The notes below the pieces were generated by a model. It was not told the DNA's origin. It worked only from the letters and a program-made list of their open reading frames with translations, and searched no databases. A DNA stretch of 64,000 nucleotides from a virus: positions 1 to 64,000 of the IMG/VR virus record IMGVR_UViG_3300046821_000076; one strand, 5' to 3'. Both the position numbers and the translations under genes were made by a program. Each line of letters opens with the position of its first letter. Positions within the stretch are counted from its first letter, which is position 1. This document shows, piece by piece, positions 1 to 64,000 of this stretch.

Positions 1-45
1 GCCAAGTTGCTTGAGCGACATTTCAATAATTCTGCTGACCAGCAT
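1..45 (-). CDS. Partial CDS running off the left edge (MLVSRIIEMSLKQLG...), possibly P22 gp4-like head-tail adaptor N-terminus
   Basis: GGAG RBS 6 nt before ATG at 45. Only 15 codons visible; resemblance to the 'IIxxALRKLG' start of gp4-type proteins is weak. Confidence 0.3.
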   Translation of the reverse strand, partial: MLVSRIIEMSLKQLG

Positions 46-56
46 GTGATTCTCCA

Positions 57-83
57 TAAAAAAACCGCCCTTTCGGACGGTTC
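57..83 (-). terminator. Rho-independent terminator
   Basis: Minus strand reads AACCGTCC-GAAA-GGGCGGTT then a T run, just after the 98..430 gene. Confidence 0.7.
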
Positions 84-97
84 ATGTTTAATTTGGT

Positions 98-430
98 TTA
101 TAGGGTTTCTTCCACCACGCTCAAACCGAGCTCAGCCAGTACAGCTTGCCAATTCTCTCGGGCATCACCATCAAGCACTAATCGTTCATACAGAAACTCA
201 AGCGCAGGTTGTAACTCGGTAGGGACTACCTGCTGTCGTAACCCAGCATCACTGAACACTGCATAATCTTCGGGCTTCCACCACGAATGACAGCCCCAAT
301 ATATTGCACCGTTGCTGTCAATTAACTCTACAGATAGATTGTTATCACCACAGCCATAAGCTCCAGCAATCTGGTTAATCGCATCTTTGTGAGCATCAGG
401 GACGATGTTTACTACAGATAATTTAAACAC
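98..430 (-). CDS. Hypothetical protein coupled to the upstream tail/spike gene
   Basis: 110 aa; overlaps the stop of 423..2039; GCHSWW motif. Confidence 0.7.
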   Translation of the reverse strand: MFKLSVVNIVPDAHKDAINQIAGAYGCGDNNLSVELIDSNGAIYWGCHSWWKPEDYAVFSDAGLRQQVVPTELQPALEFLYERLVLDGDARENWQAVLAELGLSVVEETL

Positions 431-2039
431 TGAGCGTGACCCCTATTCGTTTAGCTAGTTCTTTTTCAATAGCTAATGTTTCACTGTCTGAAGTTAATTT
501 ACCAATGCCGATTAAGCTGTATAGATGACCGTTGAACGGCAGGTATGTGCCGCCTCGTCTGCCGATGTAGAGTGGGTAGTTGCCGTAGTTGCCTATTGAT
601 GCAGCACTTGAATTGGCAGATCCTGCGGTATTTACACCATCAAATCTACCCATAATCGCTCCAAGATAGTTGGTTGCTGATGTAGTGAGTTTCAATGAAA
701 TAACATTAGAAATTGGTGCTGTGTACGTTGAATAGTCTACTGCATTGAGTGTTGAGCCGCGAACACCAACACCATAAGAGTTTCCTGTTCGGGGGGCTTG
801 TATGTTAAATGTGCCAACATTTGCTATAGATGCGCTTAATTCAACAAGAACTGATGGCGCAGCATCACTCAACCTACGCACCCCAGTAAACAAGCTCACC
901 TTGTCTGTAGCAGTGAAGTCAATATTATTCGTCTGTAGGAAGTCGTCAACACCATCAAATGCTAGGTAGTTTTGATCTGTGCGGTAGCCTGTGATTTCTT
1001 TAATACTTACATCGTCAAAAGTTAAGCTACCAGTAGGTGCTACATTACTGTGTTGGAACATAAACCTAGATGATACTTCTGTAGGTTTAAATATCAGTTT
1101 ATACTTTCCTGCTGTAGTGATAGTCACACTTGCGTAGTTTGTTATTGTGCTAGCGGGGCGAATAATTGCTGCTAATACAACATTTGTTGTATTACCTATA
1201 ACAGTAAAAGTAAGTTCATACGTTTTAGAAGTGTCTAGGGAAATAGGCTTTGTTACACCACCAAATTGAGCAGAAGAAGCCATAACAAATGAGCCATCTA
1301 TAGTTTGTAGTGTAGCATTCGTTGTTATCCAACCGTCAGTTCCATTTGATGTGTCTCCATTAACAACCAGCTCATTACCAAGTATAGGTGTCTGCTGCAA
1401 GATAGGTCTTGCTGCTGATGTGGTTTGGTATGCGTGGTTGCCTTTTAATTCATCAACTGAAATAGAGTCTAAAGTAAGCGTAGATGCCCCATTAATTATA
1501 AAATATATTGACGCAGAGTTTTTAAATATCTCAGCGTTATTGGAAGTTACATCGAACTCTCCAGCAGGCACATTTACCGCGCCATTAGCGTCACCGCTAT
1601 TGCGTAACGTCCATGAAACACCGCACCGACCTTTTAATCTAATACGTACAACTTTACTTATCAACCCACTCAAGTTTCTATAGCATCCACCTGAACCGTT
1701 TACTGTAAATGAATTTTTAGATTTTGCTGTAACGCTTGCTGTACTAGACCAACCAATAGTGAAATCTAACGTAGCAGTATTTAGGTAGTTAGCACCTAAA
1801 GCTAAACCTTTACTCTTATCCAGTACCAACCCCACTGGTTGCCCCACAGCCGTCACAGGAGTAGTACCTGCTGCATCCTGATACATCGTGCTTAGATCGT
1901 TTGGGTCGTAGAAGAAGCCTTGTTCGTTATTACGAAATATCCCTCTGATTAAGGCTGTTAAACCTCTAGCACCAGTACCAAGCATAGGAATTCCACCCAT
2001 ACCTCTAATACCTCTACCTACCCACATTGCATTACGCAT
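423..2039 (-). CDS. Tail fibre/spike-like virion protein with two carbohydrate-binding-like beta-sandwich inserts and a lectin/LamG-like C-terminus
   Basis: Start at ATG 2039 (TAAGG RBS). Motifs FYDPNDLSTMYQDAAGTTPV, ELVVNGD..GW...FDDVSIKE, LAFDGVDDFL, PLYIGRRGG. Confidence 0.65.
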   Translation of the reverse strand: MRNAMWVGRGIRGMGGIPMLGTGARGLTALIRGIFRNNEQGFFYDPNDLSTMYQDAAGTTPVTAVGQPVGLVLDKSKGLALGANYLNTATLDFTIGWSSTASVTAKSKNSFTVNGSGGCYRNLSGLISKVVRIRLKGRCGVSWTLRNSGDANGAVNVPAGEFDVTSNNAEIFKNSASIYFIINGASTLTLDSISVDELKGNHAYQTTSAARPILQQTPILGNELVVNGDTSNGTDGWITTNATLQTIDGSFVMASSAQFGGVTKPISLDTSKTYELTFTVIGNTTNVVLAAIIRPASTITNYASVTITTAGKYKLIFKPTEVSSRFMFQHSNVAPTGSLTFDDVSIKEITGYRTDQNYLAFDGVDDFLQTNNIDFTATDKVSLFTGVRRLSDAAPSVLVELSASIANVGTFNIQAPRTGNSYGVGVRGSTLNAVDYSTYTAPISNVISLKLTTSATNYLGAIMGRFDGVNTAGSANSSAASIGNYGNYPLYIGRRGGTYLPFNGHLYSLIGIGKLTSDSETLAIEKELAKRIGVTLSV

Positions 2040-2087
2040 GTTTAATACCTTAGTTATATAAAACATGTAGAATAATAACAGATAAAG

Positions 2088-2113
2088 TAAAGCCCCTGTA
2101 TGGGGCTTTTTAT
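2088..2113. terminator. Bidirectional-type intrinsic terminator
   Basis: AAAGCCCC-TGTAT-GGGGCTTT with flanking A/T runs. Confidence 0.7.
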
Positions 2114-2141
2114 TTTGATGTGCAACGAGATAATTAACCTA

Positions 2142-2399
2142 TCACGGTGTAAGTAATCTACCCAAAGCAACTGGCTGTAATATGTAGATACCGCTCGGAA
2201 GATTAGTACTAGAATGTAGTGAGAGATTAGCACCACCCGGAGTATGTCTAATCTTTATGATACTTGATGTGCCAAATTCCGCGTTACTAGCTTGTATTTG
2301 CATATCCCCTGTAATAGCTACAGCAGCGTTTGCATCCTCATCAAATAACTCTAAAGGGTATTCAAAATCAGCACCTGTTTTAAAATATTGTTCAGCCAT
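2142..2399 (-). CDS. Short hypothetical tail-associated protein, possibly a fused remnant
   Basis: AGGTG RBS before ATG 2399 (MAEQYFKTGADF...); lies in the tail cluster. Confidence 0.5.
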   Translation of the reverse strand: MAEQYFKTGADFEYPLELFDEDANAAVAITGDMQIQASNAEFGTSSIIKIRHTPGGANLSLHSSTNLPSGIYILQPVALGRLLTP

Positions 2400-2437
2400 C
2401 TGTATCACCTATATCTGTGTAATGTGTAGAGTTCTCT

Positions 2438-3130
2438 TTACTGAGGTAAAAAACTACAATCAACCACAGTGAACTCATAAGTATTTAATGTACTATCTGT
2501 AAGACTGGTAGTTGTTGCAGGGGTGTCTGCAGCATTTGTTGTTGTATATGCAGTTTTAAAATCTACTCTAGCATATCCATTACTTAACGCAGTAAAAAAT
2601 AGACATCGTTGATAAAAATTAGGGGACTGGAGTCCACTGCACTGTAACTGCCTAGATACACAAAAACCCACTCTTTTACCATAATTTTTTTCTAATATAT
2701 TTACTACAGTATTACTATCAATTTGAGCACTACTGAGAGTGCCTTTAATATGGTCTAATACTTTAAAGGGTAGGAATGTACTGTCATAAACCAGTTCACT
2801 ATTTGCATTCCATACCCTAAATCCATATTCCATGTTTGAGGGGGTAGGAATAAAACCAAAGACATGTATGTTACATGCTCGATTTACTTTTACAGTTTTC
2901 TTAAAACCGCCTATAGTAGTATATGAATCTAAGAATGGGGTAGCACGTGTAGAGTCAAACATTAGCGGTTCGATAACATACCATTTAAAGTCTTCAATCT
3001 CTACTTCTGCCCAACCAGCAGTTAAATCGGTAATATAGATGGTGCTTATATATCCAATATTTCTATAATTAGAATCTATTTGCACGCTGCCTTGGGTATT
3101 CCAAATTTTAATACCATATTCGTCTGTCAT
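2438..3130 (-). CDS. Tail-tip accessory protein
   Basis: 230 aa with two internal YG(I/F)(K/R)(I/V)WN..(Q/Y)DS repeats, typical of genes following J-like tail proteins. Confidence 0.6.
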   Translation of the reverse strand: MTDEYGIKIWNTQGSVQIDSNYRNIGYISTIYITDLTAGWAEVEIEDFKWYVIEPLMFDSTRATPFLDSYTTIGGFKKTVKVNRACNIHVFGFIPTPSNMEYGFRVWNANSELVYDSTFLPFKVLDHIKGTLSSAQIDSNTVVNILEKNYGKRVGFCVSRQLQCSGLQSPNFYQRCLFFTALSNGYARVDFKTAYTTTNAADTPATTTSLTDSTLNTYEFTVVDCSFLPQ

Positions 3131-3552
3131 TAGTAAATACCTACCATTACTGTTACCGGAACATTGTTATATCTTGAGTAAATATCAGCCTGAGACCACC
3201 CAGGGGAGAATATGGTATAAAGAATCCACATCTTAGTAGGGCTTAACATTGTCCAATGTACTGCTTGACGTATTCCTGCCATCTGCTGTGTACCTGATGC
3301 AGTATACTTACCATTATGGTCATGGTACATAACATAAGGAGTACCTTGTAAGAAGGCATCCGATTCAACTACTAGATGGCGCGTAGCATTATTAAAATTG
3401 TTAAGTGACATATTGGGCCAGTTAGGTCCAGTAGATACATCATTCGGAAAAGCTATAGTACCTGACCAAATAATACTAGTGATCTTATCAGAAGAATCTA
3501 GGAGCAACTTATTATTTGCATCCCAGACTTTAATACCGTAAATATCTGCCAT
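3130..3552 (-). CDS. Tail-tip accessory protein sharing the N-terminal motif of 2438..3130
   Basis: YGIKVWDANNKLLLDS; TAATG coupling on both sides. Confidence 0.6.
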   Translation of the reverse strand: MADIYGIKVWDANNKLLLDSSDKITSIIWSGTIAFPNDVSTGPNWPNMSLNNFNNATRHLVVESDAFLQGTPYVMYHDHNGKYTASGTQQMAGIRQAVHWTMLSPTKMWILYTIFSPGWSQADIYSRYNNVPVTVMVGIY

Positions 3553-5150
3553 TAGTTCAGCTTACCTATTTTAACCCTTAATTTATTACTAGCATCGTAG
3601 ATCGTAATACCAGTACCTCGTTGCTCAATACGAGCACCCCCTGCAGTGCCTGTAGTGAATGTACCAAAGTTACCTGTAATAGCACTTAACTCATTAACAT
3701 TCATTTTATCTACAGTAATGGAACCTGCACCTATACGATCTGCATTGATTATACCTGCAGTGATCTTAGCAGCATCAATGTTAGCGATCTTAGCGTTAGT
3801 GATAGCAGCATCAGCAATGTGAGCAGTACCAATAGTTGCATTAGCAATGATAGCTGAATTAATCCAAGTACCTGCAGGAAAATCAACACCATCAATATTA
3901 GTAGGTACAGTAGTGACTACAAAAGGTTTTACTGCATCTGTTGGTTTACCAATATAAAAAGTATCTGCATTAACACCAAAAGCTGATTTAACGACTCCAT
4001 TCTCTAATTCAGAGATTAAACCATATCCTGCAACTACTCCATTAAGGTCTACACTTACAGTACTCAATGCTTTAATGGATGACAGTCCTGCTTGGATTTC
4101 ATTAGTGATATCTAACTGTGCAATGTTGTCGTTAACAATAGCAAGCAATTCATCCGACTTACTTACCAATGCAGTATTTAAATTAGCATACGAAACATAA
4201 TCAGTAAGAATGGTAGCAATAGTTCCATCTACTTGAGCGCTGTACGTATTTAACGCTGTAGTGATGGCTTCATCAGTCCCCGCAATTGTACTGTAGTCTT
4301 GAAGGATGCCTGCTACAGCAGTCTCTGTGCTTGTTTTAATAGCAAGTACTTGTGTGGCTATAGCTTCTTGCCCTTCATAACGTAGTTGAGCTTCTGTTGT
4401 AATACCGTCTTCTAATTCCTGGAATAAACTGGTACGTATAGCAGCTTCCTCTGCAATTTTACCTATCTGCTCAGAAATTAAATCATTGAACGTAAGCGTT
4501 AATTGATCAAAGGTTTCACCATTCTGTTCTGCTAAAGCAATAGCATCTGCATATTGTTTTGCTTTAAGTGTTTCATGCGCTAAACGTAAATCACTTAAAC
4601 TAGTAGACGTACCACTAAGAGCTGCACCTAGATCACGTATTAACGGACTATCTGTTAATGCTCCGATAATATTACTAATATACTGATTACCTGTAGATAG
4701 GCTTTCAAGAACACTATCGGAAACATCAGCTACCAATTCACCTTTATACTCAGCACTTTTGATCTGATCGCTTAACTTTGTAATTTCTTTACGTAGCAAG
4801 TAATCCCAGTAAGATGCCTGAGCTAATATATTCCATCCAGTAAAATTTACTTCATCAGTATCCATAGTGAATTCATTTGAATCCATAGTGATATCTTGAA
4901 GCATCTGCTCATATCTCCGTACCCGTGTAAGTAACGCTTGGTACTGAGTATTTAGATCAGCTTCTGAATCCCTAACCTGGTCTAACAAAGCATTCGTATT
5001 GCTAGAATAACTAGCTAAGTGCATTTCCCAAGCAAGCATCAAATCTTGAGGTACATATATTGGTCTCAAAGTTTCTGCTAGTAATTCGGACGAAGTCTTA
5101 TTACTATTGTCACCCTCTTCTGATGGGTACTTTGAAGTGTAATCAGACAT
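3552..5150 (-). CDS. Tail fibre with coiled coil and J-like (DUF1983-type) C-terminus
   Basis: VDLNGVVAGYGL..SAFGVNADTF..KPFVV followed by IANATIGTAHIADAAITNAKI repeats. Confidence 0.7.
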   Translation of the reverse strand: MSDYTSKYPSEEGDNSNKTSSELLAETLRPIYVPQDLMLAWEMHLASYSSNTNALLDQVRDSEADLNTQYQALLTRVRRYEQMLQDITMDSNEFTMDTDEVNFTGWNILAQASYWDYLLRKEITKLSDQIKSAEYKGELVADVSDSVLESLSTGNQYISNIIGALTDSPLIRDLGAALSGTSTSLSDLRLAHETLKAKQYADAIALAEQNGETFDQLTLTFNDLISEQIGKIAEEAAIRTSLFQELEDGITTEAQLRYEGQEAIATQVLAIKTSTETAVAGILQDYSTIAGTDEAITTALNTYSAQVDGTIATILTDYVSYANLNTALVSKSDELLAIVNDNIAQLDITNEIQAGLSSIKALSTVSVDLNGVVAGYGLISELENGVVKSAFGVNADTFYIGKPTDAVKPFVVTTVPTNIDGVDFPAGTWINSAIIANATIGTAHIADAAITNAKIANIDAAKITAGIINADRIGAGSITVDKMNVNELSAITGNFGTFTTGTAGGARIEQRGTGITIYDASNKLRVKIGKLN

Positions 5151-5190
5151 TCGAGTCTCCTATTAAATTTAGCTAAGTATAGAATATTTT

Positions 5191-5205
5191 GGTCGCTTTG
5201 CGACC
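5191..5205 (+). promoter_or_regulatory. C-TTT-G triloop hairpin, candidate phage-RNAP hairpin promoter
   Basis: GGTCGC-TTT-GCGACC at the head of the plus-strand operon, with no upstream plus-strand gene to terminate. Confidence 0.5.
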
Positions 5206-5236
5206 TAGTTTGATGAGTACGTACGAGGATTATTAT

Positions 5237-5998
5237 ATGAACGACATCCGTGTAAAATACATTACACATGCAGGGACAGATAAACTTGTTGCAGACGTTG
5301 CTAGAGTATCGTTTGCCAACACGCAATTTGACCCACTGACCGAAGCGTCTCAAAAGGATGTGGGATTAATTAACTATCTAGCACGAGGACTTAAAACATC
5401 AGAATATGATGATATGCTAACTAGCTTGCAAGAAGCTACAGACCGTACTCTAGTAGCTAAGCTTTACGATCAAATCCGTAATACTGCTACACACTTCACC
5501 CCCTTCTGTCATACAGCTATCACAGTGCAGTGTACTGCTCCATTACCTATCAGAACACAAGCTTTTAAGCATAAGGTTGGCTTCGTTGAGAACGAAGAAT
5601 CAAGACGCTACATCACAACCACTCCTGAACTTTACTTGCCTGAAAGCATTCGTGCTAAAGCAGTAGATGTTAAGCAAGGTAGTGCAGGTAAGCATCCAAA
5701 TTCTAGGTATTGGCTTAATGTTTATACCAGACAATGTGAAGAAGCTATCGCACTATATGAAGAAATGATTGCAAACCAAGTATGTCCTGAACAGGCTCGA
5801 TTAGTACTGCCTCAAGGCTGTATGGTGAACTGGGTATGGACAGGTAATGTAATGTCTTTTGCAAATATGTTTAACAAACGTATTGACCCTCACGCACAAA
5901 AAGAAGTACAAGACTTAGCCTTAGCTATTCAAGAAGTAGTAGAACCTTTATTCCCTATTTCATGGAAAGCATTAACTAGAAAAGACTTAGGTGCATAA
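5237..5998 (+). CDS. thyX: Flavin-dependent thymidylate synthase
   Basis: ARVSF, HFTPF, KHKVGFVENEESRRY, PEQARLVLPQ, HAQKEV motifs; GAGG RBS before ATG 5237. Confidence 0.93.
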   Translation: MNDIRVKYITHAGTDKLVADVARVSFANTQFDPLTEASQKDVGLINYLARGLKTSEYDDMLTSLQEATDRTLVAKLYDQIRNTATHFTPFCHTAITVQCTAPLPIRTQAFKHKVGFVENEESRRYITTTPELYLPESIRAKAVDVKQGSAGKHPNSRYWLNVYTRQCEEAIALYEEMIANQVCPEQARLVLPQGCMVNWVWTGNVMSFANMFNKRIDPHAQKEVQDLALAIQEVVEPLFPISWKALTRKDLGA

Positions 5999-7971
5999 TG
6001 ATACGTCCCCAATTAAACATCCCTCTAGATAAACCATTACTCTCAGAACACATTAACTATGATGCAGATAAGCACATGGTTGAAGCAGGTAAAGTAACAG
6101 TCATTGACCGTTACCTTATTGAAGGTGAGACTTCTCCTCAACATGCTTACATGCGCTGTGCTACAGCGTTTGCTTCAGATAAGCAACATGCTTTACGTAT
6201 GTACTCTTATATGCATCGTCAATGGTTTGGTCCTGCTTCCCCGGTACTAGCTAACGCTCCAGTACGTATTAAATTCTTTGAAGATTTTGAACGTAACTTC
6301 TCGCATGAAGCCTACGTATCTGTATACGGACCATTACCTATTTCTTGCTATACAGGTTATGTGCCTGACAGTCGTGTAGGTATTGCTGACCATTACCAAG
6401 AAATGTTATGGATTGCCTCTAACGGAGGAGGTTACGCATCTGACTGGTCTCCATTACGTCAAGGCGGAGCTATAACGTCTACAGGAGGAGTATCAGGAGG
6501 ATTAGTACCATTCTTCCACGTAACAGACTCTCTCGTAACAGCAGCTCACCAAGGTAGTAATAGACGTGCTGTATACGGCGGTAACATTCGTTGTGACCAT
6601 CCAGAAGTGATTGAGTTTATTGAGTCACGTAAAATGTCTGGTGATCCTAACAAACGTAGCCGTAACGTATTCCAAGCACTCAAATGCTCAGATAAGTTTA
6701 TGTATGCTGTACTTCAAAATAAACCATGGGACTTAGTAGATAACAAAGGTACGGTTGTAGAAACCATCCAAGCTCGTGACCTATGGGAACTTGCTATGGA
6801 GCTTATGTTTGAAACTGGAGGTCCATTTATTGTATTTGAAGATACATGTAAACGTATGCTCCCTGAAGAACAGAAAGAGCTAGGGTTAGACTTTAACAAC
6901 GTCAATATCTGTACTGAGATCACATTGGCTAATAATGAAGAACGTACAGCAGTTTGCTGCCTGTCTTCATACAACATGCTTAAACATGATGAATGGAAAG
7001 ATAACGAACAGTTTATATTTGACTGTGTAGAGTTCTTAGATAACGTCCTTGAATACTTTATTCAGAACGCTTTGTACTCATGTACTAAAGACTTTGACTG
7101 GAGTGGTTTACGTGAAGTACTTAAAGACTTTGTAGCAGAAGATCAATTAGACGATGCTATGAAAACTTTAGTAGAGAAACGCTTTATGGGTTTACGTAAA
7201 GCAGTCTACTCAGCAAAATCAGAACGAGCTATTGGCTTAGGTTCTATGGGTTGGGACTCTTACTTTAAAACCAAGATGCTACCTTATGAATCTACTGAAG
7301 CTTTAGACATTACGTATACAGTAACTAAATGGGTTAAAGAGACTGCTGTTAAAGCAAGCTTCCATCTAGGTGCTGAACGTGGTCATGCTCCTGACATGTT
7401 CCGTAGTAAGCGTAGAAACTCTCACTTACTTGCTGATGCTCCAACAGCTACCAACAGTTTAATCTGTGGTGGTGTTACTCCTAGTCGTGAACCTCGCTTC
7501 CAGAATATCTATCCACAACAATGTACGTCTGCGACATTCCAAATGGTAGAGCCTGAATTGGCTAAGATACTCGATAAGTATAATAAAAATACTTATGAAG
7601 TCCGTAAGTCTATTGAGGATATGGATGGTTCAGTACAACACTTAGACTTCTTAGATGAATTAGAGAAGAAAGTATTCCGTACTGCTTATGAAGTAGATCA
7701 GTTATGGATTGTAGAACATGTAGCTGCTGCACAGCAGTTTGTATGTCAAGCAATCTCTACTAACTTATTCTTCCGTCCTGATGTGCCACGTAAGTATGTG
7801 AACGCTGTTCACTTCCAGATGTGGAAGAAAGGATGTAAGTCCCGCTACTATATTCGTAGTAAAGCGTTGGCTACATCTAATGCTCTAGCGAAGAAGGTAG
7901 ACTCTTCTATCATGACTATTGACTATAACCGTGCAGACATCTTCCAAGTATGTCTATCATGTGAGGGCTAA
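5998..7971 (+). CDS. nrdA: Class I ribonucleotide reductase alpha subunit
   Basis: PASPVLAN, ISCY, NICTEI (NxCxE), VCCLSS, APTATNS, YY pair, C-terminal CLSCEG. Confidence 0.95.
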   Translation: MIRPQLNIPLDKPLLSEHINYDADKHMVEAGKVTVIDRYLIEGETSPQHAYMRCATAFASDKQHALRMYSYMHRQWFGPASPVLANAPVRIKFFEDFERNFSHEAYVSVYGPLPISCYTGYVPDSRVGIADHYQEMLWIASNGGGYASDWSPLRQGGAITSTGGVSGGLVPFFHVTDSLVTAAHQGSNRRAVYGGNIRCDHPEVIEFIESRKMSGDPNKRSRNVFQALKCSDKFMYAVLQNKPWDLVDNKGTVVETIQARDLWELAMELMFETGGPFIVFEDTCKRMLPEEQKELGLDFNNVNICTEITLANNEERTAVCCLSSYNMLKHDEWKDNEQFIFDCVEFLDNVLEYFIQNALYSCTKDFDWSGLREVLKDFVAEDQLDDAMKTLVEKRFMGLRKAVYSAKSERAIGLGSMGWDSYFKTKMLPYESTEALDITYTVTKWVKETAVKASFHLGAERGHAPDMFRSKRRNSHLLADAPTATNSLICGGVTPSREPRFQNIYPQQCTSATFQMVEPELAKILDKYNKNTYEVRKSIEDMDGSVQHLDFLDELEKKVFRTAYEVDQLWIVEHVAAAQQFVCQAISTNLFFRPDVPRKYVNAVHFQMWKKGCKSRYYIRSKALATSNALAKKVDSSIMTIDYNRADIFQVCLSCEG

Positions 7972-7974
7972 TGA

Positions 7975-9021
7975 ATGGCTTTTAATTTAAACCAACATGA
8001 ACATCTACGACTTACAGATACCCGTGCTTATTGGAAGCCTATGCGATACCCTGCTCTATTCGAGTTGGGTGAGACACATCGTAAGATGAACTGGACCATT
8101 AACGAAGTACGTAAACTTTCTCAAGACATTAAGGACTGGAAAGAGCTAGACGAGAAGACTAAGGCTACATATAAGTTCTTATTACTTTACTTTACTCAAG
8201 CTGACGTAGACGTAGCAGGCTCTTACTTTGAGAACTTATCTAAGTGGTACAAGCAACCTGAACAACGATACTGGTTAGCTCGTGTTATTGACCGAGAAGC
8301 TACCCACGTTCAATGTTATGACATGCTTCCTGAACAGTTTGGTATCAATAAGGAAGAGTACTGTGACATGCTTGATATTGATGTGATCTATGATCAGCGT
8401 CAGTTCATGATTGCACATGCTCAAGCAGATAGCTTTGAAGATCGTGTGTATACTTTAGTTAAGCACATCTGTGGAGAAGGTATTGGTATCTACGGTATCT
8501 TCTTAATGCTCATTAACGCTCAACGCTTTGGGCAGATGATGGCTCTAGGGCAAGAAGTAGTACAGTGGTCTGCACGTGATGAGAACCAACACGTAGAAGG
8601 TCTTACATGGCTGTTAAACCAAGAACTTCATGAGAATGCTAATCTCGTTACAGAGAAGCTAATTACAGATATTAAGTTTATGTTTGAGCTTGCTGTACAG
8701 CGTGGTATTGCATTAGCTAAACGTGCTTATCAAGAAGGTGATCTACATGATTTAACTATCAATCAGATTGCTAACTTCTTAAAGCAATTAGCAAATGCTC
8801 GTATTAATGCTATTGATATCTCAGTAGATAAAATCTTTACTGAAGTATCTGAAGAAGTATTACCTCAAGTAGGTTTACTGTTTACAGGCTCTAGCTTAGT
8901 TAACTTCTTTGAAGCAGCAAACACTAACTACGCTGTAGGTACTCTTACAGGTGATTGGGAATATCCACCAGTATTCTTTAAAACAGACTATGATACTGAA
9001 CAAGAGATTCTCAATGGTTGA
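7975..9021 (+). CDS. nrdB: Class I ribonucleotide reductase beta subunit
   Basis: FTQADVDV, EATHVQCY, EGI, RDENQH di-iron ligands; C-terminal NFFE....Y. Confidence 0.95.
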   Translation: MAFNLNQHEHLRLTDTRAYWKPMRYPALFELGETHRKMNWTINEVRKLSQDIKDWKELDEKTKATYKFLLLYFTQADVDVAGSYFENLSKWYKQPEQRYWLARVIDREATHVQCYDMLPEQFGINKEEYCDMLDIDVIYDQRQFMIAHAQADSFEDRVYTLVKHICGEGIGIYGIFLMLINAQRFGQMMALGQEVVQWSARDENQHVEGLTWLLNQELHENANLVTEKLITDIKFMFELAVQRGIALAKRAYQEGDLHDLTINQIANFLKQLANARINAIDISVDKIFTEVSEEVLPQVGLLFTGSSLVNFFEAANTNYAVGTLTGDWEYPPVFFKTDYDTEQEILNG

Positions 9022-9042
9022 GGGTTGTGATCTATAACCAAG

Positions 9043-9068
9043 GCAGAGCTTAGGCTCTGCTTTTTATT
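9043..9068 (+). terminator. Intrinsic terminator
   Basis: GCAGAGC-TTAG-GCTCTGC followed by TTTTT. Confidence 0.65.
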
Positions 9069-9080
9069 TAAGGTGACACG

Positions 9081-9368
9081 ATGAATAAAGAAAGAGAAGC
9101 GTTTGAAGCATGGCTATTTAAATACTACCCAAAGGCAGAAGAACTTGGGCTTGTTTATAGACCTAATGAAAACCTATATGAACACCGTCAAACTCAAATA
9201 CGATGGATAGTATGGCAAGCAGCCAAAGCCCAAGCAGTGCCCGAAATACAACAATCCAAACAAGCTGAAATTGACGATCTCAAAGCTCAACTCAAAGCTG
9301 TGCATGAAAGCAGAGCTGATTTTGTTGAGTATTGCAGAATGGTCGAAGCACAGGAGAACAAAGGATGA
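9081..9368 (+). CDS. Hypothetical phage protein
   Basis: AAGGTG RBS; EREAFEAW...WQAAKAQAVP pattern common in small phage proteins. Confidence 0.7.
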   Translation: MNKEREAFEAWLFKYYPKAEELGLVYRPNENLYEHRQTQIRWIVWQAAKAQAVPEIQQSKQAEIDDLKAQLKAVHESRADFVEYCRMVEAQENKG

Positions 9369-9520
9369 CCCAGCAACAACGTATAGACACAATCGTACTG
9401 CATATTTATTTAGGTAAAAAGCAGGGGCTTGATGTGGCCTATTTAGTTGAGTTACAACAACAACGGTATCTGCAATCGTGGGATATATACATACCAATAC
9501 CACTTAACGAAATAGGATAG
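9365..9520 (+). CDS. Small hypothetical protein
   Basis: ATGA overlap with upstream stop; GGAG RBS. Confidence 0.5.
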   Translation: MTQQQRIDTIVLHIYLGKKQGLDVAYLVELQQQRYLQSWDIYIPIPLNEIG

Positions 9521-9523
9521 CTT

Positions 9524-10492
9524 ATGTATTCAAACCAAACTAACTTACCTACAGCTATAGCTGTATGGCTTGCACACGATACGTATGATAGAGCTGAAGC
9601 AGGCCTATCTGCTACAAGCTTACTTAAACCAATAAGACAGGTACTACTCTCTCAGCGTGTTCCTGAAGGTGAAGGTATTACTGACGTTAGTGGTTTAATT
9701 AAGTCACGTATTGGTACTGCAATCCATGATGCTATTGAACGTGCCTGGCTGAGTGATCGCTTAGAAGCTACTCTTAAAAGTCTAGGTGCTTCAGATAAAA
9801 CAGTATCAAGAGTTAAGATTAATCCTGAAACTATTGAAGGTCCTTGTTACCCTATCTATCTTGAGCTTAGAACAAGCAAAGATATTTTAGGTGTAAAGGT
9901 TACAGGTAAGTTTGACTTCATTGATAATGGCAAACTGATTGACTTTAAAACTACAAGTACCTTTGCATACACTTCAGGTAATAAAGATGAAGACTACATT
10001 ATGCAAGGTAGTATTTATCGTTGGCTTAATCCTGAAATCATTACAGATGAGTTCATGGATATTTGCTTCATCTTTACTGATTGGCAGAAGAACAGATATT
10101 TGAGTGCTCCTCAAAGCTACCCTTCAAGTCAGATTATCTCTCGCAGTTTTAAGCTGCATTCTGCAGCCTTTGTGCAGTCATACGTTGAAGAACGTGTTCG
10201 TACTTTAATTAAACTGCAGGACGTTCATGAAGTAGATTTACCCTTATGTACTGATAAAGACCTATGGCGTAAACCAGATACTTTTAAGTATTATAAGAAC
10301 CCCCAAAAACAAAGCAAATCAACTGCTAACTTTGACAACCTTAGTGATGCTAACAGACGCTTCTTAGATGATGGCGCTGTAGGCTTAGTTAAGACAGTTA
10401 AAGGAGGAGTTTCCGCGTGTCTGTACTGTAGCGCATTCACCGTATGTACTCAGAAAGACAGACTTATTGAGTCAGGTGAGTTAAAGATTTAA
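9524..10492 (+). CDS. PD-(D/E)xK (Cas4-like) nuclease, N4 gp42-like
   Basis: SATSLL, GTAIH, GKFD...DFKTT, QGSIYRWL, C-terminal CLYC....C; sits just before the primase as in N4. Confidence 0.8.
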   Translation: MYSNQTNLPTAIAVWLAHDTYDRAEAGLSATSLLKPIRQVLLSQRVPEGEGITDVSGLIKSRIGTAIHDAIERAWLSDRLEATLKSLGASDKTVSRVKINPETIEGPCYPIYLELRTSKDILGVKVTGKFDFIDNGKLIDFKTTSTFAYTSGNKDEDYIMQGSIYRWLNPEIITDEFMDICFIFTDWQKNRYLSAPQSYPSSQIISRSFKLHSAAFVQSYVEERVRTLIKLQDVHEVDLPLCTDKDLWRKPDTFKYYKNPQKQSKSTANFDNLSDANRRFLDDGAVGLVKTVKGGVSACLYCSAFTVCTQKDRLIESGELKI

Positions 10493-10525
10493 ATCCTTTA
10501 CTTACATATACCATGGTAAATACTT

Positions 10526-10742
10526 ATGAAAAGTTTTGATCAAATGCCCTATCATCCAATGACAGAGCAGATCGTAGACATCTTATGCGAGCGTTCTCAG
10601 AACAAACAGAGAATGTTCTTTCGCATTGCATGTCAATATTATTGGGGAGTACTCGCTTCCCAGATGCATACGAAGGTAGTAGGTTGGGGTAGCACTCCAA
10701 TTCCACTGAATATTTACGCATTAAACCTAGCAGTATCAGGGT
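10526..10742 (+). CDS. DNA primase-helicase (N4 gp43-like), exon 1
   Basis: Ends ...NIYALNLAVSG + T; the Walker A motif is cut by the intron. Confidence 0.88.
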
Positions 10743-11693
10743 AAACAACCATGCCCCTATAGGTAGTGATACCTATTAGCAAACCTCCCTAATTCGGTGA
10801 AACTCTGACCATTAAGTTGAAGACAATACCGAGCAAGGCATTAGCCGTGTGTAACGACTATCGAAAAGCAGCTTAGCTGAACTGAGTAGAGTAAGACCCA
10901 AGTGGGTTTGAAATGGGAGGATGCTTATTTACTTACCACAACGTTAGTGCTATATTTAAATCTAGCTATAACATTGAGGAAAGTGCAATGACAGTTTGGA
11001 AAGATATTTTAGGGTATGAAGGTTTATACCAAGTAAGTGATGAAGGTTCTGTAAAGGCACTAGCCAGATCAGTAACCAACAAGAACGGTAGACTACAACA
11101 GTATCCTGAAAGGGTTTTAAAAACGGATAAAAGTGTAATGAGTAATTCTACATACCATAGAGTTACTTTATGTAAGAACCACGTTACTTCTAGATTTTTA
11201 GTACATCGTTTAGTAGCAGAAGCTTTTATACCTAATCCGTTAAATAAACCAATGATTAACCACATAGATAATGATGCAGAGAATAATCAGGTGTCTAACA
11301 TAGAATGGGTAACTCATTCAGAGAATATGATACATGCCCAAAAACAGGGTAGATTATTTCACGCACAGTCTAAGGCAGGTAAGGTAGCAGGTGCTATAAG
11401 CACAGCTAATTTACATAAACTAGCTCAAGACAGCGTAGGCTTATTATTTAATTCCTGGCAAGTTATTGATCCAGACTTATCCTATAGAGCAGGTAAAGCA
11501 TACATACTTTGTAAGTGTGTTTGCGGTAAACAGGCTCAAATAGATTTTGCAAGATTACGTAGATTAGATGCTACGTCATGTAAGTCATGCGCTAAGAAGT
11601 AAATAAGTATAAGAGTTAGTCTGATCCCTGTAGAAATACAGGGCGGGTGCTTTAACGTACCGCATACGCATAACGAACGTATGGGACAATATG
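10743..11693 (+). mobile_element. Group I self-splicing intron (IA2-like), 951 nt, with homing endonuclease in L8
   Basis: P1 GGGU/GCCC with U-G at the splice site; P3 CCTCCC 10784/GGGAGG 10915; P AATTCGGTGAAA; Q AATACCGAGC; P7 GACTA 10856/TAGTC 11617; P7.1 and P7.2 hairpins; P8 10921-10934/11597-11610; P9 CCCTGTA-GAAA-TACAGGG; terminal G 11693. Splicing restores the frame. Confidence 0.92.
10988..11602 (+). CDS. Intron-encoded NUMOD4-HNH homing endonuclease
   Basis: WKDILGYEGLYQVSDEG (NUMOD4); VHRLVAEAFIPNP..INHIDND..NN.VSNIEW (HNH); GAGG RBS before ATG 10988. Confidence 0.92.
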   Translation: MTVWKDILGYEGLYQVSDEGSVKALARSVTNKNGRLQQYPERVLKTDKSVMSNSTYHRVTLCKNHVTSRFLVHRLVAEAFIPNPLNKPMINHIDNDAENNQVSNIEWVTHSENMIHAQKQGRLFHAQSKAGKVAGAISTANLHKLAQDSVGLLFNSWQVIDPDLSYRAGKAYILCKCVCGKQAQIDFARLRRLDATSCKSCAKK

Positions 11694-13618
11694 TCGGTAA
11701 AGGTTTCTCTACAGGGCTTATTGAATCAGAAGTTATTAATAAGTTTCGTGCTAACTTCATGGATAACACTTTCCATCTACAAGCAGAAACCAATATCAAT
11801 GCACTAGCTAAACATAAAGCTCTACATAAAGGCACAGACGTTACAGATGAAACTGAGCGCCTGATTAAAGAGTTTAATGCAGCAGGTTCGCTAATGTTCT
11901 CATTTGATGATGCAACTATGGCAGCAGTTAAACAGATGCGCCATAAGCTTATCATTGCAGGTTCAGGTGCGGTTAACTTGCAGGTAGATGAAGTAGGTAC
12001 AAAGCTTGTAAACCAAGAAGATGTACTAGCAGGTTTCTTAGAACTGTATGACACAGGTAAGATGAAAGATAAGCTCATTAAGAATGGGCAAGAAAATCAA
12101 CGTGTAGAACGTATTGAGGGACAGACTCCAGCAAACATGCTTCTATTTGGTACACCAAGTAAGGTAATGGATGGAGGTAAAACTCAAGCGTATCTCGAAG
12201 CTATGCTAGAGATGGGATATGCAAGACGTTGTCTATTTGGGTACTCAACCCATTTAGGAAAAGATACTACTTCTGATGCACAAACATTAGTGCAGTTACT
12301 TACTAATAGTAAGTCAGATGCAGTACTAAACAACATTGCTACTCATCTTGAACAGTTAGCTGATTATCCTAACCTGTCTAAAGAAATCACAATCCAAGAA
12401 GCTGAAGCAGTTTACTTAATGGAATATAAAATTAACTGTTCAGAACGAGCAGAGCATTTTAAAGACCATGAGTTTAGTCTTAAAGCTGAGATGGACCATC
12501 GCTACTTTAAAGTACTCAAACTAGCAGGTTGCTACGCATTCTTAGACTACAGTCCAGTTATCACTGTTGATCACTTGGATTACGCTATACGTATCGTAGA
12601 AGATTCAGGCGAAGACTTTAAACGTCTAATGACCCCTGAATACAACTATGAAAAGTTAGCAAAGTATTTAGCTGCTTTAAACCAACCAGTTACTCTACCT
12701 GATCTTGAGTATGCTCTACCTTACTTCCGTGGAAGCAGACAACAGAAAGAGTATTTGATTGAGTACGCTACTGCTTGGGGATATAAAAACAATGTTGTCA
12801 TTAAGAAATCTTTTGACAATAACATTATGTTCTTAGCTGCAGACAGCTTAAAGCAAACCAATATAGATGAGATGATTATGTCTATCTCTACTCGTCTGTC
12901 TGAAGGTTACGAAGCTAAACGCGTACCATTTGATCAGCTACACTTACTTGCTACAAACAATGAGTATCATTGGTGTAGTCACCACTTCCAAGGAGATATT
13001 CGTAGAGCTGAAAACGCATTACCTCTATTCAATATGATTGTTCTAGATATTGATGGGACAATGCCACTTGGCGTAGCTCAAGACTTACTTAAACAGTATC
13101 GAGCATTCTTCTATACAACGAAGTCTCATACTGAAGAAGTACATCGCTATCGTATTATCTTACCGATCAACTACGAAGTAGAAATGGATCGTGAAGAATA
13201 CAATGCGTGTATGGATGCAGTACTTCAAACCTTACCGTTTGAATGTGATCCAGCAACTAAAGATATTGCACGTAAGTGGATGTGTAACGAAGGAGAGTAC
13301 TTCTACCAAGAAGGCGAGCTATTCGATATCTTACCGTTCATTCCAAATACTTCTCGAAGTGATGAACGTCAGCAAGCATTTCAAAACCAATCAGACTTAG
13401 ACAATCTTGAGCGTTGGGTTCTAAACCATACAGGCGCAGGAAATCGTAACGATCAGATTTATAAGTATGCAATGGTACTTGCAGATGCAGGTAAATCATT
13501 AGAGCAGATTGGAGAGTTAGCACGTAACTTAAACAATAAGCTAAGTGATCGTCTTTCTGATGAAGAGATAATGAACACAGTACTCAAATCTGTAAGTAAT
13601 AAGATGAATCGAAAATAG
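11694..13618 (+). CDS. DNA primase-helicase (N4 gp43-like), exon 2
   Basis: Joined reading LAVSGFGKGFS; VDEVG Walker B; C-terminal primase-like LDID, YTTKSH, RYRIILP, GNRN. Spliced CDS is 2142 nt (713 aa). Confidence 0.9.
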
Positions 13619-13619
13619 T

Positions 13620-13641
13620 CCAAACGTTGTTTGGTTTTATG
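13620..13641 (+). promoter_or_regulatory. Triloop hairpin (promoter or terminator)
   Basis: CCAAAC-GTT-GTTTGG-TTTTATG. Confidence 0.45.
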
Positions 13642-13679
13642 AGTAATCGGGGAGCAATCCCCACTTAGAGGTAAACAAG

Positions 13680-14411
13680 ATGTTAGACCAACAAAATGAC
13701 TTTATGGTTTTAATTGGAGGAGAATCAGGTGCAGGTAAGACAACCTCATTGATGAATATCCGAGACCCTGAAGGTGTCTTATATCTTAATTGCGATGCAG
13801 GGAAACGCATCACTTTTAGACATAAGTTTAATACTGTAACAGTTACTCATCCTATGCAAGTACTTGAAGGTATCAAAGCAGCTAATGGTTCTGAAAAGAT
13901 TCATACAGTCATCATTGATACTTTATCGTTCTTGATGGAGATGTACGAAACTCAGATTGTATTACGTGCAGATGATACTCGATCAGCTTGGGGAGATTAC
14001 GCACAGTACCTCAAGACATTGATGCAAGAGTACATTGCAGCAAGCACTAAGAACATTATTATCTTATCTCACATTGCAGACTACATTGATGAGTCTGCAG
14101 GGACTAAGAAAGTTCAAGTACCTCTTAAAGGGGCTTCAGCTAAAGTAGGTGTAGAAGCTTACTTATCTGTAGTAGTGAACGCTAAGAAAGTACCTATTGT
14201 TGAACTTGAGAAATACCCTTCAGAGTATTTACATATTACGGAAGAAGAACGTATTCAAGGATTCAAACACGTATTCCAAACCAAGGTTACAGCTAAGACA
14301 ACTTCTGAGCGTATCCGTGGTCCAATTGGAATGTTTAAAGCAAATGAAGTATATATGGATAATGACGTACAGTTGTTATTGGATATTCTTCATGAGTACT
14401 ACGAAGCGTAA
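13680..14411 (+). CDS. AAA-domain ATPase (N4 gp44/Sak4-like)
   Basis: GESGAGKT Walker A; VIIDTLS Walker B; position between primase and SSB. Confidence 0.85.
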   Translation: MLDQQNDFMVLIGGESGAGKTTSLMNIRDPEGVLYLNCDAGKRITFRHKFNTVTVTHPMQVLEGIKAANGSEKIHTVIIDTLSFLMEMYETQIVLRADDTRSAWGDYAQYLKTLMQEYIAASTKNIIILSHIADYIDESAGTKKVQVPLKGASAKVGVEAYLSVVVNAKKVPIVELEKYPSEYLHITEEERIQGFKHVFQTKVTAKTTSERIRGPIGMFKANEVYMDNDVQLLLDILHEYYEA

Positions 14412-14922
14412 GCGCAAAGACTTTACCTGGGCAGATTTAGATGAACTGCTCAGGTATGATCCTCACACCGGTAAGCTTATTTGGCGAACCAACAAACACT
14501 CTAAATCGGTAGTACCTAACTCCATAGCTGGATGTATTAACAAAGCTACAGGATATAGAACAATTACTATTTTTGGGGTATCTTATGCGGCTCACCATGT
14601 AGCATGGTTTCTTCATTACAAGAAGTGGTCTGAACACCAATTAGACCATATAAACCATATACGTAGTGATAACCGTATCGCTAATCTACGTGAAGTGTCT
14701 ATAGCTGAGAATGCTAGAAACAGGAAGCGTAGAGATAAAACCACAACAGGCGAGCATGGGATATGGTATGACAAGCAACGTAATAAATACGTAGCTGAGA
14801 TTTCTATGGACCGTAAGCGCGTTTACTTGAAACGCTTTGATGATATCGAACAGGCAGTAGCTGAAAGAGAGTCAAAGTTAATTGAATTAGGATTCCATGA
14901 AAACCATGGGTCTAAACATTAA
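14392..14922 (+). CDS. Free-standing HNH endonuclease with AP2-like C-terminus
   Basis: LRYDPHTGKLIW, AHHVAW, LDHINHIRSDNRIANLREVS, GIWYDKQRNKYVAEI; overlaps the end of the ATPase gene. Confidence 0.88.
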   Translation: MSTTKRKRKDFTWADLDELLRYDPHTGKLIWRTNKHSKSVVPNSIAGCINKATGYRTITIFGVSYAAHHVAWFLHYKKWSEHQLDHINHIRSDNRIANLREVSIAENARNRKRRDKTTTGEHGIWYDKQRNKYVAEISMDRKRVYLKRFDDIEQAVAERESKLIELGFHENHGSKH

Positions 14923-14934
14923 GGAATACATTTC

Positions 14935-15636
14935 ATGTCATTATTTGGTCAAGGCTACAACGATAAAGCAATCCCAGTAACTGATAAACAAAAACGTACA
15001 GTAGATTCAGGTGTATACCAAGGCACTGTTAAAAATGCGTTTATTGGTAAGTCATCAGGAGGTGCTACTTCAGTATCGTTAGAAGTTAAACTGGATTCAG
15101 GCAAAACTATCTTTGAAACCATTTACGTTACTAACAAGCAAGGTAGTAACACTTACGAAAAAGAGGGTGTTATTGGTTACTTACCAGGTTTCTTAACTGT
15201 AAACCAAATTGCTCTATTCGCTACAGGTAAAGACTTGTACGAATTAGAACCTGAACTAGAAGAACGTATTGTTAAACAGTATGATTCTAAAGCAGGTAAG
15301 CAAGTAGACAAGCCTGCTATGGTTATCGTACCTCTATTAGAACAGCCTATCCTGGTAGCTATTAAAGAAGTACGTGAAAACAAAACCAAAGCAGGTGATG
15401 GTGCTAAGCGTATTACGCTTGCAGAAGATCGTGTATATAACATGATTGATAAAGTATTCCATCCTTCTACTCTCCATACACAAGCAGAGCTTGAACAAGG
15501 TAAAGAAGCTGCTTACCTTGAATCATGGAAAAAAGATAACGATGGTAAGTTAGATGACCGCTACAAATCACTAGAGTCTACTAACTCAACAACAGTATCT
15601 GCTCCATCATCATCTGGTTTATTCAAAGGTCTTTAA
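14935..15636 (+). CDS. ssb: Single-stranded DNA-binding protein (N4 gp45-like)
   Basis: DSGVY, SSGGA, IYVTNK, YLPGF; low-complexity tail ending GLFKGL; synteny. Confidence 0.8.
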   Translation: MSLFGQGYNDKAIPVTDKQKRTVDSGVYQGTVKNAFIGKSSGGATSVSLEVKLDSGKTIFETIYVTNKQGSNTYEKEGVIGYLPGFLTVNQIALFATGKDLYELEPELEERIVKQYDSKAGKQVDKPAMVIVPLLEQPILVAIKEVRENKTKAGDGAKRITLAEDRVYNMIDKVFHPSTLHTQAELEQGKEAAYLESWKKDNDGKLDDRYKSLESTNSTTVSAPSSSGLFKGL

Positions 15637-15698
15637 TAGATCAGTCTAGTTTTACCTAGGGACTCATTAGAGTCCCTTCTACTTTAAGAGATAAAACC

Positions 15699-15968
15699 AT
15701 GCAACAAGAACAGCCAATCACAGACGTACAAGAACTAGGCAATGCAGTAATCTCTTGGCACATCCAAACATTACGTATAGTTGAACACGTATTGAATATG
15801 CCTGAAGATGCAGGTATTGATATCCCTACAGGTAACATCTTAGAAGATGGTACTCCAGAAGTTATTGATGGAAATGCTGATCATCGTGCAGGATTCTTAG
15901 CGGGTGTTAAATACGCTTTAGAGTTATTAGATACTTTCCCTATCAAAGGTGTAACTGCAGATGAGTAA
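15699..15968 (+). CDS. Conserved N4-like hypothetical protein
   Basis: WH...GFLAG..ALELL..FP pattern; follows SSB. Confidence 0.7.
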   Translation: MQQEQPITDVQELGNAVISWHIQTLRIVEHVLNMPEDAGIDIPTGNILEDGTPEVIDGNADHRAGFLAGVKYALELLDTFPIKGVTADE

Positions 15969-16194
15969 GCAGAATAGACTAACAGCTGTAACTACAATCA
16001 ATCATTTGATGCAGTTACGGCAGGATATTAAAGACAGTTTTAATGTTGGTTTATATAACGAGTTCCCTATTGCAGTTGTAGAAGAACTGTCTACTCTTGC
16101 ACGACAATTACAAGTATCTGCTGATAAGATTCGTACTATTACAAATAGCCGCGGTATTACAGCAAATGAAGACTTTAAAGATAGTCTCGCTTGA
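15961..16194 (+). CDS. Hypothetical protein
   Basis: Overlapping operon context; AGGTG RBS. Confidence 0.6.
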   Translation: MSKQNRLTAVTTINHLMQLRQDIKDSFNVGLYNEFPIAVVEELSTLARQLQVSADKIRTITNSRGITANEDFKDSLA

Positions 16195-16702
16195 TCCTAG
16201 CTTTAGACATCTAGGTATAGCTATTGGTACTATGGATTGTGATACAGGGATACTCACAGTAAACCATATCGATACAGTCCATACCGTACCTAACCCAAAC
16301 AAGAAAGTCCCAAACTCTACATGGGATATTTCGCAAGCAAAACTTTTATACACAGCTATTCAGGAATATACACTTGACGCTGATGTGGTGTGTATAGAAG
16401 TTCCTTATGGAAGCCAAGATGTTAAGGCAGCAGTAGGTAGGGGAATCTGTCTAGGTCTAATATCTACCATCCAATGTCCTAACATTTTCTTGGTCACTCC
16501 TCAGTCAGTAAAGAAAGTACTAGGCAATCCTAAAGCTACTAAGAAAGACTCAGTAGCTTGGGCTAGTACCACCCACCCAGAAGCTTCTTGGCATAAGCAA
16601 AGAGGTCGCGTAACTACAGAAGCTAATGAACATTCTGCAGACGCCTTGGCAGCTATATATGCAGCAGCTTCACAACATAACTTTAAATCTCTAAAGGAAT
16701 AA
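16166..16702 (+). CDS. RuvC-like Holliday junction resolvase
   Basis: IVSLDPSFRHLG, IEVPYGSQ, ATKK, EHSADALAA; start ATG 16166. Confidence 0.85.
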   Translation: MKTLKIVSLDPSFRHLGIAIGTMDCDTGILTVNHIDTVHTVPNPNKKVPNSTWDISQAKLLYTAIQEYTLDADVVCIEVPYGSQDVKAAVGRGICLGLISTIQCPNIFLVTPQSVKKVLGNPKATKKDSVAWASTTHPEASWHKQRGRVTTEANEHSADALAAIYAAASQHNFKSLKE

Positions 16703-16706
16703 TCCT

Positions 16707-17117
16707 ATGCAAATTAAAACTCAATTAGATATCGAACTAAACGAATCAGACATCAAAGCAGCTATTGCTCTATATCTAGCACAGAACAGCGTATTAGTTA
16801 GCGATGAAGAATTAAGTGCAATTAAGTTTGTTAACTCACGTAATGATGGTATCAAAGCAAACCTAACAGTAAGTAATGAGAAGTCTACAGCCCCTGAAGA
16901 ACACCTTGTAGAAGCACCAGTATTACACTCTGTAGGGACTTTTCAAGAAGAAGCTACAAACACTGCTGCTGAAACTGAAGAAGCCTCAGAAGAGGTGCTA
17001 GAGCCTCATACAGTAGAAGATGTTATGCCTTCTATTGATGAGATTGCAGAACAGCAGCAAGCAGCTACACCGGGTAAACCAGTCTTCCCTAATAAATCAT
17101 TATTTGGTACTAAGTAA
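16707..17117 (+). CDS. Hypothetical protein with acidic C-terminus
   Basis: AAGGAA RBS; LNESDIKAAI..Y; ends KSLFG. Confidence 0.7.
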   Translation: MQIKTQLDIELNESDIKAAIALYLAQNSVLVSDEELSAIKFVNSRNDGIKANLTVSNEKSTAPEEHLVEAPVLHSVGTFQEEATNTAAETEEASEEVLEPHTVEDVMPSIDEIAEQQQAATPGKPVFPNKSLFGTK

Positions 17118-17296
17118 TGGAGTTTCTAGTAGGAGTACTTAAGCTGTGTTTTATAGCCTTATTACTTATACTGGGATACTTAGTTATTAAAACAGCAGTG
17201 GTAATCTTAGCTGTTATCTTAGCTGTTGCAGTAGCTATATTAATTGCTTACCTAATATATGTTGAGGTGAAGAAACCAAATGAACCTTCGGAATGA
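17117..17296 (+). CDS. 59-aa very hydrophobic membrane protein (not in the ORF track)
   Basis: MEFLVGVLKLCFIALLLILGYLVIKTAVVILAVILAVAVAILIAYLIYVEVKKPNEPSE; TAATG-coupled to the upstream gene. Confidence 0.65.
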   Translation: MEFLVGVLKLCFIALLLILGYLVIKTAVVILAVILAVAVAILIAYLIYVEVKKPNEPSE

Positions 17297-17480
17297 ACTT
17301 GCACTGATGTACCGTGGAGGCTCTAAAGAGTTCTTCCACAACAACATCTTAATTAAAGTAGTCTTTGAGTCCACAGGAATATTTGATATTCATGTATGTG
17401 ATCCTGAAACCAAAGACGTCATTACACACTTCTCGTCTACATCTCTAAAAGAGTGTGTAGACTTTCTAGAACGCTTTTAA
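17280..17480 (+). CDS. Hypothetical protein
   Basis: GAGGTG RBS; last gene before the convergent terminator. Confidence 0.65.
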   Translation: MNLRNELALMYRGGSKEFFHNNILIKVVFESTGIFDIHVCDPETKDVITHFSSTSLKECVDFLERF

Positions 17481-17510
17481 AAAGAAACCCTCCACTTAGG
17501 AGGGTTTTTT
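17481..17510. terminator. Bidirectional terminator between convergent middle and late blocks
   Basis: AAACCCTCC-ACTTA-GGAGGGTTT with A and T tails. Confidence 0.85.
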
Positions 17511-17521
17511 AACATCAGTTC

Positions 17522-20500
17522 TTACAGCATGGACGTTGCCATATTCATTGTGATTGGCTCATCAATCACTGAAGGGAATGCAAGTGCACCTTCACGGAAT
17601 GGGATACCCATCTGATTCCAGATAATAGGATCAATACCATAAGGAATATCTGTACCGTTATGCATTACTAATGCTTGTAGTAAAGCTCTTGCAGGCTTAC
17701 GTTCTAAGAGTCTAAACAGTGCTTTCTGAATACGTAAGTTGTATTTAGAGAACATGATAATACCCATGTCGTTTAAGTACTGCATACCTTTACTTGTAGG
17801 CATGTCATAGTTAATGAAGGTATCACTGGCTATTTGAATAGCTGCGTCATGGTCTAAACGTTCTTTCTTCGGTGCGTTGTTACGGTAGTAGTTATACATT
17901 ACGTACTTCGCAGTGAAGTCAGACAACTGAGTAGTGTTGTTCAAGAACTGATACAGAGGGGTTGTTGGAGAAACCAATAACCAATCTGCTGTTGAGCGTA
18001 CTCCCGCAGGAATCTTACTCAGTTGTTTTTCAAACTTACGTTCTAAAGCAGATTTGAAGCTAAACGCATCATCTTGGTTTAGAGCTACATCGTCTACAAT
18101 ACTAGGCATCATACCTTCATTGATAAACTCTGCTAGAGGATTGTTAGCAATAGCTTGCTCTAAACGTAACACCTCTTGCTCTAACTCCTTTTTATTACCC
18201 AAGCCTGTATACAACATCTGACGCTTAGCTGTAAGTAAAGCATTGTCTTTACGATGCTGCATAGCTGCACGTAATGCGTAAACAGTATCCTTTACGATAG
18301 CTGTCATACTAATACCATGAGCTTGCAGTAAGAAGGCATTAGAGATGATATTCATAGATAGTGTACGTAGGTTACGAATAACGATGAAGTTCTTTGTAAG
18401 AGCTACTGCTGACTGCATAGCACGTTCAGTACGAGCACCATATACACGAGCGTTATTTCCAAACACTGCTTTAAACAATGCTACGTATACTTTCTCGTAA
18501 AGATTACGTTCACTTCTTGGTTTATCAAAACCTTGAGTAGCTGAATACTTTTGGTATCCAAATACAGGAAGTAATACTTCTTTAGGTACATACAGTACAC
18601 TCTTACCAGTAACCTCTCGAACATAGTCTCTAGTATCTTGAGGCAATAAGTCCCAGAGCTTAGCTAACTCTTTATCACGTACGTTAAACCCTACAGCGAT
18701 AAAGCTATCAGGATGACTATCATAGTTTTCTTGCTTCTCTTTAACTAGAGCATCAACAACCATACGGTTATTAAATGGAACATTCATCTTGTTAAAGTTA
18801 GTAGCAGCGTACTGACCTAGGATATTAGCAAAGTCATTATCTCTACCTAACAAGTTATCACGCTCATAGCTAGACATCTCATAACGATATCCAATGACAT
18901 TACCATCCAGATCATACTTAGGAATCAACGCACTAGTACCATTACCTTTGTAAGGGTCATAGCCTGTATTAGCATGTAAGCTACGTTGCTTAGCTTGAGA
19001 TGCTTTAAGAACAACTGATACATCTACGTCAGCATCTGTACCACGAGGATTCTTACCAAACATTTCTAACGTACCTGAGATCATACGAGTTAAACCAGCA
19101 TCTTCAGATAAGAACATACGTACCTTGTCACCACGTGCTAATGGGTTAGGCTCAAGTACTTTAACCTCACGGAAGAATTGATCTTTAAAGTTCTTAGCTT
19201 CCTCATCAGTCTTAGCAAAGCGAATCTCATGGTTAGGGTTAGTAATCTCAGGGATATAACCTTTAGTCATGGATAACGGGTTATCTTTAAATAACTCATC
19301 TCGTGCTTCATCTGCTAAACCTTTATGGAATTTAAGGATAGCTTCAATACCATTCACATCTCCACGAGAAAGCTCTGTATCCATTACTGAACTGATCTCT
19401 GCTTTGATATCTGTAGGTGTATAGCGAATAGCGTATAACGAAACCAATGAATCAATAGCAGCTACCAAGTCAGGGTCTACATCTTTAAGTGCCATCTTAT
19501 TAGCAGTACATGCACCCATAGCAATCAACGTAGCATTTAAAGCCAAGTCATTATTCTCAGGTCCTAGGTTAGTTACCATATATCGAGCAAGGTCTTTACT
19601 GCGAGAGATTAGATGTGTACCTCGAGTATCCAATGACATCACTACACTAGCTTGCTGACTGATCACACTATTTAAGTACTCAGGGTTTTGGTACATACGA
19701 TGAATCTGCTTAGGAGTGAAAGCTCCAAGAAGTGCTGAAACGTCTGCAACCATTAAATAAGTTAGTGATTCACGAGTCTTACGTTTAAGCTTCTTACCTC
19801 CATTTTTAAACGTAGAGAGTACATTTTTAATTGTGTACTCTTTCTCTAACTCTTTAGCCTGAGAAGTCTTCTTAACATGTCGCATCATCTTTTCAATAAT
19901 GTTTTTGAAAGGAGTGTTTTCAGCCATCTCATTAACAAGCTCTCCCCAGAATTCTAACTTACCTTCTGAATTGTTAAGAAGAGTCTCACGAGTATTATTT
20001 AAGTTATCCATCAGAGTACCTTCAATAGCTGATGTAGCTACGTTACGCACTAAGGTTACTTCAGGTACTGTAGTACTATTCATTGCTGGAATCTTACTAG
20101 CAACTTTACGTCTAGCCTTTATTACTGCATCGTCAATCTTATTCTCTACTTTAGAGATACGATCATTAATCTTGTTAACAATACCTCCACGATATTTTAA
20201 ATCCACTTTAGCTACAGACTTTAAAGCAGACTTCACATACTCAGACACTGGAGCACCAGACTTAACGCCTGAGATAAGCTGAGCAAGGAACTCAATAGCT
20301 TTCATTACATAAGCTTGTACCTTCTCATTAATGTCAGCATCCTTACTAACTTTATTACCTGACTCTGTTTTCACATTCGCAAGTAAAGCATTAATTTCTG
20401 CACTGCCTGAAACCATACTAGAGAATCTAGCTAAGTGATCATTCTCTTGAGTAATCTTAAACAAGTGATCCCACTTAGATTGAGCTATAGCTTTCTCTGC

Positions 20501-23500
20501 AGTAGTAGCCTTGGACCAATCACCTTTAAATAAGTCCTTTGGCTTAATCTTACTGCGCGCTTGGCTGAATGCCTTATCTAACTCAGCATAACTAATAGAT
20601 AGTCCACGTTCTTTAGCTACAGCTTTCGTAGCTGCGTATACTGCCTCTACTGCAAAGCGTTCTAAAGGCTGTAGGATATATCCACTCAATACTGCCTTAT
20701 CAGAAGTGACTGTTGTATTAGTTGCAATAGCATCCTGCCATACAGATTCAGGATCATTACTTAAACCAATACTATCAAACAGACCTGTATCCATACGATC
20801 AAAGATAGGTAGAGCAAACTCATCCATAGTCTCTTTAAGCTGAGCATCAAAGTTTGTACCTGTACCTTGTAACTGCTCCATTAGATCAGTAAGGTTCATA
20901 GCTTTAACAGATTGCTGAGCTTTACGTAATGAAGCTCCTAGTATGCTGCTAGGAACATTAGCTAAGCTATATGCTTTGGTGTTCTCCGCTCCTTCGCTTA
21001 ATGTTAGTACGCTTCCAATTAAAGCCTCTAATCCAGTGATCTCACCTGACTCTAACTCAACAGGTTTTAAACCAAAAGCTTGAGAGATAAGCTTAGAGGT
21101 CGCTTTAACGAAGTCTTCTAGTCCACGTTTGCGTGTAGCTTTAACTTTCATCTGATTAAGTAGCATTGCTACTTCAGGACGTTCAAAGACAGTAGATACA
21201 AACTCATGATTATTCTTAATTGCATAAGCTACCCCGTCTGTTGGAGTAATGCCTTGATTAGCTAAGAACTTCACAAACTGTTCACGTAATGCAGTAATCT
21301 CTTTAGCTGCAGGAGTATCATTCTTCTCCAGTGCTAGGAAAGTAACTGCGTGCATCAATTCATGGATAGCAATAGCAGGAATAAAGTTACCGTTAGCATC
21401 TGCAGTTAGATAGATAACTGGCTTACCATCAACATTAGAATTAAACCAACCATATCTACCCTTACTCCAGTGCTCCAAAGCTCTAGGATCGGTAGCGTGT
21501 AATACACGTACTTCTAACTGCTCAGGTAAAGCTTGCTTAACTAGATTGTACATCTGCCCACTAAGTACAGTAGCTAGGTTAGGATTCACATCCTTAGTTT
21601 TGTTAGTGTCATGTGCAATAGCAAAGTTGAGTACTTTGATGTTTATAGGAGTGTCTTTAGGTACATTGCTTAGATAGAGCTGAGTTGTATTCTTATCTAC
21701 ACCAGTCTCAATCTTTTCTTCTGCAACCTTAGTTACTTCTGCAACTGGAGCATCTTGATAAATACCTTTTGCACCTACCACACCAAAGATACTATCTAAC
21801 TGTACAGCTTGTGGAACTAACTGTTTAATAGCCTCTTCACGTTTAGCTCTAACCTCTACTAGCTTCTCTTCAATACGTTTGATATCTGATTCAACAATTT
21901 TATACTCACCACCTTCTAAACCATATTGGTTTACATATGCGTACTCTAAGAGTGTATTAAGTTTTGCAATGTCTCGATCAAAGGCCGCATCCAACAATAA
22001 AGCTACTGCATCTCCAATAGAACTATTAGGAGCAAGATTACCTTTAGCGTCATACACATCATTAGCGTGAGATTTATTAATACTCTGAGCTGCCTTTTGC
22101 AATTCTGCTTTAGATGCTAGTTGTGCTTTAGAATCTAAACCAAGAAAAGCAACTAATGGTTTAAGAGACCCAGTAATCATGTTGGAGTTGAAATCTACTT
22201 CGATAAGAGCATCAGTAGTTACTTTGTTTAGCTCTTTAGCAAACTGACGTCCTTTACCTACAATAGCTGTTAAAGCATCATGGATGTTCATAGTTACCCA
22301 ATTACCTAATTGAGTATGGGCAATACCTGCATCGGTAGAGTGAACACCTTTAGGATTATTTGCTACACCTGCTGGAACAATCTCATACGTCTTAGCTTGT
22401 TGGGTTACATGGTATGTGTACTTAGATGAAGAGCTTGGTTTGAAACTTCCATCTTCGTTATTTAAACCAAGACTATTAACCTTACGTGCACCGAAGATAT
22501 AGAACTCTGATTTATCCCGAGCTTGATCGCTACGCTTAGATGCAATCTTAACTAGAGGTAGTGAAGACTCTTCTGTATTCGTACTCTTACCTGCTAGGTA
22601 TGACTTGAATGTAGGCATGTCTTTACGTAGATCAACAAGAATCTGTTCATGAGCTTCTTTAGACAGACCTTCTACCTTCTTCACATCTTCAGGTAATGCT
22701 TCAGTACGCTTAGCTACTTCTGCATCATATACCGGTTTAAATAAACCCACAGCTAGCTGTCCTGCAGAAGTAATGTCATCACGAGCTTTGATGTACTCAG
22801 GGTAAGCTTCTTTAATAAACTCAGATACCACATGCATTAGCGGTTCTTCTAAAGCTTTACTGATAGCCTTATCTTGTTGAGGAGTTAAAACCAAGTTAAG
22901 AAGATCAGCATCATCTTTAACGTGTTCGTCAGCTTTCAAACCTCCACGTTTTAACAAGTAGTTTAATTTTTCAATAAACAACTTACGTGAAACACTATCT
23001 ACAGATTCTGAACTGTACTTTTCTAAACCAGAAAGAATACTGTCTTTAATGTCTCCAATAATCCCTGCTGCTGTAGCTGGATTGCCAGAAGAGAAGTTAA
23101 TCACTGTAGTAATTGTCTTAGTACCTTTACGCTCTAGCATCTTAGGATGTAGTACTTGAACTGCTTGAAGTACTTCACGAGTAATACTCTCAGCAGGTAC
23201 ATCTGAATTCTTAGCGTAAGCTACACGTCCTGCTTTAGCAGGAGCTAATGCAATAGCATTACGTAGATGAGTAATGTTGTACTCATACATATCAGCATTA
23301 CCTAAGTCCTTATACTGAGGGACGTTAGTAATACCGTCAGATTCTTTATACATACCACCTGCTCCATACATACCAGCAGCAAGAGTATTCATAAGTACTT
23401 GGGTTAAGAACGGACCATTAGTTACACCATCCACTTCTAAAGAGATATCCACTTCAAACGCTGTATCTTTATTTGAAGTAAAAGCATTCTTGAAAGAAAT

Positions 23501-26500
23501 TAGATTTACTAACGCTTTAAGAGACTGGGCTTTCATACCTGCTTTATTAACAGCAGCTACTACTTTCTCTACCTGCTCTACAGGAACATTATCACCATTG
23601 ATCATCTTCTCTAGGATAATCAATACTTCTGTACCTGTACCATCACCTCGTAATGCCCACTCTAAATATTGTGGGGCATAGTTAAGGATTTGAGTTTTAT
23701 CAGCAGTAGTTGATACACCTTCAGGCATTAAATCTTCAGTAAGTAAAGCTACTGTCTGAATGAATTCACCTAATGGAGTGATTGTATTGGTTTGACTATC
23801 TAATAGAGCTTCAGTATTACCAGTCTTAAAGAATGCTTTGATACCATCACGTTCTACAGAAGTCATAGGGAACTTAACACGATGCTCTTTAAGCTCTACT
23901 AACCCACGGTGTAACTTACTAGCTACAGGATTAAGATCATTAGCCATGTGAGAACGTTGTTGGTTCTGTACTTCCTGTTCTAGATAGAAATCGTTATCTA
24001 AACCAAAACGAGATTTAGCTAGAGTATCTACACTTGCTTCATAGATTTGAATCTCACGTTCAATGCTTTGGTTATTAGCTTTAATACCATCACGCTTCAT
24101 TGCTTGCTTTTTGTTAATCTCTGCTTCTGTAAGCTTACCGTACATACGATCACGTAAGGCTTTCAATGCATCAGTCTCACCTAAAGCAGTGTGTAATTTG
24201 TTTAGAGCCTTATTGATACCCCACTTATACGTATGAGCATTACTTAGAGCTTCTACCTGTGCAGAAGGTATCTGAGTACCTAAACGATCTGTAGTCTTTT
24301 GAGTAACTAGCTTCTCTGCTTTAGGTTTAGATGTACGAATTGGTTTAACTCGCGGAGCTACACCAAATGCTTTAGTAAGAACAGACTCACTACCTTTAGT
24401 TTCATTAAGTACTTTAGCTGACAATCCTGTAGGTTCAAAAGTTTTAGTGCTGTGAGGCAAGTTAATGAAGGTGTATTGATTGATAGCTTTTAACTCTGCT
24501 TCATCAATATCCTGATTATTATGTTCTTTGATGCTTCGTACAATTTCACGTACTGCTGCAGGCTCAATAGTATTCTCCTCTACATAACCTGCCATTGTCA
24601 TACGATGTACTGCAAGCTGACCCAGAGCTACAGCTAACTTACTCTTACGAGTATCAGCCACATCTGACGTAAACTTGAAACCTAGCATATCAATAACTTT
24701 ATTACCGATAGTCTCTGCAGCAGTTGGTTTAGCTGAGCCTACAGCTTTAAGCATGTCATAGATATGATATGGAACAGTTAGATCATTACCTTCAATACCG
24801 AATGCTTTAGGTAAGTTATCCATACGCATTAAAGTACTACCATTCTCCATAATCCAAGAGAATGCTGCGATAGTAATAGCGTCTTCAACTTGAGGTAGTA
24901 ACTGGTCTACTTTCGCATCATTAGCTGCAGTTACTTGAGCATCAAGATCAACAAGATAGTTAGCAAAGTTATTAAACGTCTCTAACCCAGCATCTTCAAG
25001 GAATGTGGTATTTGAATAGATACCTGTAGTAATGTTAGAGAAATTGTAGAACATTCCTCCTAACACTTTCATTGCTTCGTGCTGTTGATCAGTATGGTTA
25101 GGTACTGTCTTTTCTAAGTGGTCCTTAAGTATTTCTGTATACGCAGTATTGTATCCAGATTTAACTTCTTTACTACGTAAACGAGCAGTTACTGACTTAG
25201 GCATATCACGTAACAAAGTAGGTACGATGTTCACAGCTTCACGTACTAAATCATGTTCAGCTAATGGTAAATCTTTATTAGCTTCACGTAATGCTTGAGC
25301 TTCTTTGTTAGCTGCTACTGTAGTACCAAAGTCAGGAACATATTCAGTAGTGGTATCTAAACCTCCAAACATATCTTTAAGCTCATTCTCGTTCAGAGGT
25401 ATGTCGTAGATTTCGTATGGAGTCTCTGAAGTACTAACAAAAGACTCATCAATATTACCTTCGTACTTAGGTTCGATACCCATAGCTGTTAGAGCATTTA
25501 ATGTTGCACGAGTTTCAATTGCTACTTTATCATCAGTGAGTAAAGATTCACCGTTACTGTAGTAAACAGCACGATCATTATTGTCTATGTGAGATTGCTC
25601 ATGACGAAGTAAAAACTCATTAAGTTTTCTAGGTGTATTTAGCTGCTGCTTTAAATAATCCAAAGAATATCCGTATACACCTAACTTAGCTAATACCAGT
25701 TTCTTCTGTTGAGAAGCTTGTTTAGTACGTACAGGAGCATCTTCTTGTACAACCCCTCCGAAGTAATCCCAGAACTCTTTACTGTTTTCAGCATCACGAG
25801 GATTTAACGTAATATTATTATTTTTATCTGTTCTAGCCATAGTAGGAATTGTTGAATCTACTATGTACTCGATACCATCAAACTTACGTACTTCTTGAGT
25901 AGGTAAATTATCATCAGGGGTTTCTTTCTTAATTGGTTTTTTATCTCCTCGAATTGCAGCGAGAAGAGCATCAACTTCAGGAGTTGATCCTTCAAAAGTA
26001 GCAGGAACATAAGCAGCTGTAACCCTTGGATCACTCCCCATTGTAGCTAAGATACTGTTCTGAACTTGAGTAAACAGGCTGTGCTTATCTCGATTGTTTT
26101 TCCAACTAGCATATGGATTTATGTGGAAGTTATCTCCAACTTTAGTCCACCCATCTACAGAAGTATCAAATACAAGTGTGTCTGACTTATTCGGCTTGTC
26201 AGTTAAAATTTTAATATTACGGTCTTTAATAAACGCTTTAGCACGTTCAATTACTAACGACTCGTATGAACGATCAGGGTGTACAATTTTAGCTAGACTC
26301 TCGAGTGTTAACTGCTTTTGCTTTTCCAACTCTTTAAATTGCACTGTTGTCAGACGTAAGAAAGGAGCATGGCTTTCTTCCTTGTTAGCTATACCTTTAG
26401 TCGTAAACTTAACAGTAAGGTCTAAGTCAAAAGCTATGCCATCAAGTACTTGATCAAGCATAATTTTTATAGTGGTAGGGTCTGTTTGTTTCAGTACAAG

Positions 26501-29500
26501 CCCATCATCCATCAAATAAGTTATGCTATCTTCTACTTTATGGTAATCAACAACAGACTTTCCATTAGGCGTTAGCACTGAAGTTTTAGGATCACGTATA
26601 AAGTACTTGTTATACGTTTGAGGATTAGTAGCGTCTATTTCAAATAATTCACCTTTATCTAACCACTCTTTTATTGTGGCATCAGGATTATCTGTAGTTA
26701 CACCATTGAGCTCTATTACCTTACTTGACGAAATATAAGAACCATCATCTTGTTTATTAAACTTAATAGTTAGAGGTTTCAATTCACGGTATTGTGGGGA
26801 AGTTAAACCAGTAAACTGAATGTCTCCTTTATCGTTCACCTTACGTACCATCTTAGGAGTGTTTACTACAGGAGTAGTATCAGCATTAGCATTCAGGTTA
26901 CTTAATTCTCCTTGGTTCTCTACATACGCCTGTTCTTTTAGTTGAGCTGTCTGATCGAGGAGCTTCTCATACACGTTGGTAACTTCATTAGGCATACCTA
27001 CAGTCTTGCCTATCAATTGAACCAAACGTTTGAACATAGAGGTCTTAGCTTTAGACCTATCTACAGGTACAGAGATCTTTTTAAGTTCCTGAATTGCACC
27101 ATACTCTGTAGTACCTACAGTTATGAACTCTGCATTATTGATCAGCATATACTCTAGACGCGAAAGTGTACGTGGATCCTCTTTCTCAAGACGTTCACGA
27201 TTTTGCTCAATATGATCAACAAGTCTAGGTTTGAGTACGTTGTTAATCTCATCCTGAATTTCAGATGAACTATCCAAGTTTTGCATAGTAACTGTATGGT
27301 GGATCTCATGAGCGAAAGCTTCTTGAGGGCTACTTGTTCTAGATATAAGTTCTCCACCATCACGTAGATCAATATAGATCATTGGGATATCGCCTAACTC
27401 AGGGATACGTATGTGGAAAGTTGTATGTCCATTCGAGTATCGCTCAGAATTAGCCAATACTTTTACGTAATCAAAAGGAATACTCTCTACGTCTGTGAAG
27501 ACGTGAATGCCTGCATTGCCATCCGCAGCCTCTACAAGAAAATCATATAACTCATCTAGGTAATTTAAGTCCCCAGTATTCTCCTTCTTACCCTTAATCT
27601 TAAATATAAGATCTTTAAGCTCAGGATCATGTAAGCTAAAACTTGTATTAAGGAGTTCAGTTGGTACGGTCAGATACTCGAGTTTTGTAGTCTCTTCTGA
27701 ATCCTCCTCCTCCCCCTTCTTAGGAGTATTTACTACAGGAGCGTTACTTTTTTTCTTTGGTTTCCACTCGCCAGGGGATACTTCTTCATAACCTTTAAGA
27801 GCAAGCTCTGCTGCTACCTCACGTACACCCACGTTGTCAGTACGTTTACGGTTATGTGCATCGTCAGTAATAATAATAGCACCTGCTTCAATAGCTTTAT
27901 GCAACTCTGCTTTATCAAAAGGAATACGATCTTCACGATTACTCTCAGCAGAAACAAACACTACATCATCAGAAGTATATGTACCTGTATTAGCAGACTC
28001 TCCAAAATCTTTTGCATATTGAGCAGTAGAAGATTGAGCAGAACCTTGACCAATAAACTTAGTAGCCTTGTCTGCTTTAGCTTGATGTTTAGCAAGGTAA
28101 GATGACTTACCTGTAAGAACAACACCTTTAGTCTCTGGGGTTGTTCCAGAGGGTTGAGTTGTAGTAGGTACAACAGAACCCACACCTGAGTCATCAAACT
28201 GAATCTCAGTATTAGATAAGTCTGGTTTAATACTATCTAGATCCACAGGCTCTAACTGTAAAGACGATTCATCAATACCTTCCCAGATATTCTCATCAGG
28301 ATTTACTGGAGTATTTTGAGGAGTACTCTTACCTTTTGCTTGGTTTGCTTGTGCTTGTTGCTGTCTTCCTTCATCAGCTAACTGTTGTGCTTCTAGATCA
28401 ACACCGTTGCTCGTATCTAGGCTATCAGCCATTTGCTGCATACGTTCCATAGGATCGCTAGTATCATTCGTAGAACGAGCAGCTAGAGCATCTACAGAAG
28501 CCTTAACTTTATTGATTAAGTTAGACTCCATAGAAATAGCTGATACTAGGCTTTCTGAGTGTCCATACCCCCCTGGATTGTACTTAATATTTAACGCACC
28601 ATTCTCACGAGTATTCTCAATTGTGTCACCAGTATTGATAAACCATTTATTCTCGCCTGCAACACGAGCTACTTGTACAACAGTACCTGGAGCAGCTTTA
28701 GCAGCTTCCCATGCTTGCGTTATTGTATCTGCTTTAGACTGATGACTCTTAGCAAAGCGATCTAACATTTTAGAAGTAACTTCTTGCATACGAGTATTAC
28801 CGGATGCTACTGCCTTACTCATATCATCCATATAAGACATGATTGGTTTAGAGTAGTCTGAACCATTAATAATATCTTTACTTACTCGTTTGATAGACTG
28901 AGTATCATCATATGCTTGACGTGCTTCAGACAGGGTACGAAGTACTTCACGATCAGCTTCAGCATACTTAACATCTTTAGATGCTTTAGCTAACTCTGCT
29001 GCAGTATATGAAGAAGGTGCTCCAAGAATCTTAGATGGAATAGTAGTAGGGTTATTAGATAGATCATCTGCTAGAGCTTCAGAGTTATTACGAATCTCAG
29101 TAGCTTTGTTTAATTGGTTTATTAAACCAGAGTATTCTTTCTTAACTCGATCTGCATATTCAGGATCGTTAGCATTAGCATCAATCTCTGCCATTACAGC
29201 ATCTGCGTTAGCAAGTGCTTCTTCTAACTGAGCTACTTGAGGGTTAGAAGGATCAGTATCTTTAGCACTTTGTACTTGTGCTCGGAACTCTTCTACACCT
29301 GTACGTGTACCTTCTACGTCTCCAAGAGATTCAATGATGTTCTCTAAGATATCTAAACGACTAGCAGAAGCTCGTAATACCTCTTCCTGTTTAGCTTTAA
29401 TCTCTTGCTTAGCTTCAGGGGTTTCAGCTTGAGATGCTTCCTGTGTCATACGTACAGTAGCCGCTTTAGGATTAAAGTTAGGAGAGCTAGGAGATGCAAA

Positions 29501-30982
29501 GTCTTCTGTAGGAATTGATTGATCAATCTCAGGACTATCTTCTTTAGCCTTATTCAGATTACGTTCTGCAAGTGCTGCTTTAGCTTGAAGCCCTGTACCT
29601 AAGACTGCATTAGCTGTAGCTGCCGGAGTACCGATAGCTCCTGTAATAGCTGCACCCATTGTAAAGGCTTCACCCATAGCAGCAGAATCAAGAGTGTTGT
29701 TTAGAGAACCCCAGTTAACTTCAATCTGTTGCTGTACTGCTTCTGTTACACCCTCTGCTAATGCTGATCTACCTAACTGCCCTGCAGATTGGACCACAGC
29801 TGCATTACGTATTTTATCAATAGCAGTCTTTTCAATAGCACTAGGAACTGAGCTAGATTTTAAACCAAGAGAACTGCTAAGAGATTTACCTTTTAAAACT
29901 CCTGCAGCGATAACTGATTCTGCATAGTTAGCTGCAGTATACACAGCAGTCATTCCTAGGATACCTAGAGACTCTCCAGCAGTAGGTGCTCGTAATTCAC
30001 GATCAACAAACGCATCATAAGAATCGTTTTGTACTCGTGTAGCATCTACAACTATAGCAGGCATACGGGTATATGGTAATAAATACGGAGTCATGGCTGC
30101 AGCTTCTTCTAGAAGATATGCAGGATTTTCACTTAATGCATTTGCGGACTCTTTAGCAGATTTAGCAAACGTACCTAAATGTTTAGTTGCCCAACCAAAG
30201 TAATCACCTTGATCATAAGCATCACGAGCTTCACGTTGAGCTAGTGCAGTCTCTTTTGGAGAAGTACCATTGTATTTCTTATGAGCTTGATATGCTTTCT
30301 CTCCAGTATGGTCATACCAGTTACGTGCATTAAAAGAACCTGCAATACCTTTCTCACGATCACCTGTTACTCGCTTTCCATAATCTTCTGCAGCATTGCT
30401 CCAATTAAGACGTTGCTTAGCCTCAGTCTCAGAACCGTCTGGATTATATAGTAAAGCTTGTTCTTCAGGCGTTAATTGGTTTTGTTGCAAACGGTTTGTT
30501 AAGTAAGCTTTACGTTCAGTAGCCTCGCGTAAATCTAAATAACCCCCTAAAGCCACAGCCTTAGCAGGATCGTCTAATACTGCTAACTCTTCTTGATACT
30601 TAGGATTATTCTTTTGATCTTGTAGTTTATAGAAAGCTGTTTCAGCATTCTTATCTAAACCAATAGTATTAGCAGCACCTATGCCATTAACAATAGCTCC
30701 ACTAGCTTGTTCAAATAATTCACCAAACGCTCCTGCAGTTCTACGCCCTACGTTTAGAGCTTTTGAACCTATATTACGATTATCAAATTGATCACCGTAG
30801 TCTGCGTACTGTTGCAGTAATTCAGTAGCATTTACTCGTGGAGCATAGTCTTGGGTATTAACCTGTGAGCGTGCTCCAATGGTTTCCTCATACGGAGTTA
30901 CCTTAGGTTGCTGCTTCTTACTTAACTCCTGTGCAATCCTAGCAAATGCGTTTTGAACTTGATCATCTTTATATCCTGCCAT
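17522..30982 (-). CDS. Virion-encapsidated RNA polymerase (N4 gp50-like), 4486 aa
   Basis: Motif A EVDGVTNGP (~23411-23437), motif B R-x3-K-x7-F, motif C NIHDA (~22274-22289). Only one Cys seen by eye. Heads the late cluster. Confidence 0.95.
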   Translation of the reverse strand: MAGYKDDQVQNAFARIAQELSKKQQPKVTPYEETIGARSQVNTQDYAPRVNATELLQQYADYGDQFDNRNIGSKALNVGRRTAGAFGELFEQASGAIVNGIGAANTIGLDKNAETAFYKLQDQKNNPKYQEELAVLDDPAKAVALGGYLDLREATERKAYLTNRLQQNQLTPEEQALLYNPDGSETEAKQRLNWSNAAEDYGKRVTGDREKGIAGSFNARNWYDHTGEKAYQAHKKYNGTSPKETALAQREARDAYDQGDYFGWATKHLGTFAKSAKESANALSENPAYLLEEAAAMTPYLLPYTRMPAIVVDATRVQNDSYDAFVDRELRAPTAGESLGILGMTAVYTAANYAESVIAAGVLKGKSLSSSLGLKSSSVPSAIEKTAIDKIRNAAVVQSAGQLGRSALAEGVTEAVQQQIEVNWGSLNNTLDSAAMGEAFTMGAAITGAIGTPAATANAVLGTGLQAKAALAERNLNKAKEDSPEIDQSIPTEDFASPSSPNFNPKAATVRMTQEASQAETPEAKQEIKAKQEEVLRASASRLDILENIIESLGDVEGTRTGVEEFRAQVQSAKDTDPSNPQVAQLEEALANADAVMAEIDANANDPEYADRVKKEYSGLINQLNKATEIRNNSEALADDLSNNPTTIPSKILGAPSSYTAAELAKASKDVKYAEADREVLRTLSEARQAYDDTQSIKRVSKDIINGSDYSKPIMSYMDDMSKAVASGNTRMQEVTSKMLDRFAKSHQSKADTITQAWEAAKAAPGTVVQVARVAGENKWFINTGDTIENTRENGALNIKYNPGGYGHSESLVSAISMESNLINKVKASVDALAARSTNDTSDPMERMQQMADSLDTSNGVDLEAQQLADEGRQQQAQANQAKGKSTPQNTPVNPDENIWEGIDESSLQLEPVDLDSIKPDLSNTEIQFDDSGVGSVVPTTTQPSGTTPETKGVVLTGKSSYLAKHQAKADKATKFIGQGSAQSSTAQYAKDFGESANTGTYTSDDVVFVSAESNREDRIPFDKAELHKAIEAGAIIITDDAHNRKRTDNVGVREVAAELALKGYEEVSPGEWKPKKKSNAPVVNTPKKGEEEDSEETTKLEYLTVPTELLNTSFSLHDPELKDLIFKIKGKKENTGDLNYLDELYDFLVEAADGNAGIHVFTDVESIPFDYVKVLANSERYSNGHTTFHIRIPELGDIPMIYIDLRDGGELISRTSSPQEAFAHEIHHTVTMQNLDSSSEIQDEINNVLKPRLVDHIEQNRERLEKEDPRTLSRLEYMLINNAEFITVGTTEYGAIQELKKISVPVDRSKAKTSMFKRLVQLIGKTVGMPNEVTNVYEKLLDQTAQLKEQAYVENQGELSNLNANADTTPVVNTPKMVRKVNDKGDIQFTGLTSPQYRELKPLTIKFNKQDDGSYISSSKVIELNGVTTDNPDATIKEWLDKGELFEIDATNPQTYNKYFIRDPKTSVLTPNGKSVVDYHKVEDSITYLMDDGLVLKQTDPTTIKIMLDQVLDGIAFDLDLTVKFTTKGIANKEESHAPFLRLTTVQFKELEKQKQLTLESLAKIVHPDRSYESLVIERAKAFIKDRNIKILTDKPNKSDTLVFDTSVDGWTKVGDNFHINPYASWKNNRDKHSLFTQVQNSILATMGSDPRVTAAYVPATFEGSTPEVDALLAAIRGDKKPIKKETPDDNLPTQEVRKFDGIEYIVDSTIPTMARTDKNNNITLNPRDAENSKEFWDYFGGVVQEDAPVRTKQASQQKKLVLAKLGVYGYSLDYLKQQLNTPRKLNEFLLRHEQSHIDNNDRAVYYSNGESLLTDDKVAIETRATLNALTAMGIEPKYEGNIDESFVSTSETPYEIYDIPLNENELKDMFGGLDTTTEYVPDFGTTVAANKEAQALREANKDLPLAEHDLVREAVNIVPTLLRDMPKSVTARLRSKEVKSGYNTAYTEILKDHLEKTVPNHTDQQHEAMKVLGGMFYNFSNITTGIYSNTTFLEDAGLETFNNFANYLVDLDAQVTAANDAKVDQLLPQVEDAITIAAFSWIMENGSTLMRMDNLPKAFGIEGNDLTVPYHIYDMLKAVGSAKPTAAETIGNKVIDMLGFKFTSDVADTRKSKLAVALGQLAVHRMTMAGYVEENTIEPAAVREIVRSIKEHNNQDIDEAELKAINQYTFINLPHSTKTFEPTGLSAKVLNETKGSESVLTKAFGVAPRVKPIRTSKPKAEKLVTQKTTDRLGTQIPSAQVEALSNAHTYKWGINKALNKLHTALGETDALKALRDRMYGKLTEAEINKKQAMKRDGIKANNQSIEREIQIYEASVDTLAKSRFGLDNDFYLEQEVQNQQRSHMANDLNPVASKLHRGLVELKEHRVKFPMTSVERDGIKAFFKTGNTEALLDSQTNTITPLGEFIQTVALLTEDLMPEGVSTTADKTQILNYAPQYLEWALRGDGTGTEVLIILEKMINGDNVPVEQVEKVVAAVNKAGMKAQSLKALVNLISFKNAFTSNKDTAFEVDISLEVDGVTNGPFLTQVLMNTLAAGMYGAGGMYKESDGITNVPQYKDLGNADMYEYNITHLRNAIALAPAKAGRVAYAKNSDVPAESITREVLQAVQVLHPKMLERKGTKTITTVINFSSGNPATAAGIIGDIKDSILSGLEKYSSESVDSVSRKLFIEKLNYLLKRGGLKADEHVKDDADLLNLVLTPQQDKAISKALEEPLMHVVSEFIKEAYPEYIKARDDITSAGQLAVGLFKPVYDAEVAKRTEALPEDVKKVEGLSKEAHEQILVDLRKDMPTFKSYLAGKSTNTEESSLPLVKIASKRSDQARDKSEFYIFGARKVNSLGLNNEDGSFKPSSSSKYTYHVTQQAKTYEIVPAGVANNPKGVHSTDAGIAHTQLGNWVTMNIHDALTAIVGKGRQFAKELNKVTTDALIEVDFNSNMITGSLKPLVAFLGLDSKAQLASKAELQKAAQSINKSHANDVYDAKGNLAPNSSIGDAVALLLDAAFDRDIAKLNTLLEYAYVNQYGLEGGEYKIVESDIKRIEEKLVEVRAKREEAIKQLVPQAVQLDSIFGVVGAKGIYQDAPVAEVTKVAEEKIETGVDKNTTQLYLSNVPKDTPINIKVLNFAIAHDTNKTKDVNPNLATVLSGQMYNLVKQALPEQLEVRVLHATDPRALEHWSKGRYGWFNSNVDGKPVIYLTADANGNFIPAIAIHELMHAVTFLALEKNDTPAAKEITALREQFVKFLANQGITPTDGVAYAIKNNHEFVSTVFERPEVAMLLNQMKVKATRKRGLEDFVKATSKLISQAFGLKPVELESGEITGLEALIGSVLTLSEGAENTKAYSLANVPSSILGASLRKAQQSVKAMNLTDLMEQLQGTGTNFDAQLKETMDEFALPIFDRMDTGLFDSIGLSNDPESVWQDAIATNTTVTSDKAVLSGYILQPLERFAVEAVYAATKAVAKERGLSISYAELDKAFSQARSKIKPKDLFKGDWSKATTAEKAIAQSKWDHLFKITQENDHLARFSSMVSGSAEINALLANVKTESGNKVSKDADINEKVQAYVMKAIEFLAQLISGVKSGAPVSEYVKSALKSVAKVDLKYRGGIVNKINDRISKVENKIDDAVIKARRKVASKIPAMNSTTVPEVTLVRNVATSAIEGTLMDNLNNTRETLLNNSEGKLEFWGELVNEMAENTPFKNIIEKMMRHVKKTSQAKELEKEYTIKNVLSTFKNGGKKLKRKTRESLTYLMVADVSALLGAFTPKQIHRMYQNPEYLNSVISQQASVVMSLDTRGTHLISRSKDLARYMVTNLGPENNDLALNATLIAMGACTANKMALKDVDPDLVAAIDSLVSLYAIRYTPTDIKAEISSVMDTELSRGDVNGIEAILKFHKGLADEARDELFKDNPLSMTKGYIPEITNPNHEIRFAKTDEEAKNFKDQFFREVKVLEPNPLARGDKVRMFLSEDAGLTRMISGTLEMFGKNPRGTDADVDVSVVLKASQAKQRSLHANTGYDPYKGNGTSALIPKYDLDGNVIGYRYEMSSYERDNLLGRDNDFANILGQYAATNFNKMNVPFNNRMVVDALVKEKQENYDSHPDSFIAVGFNVRDKELAKLWDLLPQDTRDYVREVTGKSVLYVPKEVLLPVFGYQKYSATQGFDKPRSERNLYEKVYVALFKAVFGNNARVYGARTERAMQSAVALTKNFIVIRNLRTLSMNIISNAFLLQAHGISMTAIVKDTVYALRAAMQHRKDNALLTAKRQMLYTGLGNKKELEQEVLRLEQAIANNPLAEFINEGMMPSIVDDVALNQDDAFSFKSALERKFEKQLSKIPAGVRSTADWLLVSPTTPLYQFLNNTTQLSDFTAKYVMYNYYRNNAPKKERLDHDAAIQIASDTFINYDMPTSKGMQYLNDMGIIMFSKYNLRIQKALFRLLERKPARALLQALVMHNGTDIPYGIDPIIWNQMGIPFREGALAFPSVIDEPITMNMATSML
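26851..27741. repeat. 24-bp direct repeat pair inside vRNAP
   Basis: TCTTAGGAGT(G/A)TTTACTACAGGAG at 26851-26874 and 27718-27741; 23/24 identical, 867 bp apart, both encoding PVVNTPK. Confidence 0.85.
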
Positions 30983-31087
30983 TGTATTTACCTTTAAAAG
31001 AAATAAGCACGTATATCTACGTGCCTATCCTAGCAGAAGTGTATCTATAGCTAAACTAAAGATTGATACCACAAACATTCAAGATGT

Positions 31088-33343
31088 TTATTTAGTATTG
31101 AAACGTTTTCTCATCTCCTCATTACCTGCTTTGATAGCGTTTGTGTAGGTAGCCTCAAACTTCTTTTGTTGATCGCTTTTTTGCTTAGCTTTTTCAATAC
31201 GTTCATTAGCTAGTTTAAGACGTTCCTTAGCTATACGTTGCTTTTCACGCTCTGCAGCGGCTATACGTATTTTTTCACGTGCTGCAAGTTGACTAGCTTT
31301 CTTAGCTTCTTTATCAGCCTTCTCCTTAGCCTCTATAGCTTTAAGACGTTCAGTAGCTTCTTTTTGCGCTTGTCTAATTAAGTCTCGATTTTTATCCCTT
31401 ACTTTACTATCTGGAGTACCGAATAAATTTCCAGGTATAACATTATCAACCTTACCTCGCTTAACATAAAAATCCACAATGGCTTGCTTAGTAGGTGTAG
31501 GTGTAGGGTTCTTAGCCTGCACAGGAGTAGTAGAGGTGGGGACTGAGGTTTTAGTAGGCGTAGTCTTAGTAGCTGCAGGTGTACCTTTACCTTTACTAGC
31601 TGGAGGTGGAGTTGTAGCAGCAGCTTTATCTACCTTCTTATCAAGAGCTTCTTGAACTTTTACAGTAGGCTTACCATAAAGAGATTGGTAACGAGCAGGA
31701 TCAATATGCAGTAAAGCTTCTTTAGCAGATATGGATACACCCTCAGCTTCAAACTCTTGTTGAATCTTCTGAACATAGGTATTACTAGGATGGGAAGCTT
31801 TAGCTACATGCTTCTTACGTTTAGCATCAATACTAATTTCCCCTTTGATAAGGTTATCAATACTCTTCTTTAAACCAGCAGCAGAGTTGTAAACTTCAAA
31901 AAACCCTCCTGGCTGAGACTGCCAAGCTTTAGCCCTGTTATATACATTGGTAATACCCTCTGCAGATAACCCTGCAAGTTGTGGGTTAGCTTGCATAGCC
32001 TTAGCAATATCGAAAGCATCTTGAGTAACTTTAGAACCTTCCTCCTTGGCTGTAAGCCCTGCAAGAACATTACCTACATTAACAGGCTGATCTTTGAGAG
32101 CTAAGCCCTCGTTGTACTTGAGCATAGCATCTTGGTATTCACCTCGAATCTTCTGCTGTACCTTACGATCAATACCTGCCAATGGAACATTTGCTGGAGT
32201 GTTACCTGCTACCCCAGACCCTCCATTAGAATATTCAGCCATTGCCTTGTTCACACGAGGTACATAGTCACGTGTCTCTTTAGGCAAATAAGAAAGCCAA
32301 TTACCTCCTGATTTTTTCGCTTTCTTAACTGCCTGCTCAACATTACCTCCCCCAGCATTAAATGCAGCAGTTGCTTGGTCCTCAGTAAATCCATGTTGTT
32401 TCTGCACACGTGATCTATATTCCATACCCCATCTGATTTGTTCTTCAGGAGTAGAGTTTTTAAGATCAATAGGAGGCATACCGTATCCAGGGTCTGCCGC
32501 AGTCGCAGGCATAATCTGAATAATACCTTGAGCACCTGCAGGAGATACCGCATTAGGATTACCTTTACTTTCAGTATGAATCATACCTGCTGCTAAAGGT
32601 CCAAACACACTAGCGTACCTAGCAATAGCAGCTCCTCCTCCACCTCCAGTAGTATATTCTGTACCATCAGGAGCTACCCGTACACTGCCAGCTCCTGAAT
32701 CTTGATCTGCTTTATAGAGCACTTCGCCCCTTCTCAACGCACTTTCTTGCTCTGCAAGCGTAGCCGTACGGTTGTACTGATCAGCATCTTGGTTTAGCTT
32801 TTGTAACTCCCAATAGTTTTTATTGGTAAAGTCACGAGCATTAGTTAAGTACTGACCAACTTTAGTTGAAATATCTGTGATATCTACACCTGTATCAGCT
32901 ATAGCTTGAATTTGTGCAAGCTCCTCTGGTGTAGCATCTAAAGCCGCTAACTGTTTCCCATAGATTGCAGCTACTTGAGGACGTGCAGCTATGTTAGCCT
33001 TCTTATCCTTGAAATCCATTTCAGTAGATTGACGTTGCATAAGTGTTGCAGGACGTTCATCCATAGCAGTACGTACAGCATCCATGTCGTAGCCTGATCC
33101 CCAACGTTGTTGCATTGCAGCAATATTTGCTTGAGCAATTGCTAACTCTTCAGGATTCTTTGCTTGGTTTAAAGCAGTGAGCATGTCATTAGTATTCTGC
33201 TTCTTAAGATTATCTTGATAACCTTTGTAAGCAGTACCTATTTGCTCTACTCCTGCTACTGATTGAGCTTGAGCCTTTTGAATAGCATCTAAGTATTTAG
33301 ATGTATCAATAGGGTCCATATTCTCCCACGTTAATTGACTCAT
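31088..33343 (-). CDS. Internal virion/ejection protein with lytic transglycosylase (SLT) domain (N4 gp51 position)
   Basis: IHTESKGNPNAVSPAGAQGIIQIMPATA...AAFNAGGG...ETRDYVPRV. Confidence 0.85.
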   Translation of the reverse strand: MSQLTWENMDPIDTSKYLDAIQKAQAQSVAGVEQIGTAYKGYQDNLKKQNTNDMLTALNQAKNPEELAIAQANIAAMQQRWGSGYDMDAVRTAMDERPATLMQRQSTEMDFKDKKANIAARPQVAAIYGKQLAALDATPEELAQIQAIADTGVDITDISTKVGQYLTNARDFTNKNYWELQKLNQDADQYNRTATLAEQESALRRGEVLYKADQDSGAGSVRVAPDGTEYTTGGGGGAAIARYASVFGPLAAGMIHTESKGNPNAVSPAGAQGIIQIMPATAADPGYGMPPIDLKNSTPEEQIRWGMEYRSRVQKQHGFTEDQATAAFNAGGGNVEQAVKKAKKSGGNWLSYLPKETRDYVPRVNKAMAEYSNGGSGVAGNTPANVPLAGIDRKVQQKIRGEYQDAMLKYNEGLALKDQPVNVGNVLAGLTAKEEGSKVTQDAFDIAKAMQANPQLAGLSAEGITNVYNRAKAWQSQPGGFFEVYNSAAGLKKSIDNLIKGEISIDAKRKKHVAKASHPSNTYVQKIQQEFEAEGVSISAKEALLHIDPARYQSLYGKPTVKVQEALDKKVDKAAATTPPPASKGKGTPAATKTTPTKTSVPTSTTPVQAKNPTPTPTKQAIVDFYVKRGKVDNVIPGNLFGTPDSKVRDKNRDLIRQAQKEATERLKAIEAKEKADKEAKKASQLAAREKIRIAAAEREKQRIAKERLKLANERIEKAKQKSDQQKKFEATYTNAIKAGNEEMRKRFNTK

Positions 33344-33354
33344 ATATACTATCC

Positions 33355-33786
33355 TTATTTAAGACGGTTCTTAGCCATGTATGAATCAACATCTTGTTGA
33401 TTAGCACCTTGAGCTGCTACACGAGCACTCTGACGATCTTCAAGATGAGTGTTATAAGCCGTTACTTGGTTAGCATAGTTCTTATTCCACTGGTTTAAAG
33501 AGTTAGCCATTTGTTGCTTAATTAACTTAGTTTGTTGCATACCGTTGTATGCTCCCCATAAGCCAGCAGCTCCTTGTAGACCTCCCGTAATGGTAGAACC
33601 ATATTGAGAGTTAATGTCACGAAGCTTATCTCCAAGTCCAGGTTTGCCTTGTAATGTATCTGCCCATACTACGTTAGATTTTGCTAAAGCAGGGGACAAC
33701 GCCTCCATACCTGGGTTTTTATAGTTTCCACCAAACAGCACAAGATTGTTTGGGTTATATGTATTACCATCAAGTTCAAACGACAT
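33355..33786 (-). CDS. Small virion protein (N4 gp52-like)
   Basis: GLQGAAGLWGAYNG..Q...WNKNYANQ..YNT.LEDRQ; synteny. Confidence 0.75.
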   Translation of the reverse strand: MSFELDGNTYNPNNLVLFGGNYKNPGMEALSPALAKSNVVWADTLQGKPGLGDKLRDINSQYGSTITGGLQGAAGLWGAYNGMQQTKLIKQQMANSLNQWNKNYANQVTAYNTHLEDRQSARVAAQGANQQDVDSYMAKNRLK

Positions 33787-36103
33787 AGCGTGTATTCTCC
33801 AAGTTAATAGTGAGTGTGTTTAAATCAGGTAGTAGTGTATTGATGTCTACATAAGACTCAACGTAATCATACACGTAAGTACCTACATTTACATTATGGA
33901 TAGACTTCTCATAATAGTCTTCAGGTTCTTCTCCTAATCTAATATCAAGACTTACAGGAGGAAGGAATATCATTACATCAGGGGTAGGTACTTGAAGTAA
34001 ACCAAGAGCTTCTACCTTCTCTTTAAGCGTTTCATCTCTAGCTTGCAAGTCTAGTACTGACTGTTGGTATTGATCCATAGCTTTGCCTAATGCTGATTGG
34101 TTTCCTGCATTAGCCATAGCAAATGCTGCATTACTTGCAAGCATTACATTAGAAGCTGTCATACCTGCCATACCTGTAGTATTCGTATATCCAAGGTATC
34201 CGCCATATACAGCAGCTACTACAGCAAGGATAACCATAATTACTTGGAATACTGTAGAACTAAGTCCAAGAGATATGACAAGTTTTTGCAGTAGCCTTAT
34301 GGCTACTGATATGGCAATAGACATACCTATACCTACTGCTACTAGTGCCGTAGCACTTAAAGTTGCTAGCCCTGCAGGAGGGAAAAACACAGTAATAACT
34401 ACAGCAACAATAACCATGACAACTTTAAAGATACCTGTTTGATACCATTTCTTTTTAACCGTTTGAGAGGTGTTAACAACTAATTGCATAGCCATTGCAT
34501 AAAGCTTCTCAAGCTCTACTGAGGATAATTTAGCAGTAATGGCTAAATCGAGAGGTACTATTAAATCTTCTGAATCCCCTGAAGGAGTAAACCAGTTATT
34601 GTTATCCATCTTATCTATGCTGGCTAGGTTATATACCGATAACGCTGTATAAGTATTTTCAGTTTCTTGGTAGTAGTACGTATGTACTCTAGAGGTGTAA
34701 GTGGAAGTATACTTACCTACTTCTGTAATAGTACCTTGAAGAGTTCGTTTAGCTATAGCGTCAAAAGCAATACCAGAAGTATGTAATGAATCTTTTAGAT
34801 GAATAGTTGTACCTTGCTTAGCACCTGTAGGTAGAGCTAGCTTAGTCTTCCAGAGTCTACTTTGAACAGTGTAGCTGCTAATATATTTATTAGGTAATCC
34901 ACGATAAGCAGTATCAAAATAATGATAGAGATACTGATGTATAAGTTTATTCTTACTATTTGCTTCAAGCCCGAAAGTTAAGAAGATTTCACGTACGTAC
35001 TGTAATCCGCTCATATTCTCGTGAACTTCTTCTACCCAGTCCTTCCACTTAATTCCTAACAGCTTTCCAAACCTATTCATTGATTTGTATTCTTCAGTAT
35101 CTTCTGTGTACTTAACGTAGTTAGTACCTTTCATGCGAGCATACAAGCGTGGAGGGTATATACCTGTTTTCTCAACAGACTCTACTACTTCTTCTAACTT
35201 AGCGATTAAGTTAGTACCTGTACGGTAGGTAAAGTACTCAGCATACTTTTTATCATTACGGATATACGTATAGTAAGCCATAACATAATCAGCATCAGTA
35301 GTAGGAGCAGGAATACTTGGGGCTATCACATCTGGGTCAAACTCTAACTCTGTATTCTCATCAATACTTCCAACAGGAGCTTCGTTAGGCGATACGTAAT
35401 TAAAGTACTCCATAGTGACGTTATACGAGACTTCCTCGCCTAAGTCATCTGCATAACAAAGTACAAAGGTACATTTAGAATCAGGTACAGCACTTGTTAT
35501 CTGAATCTGACTATGAGGTCTAGGAAGTGCTAACCTGAATGGGGTATATCCAGAAGTAGCTGAAGGTCCTTGAAACACTAACTGAATATGATCACTTGAA
35601 TCCACAGTATCTTGGTTTAACTCAATAACAATATCTTTTAGGTAGACCTGCTTACCAATACGATCAGACTCATTTAAGACTTCATTAGTTATAGGATTGT
35701 ACCCGTAAGACTCTTGTAGCGTGTACTTAGCAATATGGTAGTAATTAGCCTTACCAAACTCTTGATAAATAATATCAGGAGTAAAACCAAGGATCGTATC
35801 TAGCGTTGATACTAACTGGGTATTTAATCTTTCTTTAGTTGGTTTGAATTCATAACTGCCTTTAACCTCTCCCATGGCATAGGTATCAGATTTAGACATT
35901 CTATGTGCTCGATTAAGCTTAGCTATAATAGTACTTTGTCTACCTTCTACTAAATAGTCTGCCAAACTTCGTGTAGATGTTTTAGTAGAAGCACTATCAG
36001 TAGAGCGTAAATAAGCCAATACAACAGACTTAGACATTGGTTGTATCTGATCGTCATCAATCATCCTAGATACATTATGTGATGTATACGTCTTTGATCC
36101 CAT
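33776..36103 (-). CDS. Virion structural protein (N4 gp53-like) with hydrophobic C-terminal segments
   Basis: KKKWYQTGIFKVVMVIVAVVI...; synteny. Confidence 0.75.
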   Translation of the reverse strand: MGSKTYTSHNVSRMIDDDQIQPMSKSVVLAYLRSTDSASTKTSTRSLADYLVEGRQSTIIAKLNRAHRMSKSDTYAMGEVKGSYEFKPTKERLNTQLVSTLDTILGFTPDIIYQEFGKANYYHIAKYTLQESYGYNPITNEVLNESDRIGKQVYLKDIVIELNQDTVDSSDHIQLVFQGPSATSGYTPFRLALPRPHSQIQITSAVPDSKCTFVLCYADDLGEEVSYNVTMEYFNYVSPNEAPVGSIDENTELEFDPDVIAPSIPAPTTDADYVMAYYTYIRNDKKYAEYFTYRTGTNLIAKLEEVVESVEKTGIYPPRLYARMKGTNYVKYTEDTEEYKSMNRFGKLLGIKWKDWVEEVHENMSGLQYVREIFLTFGLEANSKNKLIHQYLYHYFDTAYRGLPNKYISSYTVQSRLWKTKLALPTGAKQGTTIHLKDSLHTSGIAFDAIAKRTLQGTITEVGKYTSTYTSRVHTYYYQETENTYTALSVYNLASIDKMDNNNWFTPSGDSEDLIVPLDLAITAKLSSVELEKLYAMAMQLVVNTSQTVKKKWYQTGIFKVVMVIVAVVITVFFPPAGLATLSATALVAVGIGMSIAISVAIRLLQKLVISLGLSSTVFQVIMVILAVVAAVYGGYLGYTNTTGMAGMTASNVMLASNAAFAMANAGNQSALGKAMDQYQQSVLDLQARDETLKEKVEALGLLQVPTPDVMIFLPPVSLDIRLGEEPEDYYEKSIHNVNVGTYVYDYVESYVDINTLLPDLNTLTINLENTRYVV

Positions 36104-36117
36104 GGATTCCTCGCAAT

Positions 36118-36140
36118 AAAAAAGGGAGCTATTGCTCCCT
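36118..36140 (-). terminator. Intrinsic terminator
   Basis: AGGGAGC-AATA-GCTCCCT followed by T run on the minus strand. Confidence 0.75.
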
Positions 36141-36162
36141 AGTTTATATTATCACTACTTGC

Positions 36163-37287
36163 TTAGATACCAGCCCCAGCAAGCATAGCACTCACAGCTC
36201 TACCAATACTTGTATCGTATAGAAGGTTTGCAGCGTTAGCTTTAATAGAATCATCTGTATTACGTTGTACGTTCCAAGCATCTACAAGAATCTTAGCAGC
36301 TTTCTGTTCTGCATCTCGTGCATAACCTGCAGCTTGTGCTCGTAGTACTGCAATGTTTGAACCCAATACAGAGTTAGGATGAGCAGCATCCATAGTCTGA
36401 GCATTCTCTGTAAGAACTTTAGCAGCGTATAGTTGAGCTTGTGCTTGAGCAGATTCTACTTCTGCACGCTTAACGTCTAGCTCTAATACGCGTACTTGTA
36501 ACTCTGCATCCGCTAATAAGATTTGTTTGTCCTGAAGTGTAAGACTACTAATCTTAATCTCTAACTCTTTCTCTAAGATATCAGATTGACGAGTCATATT
36601 AGCAATCTCAGCTTGGATACGCTCAATGTTATAAGGGATTAATCTATTCTCCTCAGTAATTTTAACAACTTGAGCTTCAGTCAATGCAATCTGACTTTGA
36701 GCATTATCTGTTTGAGCTTGTAGTAGCTCTACTTCAACAGGAGTTTTATTTGCAAGGTTATATACCGCAATATCTTTCTCTGTCTCTGCTAAGCCTACCT
36801 GAGCAATACGAAGGTCTTTCTCTACACTAGCAAGCTCTAAGTTACTGCGGAGAACTGAAATCTCTACAGGAATCTTATGAGCTTCAGCTTCAGCAGATTT
36901 TACTTGCTGTTCTGTTAGTTCTGTTTGAGCTTGAGTTTGAGCAATCTGTGCAAACTTTAATTGAGCATCTTTAATAGCAATCTCTGCTTGATGGTCAAGT
37001 AATACACCTTGCTTGCCTAAGTTATCTAACTCAAAACCAAGAGTCTTAGCTCGAAGTAAGTAATCAACGCTTTGAGCCATAGTACTTTGAAGAGCTTCTA
37101 GATATACAGTCGCATACTCTTTACCAGTAATGCGACTCTTAGCGTGCTCTTCTTGTATGTGGTTTTTAACTGACCGTAAGAGAACGTCAAATACACCTGT
37201 ACCTGCAATCTCTGCTGTAGTCAGCTCTGTTACGTTTAAAGGTTCATCAAGCTGAGCAAGCTTCAGGGTTACGTTCTCAATAGTCAT
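36163..37287 (-). CDS. Structural protein (N4 gp54-like, coiled coil)
   Basis: GTGVFDVLL..V..H..EE....RITG.EYA.VY; synteny. Confidence 0.8.
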   Translation of the reverse strand: MTIENVTLKLAQLDEPLNVTELTTAEIAGTGVFDVLLRSVKNHIQEEHAKSRITGKEYATVYLEALQSTMAQSVDYLLRAKTLGFELDNLGKQGVLLDHQAEIAIKDAQLKFAQIAQTQAQTELTEQQVKSAEAEAHKIPVEISVLRSNLELASVEKDLRIAQVGLAETEKDIAVYNLANKTPVEVELLQAQTDNAQSQIALTEAQVVKITEENRLIPYNIERIQAEIANMTRQSDILEKELEIKISSLTLQDKQILLADAELQVRVLELDVKRAEVESAQAQAQLYAAKVLTENAQTMDAAHPNSVLGSNIAVLRAQAAGYARDAEQKAAKILVDAWNVQRNTDDSIKANAANLLYDTSIGRAVSAMLAGAGI

Positions 37288-37290
37288 GGA

Positions 37291-37857
37291 TTATTCATCC
37301 TCTAGTGCGTTAGTACGTGTCTGTAAGTCAGCAAGGTCTTTAAGCTCTTGCTCTGTTAGTGCCTGTAGTTCTACAACGCTATAAGCAGGTACACTACGCT
37401 TAGTTACTGTATCAGCTCCCTGGGCATTCTTTTTAGTAGTGAACTGCTGGTAAGTCTTTTCTTTAATAGCATTTACCAGAATCTGCTCTACATGCCATGG
37501 ACGACCAAAAGGAATATTACGAGTAATATTACCTACTACTGAGTTACCTGCAGTAAAGTAGTCACAATCATAATTAGTAGCTTTATTTGTATCCAATGGG
37601 GTGATCTGTACACGTACTAACTGCATAGCTTGTTTATATACTGAATCAGCCTTATCTTCTTGATCTGTACTTGATGCTTTAGCATCAGGAGCATCTAAAG
37701 ATTCACCTTCTTGAGCTAGTTGGATTTTCGCTTTAAGTGTTGTGAGTGAGATGTTGGCTTTATATGAAATACCCATCCGATCTGCTTGAGCTTTAAGGAT
37801 GTCAAGCTCAGTCTTTCCATTAACTGTAGGTGCTTCTTGAGTTGTTTCATTAGACAT
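37291..37857 (-). CDS. Conserved N4 gp55-like protein
   Basis: LKAQADRMGISY...LVRVQIT...WHV...LTEQELKDLA. Confidence 0.75.
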   Translation of the reverse strand: MSNETTQEAPTVNGKTELDILKAQADRMGISYKANISLTTLKAKIQLAQEGESLDAPDAKASSTDQEDKADSVYKQAMQLVRVQITPLDTNKATNYDCDYFTAGNSVVGNITRNIPFGRPWHVEQILVNAIKEKTYQQFTTKKNAQGADTVTKRSVPAYSVVELQALTEQELKDLADLQTRTNALEDE

Positions 37858-37892
37858 GTGATTACCTATGGGTTGATTGTTATATAGATGAG

Positions 37893-37915
37893 AAGGGGAG
37901 CAATGCTCCCCCTTT
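37893..37915 (-). terminator. Hairpin downstream of the major capsid gene
   Basis: AAGGGGAGC-AAT-GCTCCCCTT. Confidence 0.65.
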
Positions 37916-37924
37916 AGTTACTGC

Positions 37925-39094
37925 TTAGAGTTTAGCAGCAGTTTTGATTACTGCAAGGCGTTCTGCACGTAGTACCATGAAACCGTACCACCACTGCACA
38001 GACATGAAGCCTTTCTTACCGTATGGGTCACGATCAGATGCAGTCTCAATACCAGGCTTCTTGTGAATGATCTTGAACTTCACTGACTTAGCATCTGATT
38101 GGAAACCAATAGTAGTGAATGATTCAGAACCTACAACAAGTAACGGATAAACGTTTACTTTACCACCTGAAGTATGAACACCATCAGCATTAATACCTGC
38201 AGCACCTGAACCTTCCCAAGCCATCATTTGAGGGTTGATGACAATACGGAATTCATCAATCTGACCAATCTCACCTTTAAGTGGAGTTTGTCCTGAAGCA
38301 TATTGATGCGTAGGGATAAATGCAGGATTACCAAAGAAGTCAACCATCTTACGGAACGTATTCTTCATAGATGGACCAGCATACAAGATACGAGCAGCAG
38401 GTAACGTCTTAGTATCTACCATAGTAGAACCAGTATTAATCTTAGTATCTTTTGGAGTACGGTTGTTATCCAAAGTAGTAGCTAAGTTAACAAGAGTTGC
38501 ATAATCAACTACATCAGTTTTACCAATAGTTGCTGTAGTAGTAGCAGCGCCTGCAAAGATGTTTACACCTGCGTTAGAGATCAAATCTACTTGAAGTAAA
38601 TCTTCAGTGATTTGGTTCGCACCAATAAGCATCTCACGGTTAATGTGGGTCATTAGCTCAGCGTCTGTATCGAAGTTTACAGAATCTTCTGTGTAGTCAG
38701 AGAAGATACCGTAGTTCTGGAAAGTACCTTCAATAGTTTTACGAGTATAACCAGCACGGTTAACACGACCACCAGATTCAGAAATTACAGGCATCTTACC
38801 TATGATCTTACCAACATCTCGGCTAGAACCGTATAAGTTACCATTTACGGTAGTTGCACCTTGAGCATCTAAGCCTTCATCGTTTACGTTACGATCATCA
38901 AGTAAAGGTACATACACATAACGTACGATACGCTTACCATAATGCATTGGCATATCAGTAGTTGAAGCCAATGGAGTGAAGAACTGTTCGTGAGCAATCT
39001 CTGTTAACGCTTTACGTGCGTAGTAGAAATCTTGAAGTTGAGTACCTGCTGAAGACGGTTGTGCATTAGCAGGGTTGTTATATTGCTGAGTCAT
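37925..39094 (-). CDS. Major capsid protein (N4 gp56-like)
   Basis: MPMHYGKRI..YVPLLDDRNVND.G.DA.G...GNLYGSSRD; DPYG..GF.S..WWYG. Confidence 0.95.
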   Translation of the reverse strand: MTQQYNNPANAQPSSAGTQLQDFYYARKALTEIAHEQFFTPLASTTDMPMHYGKRIVRYVYVPLLDDRNVNDEGLDAQGATTVNGNLYGSSRDVGKIIGKMPVISESGGRVNRAGYTRKTIEGTFQNYGIFSDYTEDSVNFDTDAELMTHINREMLIGANQITEDLLQVDLISNAGVNIFAGAATTTATIGKTDVVDYATLVNLATTLDNNRTPKDTKINTGSTMVDTKTLPAARILYAGPSMKNTFRKMVDFFGNPAFIPTHQYASGQTPLKGEIGQIDEFRIVINPQMMAWEGSGAAGINADGVHTSGGKVNVYPLLVVGSESFTTIGFQSDAKSVKFKIIHKKPGIETASDRDPYGKKGFMSVQWWYGFMVLRAERLAVIKTAAKL

Positions 39095-39105
39095 GGGCTA
39101 TTACC

Positions 39106-40281
39106 TTATAAAAAGTTAGGATCAATCTTAGAGAATTCTTCATCACTCATAGTAAACAAGTCATGCGGTGTAGGCTTAGGCTTAGCACCTGGTTTAGCAG
39201 CATTAGATGGAGCTGCTGCTGCACGTCTAGCAGTATTACTTTGAGGTTGTTGTGCAGGTCGTTGAACAGGTCTAGCAATAGGTTGTTGTACCTGTGGGTT
39301 TACTCGAGGTTGTTCTTGGCTTGGAGTTGGCTCTCCTCCAAACATTTGAGAACCAATAGCATGATATGCTTGCAATGGAGTCATACCTTGAGGTAATCGT
39401 CCTAAATGCTGTAGCTTATCAACTTCTGCCATAACCTTATCAAAGATACCTAGCTGAGCATGTTCTACAAGTGATTTAAGAATTTGAGGTTGTGAGTACA
39501 CTTCCTGTTTGTCCGCTACAGTGCTGTTAGCAACGAATTGCATAACATCAGCATAGCGAGGTGAAGCACTAATACTTGAGATTACGTTTTGGAATTCATA
39601 TTCCTCATCAGTAATCTGAGCATCAGTAGGAGCGTAGCGATCAACAGAATCTTCATCTACAGAGTAGAGATCAATATCTGCTTGCTTCACTAAACTCGCA
39701 ATTGCTTCTGGCTTACGATTGTGAATATCAATCAATAAACCAAGGTCTTCTTGAGTAATCCCATGAGCTTCTAAAGCCTTTACCATCTTAAGAGCAGGTT
39801 TAAGCGTTGACATCTTAATATTGTAATCAATGCCTTTTTGCATAAGAGAGACTACATCATCAGCATTGTCTACTTGGAACTCTTTACCGCTTGCATTGAA
39901 CTTGGCTGTGACTTTGGTATAGAAGTCTGCAGCTGCAGTTGTGTCTTGGGTTGTTGGAGGAGTATCTTCAGCACTCTCTGCGTTAGGTGCTTCGCTTTGC
40001 TTAGCACTAACTTGAGGTGCTTCAGCTACTTCCTCTACGTGTGGTTTAGTAGGTTGCTGATAAAGGTTATCTTCTTCTTGTGCAGGAGGTTGAGAGATCG
40101 GGTCTGCTTCAGTATTTTCTTCAAGGTCTTCATCGCTGCCTTGCGCTACTAACTGTTCAGAAGTAGTTTCAAACGATCCATTGGTAAACTCAGGAAGTTT
40201 ACTTGGATCAATTCTATTAAACTCTTCATCAGTCATTTTACTTAACGCTTCAGGAGTTAAAGCCGAGTAGTCAATTGTCAT
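39106..40281 (-). CDS. N4 gp57-like protein (often annotated tape measure; scaffold-like)
   Basis: Acidic N-terminus; FNASGK..LMQKGIDY; MTDEEF/MSDEEF motif at both ends. Confidence 0.8.
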   Translation of the reverse strand: MTIDYSALTPEALSKMTDEEFNRIDPSKLPEFTNGSFETTSEQLVAQGSDEDLEENTEADPISQPPAQEEDNLYQQPTKPHVEEVAEAPQVSAKQSEAPNAESAEDTPPTTQDTTAAADFYTKVTAKFNASGKEFQVDNADDVVSLMQKGIDYNIKMSTLKPALKMVKALEAHGITQEDLGLLIDIHNRKPEAIASLVKQADIDLYSVDEDSVDRYAPTDAQITDEEYEFQNVISSISASPRYADVMQFVANSTVADKQEVYSQPQILKSLVEHAQLGIFDKVMAEVDKLQHLGRLPQGMTPLQAYHAIGSQMFGGEPTPSQEQPRVNPQVQQPIARPVQRPAQQPQSNTARRAAAAPSNAAKPGAKPKPTPHDLFTMSDEEFSKIDPNFL

Positions 40282-40289
40282 GTGTATTC

Positions 40290-40616
40290 CTAGAGTGTGA
40301 TTTGCTGTAGTGACTGAGATGCATCAGCTAATCTAACGTCAACAGTATCTACCAGATTTTCCATTTCTTTTAGAAAGCGGGAGAATGTAGCAATACTATT
40401 TAGCCTGTGCTCTAACAATGATTGTTGTTCCACTGTCATTGCTGGATTAGCTTTTGCTAGGACTAAGGATACCGCATAAGAGTTCAAGTAATAGTTTTCA
40501 ACTACTTTTCTAAAATCAGGATTAATACTCAATCTTTTAAAGGATTCAGCTAAATCTTTTTGAAGTCGTAATTCTCTTACTTCTTCTGCTAATTTACGCT
40601 CTTCTACGATATCCAT
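40290..40616 (-). CDS. N4 gp58-like hypothetical protein
   Basis: RL..NPDFRKVV...Y motif; lies between portal and gp57. Confidence 0.75.
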   Translation of the reverse strand: MDIVEERKLAEEVRELRLQKDLAESFKRLSINPDFRKVVENYYLNSYAVSLVLAKANPAMTVEQQSLLEHRLNSIATFSRFLKEMENLVDTVDVRLADASQSLQQITL

Positions 40617-40627
40617 AAGTTATTTAC

Positions 40628-42841
40628 TTACTCATAAGCACTACGTTGAGTTTTCTGCAAATTAGCTTTAATTTGTTCTTTAGTCAAGTCTGTTTGATTC
40701 TTTAAGAGATTTTGACTAAATAAGCTATCTTGCTTCAGCTGCTCTTTCTGTAAAGCTGCTTGTGATTGCTGACGAGATTGCTCTAAAGATTCTTCGTGTT
40801 TGATGCCTTCGGCATCCTTATAGAAGTCTAAATTGTTCTTGTCAGTGGTTGACTGCATATTAGCTGCACGAGCACCTTCAACATTAATCTTAGCTGCATT
40901 AAGTTGTGCTTTAGCTTCTGCTTCCATAGCTTGTGCCATAAGAAGTTTTGCTTCTGCTTGAGCTTTCTGTAACTCAGCTTCTTGCATAGCTTGTTGCATA
41001 GGATCAGGTTGTGGGTTGAAATTCTCTACAGCGTGAGCCAAGTCAGGAATCTTATATAGACGAGAAATCTTAGCAAGCAGCATCTTAGTAAATGACTGAT
41101 CTAAAGTATTACCAATAGTTTGAGTCATCATGCTGAGTACTTGAGCTTTTTGAGAATCTTCTTCAGGAGTAGATAAGTTAATACGTAGATCGAACTCTCC
41201 ACGTAAATCATCTCGCTTAATTGGAATAAAATTCTCATTAGTTACTCGTACAATTTCTTCTTCTTCTAAGAACACAGCATTCATTGCTAGGAACTTACGA
41301 GCTACTTCAACTAAACCATTACCTAATCTACGTACAATACCCATCTCTCGTTTAGAGGCAGCATCTAGTGCTCCACGTACAGCTTCAGCAGTCTGTCCCA
41401 TATTCACACCTGAAATACCAGACTGAGAGAATGCACGTACACCTGTTAAAGACTCAGCGTCTGAATTAACTAAGTTCATTAAGAAAGGTACTGTCTCAGG
41501 GATGTTAGGGAAGTTTTGAGTAAAGACTGTATTACGAATATCCCCAGCATTAGGGTTAAACTCGAAGTCGTCACCATTACGGAATTTATTAAAGTTAGTC
41601 GTATCCAAAGCACCTTTAGCAAAACCAGTCTGTCCTGCTGAGTTCTTAGCTACTAGGTCTATTACAGCTCGTAATACAGCACCTTGGATACGTTGATTAT
41701 CAATTAATAACTCTGCATCAGGTTCCCCGTATAATGAATCTTTTACGGGCATAAAAGGGATGAATACAAAAGGAAACTTCTTATCGGGGTATGGATTTTC
41801 TTCCATACGGATAATAGTGTCACCTACCCATGTACATACGATAGGGCGAGCAATACCATCAGAATTAATATCATAATATCCCCAATACTCGTAACAGAAT
41901 AGTTTCTGCCTAGCTTCGTCTTTAAATTTGAAGTTACTTGCTGTTGAGGTTCTCTGATATTCCGATGCATTATCTGCAGGTGTTGTTGTTGCGTTTTGTA
42001 CATTGATGTTCTCCAAGTTAGTGTAGATACCTGCGCGTTTCAAATCAGACATTGAAGTTTCAAACTTGTAGATAACAAAACTTGCCTTATTTAAATCACC
42101 ATTACAGGTGGGGTCTACATATACATCATCAAAATGACATACATCAACTGTAGGATGATTTCGGATAACTTTCATTGTAGTTTGCGTTTCAGTTCCGTCT
42201 TCATAAACACGAACTGGTTGCTGAGCTTCTTGGCTTAACTGAATACTCATCTTCTCTGCTTCAGTCAATTCTGCTTCAAGTGCAGGATTTGCTTGAAGTT
42301 CTTGCATCAACCCTTGAAGTTCTTCCATATAAGTAGGATCAATGACCTGCATATACTTTGGTACTTCTTCTGTAACCTCTTCTTCTACAGTATTCCAACC
42401 TGTACGTAAGATTGCAGTACCTTCATCAACTAAAGCACGTACCATAGTATCTACAAAACGTATCTTATCAATCTGAGTATCAAACTGTTTATTAATAATA
42501 AGCTCATTCTGGTAAGCTGATTTCGTATCTTCCCACGATGTAGGACTAATATTATATAAATCTGTTGAAGCCAGTAACACTTCAGTCAGTGCAGAATACC
42601 TCCACTCATTCTGTTTACGAATAAGCTTTGGAGCAATAGTACTTTTATTAGGTATTTTGAGGGGTGCGTGTTTTCCGCGTAAATGAAGAGCATCAAGCCA
42701 ATTAGTTATCTTAGCCGTCTGTGTTTTATGATACTCGTCTGCTGCACTAAGATCAGCTTTAAGATTAGTAACTGCTGGGGGATTCTTCCAGTCTGTTAAC
42801 TTATCTTTCGTATCTTGAGGGGATAGATCAATATTTTCCAT
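40628..42841 (-). CDS. Portal protein (N4 gp59-like)
   Basis: KLTDWKNPP, PKLIRKQNEWRYSAL, YEYWG, ENPYPD, ALDAASKRE. Confidence 0.95.
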   Translation of the reverse strand: MENIDLSPQDTKDKLTDWKNPPAVTNLKADLSAADEYHKTQTAKITNWLDALHLRGKHAPLKIPNKSTIAPKLIRKQNEWRYSALTEVLLASTDLYNISPTSWEDTKSAYQNELIINKQFDTQIDKIRFVDTMVRALVDEGTAILRTGWNTVEEEVTEEVPKYMQVIDPTYMEELQGLMQELQANPALEAELTEAEKMSIQLSQEAQQPVRVYEDGTETQTTMKVIRNHPTVDVCHFDDVYVDPTCNGDLNKASFVIYKFETSMSDLKRAGIYTNLENINVQNATTTPADNASEYQRTSTASNFKFKDEARQKLFCYEYWGYYDINSDGIARPIVCTWVGDTIIRMEENPYPDKKFPFVFIPFMPVKDSLYGEPDAELLIDNQRIQGAVLRAVIDLVAKNSAGQTGFAKGALDTTNFNKFRNGDDFEFNPNAGDIRNTVFTQNFPNIPETVPFLMNLVNSDAESLTGVRAFSQSGISGVNMGQTAEAVRGALDAASKREMGIVRRLGNGLVEVARKFLAMNAVFLEEEEIVRVTNENFIPIKRDDLRGEFDLRINLSTPEEDSQKAQVLSMMTQTIGNTLDQSFTKMLLAKISRLYKIPDLAHAVENFNPQPDPMQQAMQEAELQKAQAEAKLLMAQAMEAEAKAQLNAAKINVEGARAANMQSTTDKNNLDFYKDAEGIKHEESLEQSRQQSQAALQKEQLKQDSLFSQNLLKNQTDLTKEQIKANLQKTQRSAYE

Positions 42842-42926
42842 TAAAGTAGCCTATTGTAAATACTTCATTGGATTATAGTTGACTCTATTAATATTACTAC
42901 TTAATATTCATCTAGTGCCATCGTAA

Positions 42927-42961
42927 CTACCCCCTTACTTTCCGAGAAGTTTGGGGGTTTT
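42927..42961. terminator. Hairpin between the gp67-like gene and portal
   Basis: CCCCC...ACTT-TCCGAG-AAGT...GGGGG. Confidence 0.45.
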
Positions 42962-42965
42962 CACT

Positions 42966-43670
42966 TTATACCCAACCTCCTCGAGTAAAATTAGATACTT
43001 CGTTAAATGACTTAGCTCCTGCAAGATTCGCTTTAAGCCTATTACATTCTTCTTCGTACATTGATCTCCAGTTATTACCTTCATGGAACATACTACGTGC
43101 TACAGACTCAGCACCTGCAGGGTTATAAACCTTAGCAGCTACGTAATAACAAAGAGCATTCAAATACGTTAAAGGAAGTGGTATCTCAACCGTCTTAGGA
43201 TCAATGGTATCGATGTCATCCAAACTAATATGCGTGGCATCTCCTTTGTACACGATGTGGTATACACCTGCGCAAGGTACATGTGAGAAAAATAACTCAT
43301 TGTAAGAAGCATGACATAAAGAAGGATTGCTAGAGTGAGAAGAGACATTACCATAAGGTCCTGTTGTAGGAGTGAGAGAAGAGGTTACACTGTTTAGACT
43401 ATATACTTTACCTTCGGGTGTAGTCATCCGAAGTACTTCCAACACATCAGCACTTAAAACGTAATGCTGAACATCTTCAGTTACTTCTAAATCAAGTACA
43501 CCTTCTTTAATACTGAATCTCTGATATAGATCAGACAATCCTGAATTAATTAGAGTAGTTATCCTACGTCTATATCTAGGAAGTATATCTCCACCTTCAT
43601 CTGCCATTTCGTAGGTAAACACCTCACTAGCAGCTAAAGTTTCAAATATCTTAGAAAGCTTCATAAGCAC
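42966..43670 (-). CDS. Virion adaptor/structural protein (N4 gp67-like)
   Basis: INSGLSDLYQRF; LNALCYYVAAK; ends GWV; next to terminase. Confidence 0.75.
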   Translation of the reverse strand: MLMKLSKIFETLAASEVFTYEMADEGGDILPRYRRRITTLINSGLSDLYQRFSIKEGVLDLEVTEDVQHYVLSADVLEVLRMTTPEGKVYSLNSVTSSLTPTTGPYGNVSSHSSNPSLCHASYNELFFSHVPCAGVYHIVYKGDATHISLDDIDTIDPKTVEIPLPLTYLNALCYYVAAKVYNPAGAESVARSMFHEGNNWRSMYEEECNRLKANLAGAKSFNEVSNFTRGGWV

Positions 43671-45287
43671 CTATACAATATAGTTTTTGAGAGCTGATTC
43701 ACTACTAGACTCCAAAGGACTTGAAGACCATAGATTAGAATCAGGGTTATAGGATAGCTCTTGTGACTGGGAAGGTACAATAATATGCATACAACCAAGC
43801 ATAGATATCGTATCTATAAAGTCATCATGTTTGGATTTTAAACCATTAGATGAAGCTAAGCGTAATTCTTCCATAGCCTCAATAAGTACAGGAGTGTCCT
43901 GTAACTCTTCAGGGAAGAACATATTACCTGCATTAAACCAAGGCACTACTACATAAAACCTCTGCAGTTTATCCACACTAGGTCTAATACCCGGCTTATT
44001 AGAGTTATTACTAGAAGCAAAGTTAAAGTAAATCTGCCTACGTACTTGCTCTTTTTTAAGCCAAGGAATAAAGCCTTCTTGTTGTCCTGATACTTCAATA
44101 CCAACACTGAGAGGTTTGTACTTACTACAGAAACCAAATAAATCCTCTACATTCTTATCCATAGTCTGACGCTTACAGACACCATCAACATAGTAGAATT
44201 GATTCAGATGGTTTACTGCCCACACAGATATTACTGAGTAATCTGCAGACTGCTTCTCAGAGGTAGCAAAGTCAGTAGTAATATAATAATTATATGTAGA
44301 CTTATTCTTCAATAGATCATTACGACTATACCAATTCACATCTGCTTCAGATACCAACCTGTCCTCATCAGACATAATACGTAGCATAAGTTCTTGGTTA
44401 AAACCTTTAAGTCTTCCTAAGTTCTTAGCTTCTTCATATTTACGTCTTACATGCGCATAGGTAAAACGATTCTCCCAAGCACCTTTAAATTCTTCTTCAG
44501 TGCAAGGAAACTTCTCACATACTGGATAGCAGTTAACAGCCCACGAACCAGACTCGATAGCTTCATACAGTGGATCACTAGCATTGAAGGGTGTACCGGA
44601 CCAGATTGTTTTACTACCCATTGGGTGCATTGCGTGGTCAATAGCGTTATGGACTGTATCTTTAATCTTATCAATACACGTCTGAGAGCGAGCATCTTCG
44701 TCTGAAACCACGTCATCAATGATAGCTAGTTGAGGACGTACACCCATCTCTTTAACACCACGTACACCGGTCTGACCGCCATAACCTTTAACAATAAAAC
44801 GATTACCTGACGCGTTATTAAACTCCCAACGAATGTCAGTAAACTTAGCATGAGGAATAGCCTTCATTAAGAAAGATGAGTTCTCTCTACGATATTCTAA
44901 GTTTTTACGCATGTTCTTAACACCGTTCTCTACAGAGTCAGAAACATAGATTGCTAGGTTAATTTTACCGAATGTAGGTAGTTGTCCAAACACAGCCAAG
45001 TAAAGTAAAAGATATTCACCTAGTACAGTGGTCTTAGCAGCACCACGGAAAACCATATTAGCAATCTTAGGAGTGTCTAAACGGTCAATCTGATCTAGCA
45101 TTTTTAAGTGTAATACAGGAGTAGTATTTTCTTCACCACTACCACCATTAACTAGCTTAATGAAGTTAACAAAAGCCAAGGCAAAAGCACTAGGTTTATA
45201 AGTTAAATCATCACCGTAGTTAACTTGGTTTAGCCATTGATCTACAGACTGTTTAACTAAACCAAGAGAGTTGAGCTTACTCGCCAT
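43671..45287 (-). CDS. terL: Terminase large subunit (N4 gp68-like)
   Basis: FRGAAKTT; RPQLAIIDD; TDFATS; HDDFIDTISM nuclease end. Confidence 0.95.
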   Translation of the reverse strand: MASKLNSLGLVKQSVDQWLNQVNYGDDLTYKPSAFALAFVNFIKLVNGGSGEENTTPVLHLKMLDQIDRLDTPKIANMVFRGAAKTTVLGEYLLLYLAVFGQLPTFGKINLAIYVSDSVENGVKNMRKNLEYRRENSSFLMKAIPHAKFTDIRWEFNNASGNRFIVKGYGGQTGVRGVKEMGVRPQLAIIDDVVSDEDARSQTCIDKIKDTVHNAIDHAMHPMGSKTIWSGTPFNASDPLYEAIESGSWAVNCYPVCEKFPCTEEEFKGAWENRFTYAHVRRKYEEAKNLGRLKGFNQELMLRIMSDEDRLVSEADVNWYSRNDLLKNKSTYNYYITTDFATSEKQSADYSVISVWAVNHLNQFYYVDGVCKRQTMDKNVEDLFGFCSKYKPLSVGIEVSGQQEGFIPWLKKEQVRRQIYFNFASSNNSNKPGIRPSVDKLQRFYVVVPWFNAGNMFFPEELQDTPVLIEAMEELRLASSNGLKSKHDDFIDTISMLGCMHIIVPSQSQELSYNPDSNLWSSSPLESSSESALKNYIV

Positions 45288-45960
45288 CTTCTACCTCTGC
45301 TTGAATAATACGTGATTCAGCTACTTGCTTAGCATTGCTAATATTGGAATCAATAGCATCTTTTTGAGCAGTTGCTAAGGCATATACCTGATCTTGTAAC
45401 TGCTTAATATAATCTGTCTCTTGAATACCAATATTAAGGTTAATTTGCTTATTTTCAGGCTGTTTTAGATGAGAAAGTAATGAGTTAGCAGCATCACTTC
45501 TAACCTTCTCAGAAGCTGCATTATTCATTAAATAAAACTGAGTATTGATAGCTGCTTGAAACTTATCTTGATTCAGAATATGAGTAGGTACAATTGCCTG
45601 CTCATAAACCAAGTTCACAAGCTTATTATTGTTATACCCTGCTACGTGTGCAGAAATGTCTTTAGGTGACTTACCTAGTTGTAACCACCCTTGCATCTTA
45701 GCTGGAAATACTTTTGCATATGAATCTACGTTGGAATGTCCCATCACTTTATAAGATACATACATGACAGCATTCATATAATCACTAAGTTTAAACCTAC
45801 CCTCACTCAATACTTTGTTATATGAGAGCATATTATCTCTAAACGCGTCTCGCATATCAGGATCAGTGAGCACAGCATTAAGATCATCTAGTACTTGATC
45901 GTTAATACTCTTATGTACTGTAGGAGGTAGCGCTTCTTTTAACTGTTGCTTAGTAAACAT
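45277..45960 (-). CDS. N4 gp69-like conserved protein (possible small terminase)
   Basis: AVMYVSYK; YNNNKLVN; SEKVRSDAANSLL.HLK.PE. Confidence 0.75.
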   Translation of the reverse strand: MFTKQQLKEALPPTVHKSINDQVLDDLNAVLTDPDMRDAFRDNMLSYNKVLSEGRFKLSDYMNAVMYVSYKVMGHSNVDSYAKVFPAKMQGWLQLGKSPKDISAHVAGYNNNKLVNLVYEQAIVPTHILNQDKFQAAINTQFYLMNNAASEKVRSDAANSLLSHLKQPENKQINLNIGIQETDYIKQLQDQVYALATAQKDAIDSNISNAKQVAESRIIQAEVEDGE

Positions 45961-46036
45961 AGCAGTCCTTAGTAATTACTTGTAAGATACTGCAGAGTTA
46001 TACACTTTTTAACCCAATATTAAAAGGAAACTAAGT

Positions 46037-46306
46037 ATGCCCCAAAGAGTAACTGTATTAGGGGAGCATTTAAAATTAATGCTACCTGACCATGTTTACG
46101 AGTTCTTAGGAAGAGGTTCTCTATTCAGCTACCAGTCTTACGGCACCGGCACAGCAACGGTAGAAGTGTCTAATGACCTAGAGAACTGGATTACATTATT
46201 TGATGTTTCAGGGGCGGATAGTGTTGTGTTAATGCATCCCTGGAAGTACCAAAAAGTATCTAATCCTATAGACTTAGAAGTATACGTATTACAAGGGAGA
46301 CACTAA
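46037..46306 (+). CDS. Small beta-sandwich protein A1
   Basis: GTATVEVSND..NWITL; paralog of 46452..46712; AAGGAA RBS. Confidence 0.75.
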   Translation: MPQRVTVLGEHLKLMLPDHVYEFLGRGSLFSYQSYGTGTATVEVSNDLENWITLFDVSGADSVVLMHPWKYQKVSNPIDLEVYVLQGRH

Positions 46307-46452
46307 TGATTATTGTAAACCCAAAAGCTGTGTACCCTATGCAAATGCGTCAGTTTGAAACTAATGCCCAAGCTTTAGCGGCAGGGCTTACTGTAGGTAC
46401 TTTGTACCATAACGCATTAGGTCAGGTATTTGTAGTTATGGAGGCTGTTTAA
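46306..46452 (+). CDS. 48-aa protein B1 (not in the ORF track)
   Basis: MIIVNPKAVYPMQMRQFETNAQALAAGLTVGTLYHNALGQVFVVMEAV; TAATG overlaps at both ends; GGAG RBS. Confidence 0.7.
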   Translation: MIIVNPKAVYPMQMRQFETNAQALAAGLTVGTLYHNALGQVFVVMEAV

Positions 46453-46712
46453 TGAATCCAATCATAGCAGTTTTAGGTGAAGACACTGTAAGTTTAAAGT
46501 CTGATTTTATCTATGAGTTTATGGGTAGAGGTTTTGTATACACCTACCAAACTGTAGGTGAAGGTACTGCTACCGTAGAAGTATCAAACGATAAATCTAA
46601 CTGGATTACCTTAGCAGTATTTACTGACGCAGACTCCGCCGTACTAGCACATACCTGGGCATACCAACGCCTTACACCTACAACACTAACAATTACTGTA
46701 CGGAGAGATTAA
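46452..46712 (+). CDS. Small beta-sandwich protein A2
   Basis: VLGE...YEF.GRG..Y.YQ..G.GTATVEVSND..NWITL shared with A1. Confidence 0.75.
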   Translation: MNPIIAVLGEDTVSLKSDFIYEFMGRGFVYTYQTVGEGTATVEVSNDKSNWITLAVFTDADSAVLAHTWAYQRLTPTTLTITVRRD

Positions 46713-46999
46713 TGGCAGTTGTTAACCCACAAGCGGTATTAAATCCAATACCTCTAACACGTACCCAAGTATCCGTAGCTCCAGCAACGATTGCAGCAAA
46801 GGATACATTAAGAATTGCAGTTCCAGTACAAGGAACAACTACTCTACATTTTGCTAACGCTGCTCTTTCATTCAACAATGTTAACCTATCACTTGCTACA
46901 AAATCAGACGTAAACACTGTATATGTATTTATTACTAATACTAGTAATAATCCAATCAATTTAACTAGCAGTACTCTTGCAGTTGCAACGTATACCTAA
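46712..46999 (+). CDS. Protein B2
   Basis: MAVVNPQAV N-terminus like B1, then a beta-rich domain. Confidence 0.7.
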   Translation: MAVVNPQAVLNPIPLTRTQVSVAPATIAAKDTLRIAVPVQGTTTLHFANAALSFNNVNLSLATKSDVNTVYVFITNTSNNPINLTSSTLAVATYT

Positions 47000-47020
47000 A
47001 CACCTCTTAAACCAATAAGA

Positions 47021-47048
47021 ATAACCTCCTACTTAGGGGGTTATTTTA
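47021..47048 (+). terminator. Intrinsic terminator
   Basis: ATAACCTCC-TACTTA-GGGGGTTAT-TTT. Confidence 0.75.
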
Positions 47049-47063
47049 TATCTACAGTATGAT

Positions 47064-47275
47064 CACTGAAAAGTTTTTAACTTTTTACTTATTTTTTTAT
47101 TTTGAAATTTGAGATACGTATTACTAGTATGAAGACTAAACACTAGGGAACTTTTTCACATTTTTCATTTCTTAGTACCACTGTAAAAGTTTTCAACTTT
47201 TTCACATTTTCTATTTTTGGGTACAGAGGTAGGGGTTACTACCACTACCCACCTACCTACCGATACTACCCCCCT
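47064..47275. repeat. Short repeats in the probable genome-terminus region
   Basis: AACTTTTTCACATTTT at 47149 and 47195; CACTG(T)AAAAGTTTT at 47064 and 47179; five CTACC copies in 47239-47270. Confidence 0.6.
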
Positions 47276-47320
47276 ATTCAAATTCTGAAAAAGGATTCTT
47301 ACCCTTACCTGGATTAATCA

Positions 47321-47346
47321 AATAGATTCTATTGTCTAGTGTGTGG
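47321..47346 (+). promoter_or_regulatory. Candidate early promoter 1
   Basis: AATAG-ATT-CTATT hairpin overlapping TTGTCTAGTGTGTGG. Confidence 0.5.
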
Positions 47347-47386
47347 ATAATTCTGTCCAATATACGTATATAAGAGAGATATCAAA

Positions 47387-47674
47387 GTGAAATTCCTTAA
47401 AGAAGCAAATACAATGGCAGCTGAAGTGTTTGGTACTATCACCGATACTACTACCATGTTACGTGGTGCAGCCAAAGCCGGTGTAGTATATACCGAGCAA
47501 TGGGAAGACTCTGCTCGTAAGAACGTGCAGGCTGACTTGTTAGAGAAGTCATACAAAATGCGTAAGAAGGTTGATAAGCTAATGGAGCATATCGATCCAG
47601 AGATGATGACTCTTAATAAGCAAGGTTACTATGACTTAGACTTAGGTAAGCTAATCGAAGCGCATAAGAAGTAA
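47387..47674 (+). CDS. Early hypothetical protein
   Basis: First ORF after candidate promoter 1; GTG start (ATG 47414 is an alternative). Confidence 0.7.
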   Translation: MKFLKEANTMAAEVFGTITDTTTMLRGAAKAGVVYTEQWEDSARKNVQADLLEKSYKMRKKVDKLMEHIDPEMMTLNKQGYYDLDLGKLIEAHKK

Positions 47675-47970
47675 TCCAATAGAGTATATGACTTAGGTTG
47701 TGTACTCTCATCCATTAATATAAACAAGGAACCATCACCATGTACGAATCAATGTTTAATCCAACTACATTAGTTATGTCTTTCACTATCTACTCACTAC
47801 TTCTACTGTGTGTAGTATTAGCAGTTAAGCTTCTTAAAGTAGAGAAAGAGAATAGAAAGCAGATGAATTACATCCTCTATCTAAATGATCGCTTAACTAA
47901 ACTAGAAGAGAATGAAACAAAGTAATTACATAGAGTACATGACCTAGGTTGCGTACTCTTATTCACTAAT
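47669..47970 (+). repeat. 51-nt hairpin-containing direct repeat, two copies
   Basis: 47669-47719 and 47920-47970; 42/51 identical; each starts at the preceding gene's last codon/stop. Confidence 0.8.
47740..47925 (+). CDS. Early small membrane protein
   Basis: CAAGGAA RBS; one hydrophobic helix then a coiled coil. Confidence 0.7.
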   Translation: MYESMFNPTTLVMSFTIYSLLLLCVVLAVKLLKVEKENRKQMNYILYLNDRLTKLEENETK

Positions 47971-47989
47971 CAATCAATCAATCATCATC

Positions 47990-48199
47990 ATGTTGGAGTT
48001 CCGTATGTTCTCATCCTTCTTCTCTACTCAAGAATCAAAGCTACGTTGCGTGCTAACAATTATCCTGTTCATTGTCAGCCTAGTTGGTGTATTCATTCTG
48101 GATAATGATATGCATCAGGTGTATGCGTTATCTGGCCTATTCAGTGCAGTACTTATTCAGATGTTCTATTGGGCATCTGATTATGATGCTCCATTCTAA
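47990..48199 (+). CDS. Early small two-TM membrane protein (start may be ATG 48005)
   Basis: Two hydrophobic segments; GGAG precedes the second ATG. Confidence 0.65.
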   Translation: MLEFRMFSSFFSTQESKLRCVLTIILFIVSLVGVFILDNDMHQVYALSGLFSAVLIQMFYWASDYDAPF

Positions 48200-48202
48200 A
48201 TA

Positions 48203-48244
48203 ATATAACCAATCTCAATTAAGAGGTTGGTTATATATTTTTAT
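48203..48244 (+). terminator. Intrinsic terminator/long hairpin
   Basis: ATATAACCAATCTC-AATTAA-GAGGTTGGTTATAT then T-rich. Confidence 0.7.
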
Positions 48245-48640
48245 TCTGTATTACACATTACACACAATACACATTACACATAACCCTAACAGTATGTGCG
48301 CCAGACAGTAGTAAACTTATTACAAAATCTAAATATTCTGTGAATACAGATTCATATATAAACCAATAGATATACAGTAATAACTACAATTACTAATCTC
48401 TAAATACACAGTATTAGTTAGTAATTCATATAAATATGTAGATAGGTATAGGTATACATTTAATTAACTGTATTAAATATAGGTATATAGGTAGATGTAA
48501 GTAGATATACCTAATTATATTTAGTTATTAGTATGTCTATCATATCTACTATTACTACTAACCGTACTCTTATTCTTATATATACTTATTGTCTAACAAT
48601 ATAACTAAAGACTATCTCTTAGGTTGCAGCCCTTAGCTGT

Positions 48641-48668
48641 ATTGTATCTTCAAATCTCAAACTGTCAA
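48641..48668 (-). promoter_or_regulatory. Sigma70-like promoter pointing left
   Basis: Minus strand TTGACA (48668-48663), 16-nt spacer, TACAAT (48646-48641). Confidence 0.55.
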
Positions 48669-48701
48669 TAGGCATATGCCTGTTTCTTGTCTTGTGTATA
48701 G
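48667..48701 (+). promoter_or_regulatory. Candidate early promoter 2
   Basis: AATAGGC-ATAT-GCCTGTT, 2 nt, TTGTCTTGTGTATAG. Confidence 0.55.
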
Positions 48702-48731
48702 ATACCTTCATCTAATTCAAGGAGCAACCTA

Positions 48732-48815
48732 ATGAACTTACCAGACACAATCATATACACACTACTTAGTATATGCTTAGGCTTGAGCATAAGCTTGCTA
48801 CTAGCTTACGCCTAA
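48732..48815 (+). CDS. 27-aa single-TM peptide (not in the ORF track)
   Basis: AAGGAG RBS; MNLPDTIIYTLLSICLGLSISLLLAYA. Confidence 0.55.
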   Translation: MNLPDTIIYTLLSICLGLSISLLLAYA

Positions 48816-48913
48816 GTACTAAGAGCATATTTCCGTAACTAGTGGAACTAACTACTAAACCATGGAAATATGCTCTATTTCTACTTGCTACCCTAAAGAC
48901 TAAGGATATCTAC

Positions 48914-49177
48914 ATGCTACCTTATTTTACCTACACAGAGGACATTGAGAGCTTCTGTATGCTTATGGGATTCACTATAGACACTAGGGTACCTTTTAGT
49001 AAATATGTGTGTATGTGCTCGTTGGGGTATTCTCCAATACCGCGTATTACATCCTATAATTTAAACCCCGACAATGATTCACTAATACCACCTGAAAAGG
49101 TAATACACTACCTAACATTAATACTTAACGGCTACTCTTATAAGAAAGCTGTTAATGAGTTAAATGTTGTTGGGTGA
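48914..49177 (+). CDS. Early hypothetical protein
   Basis: TAAGGA RBS before ATG 48914. Confidence 0.65.
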   Translation: MLPYFTYTEDIESFCMLMGFTIDTRVPFSKYVCMCSLGYSPIPRITSYNLNPDNDSLIPPEKVIHYLTLILNGYSYKKAVNELNVVG

Positions 49178-49212
49178 TTCGTCCTCTTTCCATTACATAA
49201 GGTAAACCACCT

Positions 49213-49247
49213 AGGATTCTCTTGAGTCCTTGTTGTCTTGTGTGTGG
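49213..49247 (+). promoter_or_regulatory. Candidate early promoter 3
   Basis: AGGATTC-TCTT-GAGTCCT, 2 nt, TTGTCTTGTGTGTGG; same geometry as promoter 2. Confidence 0.55.
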
Positions 49248-49281
49248 CAATAATGTCAAATTTAATCAAGGAATACATATC

Positions 49282-49596
49282 ATGGCTTTTAACAAACGTT
49301 CTACTACAGCTCCTGCTCAAACAACTTCAACTAATTCTATTGAGCGCGAAGCTCGTACGACAATTGGTTACGTTAACTTGGGCATCCCATTGACTGACGG
49401 GACTAACATCAAAATTGCAGGTGATTTAACCATTCGCCTGTACGCAGAAAATGCAGGACATGTTCAACTTGTAGATGCAATTCGTAATGGTGACATTACA
49501 TCTGAAGAGGCATCTCACATGATCGTAGCGTCAATTGCATTAGCACGTGATGCAGATTCACCAGTTGAATTAGATTGGACACGTATCGGCAAATAG
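49282..49596 (+). CDS. ssDNA-binding RNAP II cofactor (LUZ7 Drc / N4 gp2-like)
   Basis: Disordered N-tail then GYVNLGIPLTDGTNIKI..L.L.AENAGHVQL, recalled as similar to Drc; early position; CAAGGAA RBS. Confidence 0.65.
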   Translation: MAFNKRSTTAPAQTTSTNSIEREARTTIGYVNLGIPLTDGTNIKIAGDLTIRLYAENAGHVQLVDAIRNGDITSEEASHMIVASIALARDADSPVELDWTRIGK

Positions 49597-49674
49597 CAAA
49601 CAAATACGGATATTACCTTTAAGGTGATGTCCGTATTTAAATTCATACCCAAACACACACTCCAAGGAACACTC

Positions 49675-49917
49675 ATGACTAAACTCGTTTACACCCTCAT
49701 TGCAATAACGCTAGCGATTACTGTATTCATCTCATGCCCATACTTGTATGACCAAGCATACGCTGCTGCGTATGACTGCGACAATGGACATGCTTCTGCA
49801 TGTGATTGGTTACAAGCACACAATGCAGACGCAGATGCGCATGATACATCAAATACATGTCACGCAAGCAACACATGCTTGCCAACTAAAACAACAAACA
49901 ATCCCTTCACTCAATAG
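49675..49917 (+). CDS. Small exported/membrane-anchored Cys-rich protein
   Basis: Signal-like hydrophobic N-terminus; CDNGHASACDWL; CCAAGGAA RBS. Confidence 0.6.
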   Translation: MTKLVYTLIAITLAITVFISCPYLYDQAYAAAYDCDNGHASACDWLQAHNADADAHDTSNTCHASNTCLPTKTTNNPFTQ

Positions 49918-49976
49918 AGTGTTGGGATTCAATTTAAAGCTTTAAATATAGAACTCACTTCGTTCGTACTTATTTG

Positions 49977-50048
49977 CTAAATATACTTTGTATATTTAGT
50001 GTTAAAAGCAATAACTAAACAGTATGTAAAAGTCCCTTTGGGACTTTT
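49977..50048 (+). promoter_or_regulatory. Two C-TTT-G triloop hairpins
   Basis: CTAAATATAC-TTT-GTATATTTAG (49977-49999) and AAAAGTCCC-TTT-GGGACTTTT (50028-50048). Confidence 0.5.
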
Positions 50049-50089
50049 GCTGACACTGATTTATTAAACCAAACAGTATAGAGGTAGCT

Positions 50090-50407
50090 ATGTTTGACTT
50101 AGACGAAGAAGATTTATACTTCCCTAACACTAAAGTAATACGTGATCTCTTAGAAAGCTTAAACTACAAAGTTGTGCCTATAGATACTAGAGTACGCAGA
50201 AAGGATTCTGATTATAGTGCTATATGCTTTAGTGCATGGATAACGCAGTTTGATCAGATTAAGCAAACCAATAAAATGTACTACTGTATGGATGGTCCTA
50301 CTCTTACAGAAGAACAATCAATACTCGTATTTGACATACTTCATGTATGTCCTGATTACCAAACATTCAAAGAAGCGTTGGAACAGTATATAGAGAGTAA
50401 TCCTTAA
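50090..50407 (+). CDS. Hypothetical protein
   Basis: GAGG RBS. Confidence 0.7.
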   Translation: MFDLDEEDLYFPNTKVIRDLLESLNYKVVPIDTRVRRKDSDYSAICFSAWITQFDQIKQTNKMYYCMDGPTLTEEQSILVFDILHVCPDYQTFKEALEQYIESNP

Positions 50408-50424
50408 AAATATTGGAGCATACG

Positions 50425-50733
50425 ATGAAAAACATTCTTTTATATTACGTGGCTGTGCCTTGTACAGCTGAGATAATAGACTTAATCACACTCTTTTCTA
50501 TACAGACTAGAAAATATGATCCAATGCATAGAGATATACACGGATGTGGTTTGTTTATCTACAATGCACATTTAGAACTAGAAAGTGTAGATGATGATAC
50601 AGAATGGCTTCTTGAGAATAAAGATGCAATACAGGTATTAGCATTTTATGCTAATAAAGATTTTAATGGGCTATGTGCCTATTTAAACACTATCCCTGAA
50701 AGACCTTTTAATGTCTGCACTGACTCATTTTAA
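50425..50733 (+). CDS. Hypothetical protein
   Basis: GGAG RBS before ATG 50425. Confidence 0.7.
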   Translation: MKNILLYYVAVPCTAEIIDLITLFSIQTRKYDPMHRDIHGCGLFIYNAHLELESVDDDTEWLLENKDAIQVLAFYANKDFNGLCAYLNTIPERPFNVCTDSF

Positions 50734-50856
50734 ATAACTTAATTCTGTTGTGCTGTTGCTTGTTTTGTCTTCGCGTTCCGCAAACCCTCATAACTCATAG
50801 TTCTCCCTCTTGTCTCGTTATTGGGATTATCCCTAAATAAACCAAGGAATATTTAT

Positions 50857-51279
50857 ATGCGTATTTCAGTTAATCCAGAGTACTTTGATCTTATTCCATG
50901 CCGATCTATAGAATACGCTCAGGCTATAAACATTGATCAAATCAAAGGGATGGCTATTACAGCAGTAGTCTATAAAGAGTCTGATGAATCCCTACACATT
51001 CATTTAAATACTCATGTACTTGAAATGATTCATCATCAAGATTGCTGTGAAACAGTATATCTAGCAGATGTTGTAGGAGAGTTTGAAGACCTTATTGGAT
51101 ATCCGCTAATAGAGGTGTCTGAATCCACTGTAGATATAGGCAATGATGATATCTCATCTACTGCCTCCTACTATAACTTTAAAACACTTAAAGCCAGTGT
51201 ACAGCTACGATGGGTGGGTGAAAGTAACGGTTACTACTCAGAAACCATAGGCTGTTATCTATATCCTACAGGAGATTAA
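50857..51279 (+). CDS. Widespread phage hypothetical protein
   Basis: HHQDCCETVYL and RWVGESNGYYSE motifs; CCAAGGAA RBS. Confidence 0.8.
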   Translation: MRISVNPEYFDLIPCRSIEYAQAINIDQIKGMAITAVVYKESDESLHIHLNTHVLEMIHHQDCCETVYLADVVGEFEDLIGYPLIEVSESTVDIGNDDISSTASYYNFKTLKASVQLRWVGESNGYYSETIGCYLYPTGD

Positions 51280-51281
51280 CA

Positions 51282-51566
51282 ATGAGGCTTAAAAAGCTAT
51301 TTTCACACGAGTATTTAATTACTGAAGTTTCAACTGAAGTATGCGACTTAGCTTGCTTCTTAGATATTCCATTTAATATTGATGATCCAGCTGATCATTT
51401 CTACATTAAAGAACCTGATACAGACCTCTGTATCAAATCTTTCGAGTACAGACGTGATTCTGATGTACTGGTATCTTCCAAAATATTTTGCGAAATACTC
51501 ATGGACATTAAATCAGGCATGTCAGTCATAGAAGCCTACAACAAGCAAGGTTATACCTATACCTAA
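51282..51566 (+). CDS. Hypothetical protein
   Basis: AGGAG RBS. Confidence 0.7.
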   Translation: MRLKKLFSHEYLITEVSTEVCDLACFLDIPFNIDDPADHFYIKEPDTDLCIKSFEYRRDSDVLVSSKIFCEILMDIKSGMSVIEAYNKQGYTYT

Positions 51567-51580
51567 ACCAAGGAAATCAT

Positions 51581-52549
51581 ATGCACCTTTCACTTACAGA
51601 ACGTCAAGAGCTCATTGAAGAACAGCTATCCAAGAAGCATATCAATACTAAGGTATTGGACGAATTGACTAGCGATCTAGACATGATGGATAAGATCATT
51701 GAAGGTATTGAATTACTAGAGCTATGGTGCAATGCTCCAGGCGAATACGAGTCACAACAGGCTCGTAAAGATCACATCAAGGAGATGGCTTTAAAAGACA
51801 TTGTAGAAACGGTATACGTAACTACGTTGGCTTTAAAGAACACGACTACACTGGCTAATCTTATAGGCATCCTAGCACTTAAGCTTGAATTCGAGGAGTC
51901 ATACCAAGGATTCAAAGCAGCAGGGGAGATTATAGCTCTACTCTGTTATACAGATGTGTATGACTTAGATAAGCCAAAGAAATACGACAGTATTATCGTA
52001 AAGCCTAATTTTGATCTACCAGATGAAACCAAGGAATATATTGAGAATGCTCAGTATCTTCCTCCCTCTATCAGTGAGCCTAAATATCTAATACATAACC
52101 GTAGTAGTGGCTACAGAACTATTAAGCGAGACTCTCTCATTCTAGGTGGTGCTATTCACCATCATAACGAGGACATCTGCTTAGATGTCCTTAATCGTAT
52201 GAATGAGACAAAACTCACAATGAATCTAGATATGGTAAATATTCAGCAATTATATGAAGGAGACTTAGATGTTATTGAAGACTTTGAAGGGAGTGCTCTT
52301 GAGTATCAACGAGCAGTGTCACAACAGAAAGAGAACTGGGAGTTATTCCTCAGACGCTCAGAGCTTGCATACTCAATTGTAGAAGATAACCCATTCTATC
52401 TAACTCATAAGGTAGATAAACGTGGACGTATCTACTCACAAGGATATGCCATTAACGTACAAGGCAATAGCTTCCAAAAAGCGTGTATCGATCTAGTCAC
52501 TAAAGACTATATCGAAGTGCCTGATGATTACTTCACACCCAAGGGATAA
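51581..52549 (+). CDS. RNA polymerase II subunit 1 (N4 gp15-like)
   Basis: FYLTHKVDKRGRIYSQGY..N.QG T7-like motif; YLPP...P. Confidence 0.9.
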   Translation: MHLSLTERQELIEEQLSKKHINTKVLDELTSDLDMMDKIIEGIELLELWCNAPGEYESQQARKDHIKEMALKDIVETVYVTTLALKNTTTLANLIGILALKLEFEESYQGFKAAGEIIALLCYTDVYDLDKPKKYDSIIVKPNFDLPDETKEYIENAQYLPPSISEPKYLIHNRSSGYRTIKRDSLILGGAIHHHNEDICLDVLNRMNETKLTMNLDMVNIQQLYEGDLDVIEDFEGSALEYQRAVSQQKENWELFLRRSELAYSIVEDNPFYLTHKVDKRGRIYSQGYAINVQGNSFQKACIDLVTKDYIEVPDDYFTPKG

Positions 52550-52552
52550 ATC

Positions 52553-52900
52553 ATGAGTGACATTGAATTTGGATGTATAGGGGTAGACGTTGAAGGATAC
52601 TCCCAGCAGGGCTTACGTAGATTATTTGAAGAAAACGGTCTAGACAGTTTTATTGCTAACCATAGCTTCTTAGGTGAAGACGGCCCTTACAAAGAAGGTA
52701 GATACCTCCAAGCTGAATGTAGAGGTCTATTGCGCGAGACAACCTCTCTATATGTATTAAGTGGTTATATAAGCCACACGACAGACATTGAAACCTTCCT
52801 TCTGATATTAAGGACTGCCCTACTCGATATTACTGCAGCAAATGCATTAATAAATGAGATGTACTATCAAGGGTTAATTACCCCAAAGAGGGTAATATGA
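52553..52900 (+). CDS. Hypothetical protein
   Basis: Operonic ORF between the RNAP subunits. Confidence 0.7.
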   Translation: MSDIEFGCIGVDVEGYSQQGLRRLFEENGLDSFIANHSFLGEDGPYKEGRYLQAECRGLLRETTSLYVLSGYISHTTDIETFLLILRTALLDITAANALINEMYYQGLITPKRVI

Positions 52901-53238
52901 GACATATTAACTTTAGTGAGGTAGGTGTAGTTGTTAATTCATTTGAAGAGTTAGATGAGCTAGTTACTCTGTATAACGCTTTAGACATAAAGTTTGATAC
53001 AAACAACATCGAAAATGCTAAACGAGCTAATCTGCGTAATCGGTATATCCAAATTTCAAGGGCAGATATCCAAACAAGGTTAGGTAGCAATCCTGACGTA
53101 TCCATTAGCATATTAAGTTACCCAATTACATATGTAATGGACAGTTTAGACTTTGTTGTTGCATACCACCTACTCAAATCAAACCAAGAAGATGAGCTAA
53201 TAGCTTATTTAGACAAACACTGTAAGGAATTTAAATAA
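52897..53238 (+). CDS. Hypothetical protein
   Basis: ATGA overlap; GAGGG RBS. Confidence 0.7.
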   Translation: MRHINFSEVGVVVNSFEELDELVTLYNALDIKFDTNNIENAKRANLRNRYIQISRADIQTRLGSNPDVSISILSYPITYVMDSLDFVVAYHLLKSNQEDELIAYLDKHCKEFK

Positions 53239-53606
53239 TGGCTCTTATCACTATTATGTGCAAACCACGAAATGCTGCAGAACGTAAGTTACTTATTGAT
53301 GCAGGTATTATCACACCATCTCAGAAACATCCATGGGTGTTCTTAGAACGTCTACGCTTTAGTGACCGGGTTGATGGAGTATATACTTCAATGCTGTATT
53401 GGAATGTATGCACTTACTATAGCTACCGGACACGGAGCTTACGTGTAACTGTTAAACAGTTCATCAACATCTATAATTTTATCAGTTTAATACCAGAAGC
53501 TGGTATTACGCATATTGTTCCATTTGTAGAGAGTACCTCACGTAACCGTGCAGCACTTAAATATTACTACCGTGTGGCGGACCTTATAAATGTCAAGTAT
53601 CAATAG
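53238..53606 (+). CDS. Hypothetical protein
   Basis: TAATG overlap; AAGGAA RBS. Confidence 0.7.
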   Translation: MALITIMCKPRNAAERKLLIDAGIITPSQKHPWVFLERLRFSDRVDGVYTSMLYWNVCTYYSYRTRSLRVTVKQFINIYNFISLIPEAGITHIVPFVESTSRNRAALKYYYRVADLINVKYQ

Positions 53607-53940
53607 CCGCATTAGCTATATGTACATTGAGTACTCTACAGCTTTTCATATGAAATATAAGCGTCTATTCGCAGATACTATCTACGATAGTGATCGAATA
53701 GATTCCTGCCCTTTAGTTATTACATGGGCTGCAACAGATATGTGGGTAGAAGATGGTAATGCTAAATCCTTAGCAATCTCTGCTAAAACAACTAACTACA
53801 AAGATAGTTTTAAAGTAACTGAAGAATTCTTTGAAGATGCCTTACAAGCTTACTTCCTCTTCCCTGATACAAAAGAAGATGATGATGAAGACTCTAGCAA
53901 TCTACGCTTCGAATTCGTTAAAGCACTCTTAAACAAGTAA
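53590..53940 (+). CDS. Hypothetical protein
   Basis: Overlapping operon context. Confidence 0.65.
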   Translation: MSSINSRISYMYIEYSTAFHMKYKRLFADTIYDSDRIDSCPLVITWAATDMWVEDGNAKSLAISAKTTNYKDSFKVTEEFFEDALQAYFLFPDTKEDDDEDSSNLRFEFVKALLNK

Positions 53941-53972
53941 CCAACACACCTAAACAAACCAAGGAATAAACC

Positions 53973-55223
53973 ATGAAACACTTCTCAGCTTTAGACTACC
54001 TGTGTATTGATATTGCCAACAACGTTGGTAAACAAGATGGCTTCCTTGGAGACAAGGATACCTTTGAAAATCGTATCCAATGGGTTAAAGACAATGTCAA
54101 TGATCTACCTGAATACTACGTTAGAGCAGAAGATAAGTATCAATACATCAAAGGTGTATTAGCTTTAGCTGATGTCCTTGGAGGTAAGCCTACAGGTCAT
54201 ACTGTAGCTCTTGATGCAATCTGCTCAGGCATATCTATTATGTCTGCAATTACAGGTTGTCTCAAAGGCTGTAAGGCTACAGGACTTGTAGCCACAGGCT
54301 ACCGTCCTGATGCCTATACAGCCGTTACAGACGCTATGAACAGAATGCTATCTAAGCAAGGTATCCAAACAACAATCTCCCGTAAGGTAGCTAAGGAAGC
54401 AGTAATGCAAGCGAGCTATGGAAGTACTCGTAAACCAAAAGAAACTTTTGGCGAGAATACTCCTGAACTACGTGCATTTGAAGATGCTTGTATGGAGGTA
54501 GCCCCTGAAGCCTTTAAGCTTATGAGAGTATTAATTGATGCTTGGAATCCTAACGCTTTAGAACACTCTTGGTATATGCCTGATGCATTCAGCGTAAAGA
54601 TCAAAGTACTAGAACAGAAGGAAACCAAGATATACATCAAAGAATTGGACGATGCTTGTGTGACTATGATCACTAAAGAGAATAAACCAGTTAAACGTGG
54701 TGTATCTCTTTGCGCTAACATGGTTCACGCATGTGACTCGTACATACTACGCTCTATGGTACGTAGATGCTCATATGACGTATATAACATCACTGAGGTA
54801 CTAACAGTCATTAACAATGAATTAGTAGCTCCTACGAGCTATACAGTGATCCCTGATAAAATGGAAGAACTCCTAGCTCTCTACGCTGTTATGAATATTC
54901 CTGATACTCGTATCTTGGATTACATCACTCCATCTACAGTCAATGCAGTACCTAAGAAATACTTACTTCAATTGAAGAATACTATTTCTATGATGCTTCA
55001 TTACGGTAGCTTTGATATCCTTACTATTCACGACGCGTTTCGCTGTGCTCCATCTAATTGCAATGCAGTACGCTACTGGTATGCAGAGATTCTAGCTGAG
55101 CTTGCTGACTCTAATATCCTAGAGTGTATCTATGAACAAATCACAGGTACTCATCGTAAGTTTAGAAAAGCTGTACCAAACCTTTCATCTCTAATCCGTC
55201 AAGCAGATTACCAACTCTCATGA
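53973..55223 (+). CDS. RNA polymerase II subunit 2 (N4 gp16-like)
   Basis: LDAICSG (motif A), RKVAKEAVMQASYGS (motif B), ANMVHACD, TIHDAF (motif C). Confidence 0.92.
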   Translation: MKHFSALDYLCIDIANNVGKQDGFLGDKDTFENRIQWVKDNVNDLPEYYVRAEDKYQYIKGVLALADVLGGKPTGHTVALDAICSGISIMSAITGCLKGCKATGLVATGYRPDAYTAVTDAMNRMLSKQGIQTTISRKVAKEAVMQASYGSTRKPKETFGENTPELRAFEDACMEVAPEAFKLMRVLIDAWNPNALEHSWYMPDAFSVKIKVLEQKETKIYIKELDDACVTMITKENKPVKRGVSLCANMVHACDSYILRSMVRRCSYDVYNITEVLTVINNELVAPTSYTVIPDKMEELLALYAVMNIPDTRILDYITPSTVNAVPKKYLLQLKNTISMMLHYGSFDILTIHDAFRCAPSNCNAVRYWYAEILAELADSNILECIYEQITGTHRKFRKAVPNLSSLIRQADYQLS

Positions 55224-55258
55224 GTTGGTTTTCTCTTTAATACCATCAAGGAATAAAC

Positions 55259-55561
55259 ATGAATCTCGTACTTGAAAATTTACCTCTAACACTTGTATTT
55301 AAAAAGTCTAGGCAGAACTTAGATTTACTATCTCAGTACTACGGGGGAGTTTTTATTAAAGCCACTAACAGTAAAAATATAGCAATACCTATTCATGAAT
55401 TACTAGATGATGTTCCTAGTAGAACTCATGGGACTTTAATACTAGGTAATGCACAAACACCTCGTAAAGTATTTAATCATGCAAATCTTAAAGAAATTCT
55501 AATACGTAAAGATATTCATCCACTATTAGCTATAGAGTACATAAAGGAGATTCTTAAATGA
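55259..55561 (+). CDS. Hypothetical protein
   Basis: CAAGGAA RBS. Confidence 0.7.
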   Translation: MNLVLENLPLTLVFKKSRQNLDLLSQYYGGVFIKATNSKNIAIPIHELLDDVPSRTHGTLILGNAQTPRKVFNHANLKEILIRKDIHPLLAIEYIKEILK

Positions 55562-55887
55562 AAAGTCTTAATGTAATTAATTTTTATCTTACGAACCCTT
55601 TATATCAAGAACTAATTAGAGAGCATATATGGGCTAGAAGAATTCATAATCTCAACCGTAAACCAGCATATTTAAAACTGTGTTTATCCCTGCTGTATTC
55701 TAAAAGCTGTATCCCAGAATCCTACCAGAGATACAGCATAGCAACTCCTAACCCTGACGGTTTAGACCCACTACTATCAGAAGATCAAGTAATGCTACTC
55801 ATAGACTCTAGTAAACTTATTGGTTTACCTGAGTTGTCTTATCTTGCAGCAGCCTTACATCAAGAGAATAAACAGAACAAGCTCTGA
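55558..55887 (+). CDS. Hypothetical protein
   Basis: AAGGAG RBS; ATGA overlap. Confidence 0.7.
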   Translation: MKSLNVINFYLTNPLYQELIREHIWARRIHNLNRKPAYLKLCLSLLYSKSCIPESYQRYSIATPNPDGLDPLLSEDQVMLLIDSSKLIGLPELSYLAAALHQENKQNKL

Positions 55888-55934
55888 TGCTTGTTTTGTT
55901 GTTCTTCTTTCTTTTTTCTATGATTTAAACTAAT

Positions 55935-55957
55935 GTGCCCTTTGGGCACTTTTATGG
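55935..55957 (+). promoter_or_regulatory. C-TTT-G triloop hairpin
   Basis: GTGCCC-TTT-GGGCAC-TTTTATGG. Confidence 0.5.
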
Positions 55958-55993
55958 TCATATGATCACGTAACTTTCAAAGGACATAAGCAA

Positions 55994-56545
55994 ATGCTTA
56001 AACTTAAAGACATTCAAACTAAACCAGTAATCTACCAAGGGCTTGAAGTAGATGTACCTGCAGATACTAACTTCATGTGGTTACGTCATAACGATAAGAA
56101 GACAGTATTATGGGCTTCTGCAAAAAAACCTGTATGGCATCGTGAGCATAAATGCTATATCCCCCCTTCAGGTGCTACTCTCGTAGCTGTACTTGAACAT
56201 GCAGACCTTACTGTAGAACAAGTAAAAGATTCATTAGAGACTGATGAAAGCTTACCTACAGCTCAAGATTTAGAACAACTAGATGTAGTTGTAAACCTTG
56301 TTAAAAATCTACGTAGATTTGCAAACAGCTTAGAACGTAACGTAACTAAAGCAAGTACTAATCCTAGCCCTGAAAGCATTCAGTCACTTCTACAACATGT
56401 ATATGCTGACGAAGGTGAATTAGATAACTTCTATAATCATGCTATTGAAGAAGCAACAAAATACGGTATTGTTGCTGAGCAGGATGAAGACTCAGACGAA
56501 GATCATGAAGCATTGCTTAAATTCATTAATGCCATCCTTAAATAA
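55994..56545 (+). CDS. Hypothetical protein
   Basis: AAGGA RBS; 183 aa with acidic tail. Confidence 0.75.
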   Translation: MLKLKDIQTKPVIYQGLEVDVPADTNFMWLRHNDKKTVLWASAKKPVWHREHKCYIPPSGATLVAVLEHADLTVEQVKDSLETDESLPTAQDLEQLDVVVNLVKNLRRFANSLERNVTKASTNPSPESIQSLLQHVYADEGELDNFYNHAIEEATKYGIVAEQDEDSDEDHEALLKFINAILK

Positions 56546-56625
56546 TCTATTTGGAGGTACAGCTTATGCTGTACCTCTTAGAGGTGCTTATCAAACTGTT
56601 AACTTATACGTAGGAAAGACAAATC

Positions 56626-57336
56626 ATGGTATCGCATATTAAAGATATTACAGGTATTAAATTCGGATCGCTTACTGCTATTAAATTAGCTTATGTTAAG
56701 AACAGACGGACTTATTGGGAGTATAGCTGCGTATGCGGTAAAACTCACATTGCACGTGCTAGTACTGTAACTTATGAGGTAACTCGCAAAAACGATCCTG
56801 AATTACCATCATGCGGATGTATAGACGTAGCTAGAAAAACTAAACATGGTTTTCATAAAACTAATGATTTACACCCTGCCTATATAGCCTATAGAAATAT
56901 GATGGCTAGATGCTACAACCCTAATGACACTGGCTATAAACGGTATGGAGCAGTAGGGGTAACTGTAGCAGACTGTTGGAAAGGTAACCCTGAAGCTTTT
57001 GTTAAATGGTCTCTTGAAAATGGATGGGATAAAAACCTACACATTGATAAAGATATTAAATGTAAAGCCATGGGGATCTACCCTCATATATACAGTCCTG
57101 ATACCTGTACTTGGACTACTGCTAAACTTAATGTAGCAGAAGCCACGAATAGAACTAATTACGGCAAACGTCCTAACATCAAGCTAAGCCAAGAAGAAGT
57201 AGATGAGATTCTTCATCTCTACTCCAGTGGAGAGATTACTAACCAATCTGAGCTTGCTAGAATGTACGGAGTAACCCCAAGTTCTATATGTAGATTGATA
57301 CCACTAGAATTAAATAAACGTAACAAGCTGATTTAA
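56626..57336 (+). CDS. Free-standing HNH-type homing endonuclease with C-terminal HTH
   Basis: G.KFG.LT..CVCG; YRNMMARCYNP....YKRYG..GVTV; HIDKDI..YSPDTCTW; QSELARMYGVTPSSI. Confidence 0.85.
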   Translation: MVSHIKDITGIKFGSLTAIKLAYVKNRRTYWEYSCVCGKTHIARASTVTYEVTRKNDPELPSCGCIDVARKTKHGFHKTNDLHPAYIAYRNMMARCYNPNDTGYKRYGAVGVTVADCWKGNPEAFVKWSLENGWDKNLHIDKDIKCKAMGIYPHIYSPDTCTWTTAKLNVAEATNRTNYGKRPNIKLSQEEVDEILHLYSSGEITNQSELARMYGVTPSSICRLIPLELNKRNKLI

Positions 57337-57340
57337 GATA

Positions 57341-57592
57341 ATGATCGATATTCTTATCGTAGACACACCTATAGATAGATTAAATAAACTAGCTACTCTG
57401 TTTAAAGGTCATTGTTATTGGTTTAAGCATAATACAGGTAAACTACTAATAAGACAGTTCTCAGCCTTTAATAGCGATACATCCACATATTCCAGCTTAT
57501 CTGAAGATGATTTAGCAACACTAGAATTCTTACCTGACTTTGACACAAGATATACATACCTGTTATCGTTGTCTCTCGGTATCAATGCCTGA
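57341..57592 (+). CDS. Hypothetical protein
   Basis: Operonic ORF. Confidence 0.6.
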   Translation: MIDILIVDTPIDRLNKLATLFKGHCYWFKHNTGKLLIRQFSAFNSDTSTYSSLSEDDLATLEFLPDFDTRYTYLLSLSLGINA

Positions 57593-57785
57593 CTTAGTGG
57601 CTTAAGAGTTTATGACTCTTACCACCTATGCTATTTAATTCCTTGGATAGTATGTGGTGTAACTAGGTAGCCTAGGTTTAATTTCATTTACCTACTCCTT
57701 ACGCTTCCCTCCGTATGGCGAAAGAGGGAACCCATTCAGTTTATAGCCTATAACTCTACCCCAAGATGTTATAGGTTTTTTTTTT
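57593..57785 (+). ncRNA. Candidate structured RNA ending in a strong intrinsic terminator
   Basis: Four stem-loops, then CCTATAAC..GTTATAGG-T10 (57747-57785); no plus-strand ORF of 60 aa or more. Confidence 0.45.
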
Positions 57786-57805
57786 ATCTAAACCAAGGAA
57801 CAGTA

Positions 57806-58144
57806 ATGAAAACTATATACTTGCCTCCAACCTACATAATACCTAATGGTAGTGTGATTTCCTGGAGCTTTCCTGCTACAGATTTCGATAGTGATATTCA
57901 AAAACTTATCTCAAAGCTTGACCTTATACGCATAGAAGGTGGCAACCATAACTACGCATTTAATCTCTTACCTACCCACCATGCTCCATTAGTTTTCGCA
58001 TTTCACGAGACTAATTTGCTTATGCAGTTAGTGACGGGAGAATCAGATAGCTTTTACCTCAAAGCTGCTCTACGTGAATTTATGAATGCTTTTATAGTAT
58101 TCAATTCCAAAGGTGATCGAGTGTACCCAGAGGATATTATCTAA
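57806..58144 (+). CDS. Hypothetical protein
   Basis: CCAAGGAA RBS. Confidence 0.7.
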   Translation: MKTIYLPPTYIIPNGSVISWSFPATDFDSDIQKLISKLDLIRIEGGNHNYAFNLLPTHHAPLVFAFHETNLLMQLVTGESDSFYLKAALREFMNAFIVFNSKGDRVYPEDII

Positions 58145-58458
58145 TGCTTAAAGCGTATAAAACTGCGTGTAGACGAAGAAGCTTAAGAGTTGAATTAGTA
58201 TCTGATTTTTTAGATGCTAGAGCGCTTGAGGAACACCGTATCGAGTTAGACTGCGTAAGCTTATCACCGGAAATGTACATTTCACTATTCAGATCATCCA
58301 GATACCCTCTTGTTAATATAGACGAGTATTTCAATTATGCTGAGTTAATGGGCATTAATCTCGCTACAGATTCTAAAGCACGCGAAGAATCCTTCGCAAT
58401 ACTTTTAGAAATCTTAGAAACGAAATATGGCATTGAGTATGTTGAGGCTGAAAAGTAG
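58144..58458 (+). CDS. Hypothetical protein
   Basis: TAATG overlap; GAGG RBS. Confidence 0.7.
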   Translation: MLKAYKTACRRRSLRVELVSDFLDARALEEHRIELDCVSLSPEMYISLFRSSRYPLVNIDEYFNYAELMGINLATDSKAREESFAILLEILETKYGIEYVEAEK

Positions 58459-58482
58459 AGCACCCTTTGGGTGCTTTTGTGG
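58459..58482 (+). promoter_or_regulatory. C-TTT-G triloop hairpin
   Basis: AGCACCC-TTT-GGGTGCT-TTTGTGG. Confidence 0.5.
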
Positions 58483-58529
58483 GAACTATCTAGTTCTTTC
58501 AATTAACCTCACTACTTAGGAGATAGGCA

Positions 58530-58826
58530 ATGCTTATTTCAGATTCAGACACACAATCTTTAATTGCTGATGCTGTTAATGCAAAGCAACAAGGCGTGAA
58601 GCTCACTCAAGAAGATTTAGCATTGGCTTATGGTATTAGTACTACAAGTGTAAGACGTGTTCTTGCAGAGGCTAAACTGGTTGAGTTCAAATCTCATAAA
58701 TGCCAATGGGAAGATGACCTAATCCAATGTCTTAAATCCCATGGGTTAGACAGCCTGCAAACACTAAGTAGCTTTATCGCTAAGGCTAAACAAAATGAAC
58801 ACGCAATCCAATCAGCACAAGCTTAA
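58530..58826 (+). CDS. HTH DNA-binding protein
   Basis: LTQEDLALAYGISTTSVRRVL; AGGAG RBS. Confidence 0.75.
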   Translation: MLISDSDTQSLIADAVNAKQQGVKLTQEDLALAYGISTTSVRRVLAEAKLVEFKSHKCQWEDDLIQCLKSHGLDSLQTLSSFIAKAKQNEHAIQSAQA

Positions 58827-58971
58827 ACACAATCCGATGTATTCAACAGCTAATAGCTTAGATGAAGCATTAGCTGAAATTAAAACTCGATTACCTATCG
58901 AAAACAGTATTCAACTTAAAGCAGCTCTTATGCTGTACCACAACACGTTAATCAAGGAATTAAACAAATGA
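58795..58971 (+). CDS. 58-aa hypothetical protein (not in the ORF track)
   Basis: MNTQSNQHKLKHNPMYST...LMLYHNTLIKELNK; ATGA-coupled to the ATPase gene. Confidence 0.6.
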   Translation: MNTQSNQHKLKHNPMYSTANSLDEALAEIKTRLPIENSIQLKAALMLYHNTLIKELNK

Positions 58972-60023
58972 CTATTTCAAGCAACCGTGTAAACGTAACT
59001 CTTGCTGACGCTAAACCAATGGTTAAAGCGTTAATCGCATCAGGTATTCCTACTAACCTCTTATCTAGCCCTGGGCTTGGAAAGAGTGACTTGATCAAAG
59101 CAATCGCAAAAGAATTAAATCTAAAGTTGATTGATATTCGTCTATCTACTTGCGATCCTTGCGATCTATCAGGACTACCTAACATTCAGAATGGACGTTC
59201 TGTATGGAGTCCTAACCAAGCATTCCCATTACAAAACATGGATGAAGTACCTGAAGGTTACGAAGGCTGGTTACTTTTTCTTGATGAGATCACCAATGCT
59301 CCTATGGCAGTACAGGCAGCGTCATATCGTCTAATCCTAGATCGTGAAGTAGGACAGTACAAATTACATGACAAAGTATTCATCGCTTCAGCAGGTAATT
59401 TAATTACTGACGCTGCAGCAGTTACAGGTGAAATGTCTACAGCATTGAAATCTCGTATGGCTCACATCAACATTCAAGTATCAGCGGATGCTTGGTTAGA
59501 GTGGGCAGATAAACCAGAGAATAGTGTGCATTACGCAATTACTTCTTATATCCGTTTTAAACGTGAAACTGGTTTATATACATTCAATCCAGATGTAGAT
59601 GCAGATACTTATGCATGTCCTCGTTCATGGGGTATGGCAGCTAAGATCATTGATAACGTAGGTATTGATAACAACAGTATCCAAATGTTATTGGGTTCAG
59701 TGTTATCTATGGGTGTAGCTTTAGAATTCATGACATTCGTGAAGTACTACTCAAACTTACCTACATTAAAAGAAATCTTACGTGATCCGCATAATGCACG
59801 TATGCCTACAGAGCGTGGACCACTATTCGCACTATCAGGCTTAGTATCTACGTCTATGGATAAAGACAACGCAGGTACGTTATTGGAATACGTAAAACGT
59901 ATGCCTTCAGAAATGCAAGCAGCTACTGCTATTCCTGCATTCAAACGTACACCTGCAATCCTAACAGTAACTGCAGTACGTGAATGGTTACAGCCATACA
60001 TCGCTAAGTTACGTCAAGACTAA
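58968..60023 (+). CDS. MoxR-like AAA+ ATPase (N4 gp24-like)
   Basis: SSPGLGKS; IDIRLS; LFLDEI; SAGN; PRSW. Confidence 0.9.
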   Translation: MTISSNRVNVTLADAKPMVKALIASGIPTNLLSSPGLGKSDLIKAIAKELNLKLIDIRLSTCDPCDLSGLPNIQNGRSVWSPNQAFPLQNMDEVPEGYEGWLLFLDEITNAPMAVQAASYRLILDREVGQYKLHDKVFIASAGNLITDAAAVTGEMSTALKSRMAHINIQVSADAWLEWADKPENSVHYAITSYIRFKRETGLYTFNPDVDADTYACPRSWGMAAKIIDNVGIDNNSIQMLLGSVLSMGVALEFMTFVKYYSNLPTLKEILRDPHNARMPTERGPLFALSGLVSTSMDKDNAGTLLEYVKRMPSEMQAATAIPAFKRTPAILTVTAVREWLQPYIAKLRQD

Positions 60024-60036
60024 TTAAACATATAAA

Positions 60037-60062
60037 TACCTCCCTATTTAGGGAGGTTATTT
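60037..60062 (+). terminator. Hairpin/terminator
   Basis: ACCTCCCT-ATTT-AGGGAGGT. Confidence 0.6.
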
Positions 60063-60091
60063 ATCTAAGCACCTCATATACAGAGATTCTT

Positions 60092-61303
60092 ATGAAACGT
60101 ATTATTCCAACACAAGAACAGCAAGAAGTTCTATCAAGAACATTGACTCATATCCTTATTCGTCCTGATAACGCTTTCTACGCATCTCTAGCATTAGGTG
60201 CTGAAACTTATTGGTCAAACGATATTCCTACAGCAGCTACCAACGGTAAAGACCTTGTCTTTAATCCTCAGTGGTTTACCTCTTTAAACAAAGAAGAACG
60301 TATTGGGTTAATTCTACATGAGTTAATGCACATGGTTTATCACCATACTATTCGTATCGGTAATCGCGATCCTGAGCTATGGAACGTAGCAGGGGATCAT
60401 GTAATTAATACCGAGCTTAAGAAGAGTGGTTACACACTTCCTAAAGGAGGTTGTTGTGATATGCGTTTTCAGGGTATGGAAACAGAAGAGGTATACAACA
60501 TCCTCTGGGACGAAGAACAACAACAACCAGGAAAACACAAAAACAACATGCCTGACTTATTACTCCCAGGAGAAGATGATTCAGATTCTCAAGGTCAATC
60601 TGCAGGAGAAAAAAGCCAAGGAGGGGATAGTGAAGGTAATATCCCAACTCCTTCTAAAGAAGAGATTGAACAGCACATCAAAGAACAATTAGTTCAAGCT
60701 GTACAATCTGCTCAACTGAAAGGACAAGCAGGAAATATCCCTGGGAACATCGTACGAGATTTACAAAAGCTATTACAGCCTAAGTTACCTTGGAAACAGA
60801 TTCTACGTAAGTTTCTATTCTCTATGAATAAGACAGATTATTCATGGACTAAACCAAACAGACGATATATCCATCAAGGGATTATCTTACCTAGTCTTCA
60901 TGGAGAATCATTAGGGCAAATTGATTTTGCTATTGATACTTCAGGCTCTGTAAGCATAGCTGACTTCAACCGTTTCATCAGTGAGATTGCTTATGTATTT
61001 AAGCAGTTTAAACCAGACGGTATAGGTGTATATCAATTCGATCACATCCTACAGTCTACAGACAAGGTAGCTACTCTTAATGACTTCATGAAATTAGAAT
61101 TCAAAGGAGGAGGGGGTACTAATATCGAACCTGTACTTGAGTACTATAAAGCTCAAAGTAAAGGTAAAGCGTTAATTGTACTTACTGATGGATACTTCCA
61201 CCACACTGCTGAAATGAATCCAAACAAACCTGTTATCTGGCTTATCTACGATAACCCTAACTGGCAACCTCCATTTGGTAAAGCAGTCTACTTTGACAAC
61301 TAA
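60092..61303 (+). CDS. Metallopeptidase (HExxH) + vWA protein (N4 gp25-like)
   Basis: TAATNG; LHELMH; IDTSGS MIDAS; GGGGT; LTDGY. Confidence 0.9.
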   Translation: MKRIIPTQEQQEVLSRTLTHILIRPDNAFYASLALGAETYWSNDIPTAATNGKDLVFNPQWFTSLNKEERIGLILHELMHMVYHHTIRIGNRDPELWNVAGDHVINTELKKSGYTLPKGGCCDMRFQGMETEEVYNILWDEEQQQPGKHKNNMPDLLLPGEDDSDSQGQSAGEKSQGGDSEGNIPTPSKEEIEQHIKEQLVQAVQSAQLKGQAGNIPGNIVRDLQKLLQPKLPWKQILRKFLFSMNKTDYSWTKPNRRYIHQGIILPSLHGESLGQIDFAIDTSGSVSIADFNRFISEIAYVFKQFKPDGIGVYQFDHILQSTDKVATLNDFMKLEFKGGGGTNIEPVLEYYKAQSKGKALIVLTDGYFHHTAEMNPNKPVIWLIYDNPNWQPPFGKAVYFDN

Positions 61304-61312
61304 GGTACAACC

Positions 61313-61480
61313 ATGAATTGCAGTTATTGTAATAAACCTATCATCCTTGTACCTTCTGCCAAAGAACGAGCAGCCAAGGATACTTCAGGTAAAACCGCAA
61401 AGGATTATGAACGCCTGTTTACTCAACATGCTGAATGTATCTTGAAGAGACGTCACACCACCATAAACACTCAAGCCTAG
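61313..61480 (+). CDS. 55-aa Zn-finger-like protein (not in the ORF track)
   Basis: MNCSYCNKPIILVPSAKERA...HAEC; TAAGG RBS. Confidence 0.65.
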   Translation: MNCSYCNKPIILVPSAKERAAKDTSGKTAKDYERLFTQHAECILKRRHTTINTQA

Positions 61481-61520
61481 ATTACTAGGCTTACCTTCAA
61501 ATACACATCAAGGAACTACC

Positions 61521-62081
61521 ATGACACGTTTAACTAAAACCATCAAAACAGACATTAAAGGTCTTATCCGAGATAAGGCAATTAACCCTAGAGAGTTAGC
61601 CTTAGAAGCAAAGAAACAAGATTTCTTACTTAAAGCTTTTTGGGGACAAATCTCTAAATATGAATACCAAGCATGGAAAATGCTACCTGAAGCCTTATAC
61701 AAAGCTGTAACGAATACTACATACAGATTACATGTAAAAGATCGTGCTTTAGGGAGCATAGAGGCTCCCTTTAATGAATATATCGCATACCCTCGTAATA
61801 TGACTATGTGGATGACGTACGAAGTACTACCTCCGCACTTACAGCAAGAGTTTAAAGAACTCATTAAAGAAATTGATGTTCACGATGCTTATGTTGCAGA
61901 AGTAATGTCTAACTTAGACGTAACACTTAACTCGTGTACTACTGTTAAAAAGTTACGTGAGCTTTGGGTTAACGGTGCTGAGATCATTGATAAAGCATTA
62001 GGGCAATCCCAACAGTCACCTACAGTATATATGCCTATGGTAGCTATACAAACACTAGATGCATTAGTGCCTTTACCTTAA
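61521..62081 (+). CDS. Nmad5-like (nucleotide-modification-associated domain 5) protein
   Basis: MTRLTKTIK..I...A and LNSCTTVKKLRELW patterns. Confidence 0.6.
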   Translation: MTRLTKTIKTDIKGLIRDKAINPRELALEAKKQDFLLKAFWGQISKYEYQAWKMLPEALYKAVTNTTYRLHVKDRALGSIEAPFNEYIAYPRNMTMWMTYEVLPPHLQQEFKELIKEIDVHDAYVAEVMSNLDVTLNSCTTVKKLRELWVNGAEIIDKALGQSQQSPTVYMPMVAIQTLDALVPLP

Positions 62082-62091
62082 GGAGATTACC

Positions 62092-62439
62092 ATGGGTTAT
62101 CGTTCAGAACTGCACGCAGTAGTTGGACTCGTTGACTTACTTGAGTTTGAACGTCTGATCAAAGAAGCAGACCTAGCAGATTGTTTTGAAGAACACGACA
62201 AATCAGACTTAGCTGTAGAATTTCGAGCTTCACATTTAAAATGGTATGACGGATACGCTGATGTAGATAAGATCAATGAATTCTTTAATAACAGTAAATT
62301 CTCGATTTTATTACGTATAGGTGAAGAGTTTCCAGACAAAGAATACTACACAGGCAATTCTGATCTAGAACAGCTATTCAATCTATGTATAGATGTTGGT
62401 ACTGATATTAGCTGGTATGAAAACTGTCTTGAAGAATGA
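62092..62439 (+). CDS. Conserved phage hypothetical protein
   Basis: MGYRSE..., LKWYDGY.DV, LRIGEE..D.E; AAGGAG RBS. Confidence 0.75.
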   Translation: MGYRSELHAVVGLVDLLEFERLIKEADLADCFEEHDKSDLAVEFRASHLKWYDGYADVDKINEFFNNSKFSILLRIGEEFPDKEYYTGNSDLEQLFNLCIDVGTDISWYENCLEE

Positions 62440-62463
62440 GGGAACTTTGTTCCCTTTTTTGAT
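62439..62463 (+). promoter_or_regulatory. C-TTT-G triloop hairpin (promoter or terminator)
   Basis: AGGGAAC-TTT-GTTCCCT-TTTTTGAT. Confidence 0.5.
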
Positions 62464-62487
62464 GCCTTAACTTTTCAAGGAATAACC

Positions 62488-63651
62488 ATGCAACTAAACC
62501 AAGGACAACAGAAAGCTTTAGATACTCTATTAGCTGCTGTTATTGATCCAACGCAGAAGCTTATTACATTAAGTGGTCCTGCAGGTTCAGGTAAGACTAC
62601 TATCCTCAAACAGCTCGTTAAAGAGCTTAAAGACTTAGCAGTGTTAATGCCTGAGTACGTAACCACATGGCACTTTACTGCTACAACTAATAAAGCAGTA
62701 GCTGCATTATCTGATGCTATTGGGCCTATAGCAGAAGTTACTACTATCCATAGCTTGCTTGGTTTAATACCTCAACAAGGTAAGCTAAAAAAACGAAAAC
62801 CTGGAACAGTTCAACGTAAAAGTATTGTCGTTATTGACGAAGCTTCATATATCGGAGAAGAGCTTGCTGAATTCATTGTTCCAATTGTAGATCAAGTATC
62901 CTTAATTATCTTTGTAGGGGACAGATACCAACTCCCTCCAGTTAAGGATAAAATCTCAGATATCTTCGATCCTAAGATTATTCCTCAGATTGAGCTTACC
63001 CAAGTAATGCGACAAGCAGATGGCAATCCTATCCAAGAACTGTCATTAGCTTTACGTGATGTAGTCAAACACCACGGAGAACCTAATATCACATTAGATG
63101 ATGTTAATATCTCATGGCTTAACAGTGATGACTTTATCAAAGCATTCTGTAGTGACTGTATCATCTCAGCTTCAGGTACTGTACGTGCATTAGCATGGAC
63201 AAACCAAACAGCTCAACACTATAACGAACAGGCAGCTCTTGCATGTAACGGCAGAACTGAGTTTCATGCAGGAGATATTGTAGTAAACAATCATTACTTC
63301 AAGAGTAGTCAACAGTCTATTCCTACAGATGCGACAGTACATATTTATAGTACTTCGCCTTGGTATACCGAACATGGTAAAACCATGAGAAGTATAGCTA
63401 CTTCATATGGTGAGCTTACTGAGCTTCATAAAGACTCTACAGCTACTCCAGAACAAAGACTGTATTACTATCCTGATCTCCGCTATACATATGCATCTAC
63501 CATTAATAAAGCTCAAGGCAGTACTTACGATACTGTCTATATTGATCTTAATGATTTAGCTAAATGCTCTGATCGTGATCTACAGCTACGTTTATTATAT
63601 GTAGCTGTTTCAAGAGCACGCCATAAAGTAGTATTCACAGGTGACCTATGA
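62488..63651 (+). CDS. Dda/RecD-like SF1B DNA helicase (N4 gp37-like)
   Basis: GPAGSGKT; TATTNKA; VIDEAS; GDRYQLPPV; KAQGSTYD; YVAVSRAR. Confidence 0.92.
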   Translation: MQLNQGQQKALDTLLAAVIDPTQKLITLSGPAGSGKTTILKQLVKELKDLAVLMPEYVTTWHFTATTNKAVAALSDAIGPIAEVTTIHSLLGLIPQQGKLKKRKPGTVQRKSIVVIDEASYIGEELAEFIVPIVDQVSLIIFVGDRYQLPPVKDKISDIFDPKIIPQIELTQVMRQADGNPIQELSLALRDVVKHHGEPNITLDDVNISWLNSDDFIKAFCSDCIISASGTVRALAWTNQTAQHYNEQAALACNGRTEFHAGDIVVNNHYFKSSQQSIPTDATVHIYSTSPWYTEHGKTMRSIATSYGELTELHKDSTATPEQRLYYYPDLRYTYASTINKAQGSTYDTVYIDLNDLAKCSDRDLQLRLLYVAVSRARHKVVFTGDL

Positions 63652-64000
63652 CAACACGATATTCAGCTAAAGATAAACGTGATTTATCTATAGCACTTTT
63701 AAAAGCAATACAAGAACCTGCTGAAGGTATTCTAAAAAAAGTAGCTTTAGAGTTTTGTAATAGACAAGCTGCATTAGACCCTAATGGAATTATGCAATTT
63801 AGATATGCAGACACGTTATATAGATATCCAGATGACCCTCCACAGCGTTTAGCTAAAACATTGCATACATCTCTTCAAGAAGAGTTTTTCCCTCACTTCC
63901 AATACTACGTATTAGATATGAATAAGCTAGTCGCTAGTGTTCGGTATTTACTCTCTGACACTACAAGACTGGCTACTTGTCATGAAGACTTGTATGCTCT
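63648..64000 (+). CDS. Partial hypothetical protein (N4 gp38 position), truncated by the window edge
   Basis: ATGA overlap with the helicase stop; open to the end (MTTRYSAKDKRDL...). Confidence 0.65.
   Translation, partial: MTTRYSAKDKRDLSIALLKAIQEPAEGILKKVALEFCNRQAALDPNGIMQFRYADTLYRYPDDPPQRLAKTLHTSLQEEFFPHFQYYVLDMNKLVASVRYLLSDTTRLATCHEDLYA

What the first reader, a model, noticed from the sequence alone, without database searches (positions are those of the whole stretch)
10743..11693. Group I intron with homing endonuclease inserted in the Walker A motif of the primase-helicase
Seen: all core pairings (P1 with U-G splice pair, P2, P3, P4-P6, P7, P7.1, P7.2, P8, P9, P9.1, P9.2), terminal G at 11693, and an HNH ORF looped out of P8 with its stop codon inside the P8 3' strand. 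Joining T10742 to T11694 gives GGG TTC GGT AAA GGT (SGFGKG), rebuilding the P-loop in a 713-aa protein. Unspliced RNA stops at once (TAA 10742-10744), so replication should depend on splicing. Known: phage group I introns are mostly described in td, nrdB, nrdD, DNA polymerase, terminase and lysin genes. I do not recall one in an N4-type primase; novelty is unverified. Automated annotation would call two broken genes.
Basis: partly seen in the sequence, partly recalled or inferred. Interest (0 to 1): 0.85.

Follow-up and report, generated by a model that had tools for sequence, protein, structure and literature searches.

The report
Mobile group I intron splitting phage primase
A self-splicing-type (group I) intron carrying its own DNA-cutting enzyme interrupts the ATP-binding-loop codons of an N4-like phage's helicase-primase gene; it is a real but ordinary kind of selfish element, and related phages in wastewater carry the same gene with the intron, with the intron minus its enzyme gene, or with no intron.

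Summary
Window 10743-11693 is a 951-nt group I intron (IA2-like, with P7.1/P7.2). A NUMOD4-HNH endonuclease gene (10988-11602) lies in its P8 loop. It sits inside the P-loop codons of an N4 gp43-like protein, which is an MCM-like AAA+ domain followed by a primase domain.

The junction T10742|T11694 is fixed to the nucleotide by natural uninterrupted alleles in metagenomes and by a 713-aa protein that is 97% identical. One metagenome allele, L017, carries the same intron without the HNH gene. That allele scores 57.2 bits on Rfam RF00028, above the gathering score of 50. The window itself scores only 28.1 and 11.6 bits in two halves.

Intron-bearing alleles carry a dense, almost entirely synonymous patch in exon 1 next to the intron. 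The patch varies in length between alleles, as co-conversion after homing would give.

Splicing itself was not shown. Novelty is low. Fouts 2013 already suggested an intron in the split gp43 homologue of Vibrio phages JA-1 and VchO139-I. This scan has also noted group I introns in primase-helicase P-loops of other phage groups. New here: the site lies 5 nt from JA-1's, the ribozyme is unrelated to JA-1's, and the HNH is JA-1's closest relative.

The parts
10526..10742 (+). Exon 1 of the gp43-like helicase-primase gene (72 codons plus the first base of codon 73). Its last base, U10742, is the 5' splice-site U.
   Evidence: ORF list; phrog_2135 positions 1-72 of 713, E 2e-22; gap-free alignment after joining.
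10693..10742 (+). Exon-1 patch next to the intron, linked to intron presence. It is densely and almost entirely synonymously different from uninterrupted alleles, so it is a candidate co-conversion tract.
   Evidence: L015 differs at 19 of 50 bases here, against 41 of 774 in the other exon sequence compared (Fisher p 7.7e-11). The window-type tract runs back at least 50 nt in the window and L017, 19 nt in one X5 contig and 10 nt in L018.
10743..11693 (+). Group I intron, 951 nt, ending in G11693 (omega-G).
   Evidence: The ORF-less allele L017 1753-2007 scores 57.2 bits on RF00028 against a gathering score of 50.
10739..10756 (+). P1: 10739-10743 pairs with 10752-10756, including the U10742.G10753 wobble at the splice site.
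   Evidence: MFE folds; helix list.
10757..10779 (+). P2 hairpin with a GUGA loop.
10784..10920 (+). Core domain closed by P3 (10784-10789 / 10915-10920). It contains P4 (10794-10799 / 10827-10832), P5 (10804-10823), P6 (10833-10850), the P7 5' strand (10856-10860), P7.1 (10869-10879) and P7.2 (10894-10909).
   Evidence: MFE folds. Local similarity to introns that pass or nearly pass RF00028: Aes002 polB, V6Aob polB, Vibrio 184E37.3a and Barba19A terminase. Compensatory differences in P3, P4 and P7.2 against Barba19A.
10921..10933 (+). P8 5' strand, which pairs with 11598-11610.
   Evidence: 13-bp helix in the ORF-deleted fold.
10988..11602 (+). HNH homing-endonuclease gene (204 aa; NUMOD4 + HNH_3, I-HmuI family) in the P8 loop.
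   Evidence: Pfam; phrog_59 E 2.8e-41; PDB 1U3E E 1.1e-12; 53% identity to the JA-1 primase-intron HNH, E 8e-79. The gene is intact in L018, with 24 nt and 7 aa differences, 16 of the 24 at third codon positions.
11598..11610 (+). P8 3' strand; it contains the HNH stop codon, 11600-11602.
11617..11621 (+). P7 3' strand (UAGUC), preceded by J8/7.
   Evidence: Complementary to 10856-10860; aligned to the AGAUAUAGUC consensus of RF00028.
11626..11683 (+). P9 (11626-11643, GAAA loop), P9.1 (11646-11661) and P9.2 (11663-11683).
11694..13618 (+). Exon 2 (last two bases of codon 73 through the stop codon). It encodes the rest of the AAA+ domain, the primase domain and PriCT-1.
   Evidence: phrog_2135 positions 73-712, E 1.3e-253; PriCT_1; structure model.

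Best explanation
Window 10743-11693 is a mobile group I intron of IA2-like architecture. It is inserted after the first base of the Phe codon in the S-G-F-G-K-G P-loop of the phage's gp43-like helicase-primase. The primary transcript must be spliced: the U10742.G10753 pair in P1 sets the 5' site and G11693 the 3' site. Splicing ligates ...GGGU to UCGG... and yields the 713-aa enzyme. Unspliced RNA terminates at once at the TAA. The intron carries an I-HmuI-family NUMOD4-HNH endonuclease gene in its P8 loop. That enzyme is inferred to nick or cut uninterrupted alleles near the P-loop codons in mixed infections, so that repair copies the intron together with a variable stretch of upstream exon. 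Shown: the anatomy, the exact junction, the existence of the empty, ORF-less and full alleles, and the linked exon patch. Inferred: self-splicing, endonuclease activity and its target, and the dependence of replication on splicing.
For: (1) Junction. Uninterrupted DNA alleles in wastewater runs X5, X7 and X13 read straight from exon 1 into 11694 or 11696, and one is base-for-base the predicted ligation ...GGGT|TCGG.... Metagenome loci L015 and L016 have an uninterrupted 2139-nt gene. P0001 is 713 aa, 97% identical and sits in a cluster of 365 member sequences. Shifting the junction by one base either way breaks both the U(-1) and terminal-G rules and no longer matches these alleles.
(2) Ribozyme. 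L017 carries the same intron without the ORF (295 nt). It differs from the window at 5 of 193 bases in the 5' core and 2 of 96 in the 3' part, and it scores 57.2 bits, E 6.2e-14, on RF00028. The window's core is similar to introns that pass RF00028: Aes002 and V6Aob polB (E about 1e-15) and Vibrio 184E37.3a (E 2.8e-10). Barba19A, at 48.9 bits, just misses the gathering score.
(3) Fold. All expected helices appear in unconstrained MFE folds. The 5' half has z -2.58, with 2 of 200 shuffles folding as well.
(4) Variation. Of 11 core substitutions among three alleles, 6 are unpaired, 4 keep their pair and 1 breaks a pair in distal P8.
(5) Mobility signature. L018 has 0 of 193 differences in the 5' core against 33 of 557 in the flanking exons (p 5.8e-5). 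Window-type exon tracts of at least 50, 19 and 10 nt are linked to intron presence. Intron depth is below exon depth in the same runs: 10 against 25 in X5 and about 12 against 42 in X7.
(6) The HNH gene is under purifying selection.
Against: No RNA evidence of splicing was obtained. The only joint seen in an RNA run (X15, 10701 to 11695) is most simply the uninterrupted DNA allele: uninterrupted alleles exist as DNA in X5 and X7 and diverge from the window at the same point (10701), though the letters between the two sides of the X15 joint were not reported. It therefore shows nothing about splicing. The window itself fails RF00028 at the gathering score. Even the ORF-less allele was missed in gathering mode with fast filters and was found only in E-value mode. 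P1 is short (4 bp plus one A-U) and P10 is weak (3 bp, by eye). P7 was checked only for complementarity. The 3' part alone folds only modestly better than shuffles (z -1.93). The co-conversion reading rests on Logan contigs and five metagenome loci, and chimeric assembly of mixed strains cannot be wholly excluded.
Confidence: 0.93

Rival explanations
1. The intron is real but no longer splices efficiently in this genome (a decaying element), and the phage lineage is defective or relies on a helper.
For: Splicing was not demonstrated. P1 and P10 are short. The window scores below the RF00028 gathering score.
Against: The core differs from the ORF-less allele, which passes RF00028, at only 7 positions, and none of these is in P3-P7 apart from one unpaired base in P6. 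The 5' core is identical in a strain whose exons are 6% diverged. The same allele type reaches substantial depth in several independent runs. The genome record is estimated 93% complete.
Confidence: 0.04
2. There is no splicing. A free-standing HNH gene has landed in the gene, and the primase is made as two polypeptides.
For: Public annotation of JA-1 treats the homologous arrangement as three genes. An ATG at 11681 opens a 645-aa ORF.
Against: A complete ribozyme core flanks the ORF. An ORF-less allele still carries the 295-nt insert. By eye, no Shine-Dalgarno sequence precedes ATG 11681. The break would cut the invariant P-loop between G72 and G74.
Confidence: 0.02
3. The insert is an intein or a group II intron.
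For: Inteins also favour P-loops; JA-1 has one in its terminase (PMC3670811).
Against: The insert starts with an in-frame stop codon. Pfam hits at E<=0.01 were NUMOD4, HNH_3 and a below-cut-off Cas_Csy1 match, with no reverse transcriptase and no Hint domain. The Rfam matches are to RF00028 only.
Confidence: 0.005

Closest known systems
Split gp43-homologue (primase) locus of Vibrio cholerae N4-like phages JA-1, VCO139 (VchO139-I) and JSF3 (Pacinivirus, Schitoviridae)
   Same: Same gene, same P-loop and same layout: a short exon-1 ORF, an HNH gene, then the rest of the primase. Its HNH is by far the closest relative of the window's enzyme among 2445 phage records with a match: 52.9% over the full length and 222 bits, against 126 bits for the next best. 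Its flanks also match RF00028 below the gathering score, at 33.6 and 23.8 bits. Fouts 2013 suggested an intron there.
   Different: The insertion site is 5 nt downstream: after the Gly codon (GGT|AAA, L001 3672|4720) rather than after the first base of the Phe/Tyr codon. The ribozyme is not specifically related. Only a 10-nt universal P7 segment matches (E 0.48), whereas the window's core matches introns in unrelated genes at about E 1e-15. JA-1's intron also has a large extra insert in the P5 region.
ORF-less phage group I introns: Aeromonas phage Aes002 polB, Vibrio phage V6Aob polB, Vibrio phage 184E37.3a, Rheinheimera phage Barba19A terminase
   Same: These are the closest ribozyme cores: 74-79% identity over 71-112 nt, with shared P7, J7/7.1, P7.1 and P7.2 sequence. 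Three pass RF00028 at 70.3-73.4 bits, and Barba19A scores 48.9. By my reading of the sequence, the Barba19A intron also lies in Walker A codons, of the terminase.
   Different: They sit in other host genes and other phage groups, and they have no ORF in P8.
SPO1 DNA-polymerase intron with I-HmuI (PDB 1U3E)
   Same: A group I intron in an essential phage replication gene that encodes a NUMOD4/HNH enzyme. The window's HNH matches 1U3E at E 1.1e-12 over residues 4-150.
   Different: Different host gene and phage. The C-terminal DNA-binding part is not shared. That I-HmuI is a nicking enzyme is recalled from memory and was not tested here.
T4 td, nrdB and nrdD introns and Twort orf142 introns (subgroup IA2)
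   Same: The general architecture, with P7.1/P7.2 between P7 and the P3 3' strand and an ORF in a peripheral loop. The definition of the subgroup is recalled from memory.
   Different: I made no direct sequence comparison with these introns. T4 introns encode GIY-YIG or other enzymes (recalled).

Membership tests
Group I intron (Rfam RF00028) | Match to the covariance model at or above the curated gathering score (50 bits). | tested here: met
   Met through the natural ORF-less allele of the same intron: L017 1753-2007, 57.2 bits, E 6.2e-14. The window itself is split by the ORF and scores 28.1 and 11.6 bits. Nothing was found at gathering threshold.
Group I intron (Rfam RF00028) | U.G wobble pair in P1 at the 5' splice site, and a terminal G at the 3' end. 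| tested here: met
   U10742.G10753 appears in the MFE folds, and G11693 is the last intron base. Both are conserved in L017.
Group I intron (Rfam RF00028) | P3-P7 pseudoknot core with P4-P6 and P8. | tested here: met
   The helices are listed with coordinates. P7 is 5 complementary bp. Compensatory differences against Barba19A occur in P3, P4 and P7.2, although that MAFFT alignment is imprecise.
Group I intron (Rfam RF00028) | Precise removal restores the host reading frame. | tested here: met
   Joined frame of 713 aa. Natural uninterrupted alleles have the same junction.
Group I intron (Rfam RF00028) | Guanosine-dependent self-splicing. | not testable with these tools
   No spliced RNA could be distinguished from uninterrupted DNA alleles.
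Subgroup IA2 | P7.1 and P7.2 between P7 and the 3' strand of P3 (definition recalled from memory). | tested here: inconclusive
   Two hairpins, 10869-10879 and 10894-10909, are predicted there and are conserved in related introns. No subgroup-specific model was available.
HNH homing endonuclease, I-HmuI type | NUMOD4 and HNH_3 domains above the Pfam cut-offs. | tested here: met
   38.5 bits against a cut-off of 23.4, and 34.7 against 24.8; 1U3E at E 1.1e-12.
HNH homing endonuclease, I-HmuI type | Site-specific nicking or cleavage of the intron-less allele, driving homing. | not testable with these tools
   Only indirect evidence: exon tracts of variable length linked to the intron, and coexisting allele states.
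AAA+ (MCM-like) P-loop ATPase | AAA+ fold. | tested here: met
   Model residues 10-387 against Mcm5 365-694: Z 18.2, rmsd 4.3 A, 294 residues aligned. Foldseek E 3.2e-6 to 6.8e-6. Model pLDDT 83.9.
AAA+ (MCM-like) P-loop ATPase | Walker A motif [AG]xxxxGK[ST]. | tested here: inconclusive
   The motif reads A-V-S-G-F-G-K-G, so the final position is Gly rather than Ser/Thr. S71, G72, G74, K75 and G76 are invariant in 31 homologues, and the motif lies between strand 64-68 and helix 77-86. pLDDT is below 50 for residues 71-74.
AAA+ (MCM-like) P-loop ATPase | Walker B motif (hydrophobic strand followed by D-E). | tested here: met
   Strand 166-170 is followed by invariant D171 and E172.

The most novel reading that the evidence does not exclude
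A lineage of HNH endonucleases specific for the primase P-loop has become associated with two unrelated group I ribozymes that sit 5 nt apart in the same codons. One is in the window's phage and the other in the JA-1 group. On this reading the endonuclease gene, not the ribozyme, carries the target specificity and moves between intron scaffolds. The window's phage population also shows the whole homing cycle at one site: an empty site, an intron with the endonuclease gene and an intron without it, with co-conversion tracts of graded length.
Probability: 0.5. Interest if true: 0.55.

Novelty: new member of a known kind. Interest (0 to 1): 0.38.

Why it matters
For annotation: gene callers split this essential gene into a 72-aa 'hypothetical protein', an HNH gene and a truncated primase, as in the public JA-1 record. 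One PHROG family of unknown function (phrog_27540, 80 positions) may consist of such exon-1 fragments; exon 1 matches it over its full length, but I did not inspect the family's members.

For mobile-element biology: the locus offers a natural series from uncultured phage populations. It includes an empty allele, an intron-only allele and an intron-plus-endonuclease allele, with linked exon tracts of 10, 19 and at least 50 nt. It also offers a comparison with a second intron 5 nt away that shares the endonuclease lineage but not the ribozyme. That comparison bears on how endonuclease genes and ribozymes become associated.

It does not change what is known about group I introns as such.

Tried and rejected
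Megablast of 10400-12100 against phages found no match.

blastn of the 3' 98 nt gave only 4 records at E about 0.9, which is uninformative.

Rfam at gathering threshold gave nothing on the whole window or on L001 and L004. On L017, L018, L015 and L016 it found only a second, different intron in L017. The genome search with RF00028 on the window's own genome gave 0 matches at E<=1, with 6 candidates scored.

The IMG/VR scan with exon 2 returned only 7 distant loci (49-53% identity), all uninterrupted, so no orthologous introns came from there.

A PDB sequence search with an intact homologue gave only an irrelevant hit at E 0.51. NCBIfam gave nothing. Pfam gave only a weak DUF3987 hit at E 0.13. 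The domain assignment therefore rests on the structure model.

RNA evidence: X13 is only guessed to be RNA, and X15 is an RNA library. Both contain contigs of the uninterrupted allele type. The X15 joint 10701->11695 and the lower intron depth cannot be read as splicing, because uninterrupted DNA alleles coexist in the DNA runs. Parts without cover in X15 (11104-11640) say nothing.

I considered whether this ribozyme lineage hops between Walker A sites. The lead was scan note e1-6085906 together with Barba19A. Barba19A's intron does lie in terminase Walker A codons, but at a different offset. The related introns in Klebsiella phage RCIP0089 and the Edwardsiella phage split the terminase at a site that does not look like a P-loop. 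I left this as a lead only.

I considered placing JA-1's 5' splice site at the same GGGT as in the window. I rejected it because no 3' site then restores the G-K-G motif or ends in G.

Covariation on the MAFFT alignment A1 is only illustrative, because the alignment is imprecise. I did not build a covariance model of my own.

Literature searches: 'N4-like' + 'group I intron' + 'primase' gave 7 papers, none describing this intron by its listing. 'Schitoviridae' + 'intron' gave 4 papers. 'group I intron' + 'primase gene' + 'phage' gave 3 papers.
Full report
WHAT IS THERE. The window is 64 kb of a 72,334-base IMG/VR virus record estimated 93% complete. The locus has the gene order of the N4-like replication module: an exonuclease (phrog_2139), a primase and a Sak4-like protein. 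The nearest cultured relatives of the primase are Acinetobacter N4-like phages, at 57% amino-acid identity.

Three ORFs occupy the locus:
- 10526-10744, 72 aa, ending in TAA at 10742-10744
- 10913-11602, 229 aa
- 11681-13618, 645 aa

The PHROG 'DNA primase' profile phrog_2135 (713 positions) matches the first ORF at positions 1-72 and the third ORF at positions 73-712. One gene is therefore interrupted between profile positions 72 and 73. The middle ORF is a NUMOD4 + HNH_3 endonuclease, with both domains above the Pfam cut-offs. It is related to I-HmuI (PDB 1U3E, E 1.1e-12).

THE JUNCTION. Joining 10526-10742 to 11694-13618 gives an open 713-aa frame reading ...LNLAVSGFGKGFSTG.... It aligns without a gap to nACB1 (...LSPSGTGKGYSTG...) and phiA41.

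The strongest evidence comes from natural alleles:
- A protein of exactly 713 aa, 97% identical, represents a cluster of 365 sequences (P0001).
- Metagenome loci L015 and L016 carry the uninterrupted 2139-nt gene.
- Contigs in the wastewater DNA runs X5 and X7, and in run X13 (labelled metagenomic RNA-Seq, so only guessed to be RNA), run from exon 1 directly into 11694 or 11696. One of them is base-for-base the predicted ligation product around the junction.

Moving the junction one base either way no longer matches these alleles. It also violates the rules of U at -1 and a terminal G. All 7 of 7 more distant IMG/VR relatives are uninterrupted as well.

THE RIBOZYME. Rfam finds nothing in the window at the gathering score, and a whole-genome search finds nothing. 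With relaxed filters, RF00028 matches in two pieces: 11435-11643 (28.1 bits, E 6.7e-5, covering P8, J8/7, P7' and P9) and 10737-10921 (11.6 bits, E 5.7). The 663-nt ORF insert in P8 explains the split.

Metagenome locus L017 carries the same intron at the same site without the ORF. It is 295 nt long and differs from the window at 5 of 193 bases in the 5' core and 2 of 96 in the 3' part. It scores 57.2 bits, E 6.2e-14, above the curated 50 bits, although the fast-filter gathering run missed it.

The window's 5' core is also locally similar to ORF-less introns that pass RF00028: Aes002 polB (73.3 bits), V6Aob polB (70.3 bits) and Vibrio 184E37.3a (73.4 bits). It is similar too to the Barba19A terminase intron, which scores 48.9 bits.

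Unconstrained MFE folds of the 5' half (z -2.58; 2 of 200 shuffles as good) and of an ORF-deleted construct return these helices (coordinates):
- P1: 10739-10743 / 10752-10756, with U10742.G10753
- P2: 10757-10779, GUGA loop
- P3: 10784-10789 / 10915-10920
- P4-P6: 10794-10850
- P7.1: 10869-10879
- P7.2: 10894-10909
- P8: a 13-bp helix, 10921-10933 / 11598-11610
- P9: 11626-11643, GAAA loop
- P9.1 and P9.2: 11646-11683

P7 (10856-10860 / 11617-11621) is a pseudoknot and was checked only for complementarity. The 3' part alone is less distinctive (z -1.93).

Among the three alleles, 11 core substitutions were mapped: 6 are unpaired, 4 preserve pairing by a wobble-to-Watson-Crick change or the reverse, and 1 breaks a pair in distal P8 of the ORF-less allele.

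THE ENDONUCLEASE GENE. The listed ORF starts at ATG 10913, which lies inside the 3' strand of P3. The JA-1 homologue aligns from the window's ATG 10988, which is preceded by GAGGA. I therefore take 10988-11602 (204 aa) as the gene. In L018 the gene is intact, with 24 nucleotide and only 7 amino-acid differences, 16 of the 24 at third codon positions. This points to purifying selection.

SIGNS OF MOBILITY. Three allele states coexist in closely related phages whose exons are 94-97% identical:
- empty: L015, L016, P0001 and contigs in X5, X7 and X13
- intron only: L017
- intron plus HNH: the window, L018 and contigs in X5, X7 and X13

In runs X5 and X7, intron depth is well below exon depth (10 against 25, and about 12 against 42). 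Both forms are therefore present in one sample.

In L018 the intron's 5' core is identical to the window's (0 of 193 differences), while the flanking exons differ at 33 of 557 positions (p 5.8e-5).

Directly upstream of the intron, the window differs from the empty allele L015 at 19 of 50 bases (10693-10742). In the rest of the compared exon sequence it differs at 41 of 774 bases (p 7.7e-11). All but one of these differences are synonymous.

This window-type tract occurs only in intron-bearing alleles, and its length varies. It runs at least 50 nt in the window and L017, 19 nt in an X5 contig (variant letters up to 10723) and 10 nt in L018. No comparable patch lies downstream.

I read this as co-conversion of donor exon sequence during homing, with a polarity that fits a nicking HNH enzyme. 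The nicking property is recalled from memory, and the mechanism here is inference. The caveat is that these are assembled contigs from mixed populations.

THE HOST PROTEIN. Pfam recognises only PriCT-1 at the C-terminus, plus a weak DUF3987 hit in a homologue (E 0.13). An AlphaFold2 model of the uninterrupted allele (31-sequence alignment, pLDDT 83.9) matches MCM subunits over residues 10-387. The figures are Foldseek E 3.2e-6 and VIA-align Z 18.2, rmsd 4.3 A, 294 residues aligned to Mcm5 365-694.

The interrupted motif lies between strand 64-68 and helix 77-86. S71, G72, G74, K75 and G76 are invariant in 31 homologues, and an invariant D171-E172 follows strand 166-170. 'P-loop of a helicase-primase' is thus supported. 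The motif ends GKG rather than GK[ST], and the loop itself is modelled with low confidence.

COMPARISON WITH WHAT IS KNOWN. In the INPHARED phage collection, the N-terminal 150 aa of an intact homologue match 468 records. In 461 of them one place covers at least 80% of the query, and there are 474 places in all. At most 7 records are therefore split in this region.

The one split record listed is Vibrio phage JSF3. JA-1 shows the same layout in its annotation: an 80-aa 'hypothetical protein', an HNH gene and then the primase. VCO139 carries the same HNH gene at the corresponding position; I did not open its annotation.

Fouts et al. 2013 (PMC3670811, passages read) noted that HNH genes split the gp24, DNAP and gp43 homologues of these phages and suggested introns. 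No structure or splicing is mentioned in the passages I saw.

By my reading, JA-1's junction is GGT|AAA (L001 3672|4720). This gives ...SGYGKGHAT... in an open frame, 5 nt downstream of the window's site. JA-1's flanks match RF00028 weakly, at 33.6 and 23.8 bits.

The two HNH proteins are each other's closest relatives by a wide margin (53% identity, E 8e-79). Among 2445 phage records with a match, JA-1's group scores 222 bits and the next best 126 bits. The ribozymes, by contrast, share only a 10-nt universal segment (E 0.48), while the window's core matches introns in polB and terminase genes at about E 1e-15. This suggests separate histories for the endonuclease gene and the ribozyme.

Group I introns in phage primase genes are also reported for crAss-like Delta-group phages (PMC7886860, passage read). 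Earlier notes of this scan, which are AI notes I have not checked, list HNH-bearing group I introns in the Walker A codons of primase-helicase genes in several other phage groups. All were judged ordinary.

VERDICT. It is a new member of a well-known kind, at a site 5 nt from one already suspected in print. Interest is moderate to low for the element itself. It is somewhat higher for the population series of allele states and for the mismatch between the endonuclease and ribozyme histories. Splicing and endonuclease activity remain untested.

Noticed in passing
L017 4166-4462 (corresponds to window 13801|13802, inside the Sak4-like gene 13680-14411): The related metagenome phage L017 carries a second, ORF-less group I intron (RF00028 79.8 bits at L017 4157-4413) in the Sak4-like ssDNA-annealing gene, within the codon of G41. 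The window lacks it. Its core looks more like the JA-1 primase-intron type than the window's intron, but that is by eye only.
   Followed up: partly
window 10526-10742 + 11694-12850 (protein residues about 10-387): The N-terminal two fifths to half of the N4 gp43-like 'DNA primase' is an MCM-like AAA+ module (Z 18.2 to Mcm5) placed upstream of the primase and PriCT-1 part. Pfam and NCBIfam assign no domain to it. The family may be better described as a helicase-primase.
   Followed up: partly
L001 3451-3693 (JA-1 gp57) and PHROG phrog_27540: JA-1's 80-aa 'hypothetical protein' gp57 is exon 1 of the primase, run on into the intron. The window's exon 1 matches phrog_27540 ('unknown function', 80 positions) over its full length at E 7.1e-13. 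That family is therefore probably made of exon-1 fragments.
   Followed up: partly
L001 about 3786-3801: Inside the JA-1 intron there is a short stretch (GGTATGGTAAAAAG) that resembles the ligated exon junction of the same gene (GGGTATGGT|AAAGGT). Seen by eye only; it may be chance.
   Followed up: no
L004 1352-1800 (Rheinheimera phage Barba19A): The terminase large-subunit gene appears to be split in its Walker A codons (...GGGA|GGGKT...) by an unannotated ORF-less group I intron (RF00028 48.9 bits, just under the gathering score). This is the closest ribozyme relative of the window's intron.
   Followed up: partly
L020 (Klebsiella phage RCIP0089, 43-1852) and L021 (Edwardsiella phage DT115P1, 630-2481): The terminase large-subunit genes of these Autographiviridae-type phages are annotated in two pieces with a 201-aa ORF between them. 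The gap begins with sequence similar to the window's intron core. This is probably another unannotated intron carrying an ORF.
   Followed up: no
L001 1-1247 (JA-1 gp62 and gp61): The JA-1 DNA polymerase is also annotated in pieces next to an HNH gene, as Fouts 2013 noted. I did not examine it.
   Followed up: no

Follow-up and report, generated by a model that had tools for sequence, protein, structure and literature searches.

Why does the virion RNA polymerase (vRNAP) of an uncultivated virus exceed its N4 counterpart, gp50, by nearly a thousand residues, and what might these residues do once the protein has entered the host? The question is raised by a 64,000-nucleotide stretch of DNA (the window), positions 1 to 64,000 of IMG/VR record IMGVR_UViG_3300046821_000076, a virus genome of 72,334 bases. 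The answer developed here, which as a whole seems moderately probable, is that a four-domain cassette shuffled by recombination lies in the linker between the N-terminal region (NTD) and the polymerase (Pol), and is carried as part of a polyvalent protein.

The enlarged virion RNA polymerase gene

The gene and its conserved parts are located as follows.
17522..30982, minus strand: vRNAP gene, single ORF of 4486 aa (phrog_2206 match, PDB N4 vRNAP match, N4-like gene order)
28193..30982, minus strand: N-terminal region, aa 1-930, equivalent to the N4 NTD by position alone
21743..25105, minus strand: polymerase core, approximately aa 1960-3080 (BLASTP to N4, P0007 alignment, tblastn)
20963..21595, minus strand: C1-type HExxH domain (HELMH 21350-21364), the known N4 metallopeptidase-like domain

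The reading frame is uninterrupted over 4486 aa, against 3500 aa in N4 gp50, in agreement with the size proposed in the preliminary description. Judged by its sequence, the protein is an N4-type virion RNA polymerase (Schitoviridae-like). The phrog_2206 family, 'virion RNA polymerase', matches aa 1766-4482 (E=0, 1257 bits), N4 vRNAP chains in the PDB match the protein at E 3e-36 to 3e-16, and tblastn with the polymerase core matches 161 phage records, mostly annotated as vRNAP, including 121 at a coverage of at least 80%. By the PHROG matches of 17 neighbouring ORFs, primase, Sak4 and SSB genes lie upstream; on the downstream side are capsid, portal and terminase genes and genes like those of ejection proteins. 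The vRNAP gene is in the late/virion module beside ejection proteins, capsid and portal.

The BLASTP alignment to N4 gp50 pairs residues 2472-2649 with N4 1510-1694, residues 3177-3299 with 2206-2332 and the C-terminal 870 aa (3599-4469) with 2623-3471 (E 1.5e-31), at 21-29% identity in the aligned parts. Because the offsets amount to 962-979 residues, the surplus over gp50 is calculated at about 970 aa, all of it upstream of the polymerase core; the earlier estimate of about 900 aa placed it correctly and understated its amount. The alignment of a distant relative, P0007, begins at residue 1960 of the window protein. N-terminal homology to gp50 was not detected by BLASTP or in the phrog_2206 alignment, family searches with aa 1-930 gave no match, and no strongly hydrophobic 19-aa window was seen in this region, which is 84-89% identical in 17 of 19 close relatives (the exceptions are P0002 and P0016).

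Three HExxH motifs were confirmed in both protein and nucleotide numbering: HEIHH (aa 1225-1229, nt 27296-27310), HEQSH (aa 1794-1798, nt 25589-25603) and HELMH (aa 3207-3211, nt 21350-21364). Shuffled versions of the protein contain 0.065 such motifs on average, and none of 2000 shuffles reached three. The third motif does follow the core, as first described, and is not an additional one: HELMH 3207 aligns with HELVH 2228 of N4 by BLASTP, within a conserved domain that covers phrog_2206 positions 2042-2219.

The protein had also been described as Cys-free, which holds for the cassette (aa 940-1860) and not for the whole protein, with one cysteine at aa 3825. The 18 other window ORFs of at least 300 aa contain 72 cysteines in 8885 aa (0.81%); at that rate about 7.5 would be expected in the 921 cassette residues, and none is observed. 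The near-absence of cysteine in the vRNAP fits packaging and ejection.

Four modules between the N-terminal part and the polymerase

The surplus contains four modules.
27746..28138, minus strand: module A, aa 949-1079, a Rossmann-like alpha/beta domain whose family is unannotated
26888..27715, minus strand: module B1, aa 1090-1365, HExxH domain (HEIHH 27296-27310; Glu 1285 in NNAEF 27125-27139)
25919..26851, minus strand: module C, aa 1378-1688, orphan domain (pLDDT mostly 55-89)
25445..25903, minus strand: module D, aa 1694-1846, a small domain with HExxH (HEQSH 25589-25603; Glu 1823 in IETRA 25505-25519)

AlphaFold2 predicts them as separate folded units joined by low-confidence linkers, with ranges close to those suggested from the letters of the sequence. 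The pLDDT is at least 84 and mostly above 90 in module A, 78-93 in module D, and 84-97 in the C-terminal half of B1, with the N-terminal half below 50. Module C is predicted to be beta-rich in its first half and alpha/beta in its second.

Module B1 is homologous to the conserved C1 HExxH domain of vRNAPs (hhalign 97.6%, E 2.9e-12) and is classified as its paralogue by this profile comparison. The C1 domain was unified with zincins by Iyer et al. 2017 (PMC5512222). The copies of type B are mutually only about 25% identical, yet the HExxH motif and the downstream glutamate (Glu 1285 in the window) are retained in nine out of nine; the HEIHH of B1 falls in a predicted helix (280-291 of the model), and Glu 1285 is a probable metal ligand. 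The zincin-like character proposed for both modules is suggested in B1 by this homology and in D by its best structural neighbours, which are mostly minimal zincins at weak Z scores (up to 4.9). The nearest known zincins are the minimal types IrrE/PprI, ImmA and CapP, together with YbeY, Wss1/SPRTN and BlaR1. Module D was also considered as a relative of B or C1, and hhalign found nothing in common beyond the motif. Its HExxH and downstream glutamate are retained in all ten aligned copies, at identities down to 36%. Because three of the 13 close carriers have lost HExxH (HEQSY in P0011, HAQSR plus a deletion in P0015 and P0016), the predicted catalysis of D is dispensable at least in these proteins. 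Outside the vRNAPs, the domain is found in three proteins, 2663-5655 aa long.

Module C occurs elsewhere only in P0002, P0003, P0007 and the fragment P0042; a phmmer search with B1 and C against 1.84 billion representatives gave one match, and searches of families, ESM Atlas and PDB with module C gave none.

Module A, with DVVFVSAE from aa 1006 and GAIIITDD from aa 1034, has a wider distribution. Eleven proteins in which no vRNAP match was detected contain it, it is widespread among giant phage proteins that lack cysteine, and it precedes the polymerase together with Pfam LPD3 in the distant vRNAP P0031. It also exists as stand-alone phage ORFs, beside nrdA in Vibrio phages, and these homologues contain cysteine. 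When aa 845-1876 were compared with phage records by tblastn, four records matched, every one to module A, leaving B1, C and D without a match among sequenced phage isolates. Sequences that share 43-79% identity with the window copy, and the stand-alone phage genes as well, strongly conserve a set of polar motifs. The window copy departs from the 14 other module-A rows of the alignment in three conserved motifs (KDQ to KHQ, SAEG to SAES, YNVGER to DNVGVR) and may be inactive. None of the searches supports the initial guess of a SLOG-like fold. A Toprim-like reading of the SAEG and TD motifs was dropped; no Toprim model in Pfam matched. For module A, there was no usable match in ESM Atlas and one match in the 'near' search.

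Broader searches gave a similar picture. The additional modules match no Pfam model, including those of polyvalent-protein domains; PDB sequence-profile searches with alignments A1 and A2 gave nothing below E 0.3, and Foldseek with both models against the PDB returned nothing at E ≤0.001. The matches from BFVD were weak (best E 3.4e-3), fell on internal core, crAss-like and polyvalent proteins, and are a hint at most. PADLOC returned no match, neither an ART nor any further named effector domain was found in the window protein, and each module is present just once in the virus's own genome. Against 50,697 phage records, Megablast with the region found no match, the 'shorter' protein search found one, and pattern scans of IMG/VR with the cassette and with P0043 confirmed no relatives. 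Among the sequencing runs, no RNA run is listed for the region.

Variability of the cassette and its borders

The close set comprises 20 proteins, including that of the window, whose Pol-CTD parts are 88-94% identical. Within it, module A is present in three proteins, B1 in two, the second zincin type, B2, in seven, C in three and D in 13 (the window counted in each case where it carries the module), and rarer extras are module G (three) and DUF7831 (one). A GNAT acetyl-CoA motif was considered for module G (P0037, P0009, P0008); Pfam gave nothing at E ≤1, and the reading was not kept. Each of the 20 proteins has D or B2, never both, and this zincin-type module lies just before the polymerase. 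Cassette length ranges from about 245 to 921 aa with the ORF intact. The modules, put forward as accessory, are indeed not invariant parts of related vRNAPs, and it is very likely that the cassette is accessory and swappable and sits in the NTD-Pol linker.

Two of the borders carry a shared linker.
27715..27741, minus strand: linker A/B, peptide APVVNTPKK, direct-repeat copy 2 (repeat search, border motif in relatives)
26848..26874, minus strand: linker B/C, peptide TPVVNTPKM, direct-repeat copy 1 (repeat search, border motif in relatives)

This 27-nt direct repeat (repeat family D1) flanks B1, with 25 of 27 nt identical and a spacing of 867 nt. A PVVNTPKK-type linker stands at junctions in 18 of 22 inspected proteins; the window has it at just two of its four internal borders. 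Relatives without module A still hold its last residues, EEVSSGEGKPQQKKK. Contigs of relatives from other metagenomes end at 25428 (three runs), 25915, 27705-27739 and 28154, which in protein terms are aa 1851, 1689, 1081-1092 and 943. Contig cover was partly missing in runs X5 and X7, and a single weak joint was seen at 27733-28272 (side 26); neither was counted as evidence. The relatives are predicted metagenome proteins, and the recombination history is drawn from protein mosaics and contig breaks rather than from aligned DNA; module alignments were made on trimmed stretches.

The vRNAP counts as a polyvalent protein as defined by Iyer et al. 2017 for giant polypeptides of phages or conjugative elements that combine many unrelated globular domains, an MPTase among them, in shuffled architectures: four modules are added to Pol and C1, the architectures differ among relatives, and modules recur in other giant proteins. 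The locus is a natural experiment, in which near-identical polymerases hold different small domains in one linker. Module borders are fixed to within a few residues. For tests, the locus offers constructs of no fewer than three domain families that lack annotation (A, C, D) and of zincins of two types (B1/B2 and D).

Comparison with known systems

One of the closest known systems is N4 gp50, described by cryo-EM in 2026. As far as the available parts of these reports go, it has a low-complexity flexible linker 1 of about 100 aa (residues 907-1006; PMC13434306, PMC13492108) and a C1 domain with HExxH at residues 2124-2375 (PMC13434306). Both proteins share the order of N-terminal region, linker 1, polymerase, linker 2 and a CTD with the HExxH subdomain C1, and both are almost free of cysteine (none in N4, one in the window protein). 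They differ in that N4 has one HExxH and the short linker 1, whereas the window protein has about 900 aa of folded modules there and two more HExxH motifs. The locus also points to linker 1, only recently defined structurally in N4, as a permissive cargo site in vRNAPs.

The idea of a carrier is not new. In the portions of Iyer et al. 2017 (PMC5512222) considered here, N4-like vRNAPs of some phages are reported to bear lysozyme, PBECR1 and ART domains, and the polyvalent vRNAP is read as a vehicle that delivers a number of activities as the phage invades. An example of such a protein, cited there, is the vRNAP of Roseovarius Plymouth podovirus 1, which resembles the present case in having an accessory enzyme domain, an ADP-ribosyltransferase, fused to an N4-like vRNAP, and differs in that no ART was found in the window protein. 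The window protein shares with these polyvalent vRNAPs the giant polymerase with added domains as a putative delivery vehicle. The same portions hold no mention of a hot spot among 88-94% identical polymerases, of a border linker or DNA repeat, or of the alternation of D and B2; modules A or D may be among the unnamed LPDs of the supplementary alignments. The principle has been known since 2017, and the gain lies in detail and new domains. The available text of the PhiM1 ejectosome paper (PMC11440229) makes no mention of a peptidase in chain 8vb2_A.

Proposed mechanism

By homology with N4, the whole vRNAP would be packaged in the capsid and ejected into the cell before the DNA enters, so that the modules would travel with it. 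They would reach the cytoplasmic side in a folded or refoldable state, close to the incoming DNA. There, B1 and D could serve as metal-dependent hydrolases with either host proteins or the polyprotein as substrate, modules A and C would be accessory cargo, and the linker sequence would provide the joint for gain, loss and exchange of modules. Injected phage proteins are prime candidates for counter-defence because they are active before any phage gene expression. It is a serious possibility, to be placed slightly below even, that one or more of the four modules, once injected, act on a target in the host or its defences.

Alternative explanations

The first alternative is self-processing, in which the zincin-like modules and C1 would cut PVVNTPKK-type linkers after ejection, releasing the polymerase along with the remaining modules from the N-terminal region, which would be membrane-bound, with host proteins not being the target. 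Autoproteolysis by MPTase domains of polyvalent proteins was indeed proposed in the part of Iyer et al. 2017 considered here (PMC5512222), and both the recurrence of one short peptide at several window borders and in 18 of 22 inspected proteins, and the upkeep of D or B2 just before the polymerase in all 20 close proteins, would be expected from it. However, the two window copies of the linker use the same codons, and with such near-identity of DNA recent recombination suffices without selection for a cleavage site. The motif is missing from half of the internal window borders, three of 13 carriers have lost the HExxH of D, and the available parts of the sources describe N4 vRNAP as packaged unprocessed in the virion (PMC5512222) and the recombinant protein as showing no degradation (PMC13434306). 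Self-processing as the whole explanation is rather unlikely.

A composite of these ideas combines a diversity hot spot, a dual-role linker, freed effectors and module A as a new nucleotide enzyme family. If this were true, the PVVNTPKK linker of about 27 nt would be both a recombination joint and a cleavage site of a B-type or D-type zincin, one or the other being kept by every member. Each strain would set its own effector domains free at the inner membrane during the opening seconds of infection, and module A would represent a new family of enzymes with nucleotides or a nucleotide-derived signal as substrate. Such a combination is improbable.

The modules could also be structural filler, with their enzyme-like motifs as relics. 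In N4 a long flexible linker occupies the site (PMC13434306, PMC13492108), the window copy of A departs from conserved motifs, D has decayed in P0011, P0015 and P0016, and the frame tolerates the wide range of cassette lengths. Against this stand the HExxH and glutamate pairs kept in every B copy and every aligned D copy despite their divergence, the polar motifs of A that persist even in stand-alone phage genes, and the occurrence of the same domains in unrelated giant proteins; filler is an improbable account as well.

The recombination-shuffled cassette is retained as the favoured explanation, and the assembly A-B1-C-D on which it stands is real. A chimera of related phages joined at the repeated linker is extremely improbable, even for an uncultivated virus genome with a 27-nt repeat at two borders and related strains that share its runs (X1 has another contig, which diverges at 25428), as the full 3001 bases occur in single contigs with 0 differences and even depth in runs of two studies (which may be the source of the record and so are not independent), the index underlying the contigs uses 31-letter words, longer than the repeat, and P0005 independently shows B1 at the same place.

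Genomic setting of the virion RNA polymerase

The uncultivated virus genome containing the window is 72,334 bases long (93% complete by CheckV) and has an N4-like gene order. The primase, Sak4 and SSB genes (PHROG hits) are located upstream of a giant open reading frame. The downstream part, on the minus strand, comprises this frame, a gp51-like protein (hits of lysozyme/transglycosylase type), structural proteins, the major capsid protein, the portal and the terminase.

17522-30982, minus strand: giant ORF, virion RNA polymerase (vRNAP), 4486 aa

The product matches phrog_2206 over aa 1766-4482 (E=0) and the N4 vRNAP chains in the PDB (E 3e-36 to 3e-16). When the polymerase core (Pol) was compared with phage records by tblastn, 161 records matched at 24-27% identity, and vRNAP is the annotation of most of the matches listed. 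The adjoining gene (31088-33343, minus strand), in the position of N4 gp51, encodes 751 aa with no cysteine, and its PHROG matches are endolysin/transglycosylase-type internal virion proteins.

Position of the surplus sequence

The preliminary description had proposed an enlarged vRNAP with extra modules, including two additional HExxH domains. The three HExxH motifs are found exactly where it placed them (HEIHH 27296-27310, HEQSH 25589-25603, HELMH 21350-21364); shuffled vRNAP contains on average 0.065 such motifs, and three were reached in 0 of 2000 shuffles. N4 gp50, the counterpart of 3500 aa, has a single HExxH, HELVH 2228, which aligns with the third motif of the window, HELMH 3207, and thus the latter is the known conserved one. 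Subdomain C1 of the N4 C-terminal domain (CTD) spans residues 2124-2375 (PMC13434306), and Iyer et al. 2017 (PMC5512222) name the conserved vRNAP HExxH domain (N4 C1) 'MPTase'.

Every BLASTP segment between vRNAP and gp50 has an offset within 962-979, so that the approximately 970 surplus residues all precede Pol. They are located where N4 has linker 1, described as a stretch of about 100 residues of low complexity (907-1006) that lies between NTD (N-terminal domain) and Pol (PMC13434306, PMC13492108). The preceding region, aa 1-930, is equivalent to the N4 NTD by position only: no homology to it was detected by sequence, and a search for a strongly hydrophobic segment in this region found none.

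Anatomy of the cassette and its borders

Autonomous, Cys-free domains occupy the permissive flexible linker of vRNAP. This cassette consists of four modules. It was modelled with AlphaFold2 in two parts, one of aa 940-1372 and one of aa 1368-1860, from small alignments in which the relatives had been trimmed.

Modules of the cassette with model confidence (pLDDT)
A: aa 949-1079; >=84, mostly >90
B1: aa ~1090-1365; helical half from HEIHH 84-97, first half <50 and poorly modelled
C: aa ~1378-1688; 55-89
D: aa ~1694-1846; 78-93

The inter-module segments have pLDDT <=50. No match to any of the four modules was obtained in Pfam, NCBIfam or PADLOC, and the sole PHROG signal is a match of B1 to phrog_2206, in its C1 part (E 0.0039).

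A linker peptide with the pattern PQQKKKSTxPVVNTPKK(K)EE occurs at module junctions in 18 of the 22 proteins inspected; in the window, the PVVNTPKK-type linker is present at A|B and B|C. At 26848-26874 and 27715-27741, the DNA of these two linkers forms a direct repeat of 27 nt (25/27 nt identical, spacing 867 nt), which brackets module B1 exactly. The last residues of A, EEVSSGEGKPQQKKK, are retained in relatives without A, as expected after deletion by recombination. Self-processing of the protein at the linkers is plausible; however, recombination alone explains why the two linker copies are almost identical in DNA, and N4 vRNAP is reported as unprocessed (PMC5512222, PMC13434306).

The HExxH modules B1 and D

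A second HExxH module type, B2, occurs in relatives of the window's protein. When nine B copies, of types B1 and B2, were combined into a profile and compared by hhalign with a profile of twelve C1 domains, N4 gp50 included, the probability was 97.6% with E 2.9e-12 over 122 columns, beginning at HExxH, and B1 matches the window's own C1 in pairwise BLASTP (E 0.002). Judged from these two sequence matches to C1, B is a paralogue of the HExxH domain conserved in vRNAPs. The direct structural matches of B1 are modest (BFVD; internal core, crAss-like and polyvalent proteins; E 3e-3 or weaker). Profile comparison revealed no relation of D to B.

The HExxH together with a glutamate (E1285, about 56 residues past the second His) is kept in 9/9 B copies. 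In D, all 10 aligned copies retain HExxH and Glu 1823 ('IETRA'); three of these copies come from non-vRNAP proteins of 2663-5655 aa. Such conservation of active-site residues across copies only 25-36% identical argues against the modules being an inert spacer. The D motif is lost in three of 13 carriers, as HEQSY in P0011 and as HAQSR with a deletion of about 20 aa in P0015 and P0016. In one non-vRNAP protein (P0039, 2663 aa; aa 202-405), the circularly permuted YpsA SLOG family is matched weakly (E 5.6e-5; 23.4 bits, below the curated cut-off of 26.2) directly after D.

Exchange of modules among close relatives

Close relatives exchange, gain and lose modules at the conserved linker. From a word-indexed search with aa 900-1880 as the query, 40 proteins were obtained, the query among them, and the module content was scored by local alignments and a module-by-module BLAST matrix. 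Among 20 close proteins, the window's included, Pol-CTD is 88-94% identical and aa 1-930 is 84-89% identical in 18, while the content between these two parts varies.

Module content of the 20 close proteins
A: 3/20
B1: 2/20
B2 (second HExxH type, HEASH, ~25% identical to B1): 7/20
C: 3/20
D: 13/20
G (further module): 3/20
Pfam DUF7831: 1/20 (P0040, cassette position)

Either D or B2 directly precedes the conserved part in 20/20, and both together occur in none. The window's protein is the longest of the 20 and the sole carrier of four modules. The modules are accessory: they do not recur unchanged as structural parts in every related vRNAP, an outcome that would have spoken against the preliminary description. 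In the cassette position, P0037, P0009 and P0008 share module G, of about 125 aa with an RGxGxAA-type motif, for which Pfam gave no match at E <=1.

Public contigs were compared with 25300-28300. Two runs from two studies contain this whole region in one contig with 0 differences; as the record itself may derive from these runs, their agreement does not confirm it independently. In wastewater runs, relatives' contigs match at >=90% up to a point past which the sequence is unlike, and so does a second contig in one of the source runs. The match breaks off at 25428 (in three runs), at 25915, at 27705-27739 and at 28154; in the protein these are aa 1851, 1689, 1081-1092 and 943, the borders of the modules. 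With this contig evidence over 25300-28300, an assembly chimera is unlikely.

Cysteine content and proposed delivery

The N4 homologue of vRNAP is packed and ejected. The cassette has 0 Cys in 921 residues vs 0.81% in the other large ORFs of the window, while stand-alone A homologues contain Cys, and the count thus supports adaptation of the cassette to the ejection route. The 4486-aa vRNAP has a single Cys, aa 3825; 15 of its 19 close relatives lack Cys altogether. The modules would enter the cell along with the polymerase, tethered near the incoming DNA. B1 and D would be putative metallohydrolases whose substrates are host proteins or the polyprotein itself, and A and C would be cargo.

The general principle is already published (Iyer et al. 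2017, PMC5512222). In the literature searched, no account was found of linker 1 as a hot spot for modules, of a border linker or DNA repeat, or of the D-or-B2 alternation. Modules A, C and D as such were not found there either, and A or D may carry an LPD label in the supplementary alignments of Iyer 2017. The main value lies in the set of new candidate injected domains, whose limits are precisely defined.

Modules A and C

Module C is an orphan; it is carried by P0002 and P0003, by P0007, a more distant protein, and by one fragment. A search of 1.84 billion representatives gave nothing beyond that fragment, and the ESM Atlas gave no match.

Module A is a small Rossmann-like alpha/beta domain with strongly conserved polar motifs (KDQxKADKA, FIGxGSxxSST, DVVFVSAEGxR, ATxITD, YNVGERE). 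Besides the three close proteins, it is present in six distant vRNAP-like proteins and 11 others. Eight of these 11 (P0019-P0023, P0025, P0029 and P0035; 2602-4430 aa) have 0 Cys and no vRNAP match, and may represent another class of ejected polyvalent proteins. The window's copy departs from three motifs:

28076-28090, minus strand: KDQ to KHQ
27938-27952, minus strand: SAEG to SAES
27824-27838, minus strand: YNVGER to DNVGVR

All three are conserved in the other 14 aligned A copies and two stand-alone copies, so the window's A may, from its sequence, be an impaired or decayed copy.

The A domain was found in only 4 of 50,697 phage records. Three Vibrio phages have A as a stand-alone ORF of about 135 aa. 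In the two inspected, Kuja (L002:2998-3408) and SUMAE (L003:2998-3402), the ORF is located directly upstream of nrdA, the gene of the ribonucleotide reductase large subunit. These homologues are 40-41% identical to the window's A, keep all motifs and differ from the fused copies in containing 1 and 3 Cys, respectively.

What the first reader, a model, noticed from the sequence alone, without database searches (positions are those of the whole stretch)
57593..57785. Candidate phage small RNA complementary to the phage's own RBS motif
Seen: ~190 nt with several stems, mutually exclusive pairing (CCAC 57622 with GTGG 57597 or 57654) and a strong terminator. The loop region TTTAATTCCTTG (57634-57645) is the exact 12-nt complement of the AAA+ ATPase RBS CAAGGAATTAAA (58953-58964); TTCCTTGG complements the CCAAGGAA leaders of RNAP1, RNAP2 and the next gene. 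A second tract CTCCTT (57695-57700) is anti-AAGGAG. Inference: a trans-acting anti-Shine-Dalgarno sRNA or attenuator timing translation. Alternative: a minus-strand 18-aa micro-ORF (57631-57687, MKLNLGYLVTPHTIQGIK, AAGGAG RBS) with an antisense partner.
Basis: partly seen in the sequence, partly recalled or inferred. Interest (0 to 1): 0.7.

Follow-up and report, generated by a model that had tools for sequence, protein, structure and literature searches.

The report
Conserved structured RNA in N4-like phage
A stretch of about 200 bases between two genes of an N4-like phage folds into a conserved RNA shape that also forms the tail end of a much larger, unannotated RNA gene in Acinetobacter phages; its job is unknown, though it displays sequences that could cover ribosome-binding sites.

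Summary
The region is a real, conserved, plus-strand RNA structure (z -3.77; minus strand -1.44). It consists of a three-way junction (closing helix 57593-98/57662-67, hairpins A and B), hairpins C and D, and an intrinsic terminator (57745-57785). Four metagenomic relatives keep 57504-57743 at 90-100% identity while the flanks drop to 50-88% and flanking genes come and go. Covariance models link the core to the 3' domain of ORF-free, structured regions of 650-790 nt at the syntenic spot in Acinetobacter phages At2, XC38 and nACB1. In At2 and nACB1 these regions sit next to tRNA genes. On the 8-sequence alignment, 21 of 37 pairs covary. There is no Rfam, tRNA, GOLLD or ROOL match. The 12-nt complement to the ATPase ribosome-binding site is at chance level (76 of 200 shuffles) and is not co-maintained in relatives. 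Anti-Shine-Dalgarno hexamers, however, are rare on this strand and concentrated in this domain in both lineages. The minus-strand micro-ORF and the attenuator reading are not supported. Best reading: the short form of a new phage RNA family. A trans-acting anti-SD role is the leading but unproven mechanism.

The parts
57593..57667 (+). Three-way-junction core. Closing helix Pa is 57593-57598 paired with 57662-57667. It encloses hairpin A and hairpin B, with junction letters GGC and GUA.
   Evidence: This is the unconstrained MFE of the isolated core in 4 of 4 lineages. Helix 1: 6 pairs, 100% of cells paired, 3 pairs with changes on both sides.
57603..57621 (+). Hairpin A (7 bp, 57603-09 paired with 57615-21).
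   Evidence: Compensatory change in L128 (AAGAGG/CCTCTT) and a U-G pair in L131. Helix 2: 3 of 7 pairs changed on both sides.
57623..57659 (+). Hairpin B, with the 12-nt apical loop UUAAUUCCUUGG at 57635-57646.
   Evidence: helices 3-5. The loop core UCCUUGG is kept in 5 of 5 close sequences; L129 has a 2-nt deletion.
57673..57694 (+). Hairpin C (57673-77 paired with 57690-94).
   Evidence: Helix 6: 3 of 5 pairs changed on both sides, 97.5% of cells paired.
57695..57704 (+). Single-stranded linker CUCCUUACGC, which carries the second anti-SD hexamer.
   Evidence: Unpaired in the covariation-supported structure (structure). P(unpaired) is 0.12-0.20. L131 reads CUCAUU here.
57705..57730 (+). Hairpin D (57705-11 paired with 57724-30) with a 12-nt loop that contains UGGCGA.
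   Evidence: Helix 7: 5 of 7 pairs changed on both sides. The stem reads TTCCCT/AGGGAA in the window and At2, GATCC/GGATC in XC38 and AGTCC/GGACT in nACB1.
57745..57785 (+). Intrinsic terminator: a 10-bp stem, a 13-nt loop, then a run of 10 T.
   Evidence: Homologous terminators with different stems close the long forms in XC38, At2 and nACB1.
57504..57592 (+). The conserved last 28 codons of the 83-aa ORF. This is the upstream part of the conserved block and is covered by contigs from RNA libraries.
   Evidence: 95-97% identity per 40-nt bin. Codon-position changes are 1/0/5 in 28 codons. RNA-library contigs start at 57507, 57508 and 57521.
57540..57569 (+). Candidate host-type promoter: TTGACA, 18-nt spacer, TATCGT, with TG before the second hexamer.
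   Evidence: It is the only plus-strand site in 45000-64000 with a perfect first hexamer and TG. TTGACA is kept in the 4 relatives aligned there, whose second hexamer reads TATCTT. This is a consensus match only.
57341..57592 (+). 83-aa ORF directly upstream. Its stop codon abuts helix Pa.
   Evidence: Open, with in-frame indels only, in 4 of 4 sequences. No Pfam or PHROG family. No homologue in XC38, At2 or nACB1.
57793..57800 (+). CCAAGGAA leader of the next gene (57806-58144). It is complementary to loop B.
   Evidence: In L128 the same leader serves the homologue of the 58144 gene instead.
58953..58964 (+). ATPase ribosome-binding region CAAGGAATTAAA, the 12-nt complement of 57634-57645.

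Best explanation
The window comes from an N4-like (Schitoviridae) phage. Positions 57593-57785, probably extending upstream to about 57507-57577, encode a conserved plus-strand RNA module that folds on its own. The module is a three-way junction, two further hairpins and an intrinsic terminator.

It is the short form of an unclassified phage RNA family. In Acinetobacter N4-like phages At2, XC38 and nACB1 the same module is the 3' domain of an ORF-free structured region of 650-790 nt at the same place upstream of the gp24-like ATPase. In At2 and nACB1 that region directly follows tRNA genes.

Shown: structure beyond chance, strand, strong sequence conservation, homology to the long forms, covariation, one copy per genome, and independence from the flanking genes.

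Inferred: the module is released as a stable RNA that ends at the terminator. It would come either from the operon transcript or from the TTGACA-type promoter at 57540-57569. It would act in trans. My leading mechanism is that its exposed CU-rich tracts (loop B UUCCUUGG and linker CUCCUU here; ACCUCC and CUUCCUU in the Acinetobacter phages) pair with Shine-Dalgarno regions of phage or host mRNAs and damp or time their translation.

Sub-claim odds:
- real conserved RNA structure: 0.9
- homologous to the long-form 3' domain: 0.8
- discrete trans-acting RNA: 0.5
- anti-SD pairing is the mode of action: 0.3
For: Fold:
- The plus strand scores z -3.77 with 0 of 200 shuffles as good.
- The 291-nt version scores z -3.43.
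- The minus strand scores only z -1.44.

Conservation:
- Each 40-nt bin of 57504-57743 is 90-100% identical to L129, L132 and L131. Bins just downstream fall to 50-70%.
- The 149-column core alignment of 5 sequences has 96% mean column identity.

Module autonomy:
- The HNH gene (56595-57343) is present only in the window phage.
- Gene 57806-58144 is absent in L128.
- The neighbours on both sides have no homologues in the Acinetobacter phages, whereas the two genes before the ATPase do.

Homology:
- Model R1, built from 5 close sequences, finds At2 at 22.3 bits, E 4.7e-4, over 131 kb.
- Model R2, which adds At2, finds XC38 (20.0 bits, E 4.1e-4) and nACB1 (16.6 bits, E 3.7e-3) as the best hits of their loci.
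- Each hit lies directly before the terminator of an unannotated gap that holds no ORF above 68 aa in XC38 and At2.
- All 8 expected sequences, and nothing else, score at E <= 0.02 in 61.7 kb.

Covariation:
- 95.8% of cells are paired.
- 21 of 37 pairs have changes on both sides.
- 0 of 500 shuffles reach any of the five measures.
- Slid controls give 32-40% paired and 1-5 such pairs.

The isolated core folds to the same junction in 4 of 4 lineages. There is one copy per genome.

RNA libraries (weak hint): contigs from 4 runs of 4 studies lie on 57507-57755. Contigs of 2 studies begin at 57507/57508 with no loose end.

Anti-SD content:
- TTCCTT and CTCCTT occur 7 times on the plus strand of 46000-72334, 2 of them here.
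- 13 of 2615 windows of 193 nt hold 2 or more.
- In 13-kb loci of XC38, At2 and nACB1, the 3' domain holds 1 of the 3-4 TTCCTT. In XC38 and At2 it also holds 1 of the 2 ACCTCC; in nACB1 it holds 1 of the 4 CTCCTT.
- Loop B against 70 phage start regions gives a mean duplex energy of -9.56, against -7.01 +/- 0.78 for shuffles; 1 of 200 shuffles is as low.
Against: - No direct evidence shows a discrete RNA. The runs laid are contigs, which cannot show ends, strand or level, and DNA carry-over is possible. Because this block is the most conserved stretch, pooled strains could produce the same picture.
- The alignment used for covariation was fitted to the model's structure. It holds effectively four lineages, and the model E-values are rough.
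- The 12-nt complement is at chance level: 76 of 200 shuffles match it.
- The best single-target energy is reached by 26.5% of shuffles, and the ATPase site ranks 5th of 70.
- The pairing is not co-maintained. The L129 loop has a 2-nt deletion with an unchanged target, and the L132 target changed with an unchanged loop.
- The anti-SD tracts sit at different positions in the window clade and in the Acinetobacter phages, so the enrichment argument is post hoc.
- L131 has lost CUCCUU.
- The linker is no better than shuffles against start regions.
- Loop B is predicted to be mostly paired: P(unpaired) is 0.039.
- The 650-790 nt size of the long forms and their place beside tRNA genes are not what one expects of a simple base-pairing sRNA.
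Confidence: 0.5

Rival explanations
1. It is a structural, 'ornate' RNA that works through its folded shape rather than through anti-SD pairing: by binding a protein or the ribosome, or by self-assembly. The large phage RNAs found beside tRNA islands are the model. The window holds a minimal version of its conserved 3' core.
For: - The long forms are 650-790 nt, ORF-free and strongly structured: z -3.76 for XC38 and -4.12 for nACB1.
- RNAalifold on their 5' domains predicts 70 pairs, 18 of them with changes on both sides among 3 sequences.
- They directly follow tRNA genes in At2 and nACB1.
- The family has a conserved 3' domain and a variable or absent 5' domain. Passages on GOLLD describe the same split, a place near tRNA islands, and ribosome pull-down (bioRxiv 10.1101/2024.12.08.627333).
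- Junction and loop sequences (GUGGC, GUGUAAC, the UGGCGA loop) are conserved across lineages, which suggests a specific partner or tertiary contacts.
Against: - No Rfam family matches, GOLLD and ROOL included, even at E <= 10.
- The window phage has only about 200-280 nt and no tRNA gene in the window.
- Nothing here tests binding or assembly.
Confidence: 0.25
2. It is a cis-acting 3'-end module of the operon. The structure upstream of the terminator would enforce termination by the phage or host polymerase, or protect the upstream mRNA from 3' exonucleases. The product would have no trans function.
For: - In all four lineages the module sits immediately before a strong terminator at the end of a transcription unit.
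- The surrounding region holds other hairpin and terminator-like sites at unit borders.
- Passages of the LUZ7 study describe regulated read-through at N4-like phage terminators (PMC9163698).
Against: - A barrier or terminator needs stems, not 96% conserved loops and junctions, nor a three-way junction kept across distant phages.
- The upstream cargo differs in each lineage: an 83-aa ORF, tRNAs, or a large RNA domain.
Confidence: 0.15
3. It is a riboswitch or attenuator. The junction would sense a ligand or factor and decide between termination at 57785 and read-through into gene 57806.
For: - The layout resembles an aptamer followed by a terminator, then an RBS and a gene.
- The full-length MFE uses a different closing helix (57591-57600 with 57732-57741) that competes with helix Pa.
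Against: - The downstream gene is absent in L128 and unrelated in At2, XC38 and nACB1, while the module persists.
- By my reading of the sequences, the alternative closing helix has no counterpart in XC38 or nACB1.
- No conserved antiterminator pairing was found.
- No riboswitch family matches.
Confidence: 0.04
4. The conserved feature is the minus-strand 18-aa micro-ORF (57687-57631) with an AAGGAG leader. The plus-strand structure would be incidental or an antisense partner.
For: The ORF is open in 5 of 5 close sequences and has a well-spaced AAGGAG in 4 of them.
Against: - All differences among the 5 are amino-acid changes or indels (L to V, G to D, H to R, loss of K2, a shortened end). None is synonymous.
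- The leader is AATGAG in L131.
- In the same frame, XC38 and nACB1 have stops or no start.
- The minus-strand fold is unremarkable.
- G-U pairs in the conserved helices fit the plus strand only.
- No minus-strand promoter-like site lies nearby.
Confidence: 0.02

Closest known systems
GOLLD and ROOL large ornate RNAs of phages and prophages (Rfam families; Weinberg et al. 2017, PMC5737381, seen in the search listing and abstract; Kretsch et al. preprint 10.1101/2024.12.08.627333, passages read)
   Same: - Phage-encoded and non-coding.
- The long forms here are 650-790 nt, highly structured, and directly follow tRNA genes in At2 and nACB1.
- Like GOLLD, the family has a conserved 3' region and a variable 5' region.
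- Function is unknown.
   Different: - No match to either covariance model at E <= 10.
- The hosts and phage type differ (N4-like phages of Acinetobacter and relatives).
- The window phage carries only the 3' core and no tRNA gene in the window.
- Multimer formation is untested.
Terminator-ended base-pairing sRNAs that mask Shine-Dalgarno sites with CU-rich loops, for example prophage DicF or the C-rich-loop sRNAs of Firmicutes (recalled, not from a call)
   Same: - An intrinsic terminator with a long U tail preceded by an A/U-rich stretch.
- CU-rich tracts in a loop and a linker.
- Broad complementarity to the phage's own start regions.
   Different: - The seed is not conserved across the family.
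- The proposed target pairing is not co-maintained.
- The relatives are 3-4 times larger than typical sRNAs.
- No evidence bears on Hfq or a comparable chaperone.
Candidate sRNA1-3 of N4-like Pseudomonas phage LUZ7 (Putzeys et al. 2022, PMC9163698, passages read)
   Same: Non-coding transcripts under 250 nt in an N4-like phage, with terminators and possible processing. Function is unknown.
   Different: They lie between orf69 and orf70 and are made late, not upstream of the gp24-like ATPase. No sequence comparison was made here. The paper's supplementary tables were not available to me.
Stable RNAs C and D encoded in the tRNA gene cluster of phage T4 (recalled, not from a call)
   Same: Structured RNAs of unknown function that are not tRNAs, co-located and probably co-transcribed with phage tRNA genes, as in At2 and nACB1.
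   Different: They are much smaller than the long forms. No homology was tested. The window phage has no tRNA cluster at this locus.

Membership tests
GOLLD RNA | Match to the Rfam covariance model, which includes its universally conserved 3' region | tested here: not met
   No hit in the window at gathering score, in 57300-58000 at E <= 10, in L003+L004 at E <= 1, or in the XC38 and nACB1 gaps at E <= 10.
GOLLD RNA | Phage or prophage location next to tRNA genes | tested here: inconclusive
   Met for the long forms of At2 (tRNAs at L004 3864-4012) and nACB1 (four tRNAs at L005 3715-4042). Not met for the window (0 tRNA genes) or for XC38 at this spot.
GOLLD RNA | Homo-oligomeric cage assembly | not testable with these tools
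   This needs purified RNA and cryo-EM or light scattering.
ROOL RNA | Match to the Rfam covariance model | tested here: not met
   Same searches as for GOLLD.
tRNA / tmRNA / tRNA-like element | Cloverleaf or tmRNA architecture detectable by ARAGORN or the Rfam tRNA clan | tested here: not met
   ARAGORN finds 0 genes in the window and 0 in 57300-57900 at a relaxed threshold. Rfam gives no tRNA hit in the element.
Transcription-terminating riboswitch or attenuator | Association with one conserved downstream gene or pathway | tested here: not met
   Gene 57806-58144 is absent in L128. It has no homologue in phage records or in XC38, At2 or nACB1.
Transcription-terminating riboswitch or attenuator | Conserved mutually exclusive pairing between the sensor and the terminator | tested here: inconclusive
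   An alternative closing helix exists in the window clade. I saw no counterpart in XC38 or nACB1 and no antiterminator. This was not tested formally.
Base-pairing anti-SD sRNA | Discrete transcript with its own 5' end and a terminator 3' end | tested here: inconclusive
   The terminator is present. A promoter-like site lies at 57540-57569. RNA-library contigs cover 57507-57755, but contigs cannot show ends.
Base-pairing anti-SD sRNA | Conserved accessible seed | tested here: inconclusive
   UCCUUGG is kept in 5 of 5 close sequences. It is absent from loop B of XC38 and nACB1, which carry CU tracts elsewhere. Predicted P(unpaired) is 0.039.
Base-pairing anti-SD sRNA | Seed-target complementarity maintained or compensated in relatives | tested here: not met
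   For the ATPase site, of the 4 relatives that carry both sides, L129 and L132 each break the 12-nt pairing on one side without compensation.
Group I intron carrying a homing endonuclease (considered because of the adjacent HNH gene) | Intron core structure interrupting a host gene, with the endonuclease ORF inside it | tested here: not met
   No Rfam intron hit. The HNH gene is missing from this site in L128, L129 and L132, while the RNA is kept. The flanking ORFs are complete genes.

The most novel reading that the evidence does not exclude
The window element is the minimal, universally kept core of a previously undescribed class of large ornate phage RNAs. In cultured Acinetobacter N4-like phages these are 650-790 nt and are made together with tRNAs. 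The core would be the functional heart of the class, for example a ribosome- or mRNA-directed decoy that displays anti-Shine-Dalgarno tracts, or a self-assembling RNA like ROOL and GOLLD. The phage would use it to retune host translation.
Probability: 0.25. Interest if true: 0.8.

Novelty: new member of a known kind. Interest (0 to 1): 0.6.

Why it matters
Large and small structured RNAs of phages are few, and most have no known function. Here a conserved RNA module with covariation support occurs in three cultured, sequenced Acinetobacter phages, where the 650-790 nt region is simply left unannotated. It also occurs in a short form in an uncultured clade whose sequence turned up in freshwater, wastewater and sediment runs.

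That makes the family experimentally tractable through deletion, RNA-seq and structure probing. The natural short/long pair points to the part that matters. If the CU-rich tracts act on Shine-Dalgarno sites, this would be a phage-encoded global translation regulator in a group known so far for its three-polymerase transcription programme.

Tried and rejected
DNA and protein similarity:
- DNA similarity of 57300-58200 to 50,697 phage records gave no match.
- tblastn of the downstream 112-aa protein gave no match.
- Short-word blastn of the long forms against the whole 72,334-base genome gave only chance 12-15-mers. The 5' domain motifs are absent, so the window phage has no long form elsewhere.
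- MAFFT alone misaligned the four lineages. I replaced that alignment with model-guided ones.

Collection scans:
- IMG/VR pattern scans returned only XC38 itself or nothing.
- A looser 15-base pattern returned at least 120 stretches, which I took for chance and did not follow.
- The genome-contig scan gave 10 stretches, about what chance predicts. None was confirmed by model R2 at the pattern site.
- The ATPase-upstream loci of three other N4-like phages (Salmonella TR2, Vibrio pVa5, Pseudomonas Littlefix) are densely coding and give no R2 hit better than E 0.1. Only these 3 of the 846 records were examined.

Sequencing runs: the four RNA-library runs gave no cover on 56900-57506 or 57756-58500, apart from one 56-nt piece with loose ends on both sides. 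One X22 contig is an inverted duplicate joined at 57651; I left it uninterpreted. No DNA run was laid.

Other ideas:
- Group I intron: rejected (see the membership test).
- Resemblance of 57657-57702 to the 3' terminal region of 16S rRNA: this was recalled only. The stretch includes the 3' strand of helix Pa, which covaries, and Rfam rRNA models gave no hit, so I treat it as chance.
- CsrA-type GGA-loop sponge: by eye only two GGA are present. I did not pursue it.

Tool and script problems:
- Supplementary files of PMC9163698 (lists of LUZ7 start and stop sites) were not available and might show a comparable element.
- Searches gave zeros because my script read alignment files over the loci. 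I corrected this.
Full report
**Context.** The window belongs to a 72,334-base virus record of the N4-like type.
- It has a 4486-aa ORF on the minus strand at 17522-30982.
- It has an RNAP2-type polymerase subunit at 53973-55223 and a gp24-like AAA ATPase at 58968-60023.
- The closest GenBank relatives by ATPase are three Acinetobacter N4-like phages: XC38 at 52%, At2 at 50% and nACB1 at 45.5% identity. All 846 matching records are below 60%.
- The finding lies between an 83-aa ORF (57341-57592) and a 112-aa ORF (57806-58144), both on the plus strand.

**Observation.**
- As RNA, the plus strand folds far better than shuffles (z -3.77, 0 of 200). The minus strand does not (z -1.44).
- No tRNA or tmRNA and no Rfam family matches.
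- The 12-nt exact complement to the ATPase start region is real but unremarkable on its own. 76 of 200 shuffled elements find a complement of 12 nt or more on the plus strand of the rightward-transcribed 26 kb.

**Close relatives.** A metagenome scan with the ATPase returned six loci at 77-100% protein identity. Four of them (L128, L129, L131, L132) contain the element. Three points follow.
- First, 57504-57743 is a block of 90-100% identity in every 40-nt bin, while the genes downstream drop to 50-70%.
- Second, the flanks are fluid. The HNH endonuclease gene at 56595-57343 is an insertion found only in the window phage; copies sit elsewhere in L129 and L130. Gene 57806-58144 is missing in L128.
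- Third, the 83-aa ORF stays open with in-frame indels only. Its first 54 aligned codons change equally at all three positions (17/19/19), while its last 28 codons are nearly invariant (1/0/5). The conserved block therefore starts inside the end of this ORF.

**Distant relatives.** At the syntenic spot, 0.9-1.2 kb upstream of the ATPase and before homologues of the two small genes 58530 and 58795, each Acinetobacter phage has an unannotated stretch that ends in a terminator:
- XC38: L003 4456-5121.
- At2: L004 3814-4811, of which 3864-4012 are two unannotated tRNAs.
- nACB1: L005 4043-4789, after four tRNAs.

In XC38 and At2 these stretches hold no ORF above 68 aa. They are strongly structured: z -3.76 for XC38 and -4.12 for nACB1. 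Their 5' domains share 70 predicted pairs, 18 with changes on both sides.

A covariance model built from the five close sequences, using a structure I defined, found the 3' end of the At2 region (22.3 bits, E 4.7e-4). After At2 was added, the model found XC38 and nACB1 at the corresponding places as the top hits of their loci (20.0 and 16.6 bits). Each genome has one copy. The rest of the long form is not present anywhere in the window phage's genome. Three other N4-like phages have dense coding sequence there and no hit.

**Structure.** The isolated core (75-103 nt) folds in all four lineages into the same three-way junction without constraints.
- The closing helix Pa is CUUAGU/ACUAGG in the window, ACUUGU/ACGAGU in At2, GCUUGU/ACAAGU in XC38 and UCACGU/ACGUGA in nACB1.
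- On the 8-sequence model-guided alignment, 95.8% of cells are paired and 21 of 37 pairs changed on both sides.
- 0 of 500 column shuffles reach the observed values. Sliding the partners by 1-3 columns leaves 32-40% paired and 1-5 such pairs.
- Caveats: the alignment is fitted to the structure, the five close sequences are nearly identical, and the E-values are rough.
- In the window, the helix that closes the whole element in the MFE (57591-57600 with 57732-57741) competes with Pa. I saw no counterpart of it in XC38 or nACB1, so I take Pa as the conserved fold.

**Expression.** One search found 24 runs from 13 studies that hold parts of 57350-58150. I laid four RNA-library runs from four studies. 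Their contigs lie on 57507-57755:
- X20: 57507-57702.
- X22: 57508-57680, 57508-57606 and 57651-57730.
- X23: 57521-57719.
- X19: 57628-57755.

Contigs of two studies start at 57507/57508 without loose ends, while the DNA contigs L128, L129 and L132 run on across that place. This is a weak hint only. Contigs do not show ends or strand, DNA may be present, and the conserved block would pool reads of several strains.

A consensus-type promoter (TTGACA, 18 nt, TATCGT, preceded by TG) lies at 57540-57569. It is the only plus-strand site of that quality in 45000-64000, a region otherwise depleted of such sites (32 found against 67.8 expected).

**The anti-SD idea.**

Points for it:
- TTCCTT and CTCCTT are rare on the plus strand of the rightward region (7 in 26 kb), and 2 lie here.
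- Only 13 of 2615 windows of 193 nt hold two.
- Both sit in unpaired parts of the comparative structure: the apical loop of hairpin B and the linker between hairpins C and D.
- The 3' domains of the three Acinetobacter phages also hold two rare CU-rich hexamers each, at other positions.
- Loop B pairs with the 70 predicted phage start regions better on average than 199 of 200 shuffles.

Points against it:
- The best single target is not special, and the ATPase site ranks 5th.
- The linker is no better than shuffles.
- Loop B is predicted to be mostly closed by weak pairs.
- L131 lost CUCCUU.
- The 12-nt pairing is broken on one side, without compensation, in L129 and in L132.

The tracts look like a recurrent property of the family. 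The specific ATPase target does not hold up.

**Other readings.**
- An attenuator for the next gene is unlikely, because that gene is dispensable and not conserved.
- The minus-strand micro-ORF is open in the five close sequences but differs only by amino-acid changes and indels. It loses its leader in L131, and XC38 and nACB1 have no counterpart.
- A group I intron linked to the HNH gene is excluded by the HNH-free relatives.
- A purely cis-acting 3'-end module does not explain the conserved loops and junctions.
- A shape-based function like that of the large ornate phage RNAs remains a serious rival. Passages on GOLLD and ROOL describe phage RNAs near tRNA islands, and GOLLD has a conserved 3' region and a variable 5' region. 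Neither model matches here, however.

**Literature.**
- The full-text search for N4-like, non-coding RNA and phage found 9 papers. The relevant one (PMC9163698, passages read) reports sRNA candidates at another locus of LUZ7.
- Of the 9 papers that mention XC38, I read only the nACB1 paper (PMC10057805, passages). It reports four tRNAs and 92.1% coding density but holds no occurrence of 'non-coding' or 'intergenic'.
- In these two searches I found no description of this RNA. Subscription-only papers, such as the XC38 description, were not searchable.

**Verdict.** This is a real, conserved RNA structure. It is best described as the short form of a new phage RNA family whose long form lies unannotated in three cultured Acinetobacter phages. 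The mechanism is open. Trans-acting anti-SD pairing is my leading guess at about 0.3, and a shape-based role comes next.

Noticed in passing
window 56595-57343 (gene 56626-57336): This HNH-type homing endonuclease gene (PHROG 374, E 3e-41) is an insertion specific to the window phage. In L128, L129 and L132, window 56591 joins directly to 57344. The insertion replaced the start codon and AGAGG leader of the 83-aa ORF. Copies at 92% identity sit elsewhere in L129 (8222-8938) and L130 (4863-5578).
   Followed up: partly
L003 4456-5121; L004 3814-4811; L005 4043-4789: Published genomes of Acinetobacter phages XC38, At2 and nACB1 each hold an unannotated, strongly structured stretch that looks like a large RNA gene. 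The XC38 and At2 stretches hold no ORF above 68 aa. At2 also has two unannotated tRNA genes (Rfam tRNA hits at L004 3864-3933 and 3941-4012).
   Followed up: partly
window 50034-50042, 55938-55946, 58463-58471: Three GC-rich hairpins with a TTT loop (core CCCTTTGGG; 3 found against 0.08 expected) are each followed by TTTT and lie about 35-50 nt before an RBS and ATG. They could be N4-type hairpin promoters or unit-border terminators.
   Followed up: partly
window 49662, 50842, 51568, 53959, 57793 and others: CCAAGGAA is over-represented (9 against 1.18 expected). On the plus strand it mostly sits as a leader before start codons of early- or middle-region genes. At2 uses CCAAGGAAC before the gene that follows its large RNA.
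   Followed up: partly
window 57341-57504: The first two thirds of the 83-aa ORF change equally at all three codon positions among four relatives (17/19/19 in 54 codons) yet keep the frame. The last 28 codons are almost invariant. This could be relaxed or diversifying selection on a small protein, or a constraint that is not on the protein.
   Followed up: partly
window 45000-64000: Sigma-70-type promoter-like sites are depleted (32 found against 67.8 +/- 9.1 in shuffles), while terminator-like sites are enriched (22 against 10.1).
   Followed up: no
window 57806-58144 versus L128 985-1075: The 112-aa gene after the terminator is absent in L128. There the CCAAGGA leader is fused to the homologue of the 58144 gene. 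The 112-aa gene has no homologue in 50,697 phage records.
   Followed up: partly
window 17522-30982 (minus strand): The ORF I take to be the virion RNA polymerase (by its size and the N4-like context; not searched here) is 4486 aa. That is longer than the 3333 aa reported for nACB1 (PMC10057805, passage).
   Followed up: no
window 57651 (run X22, record 6): One RNA-library contig is an inverted duplicate of 57651-57704/57730 joined at 57651, as a snap-back cDNA would give. I left it uninterpreted.
   Followed up: no
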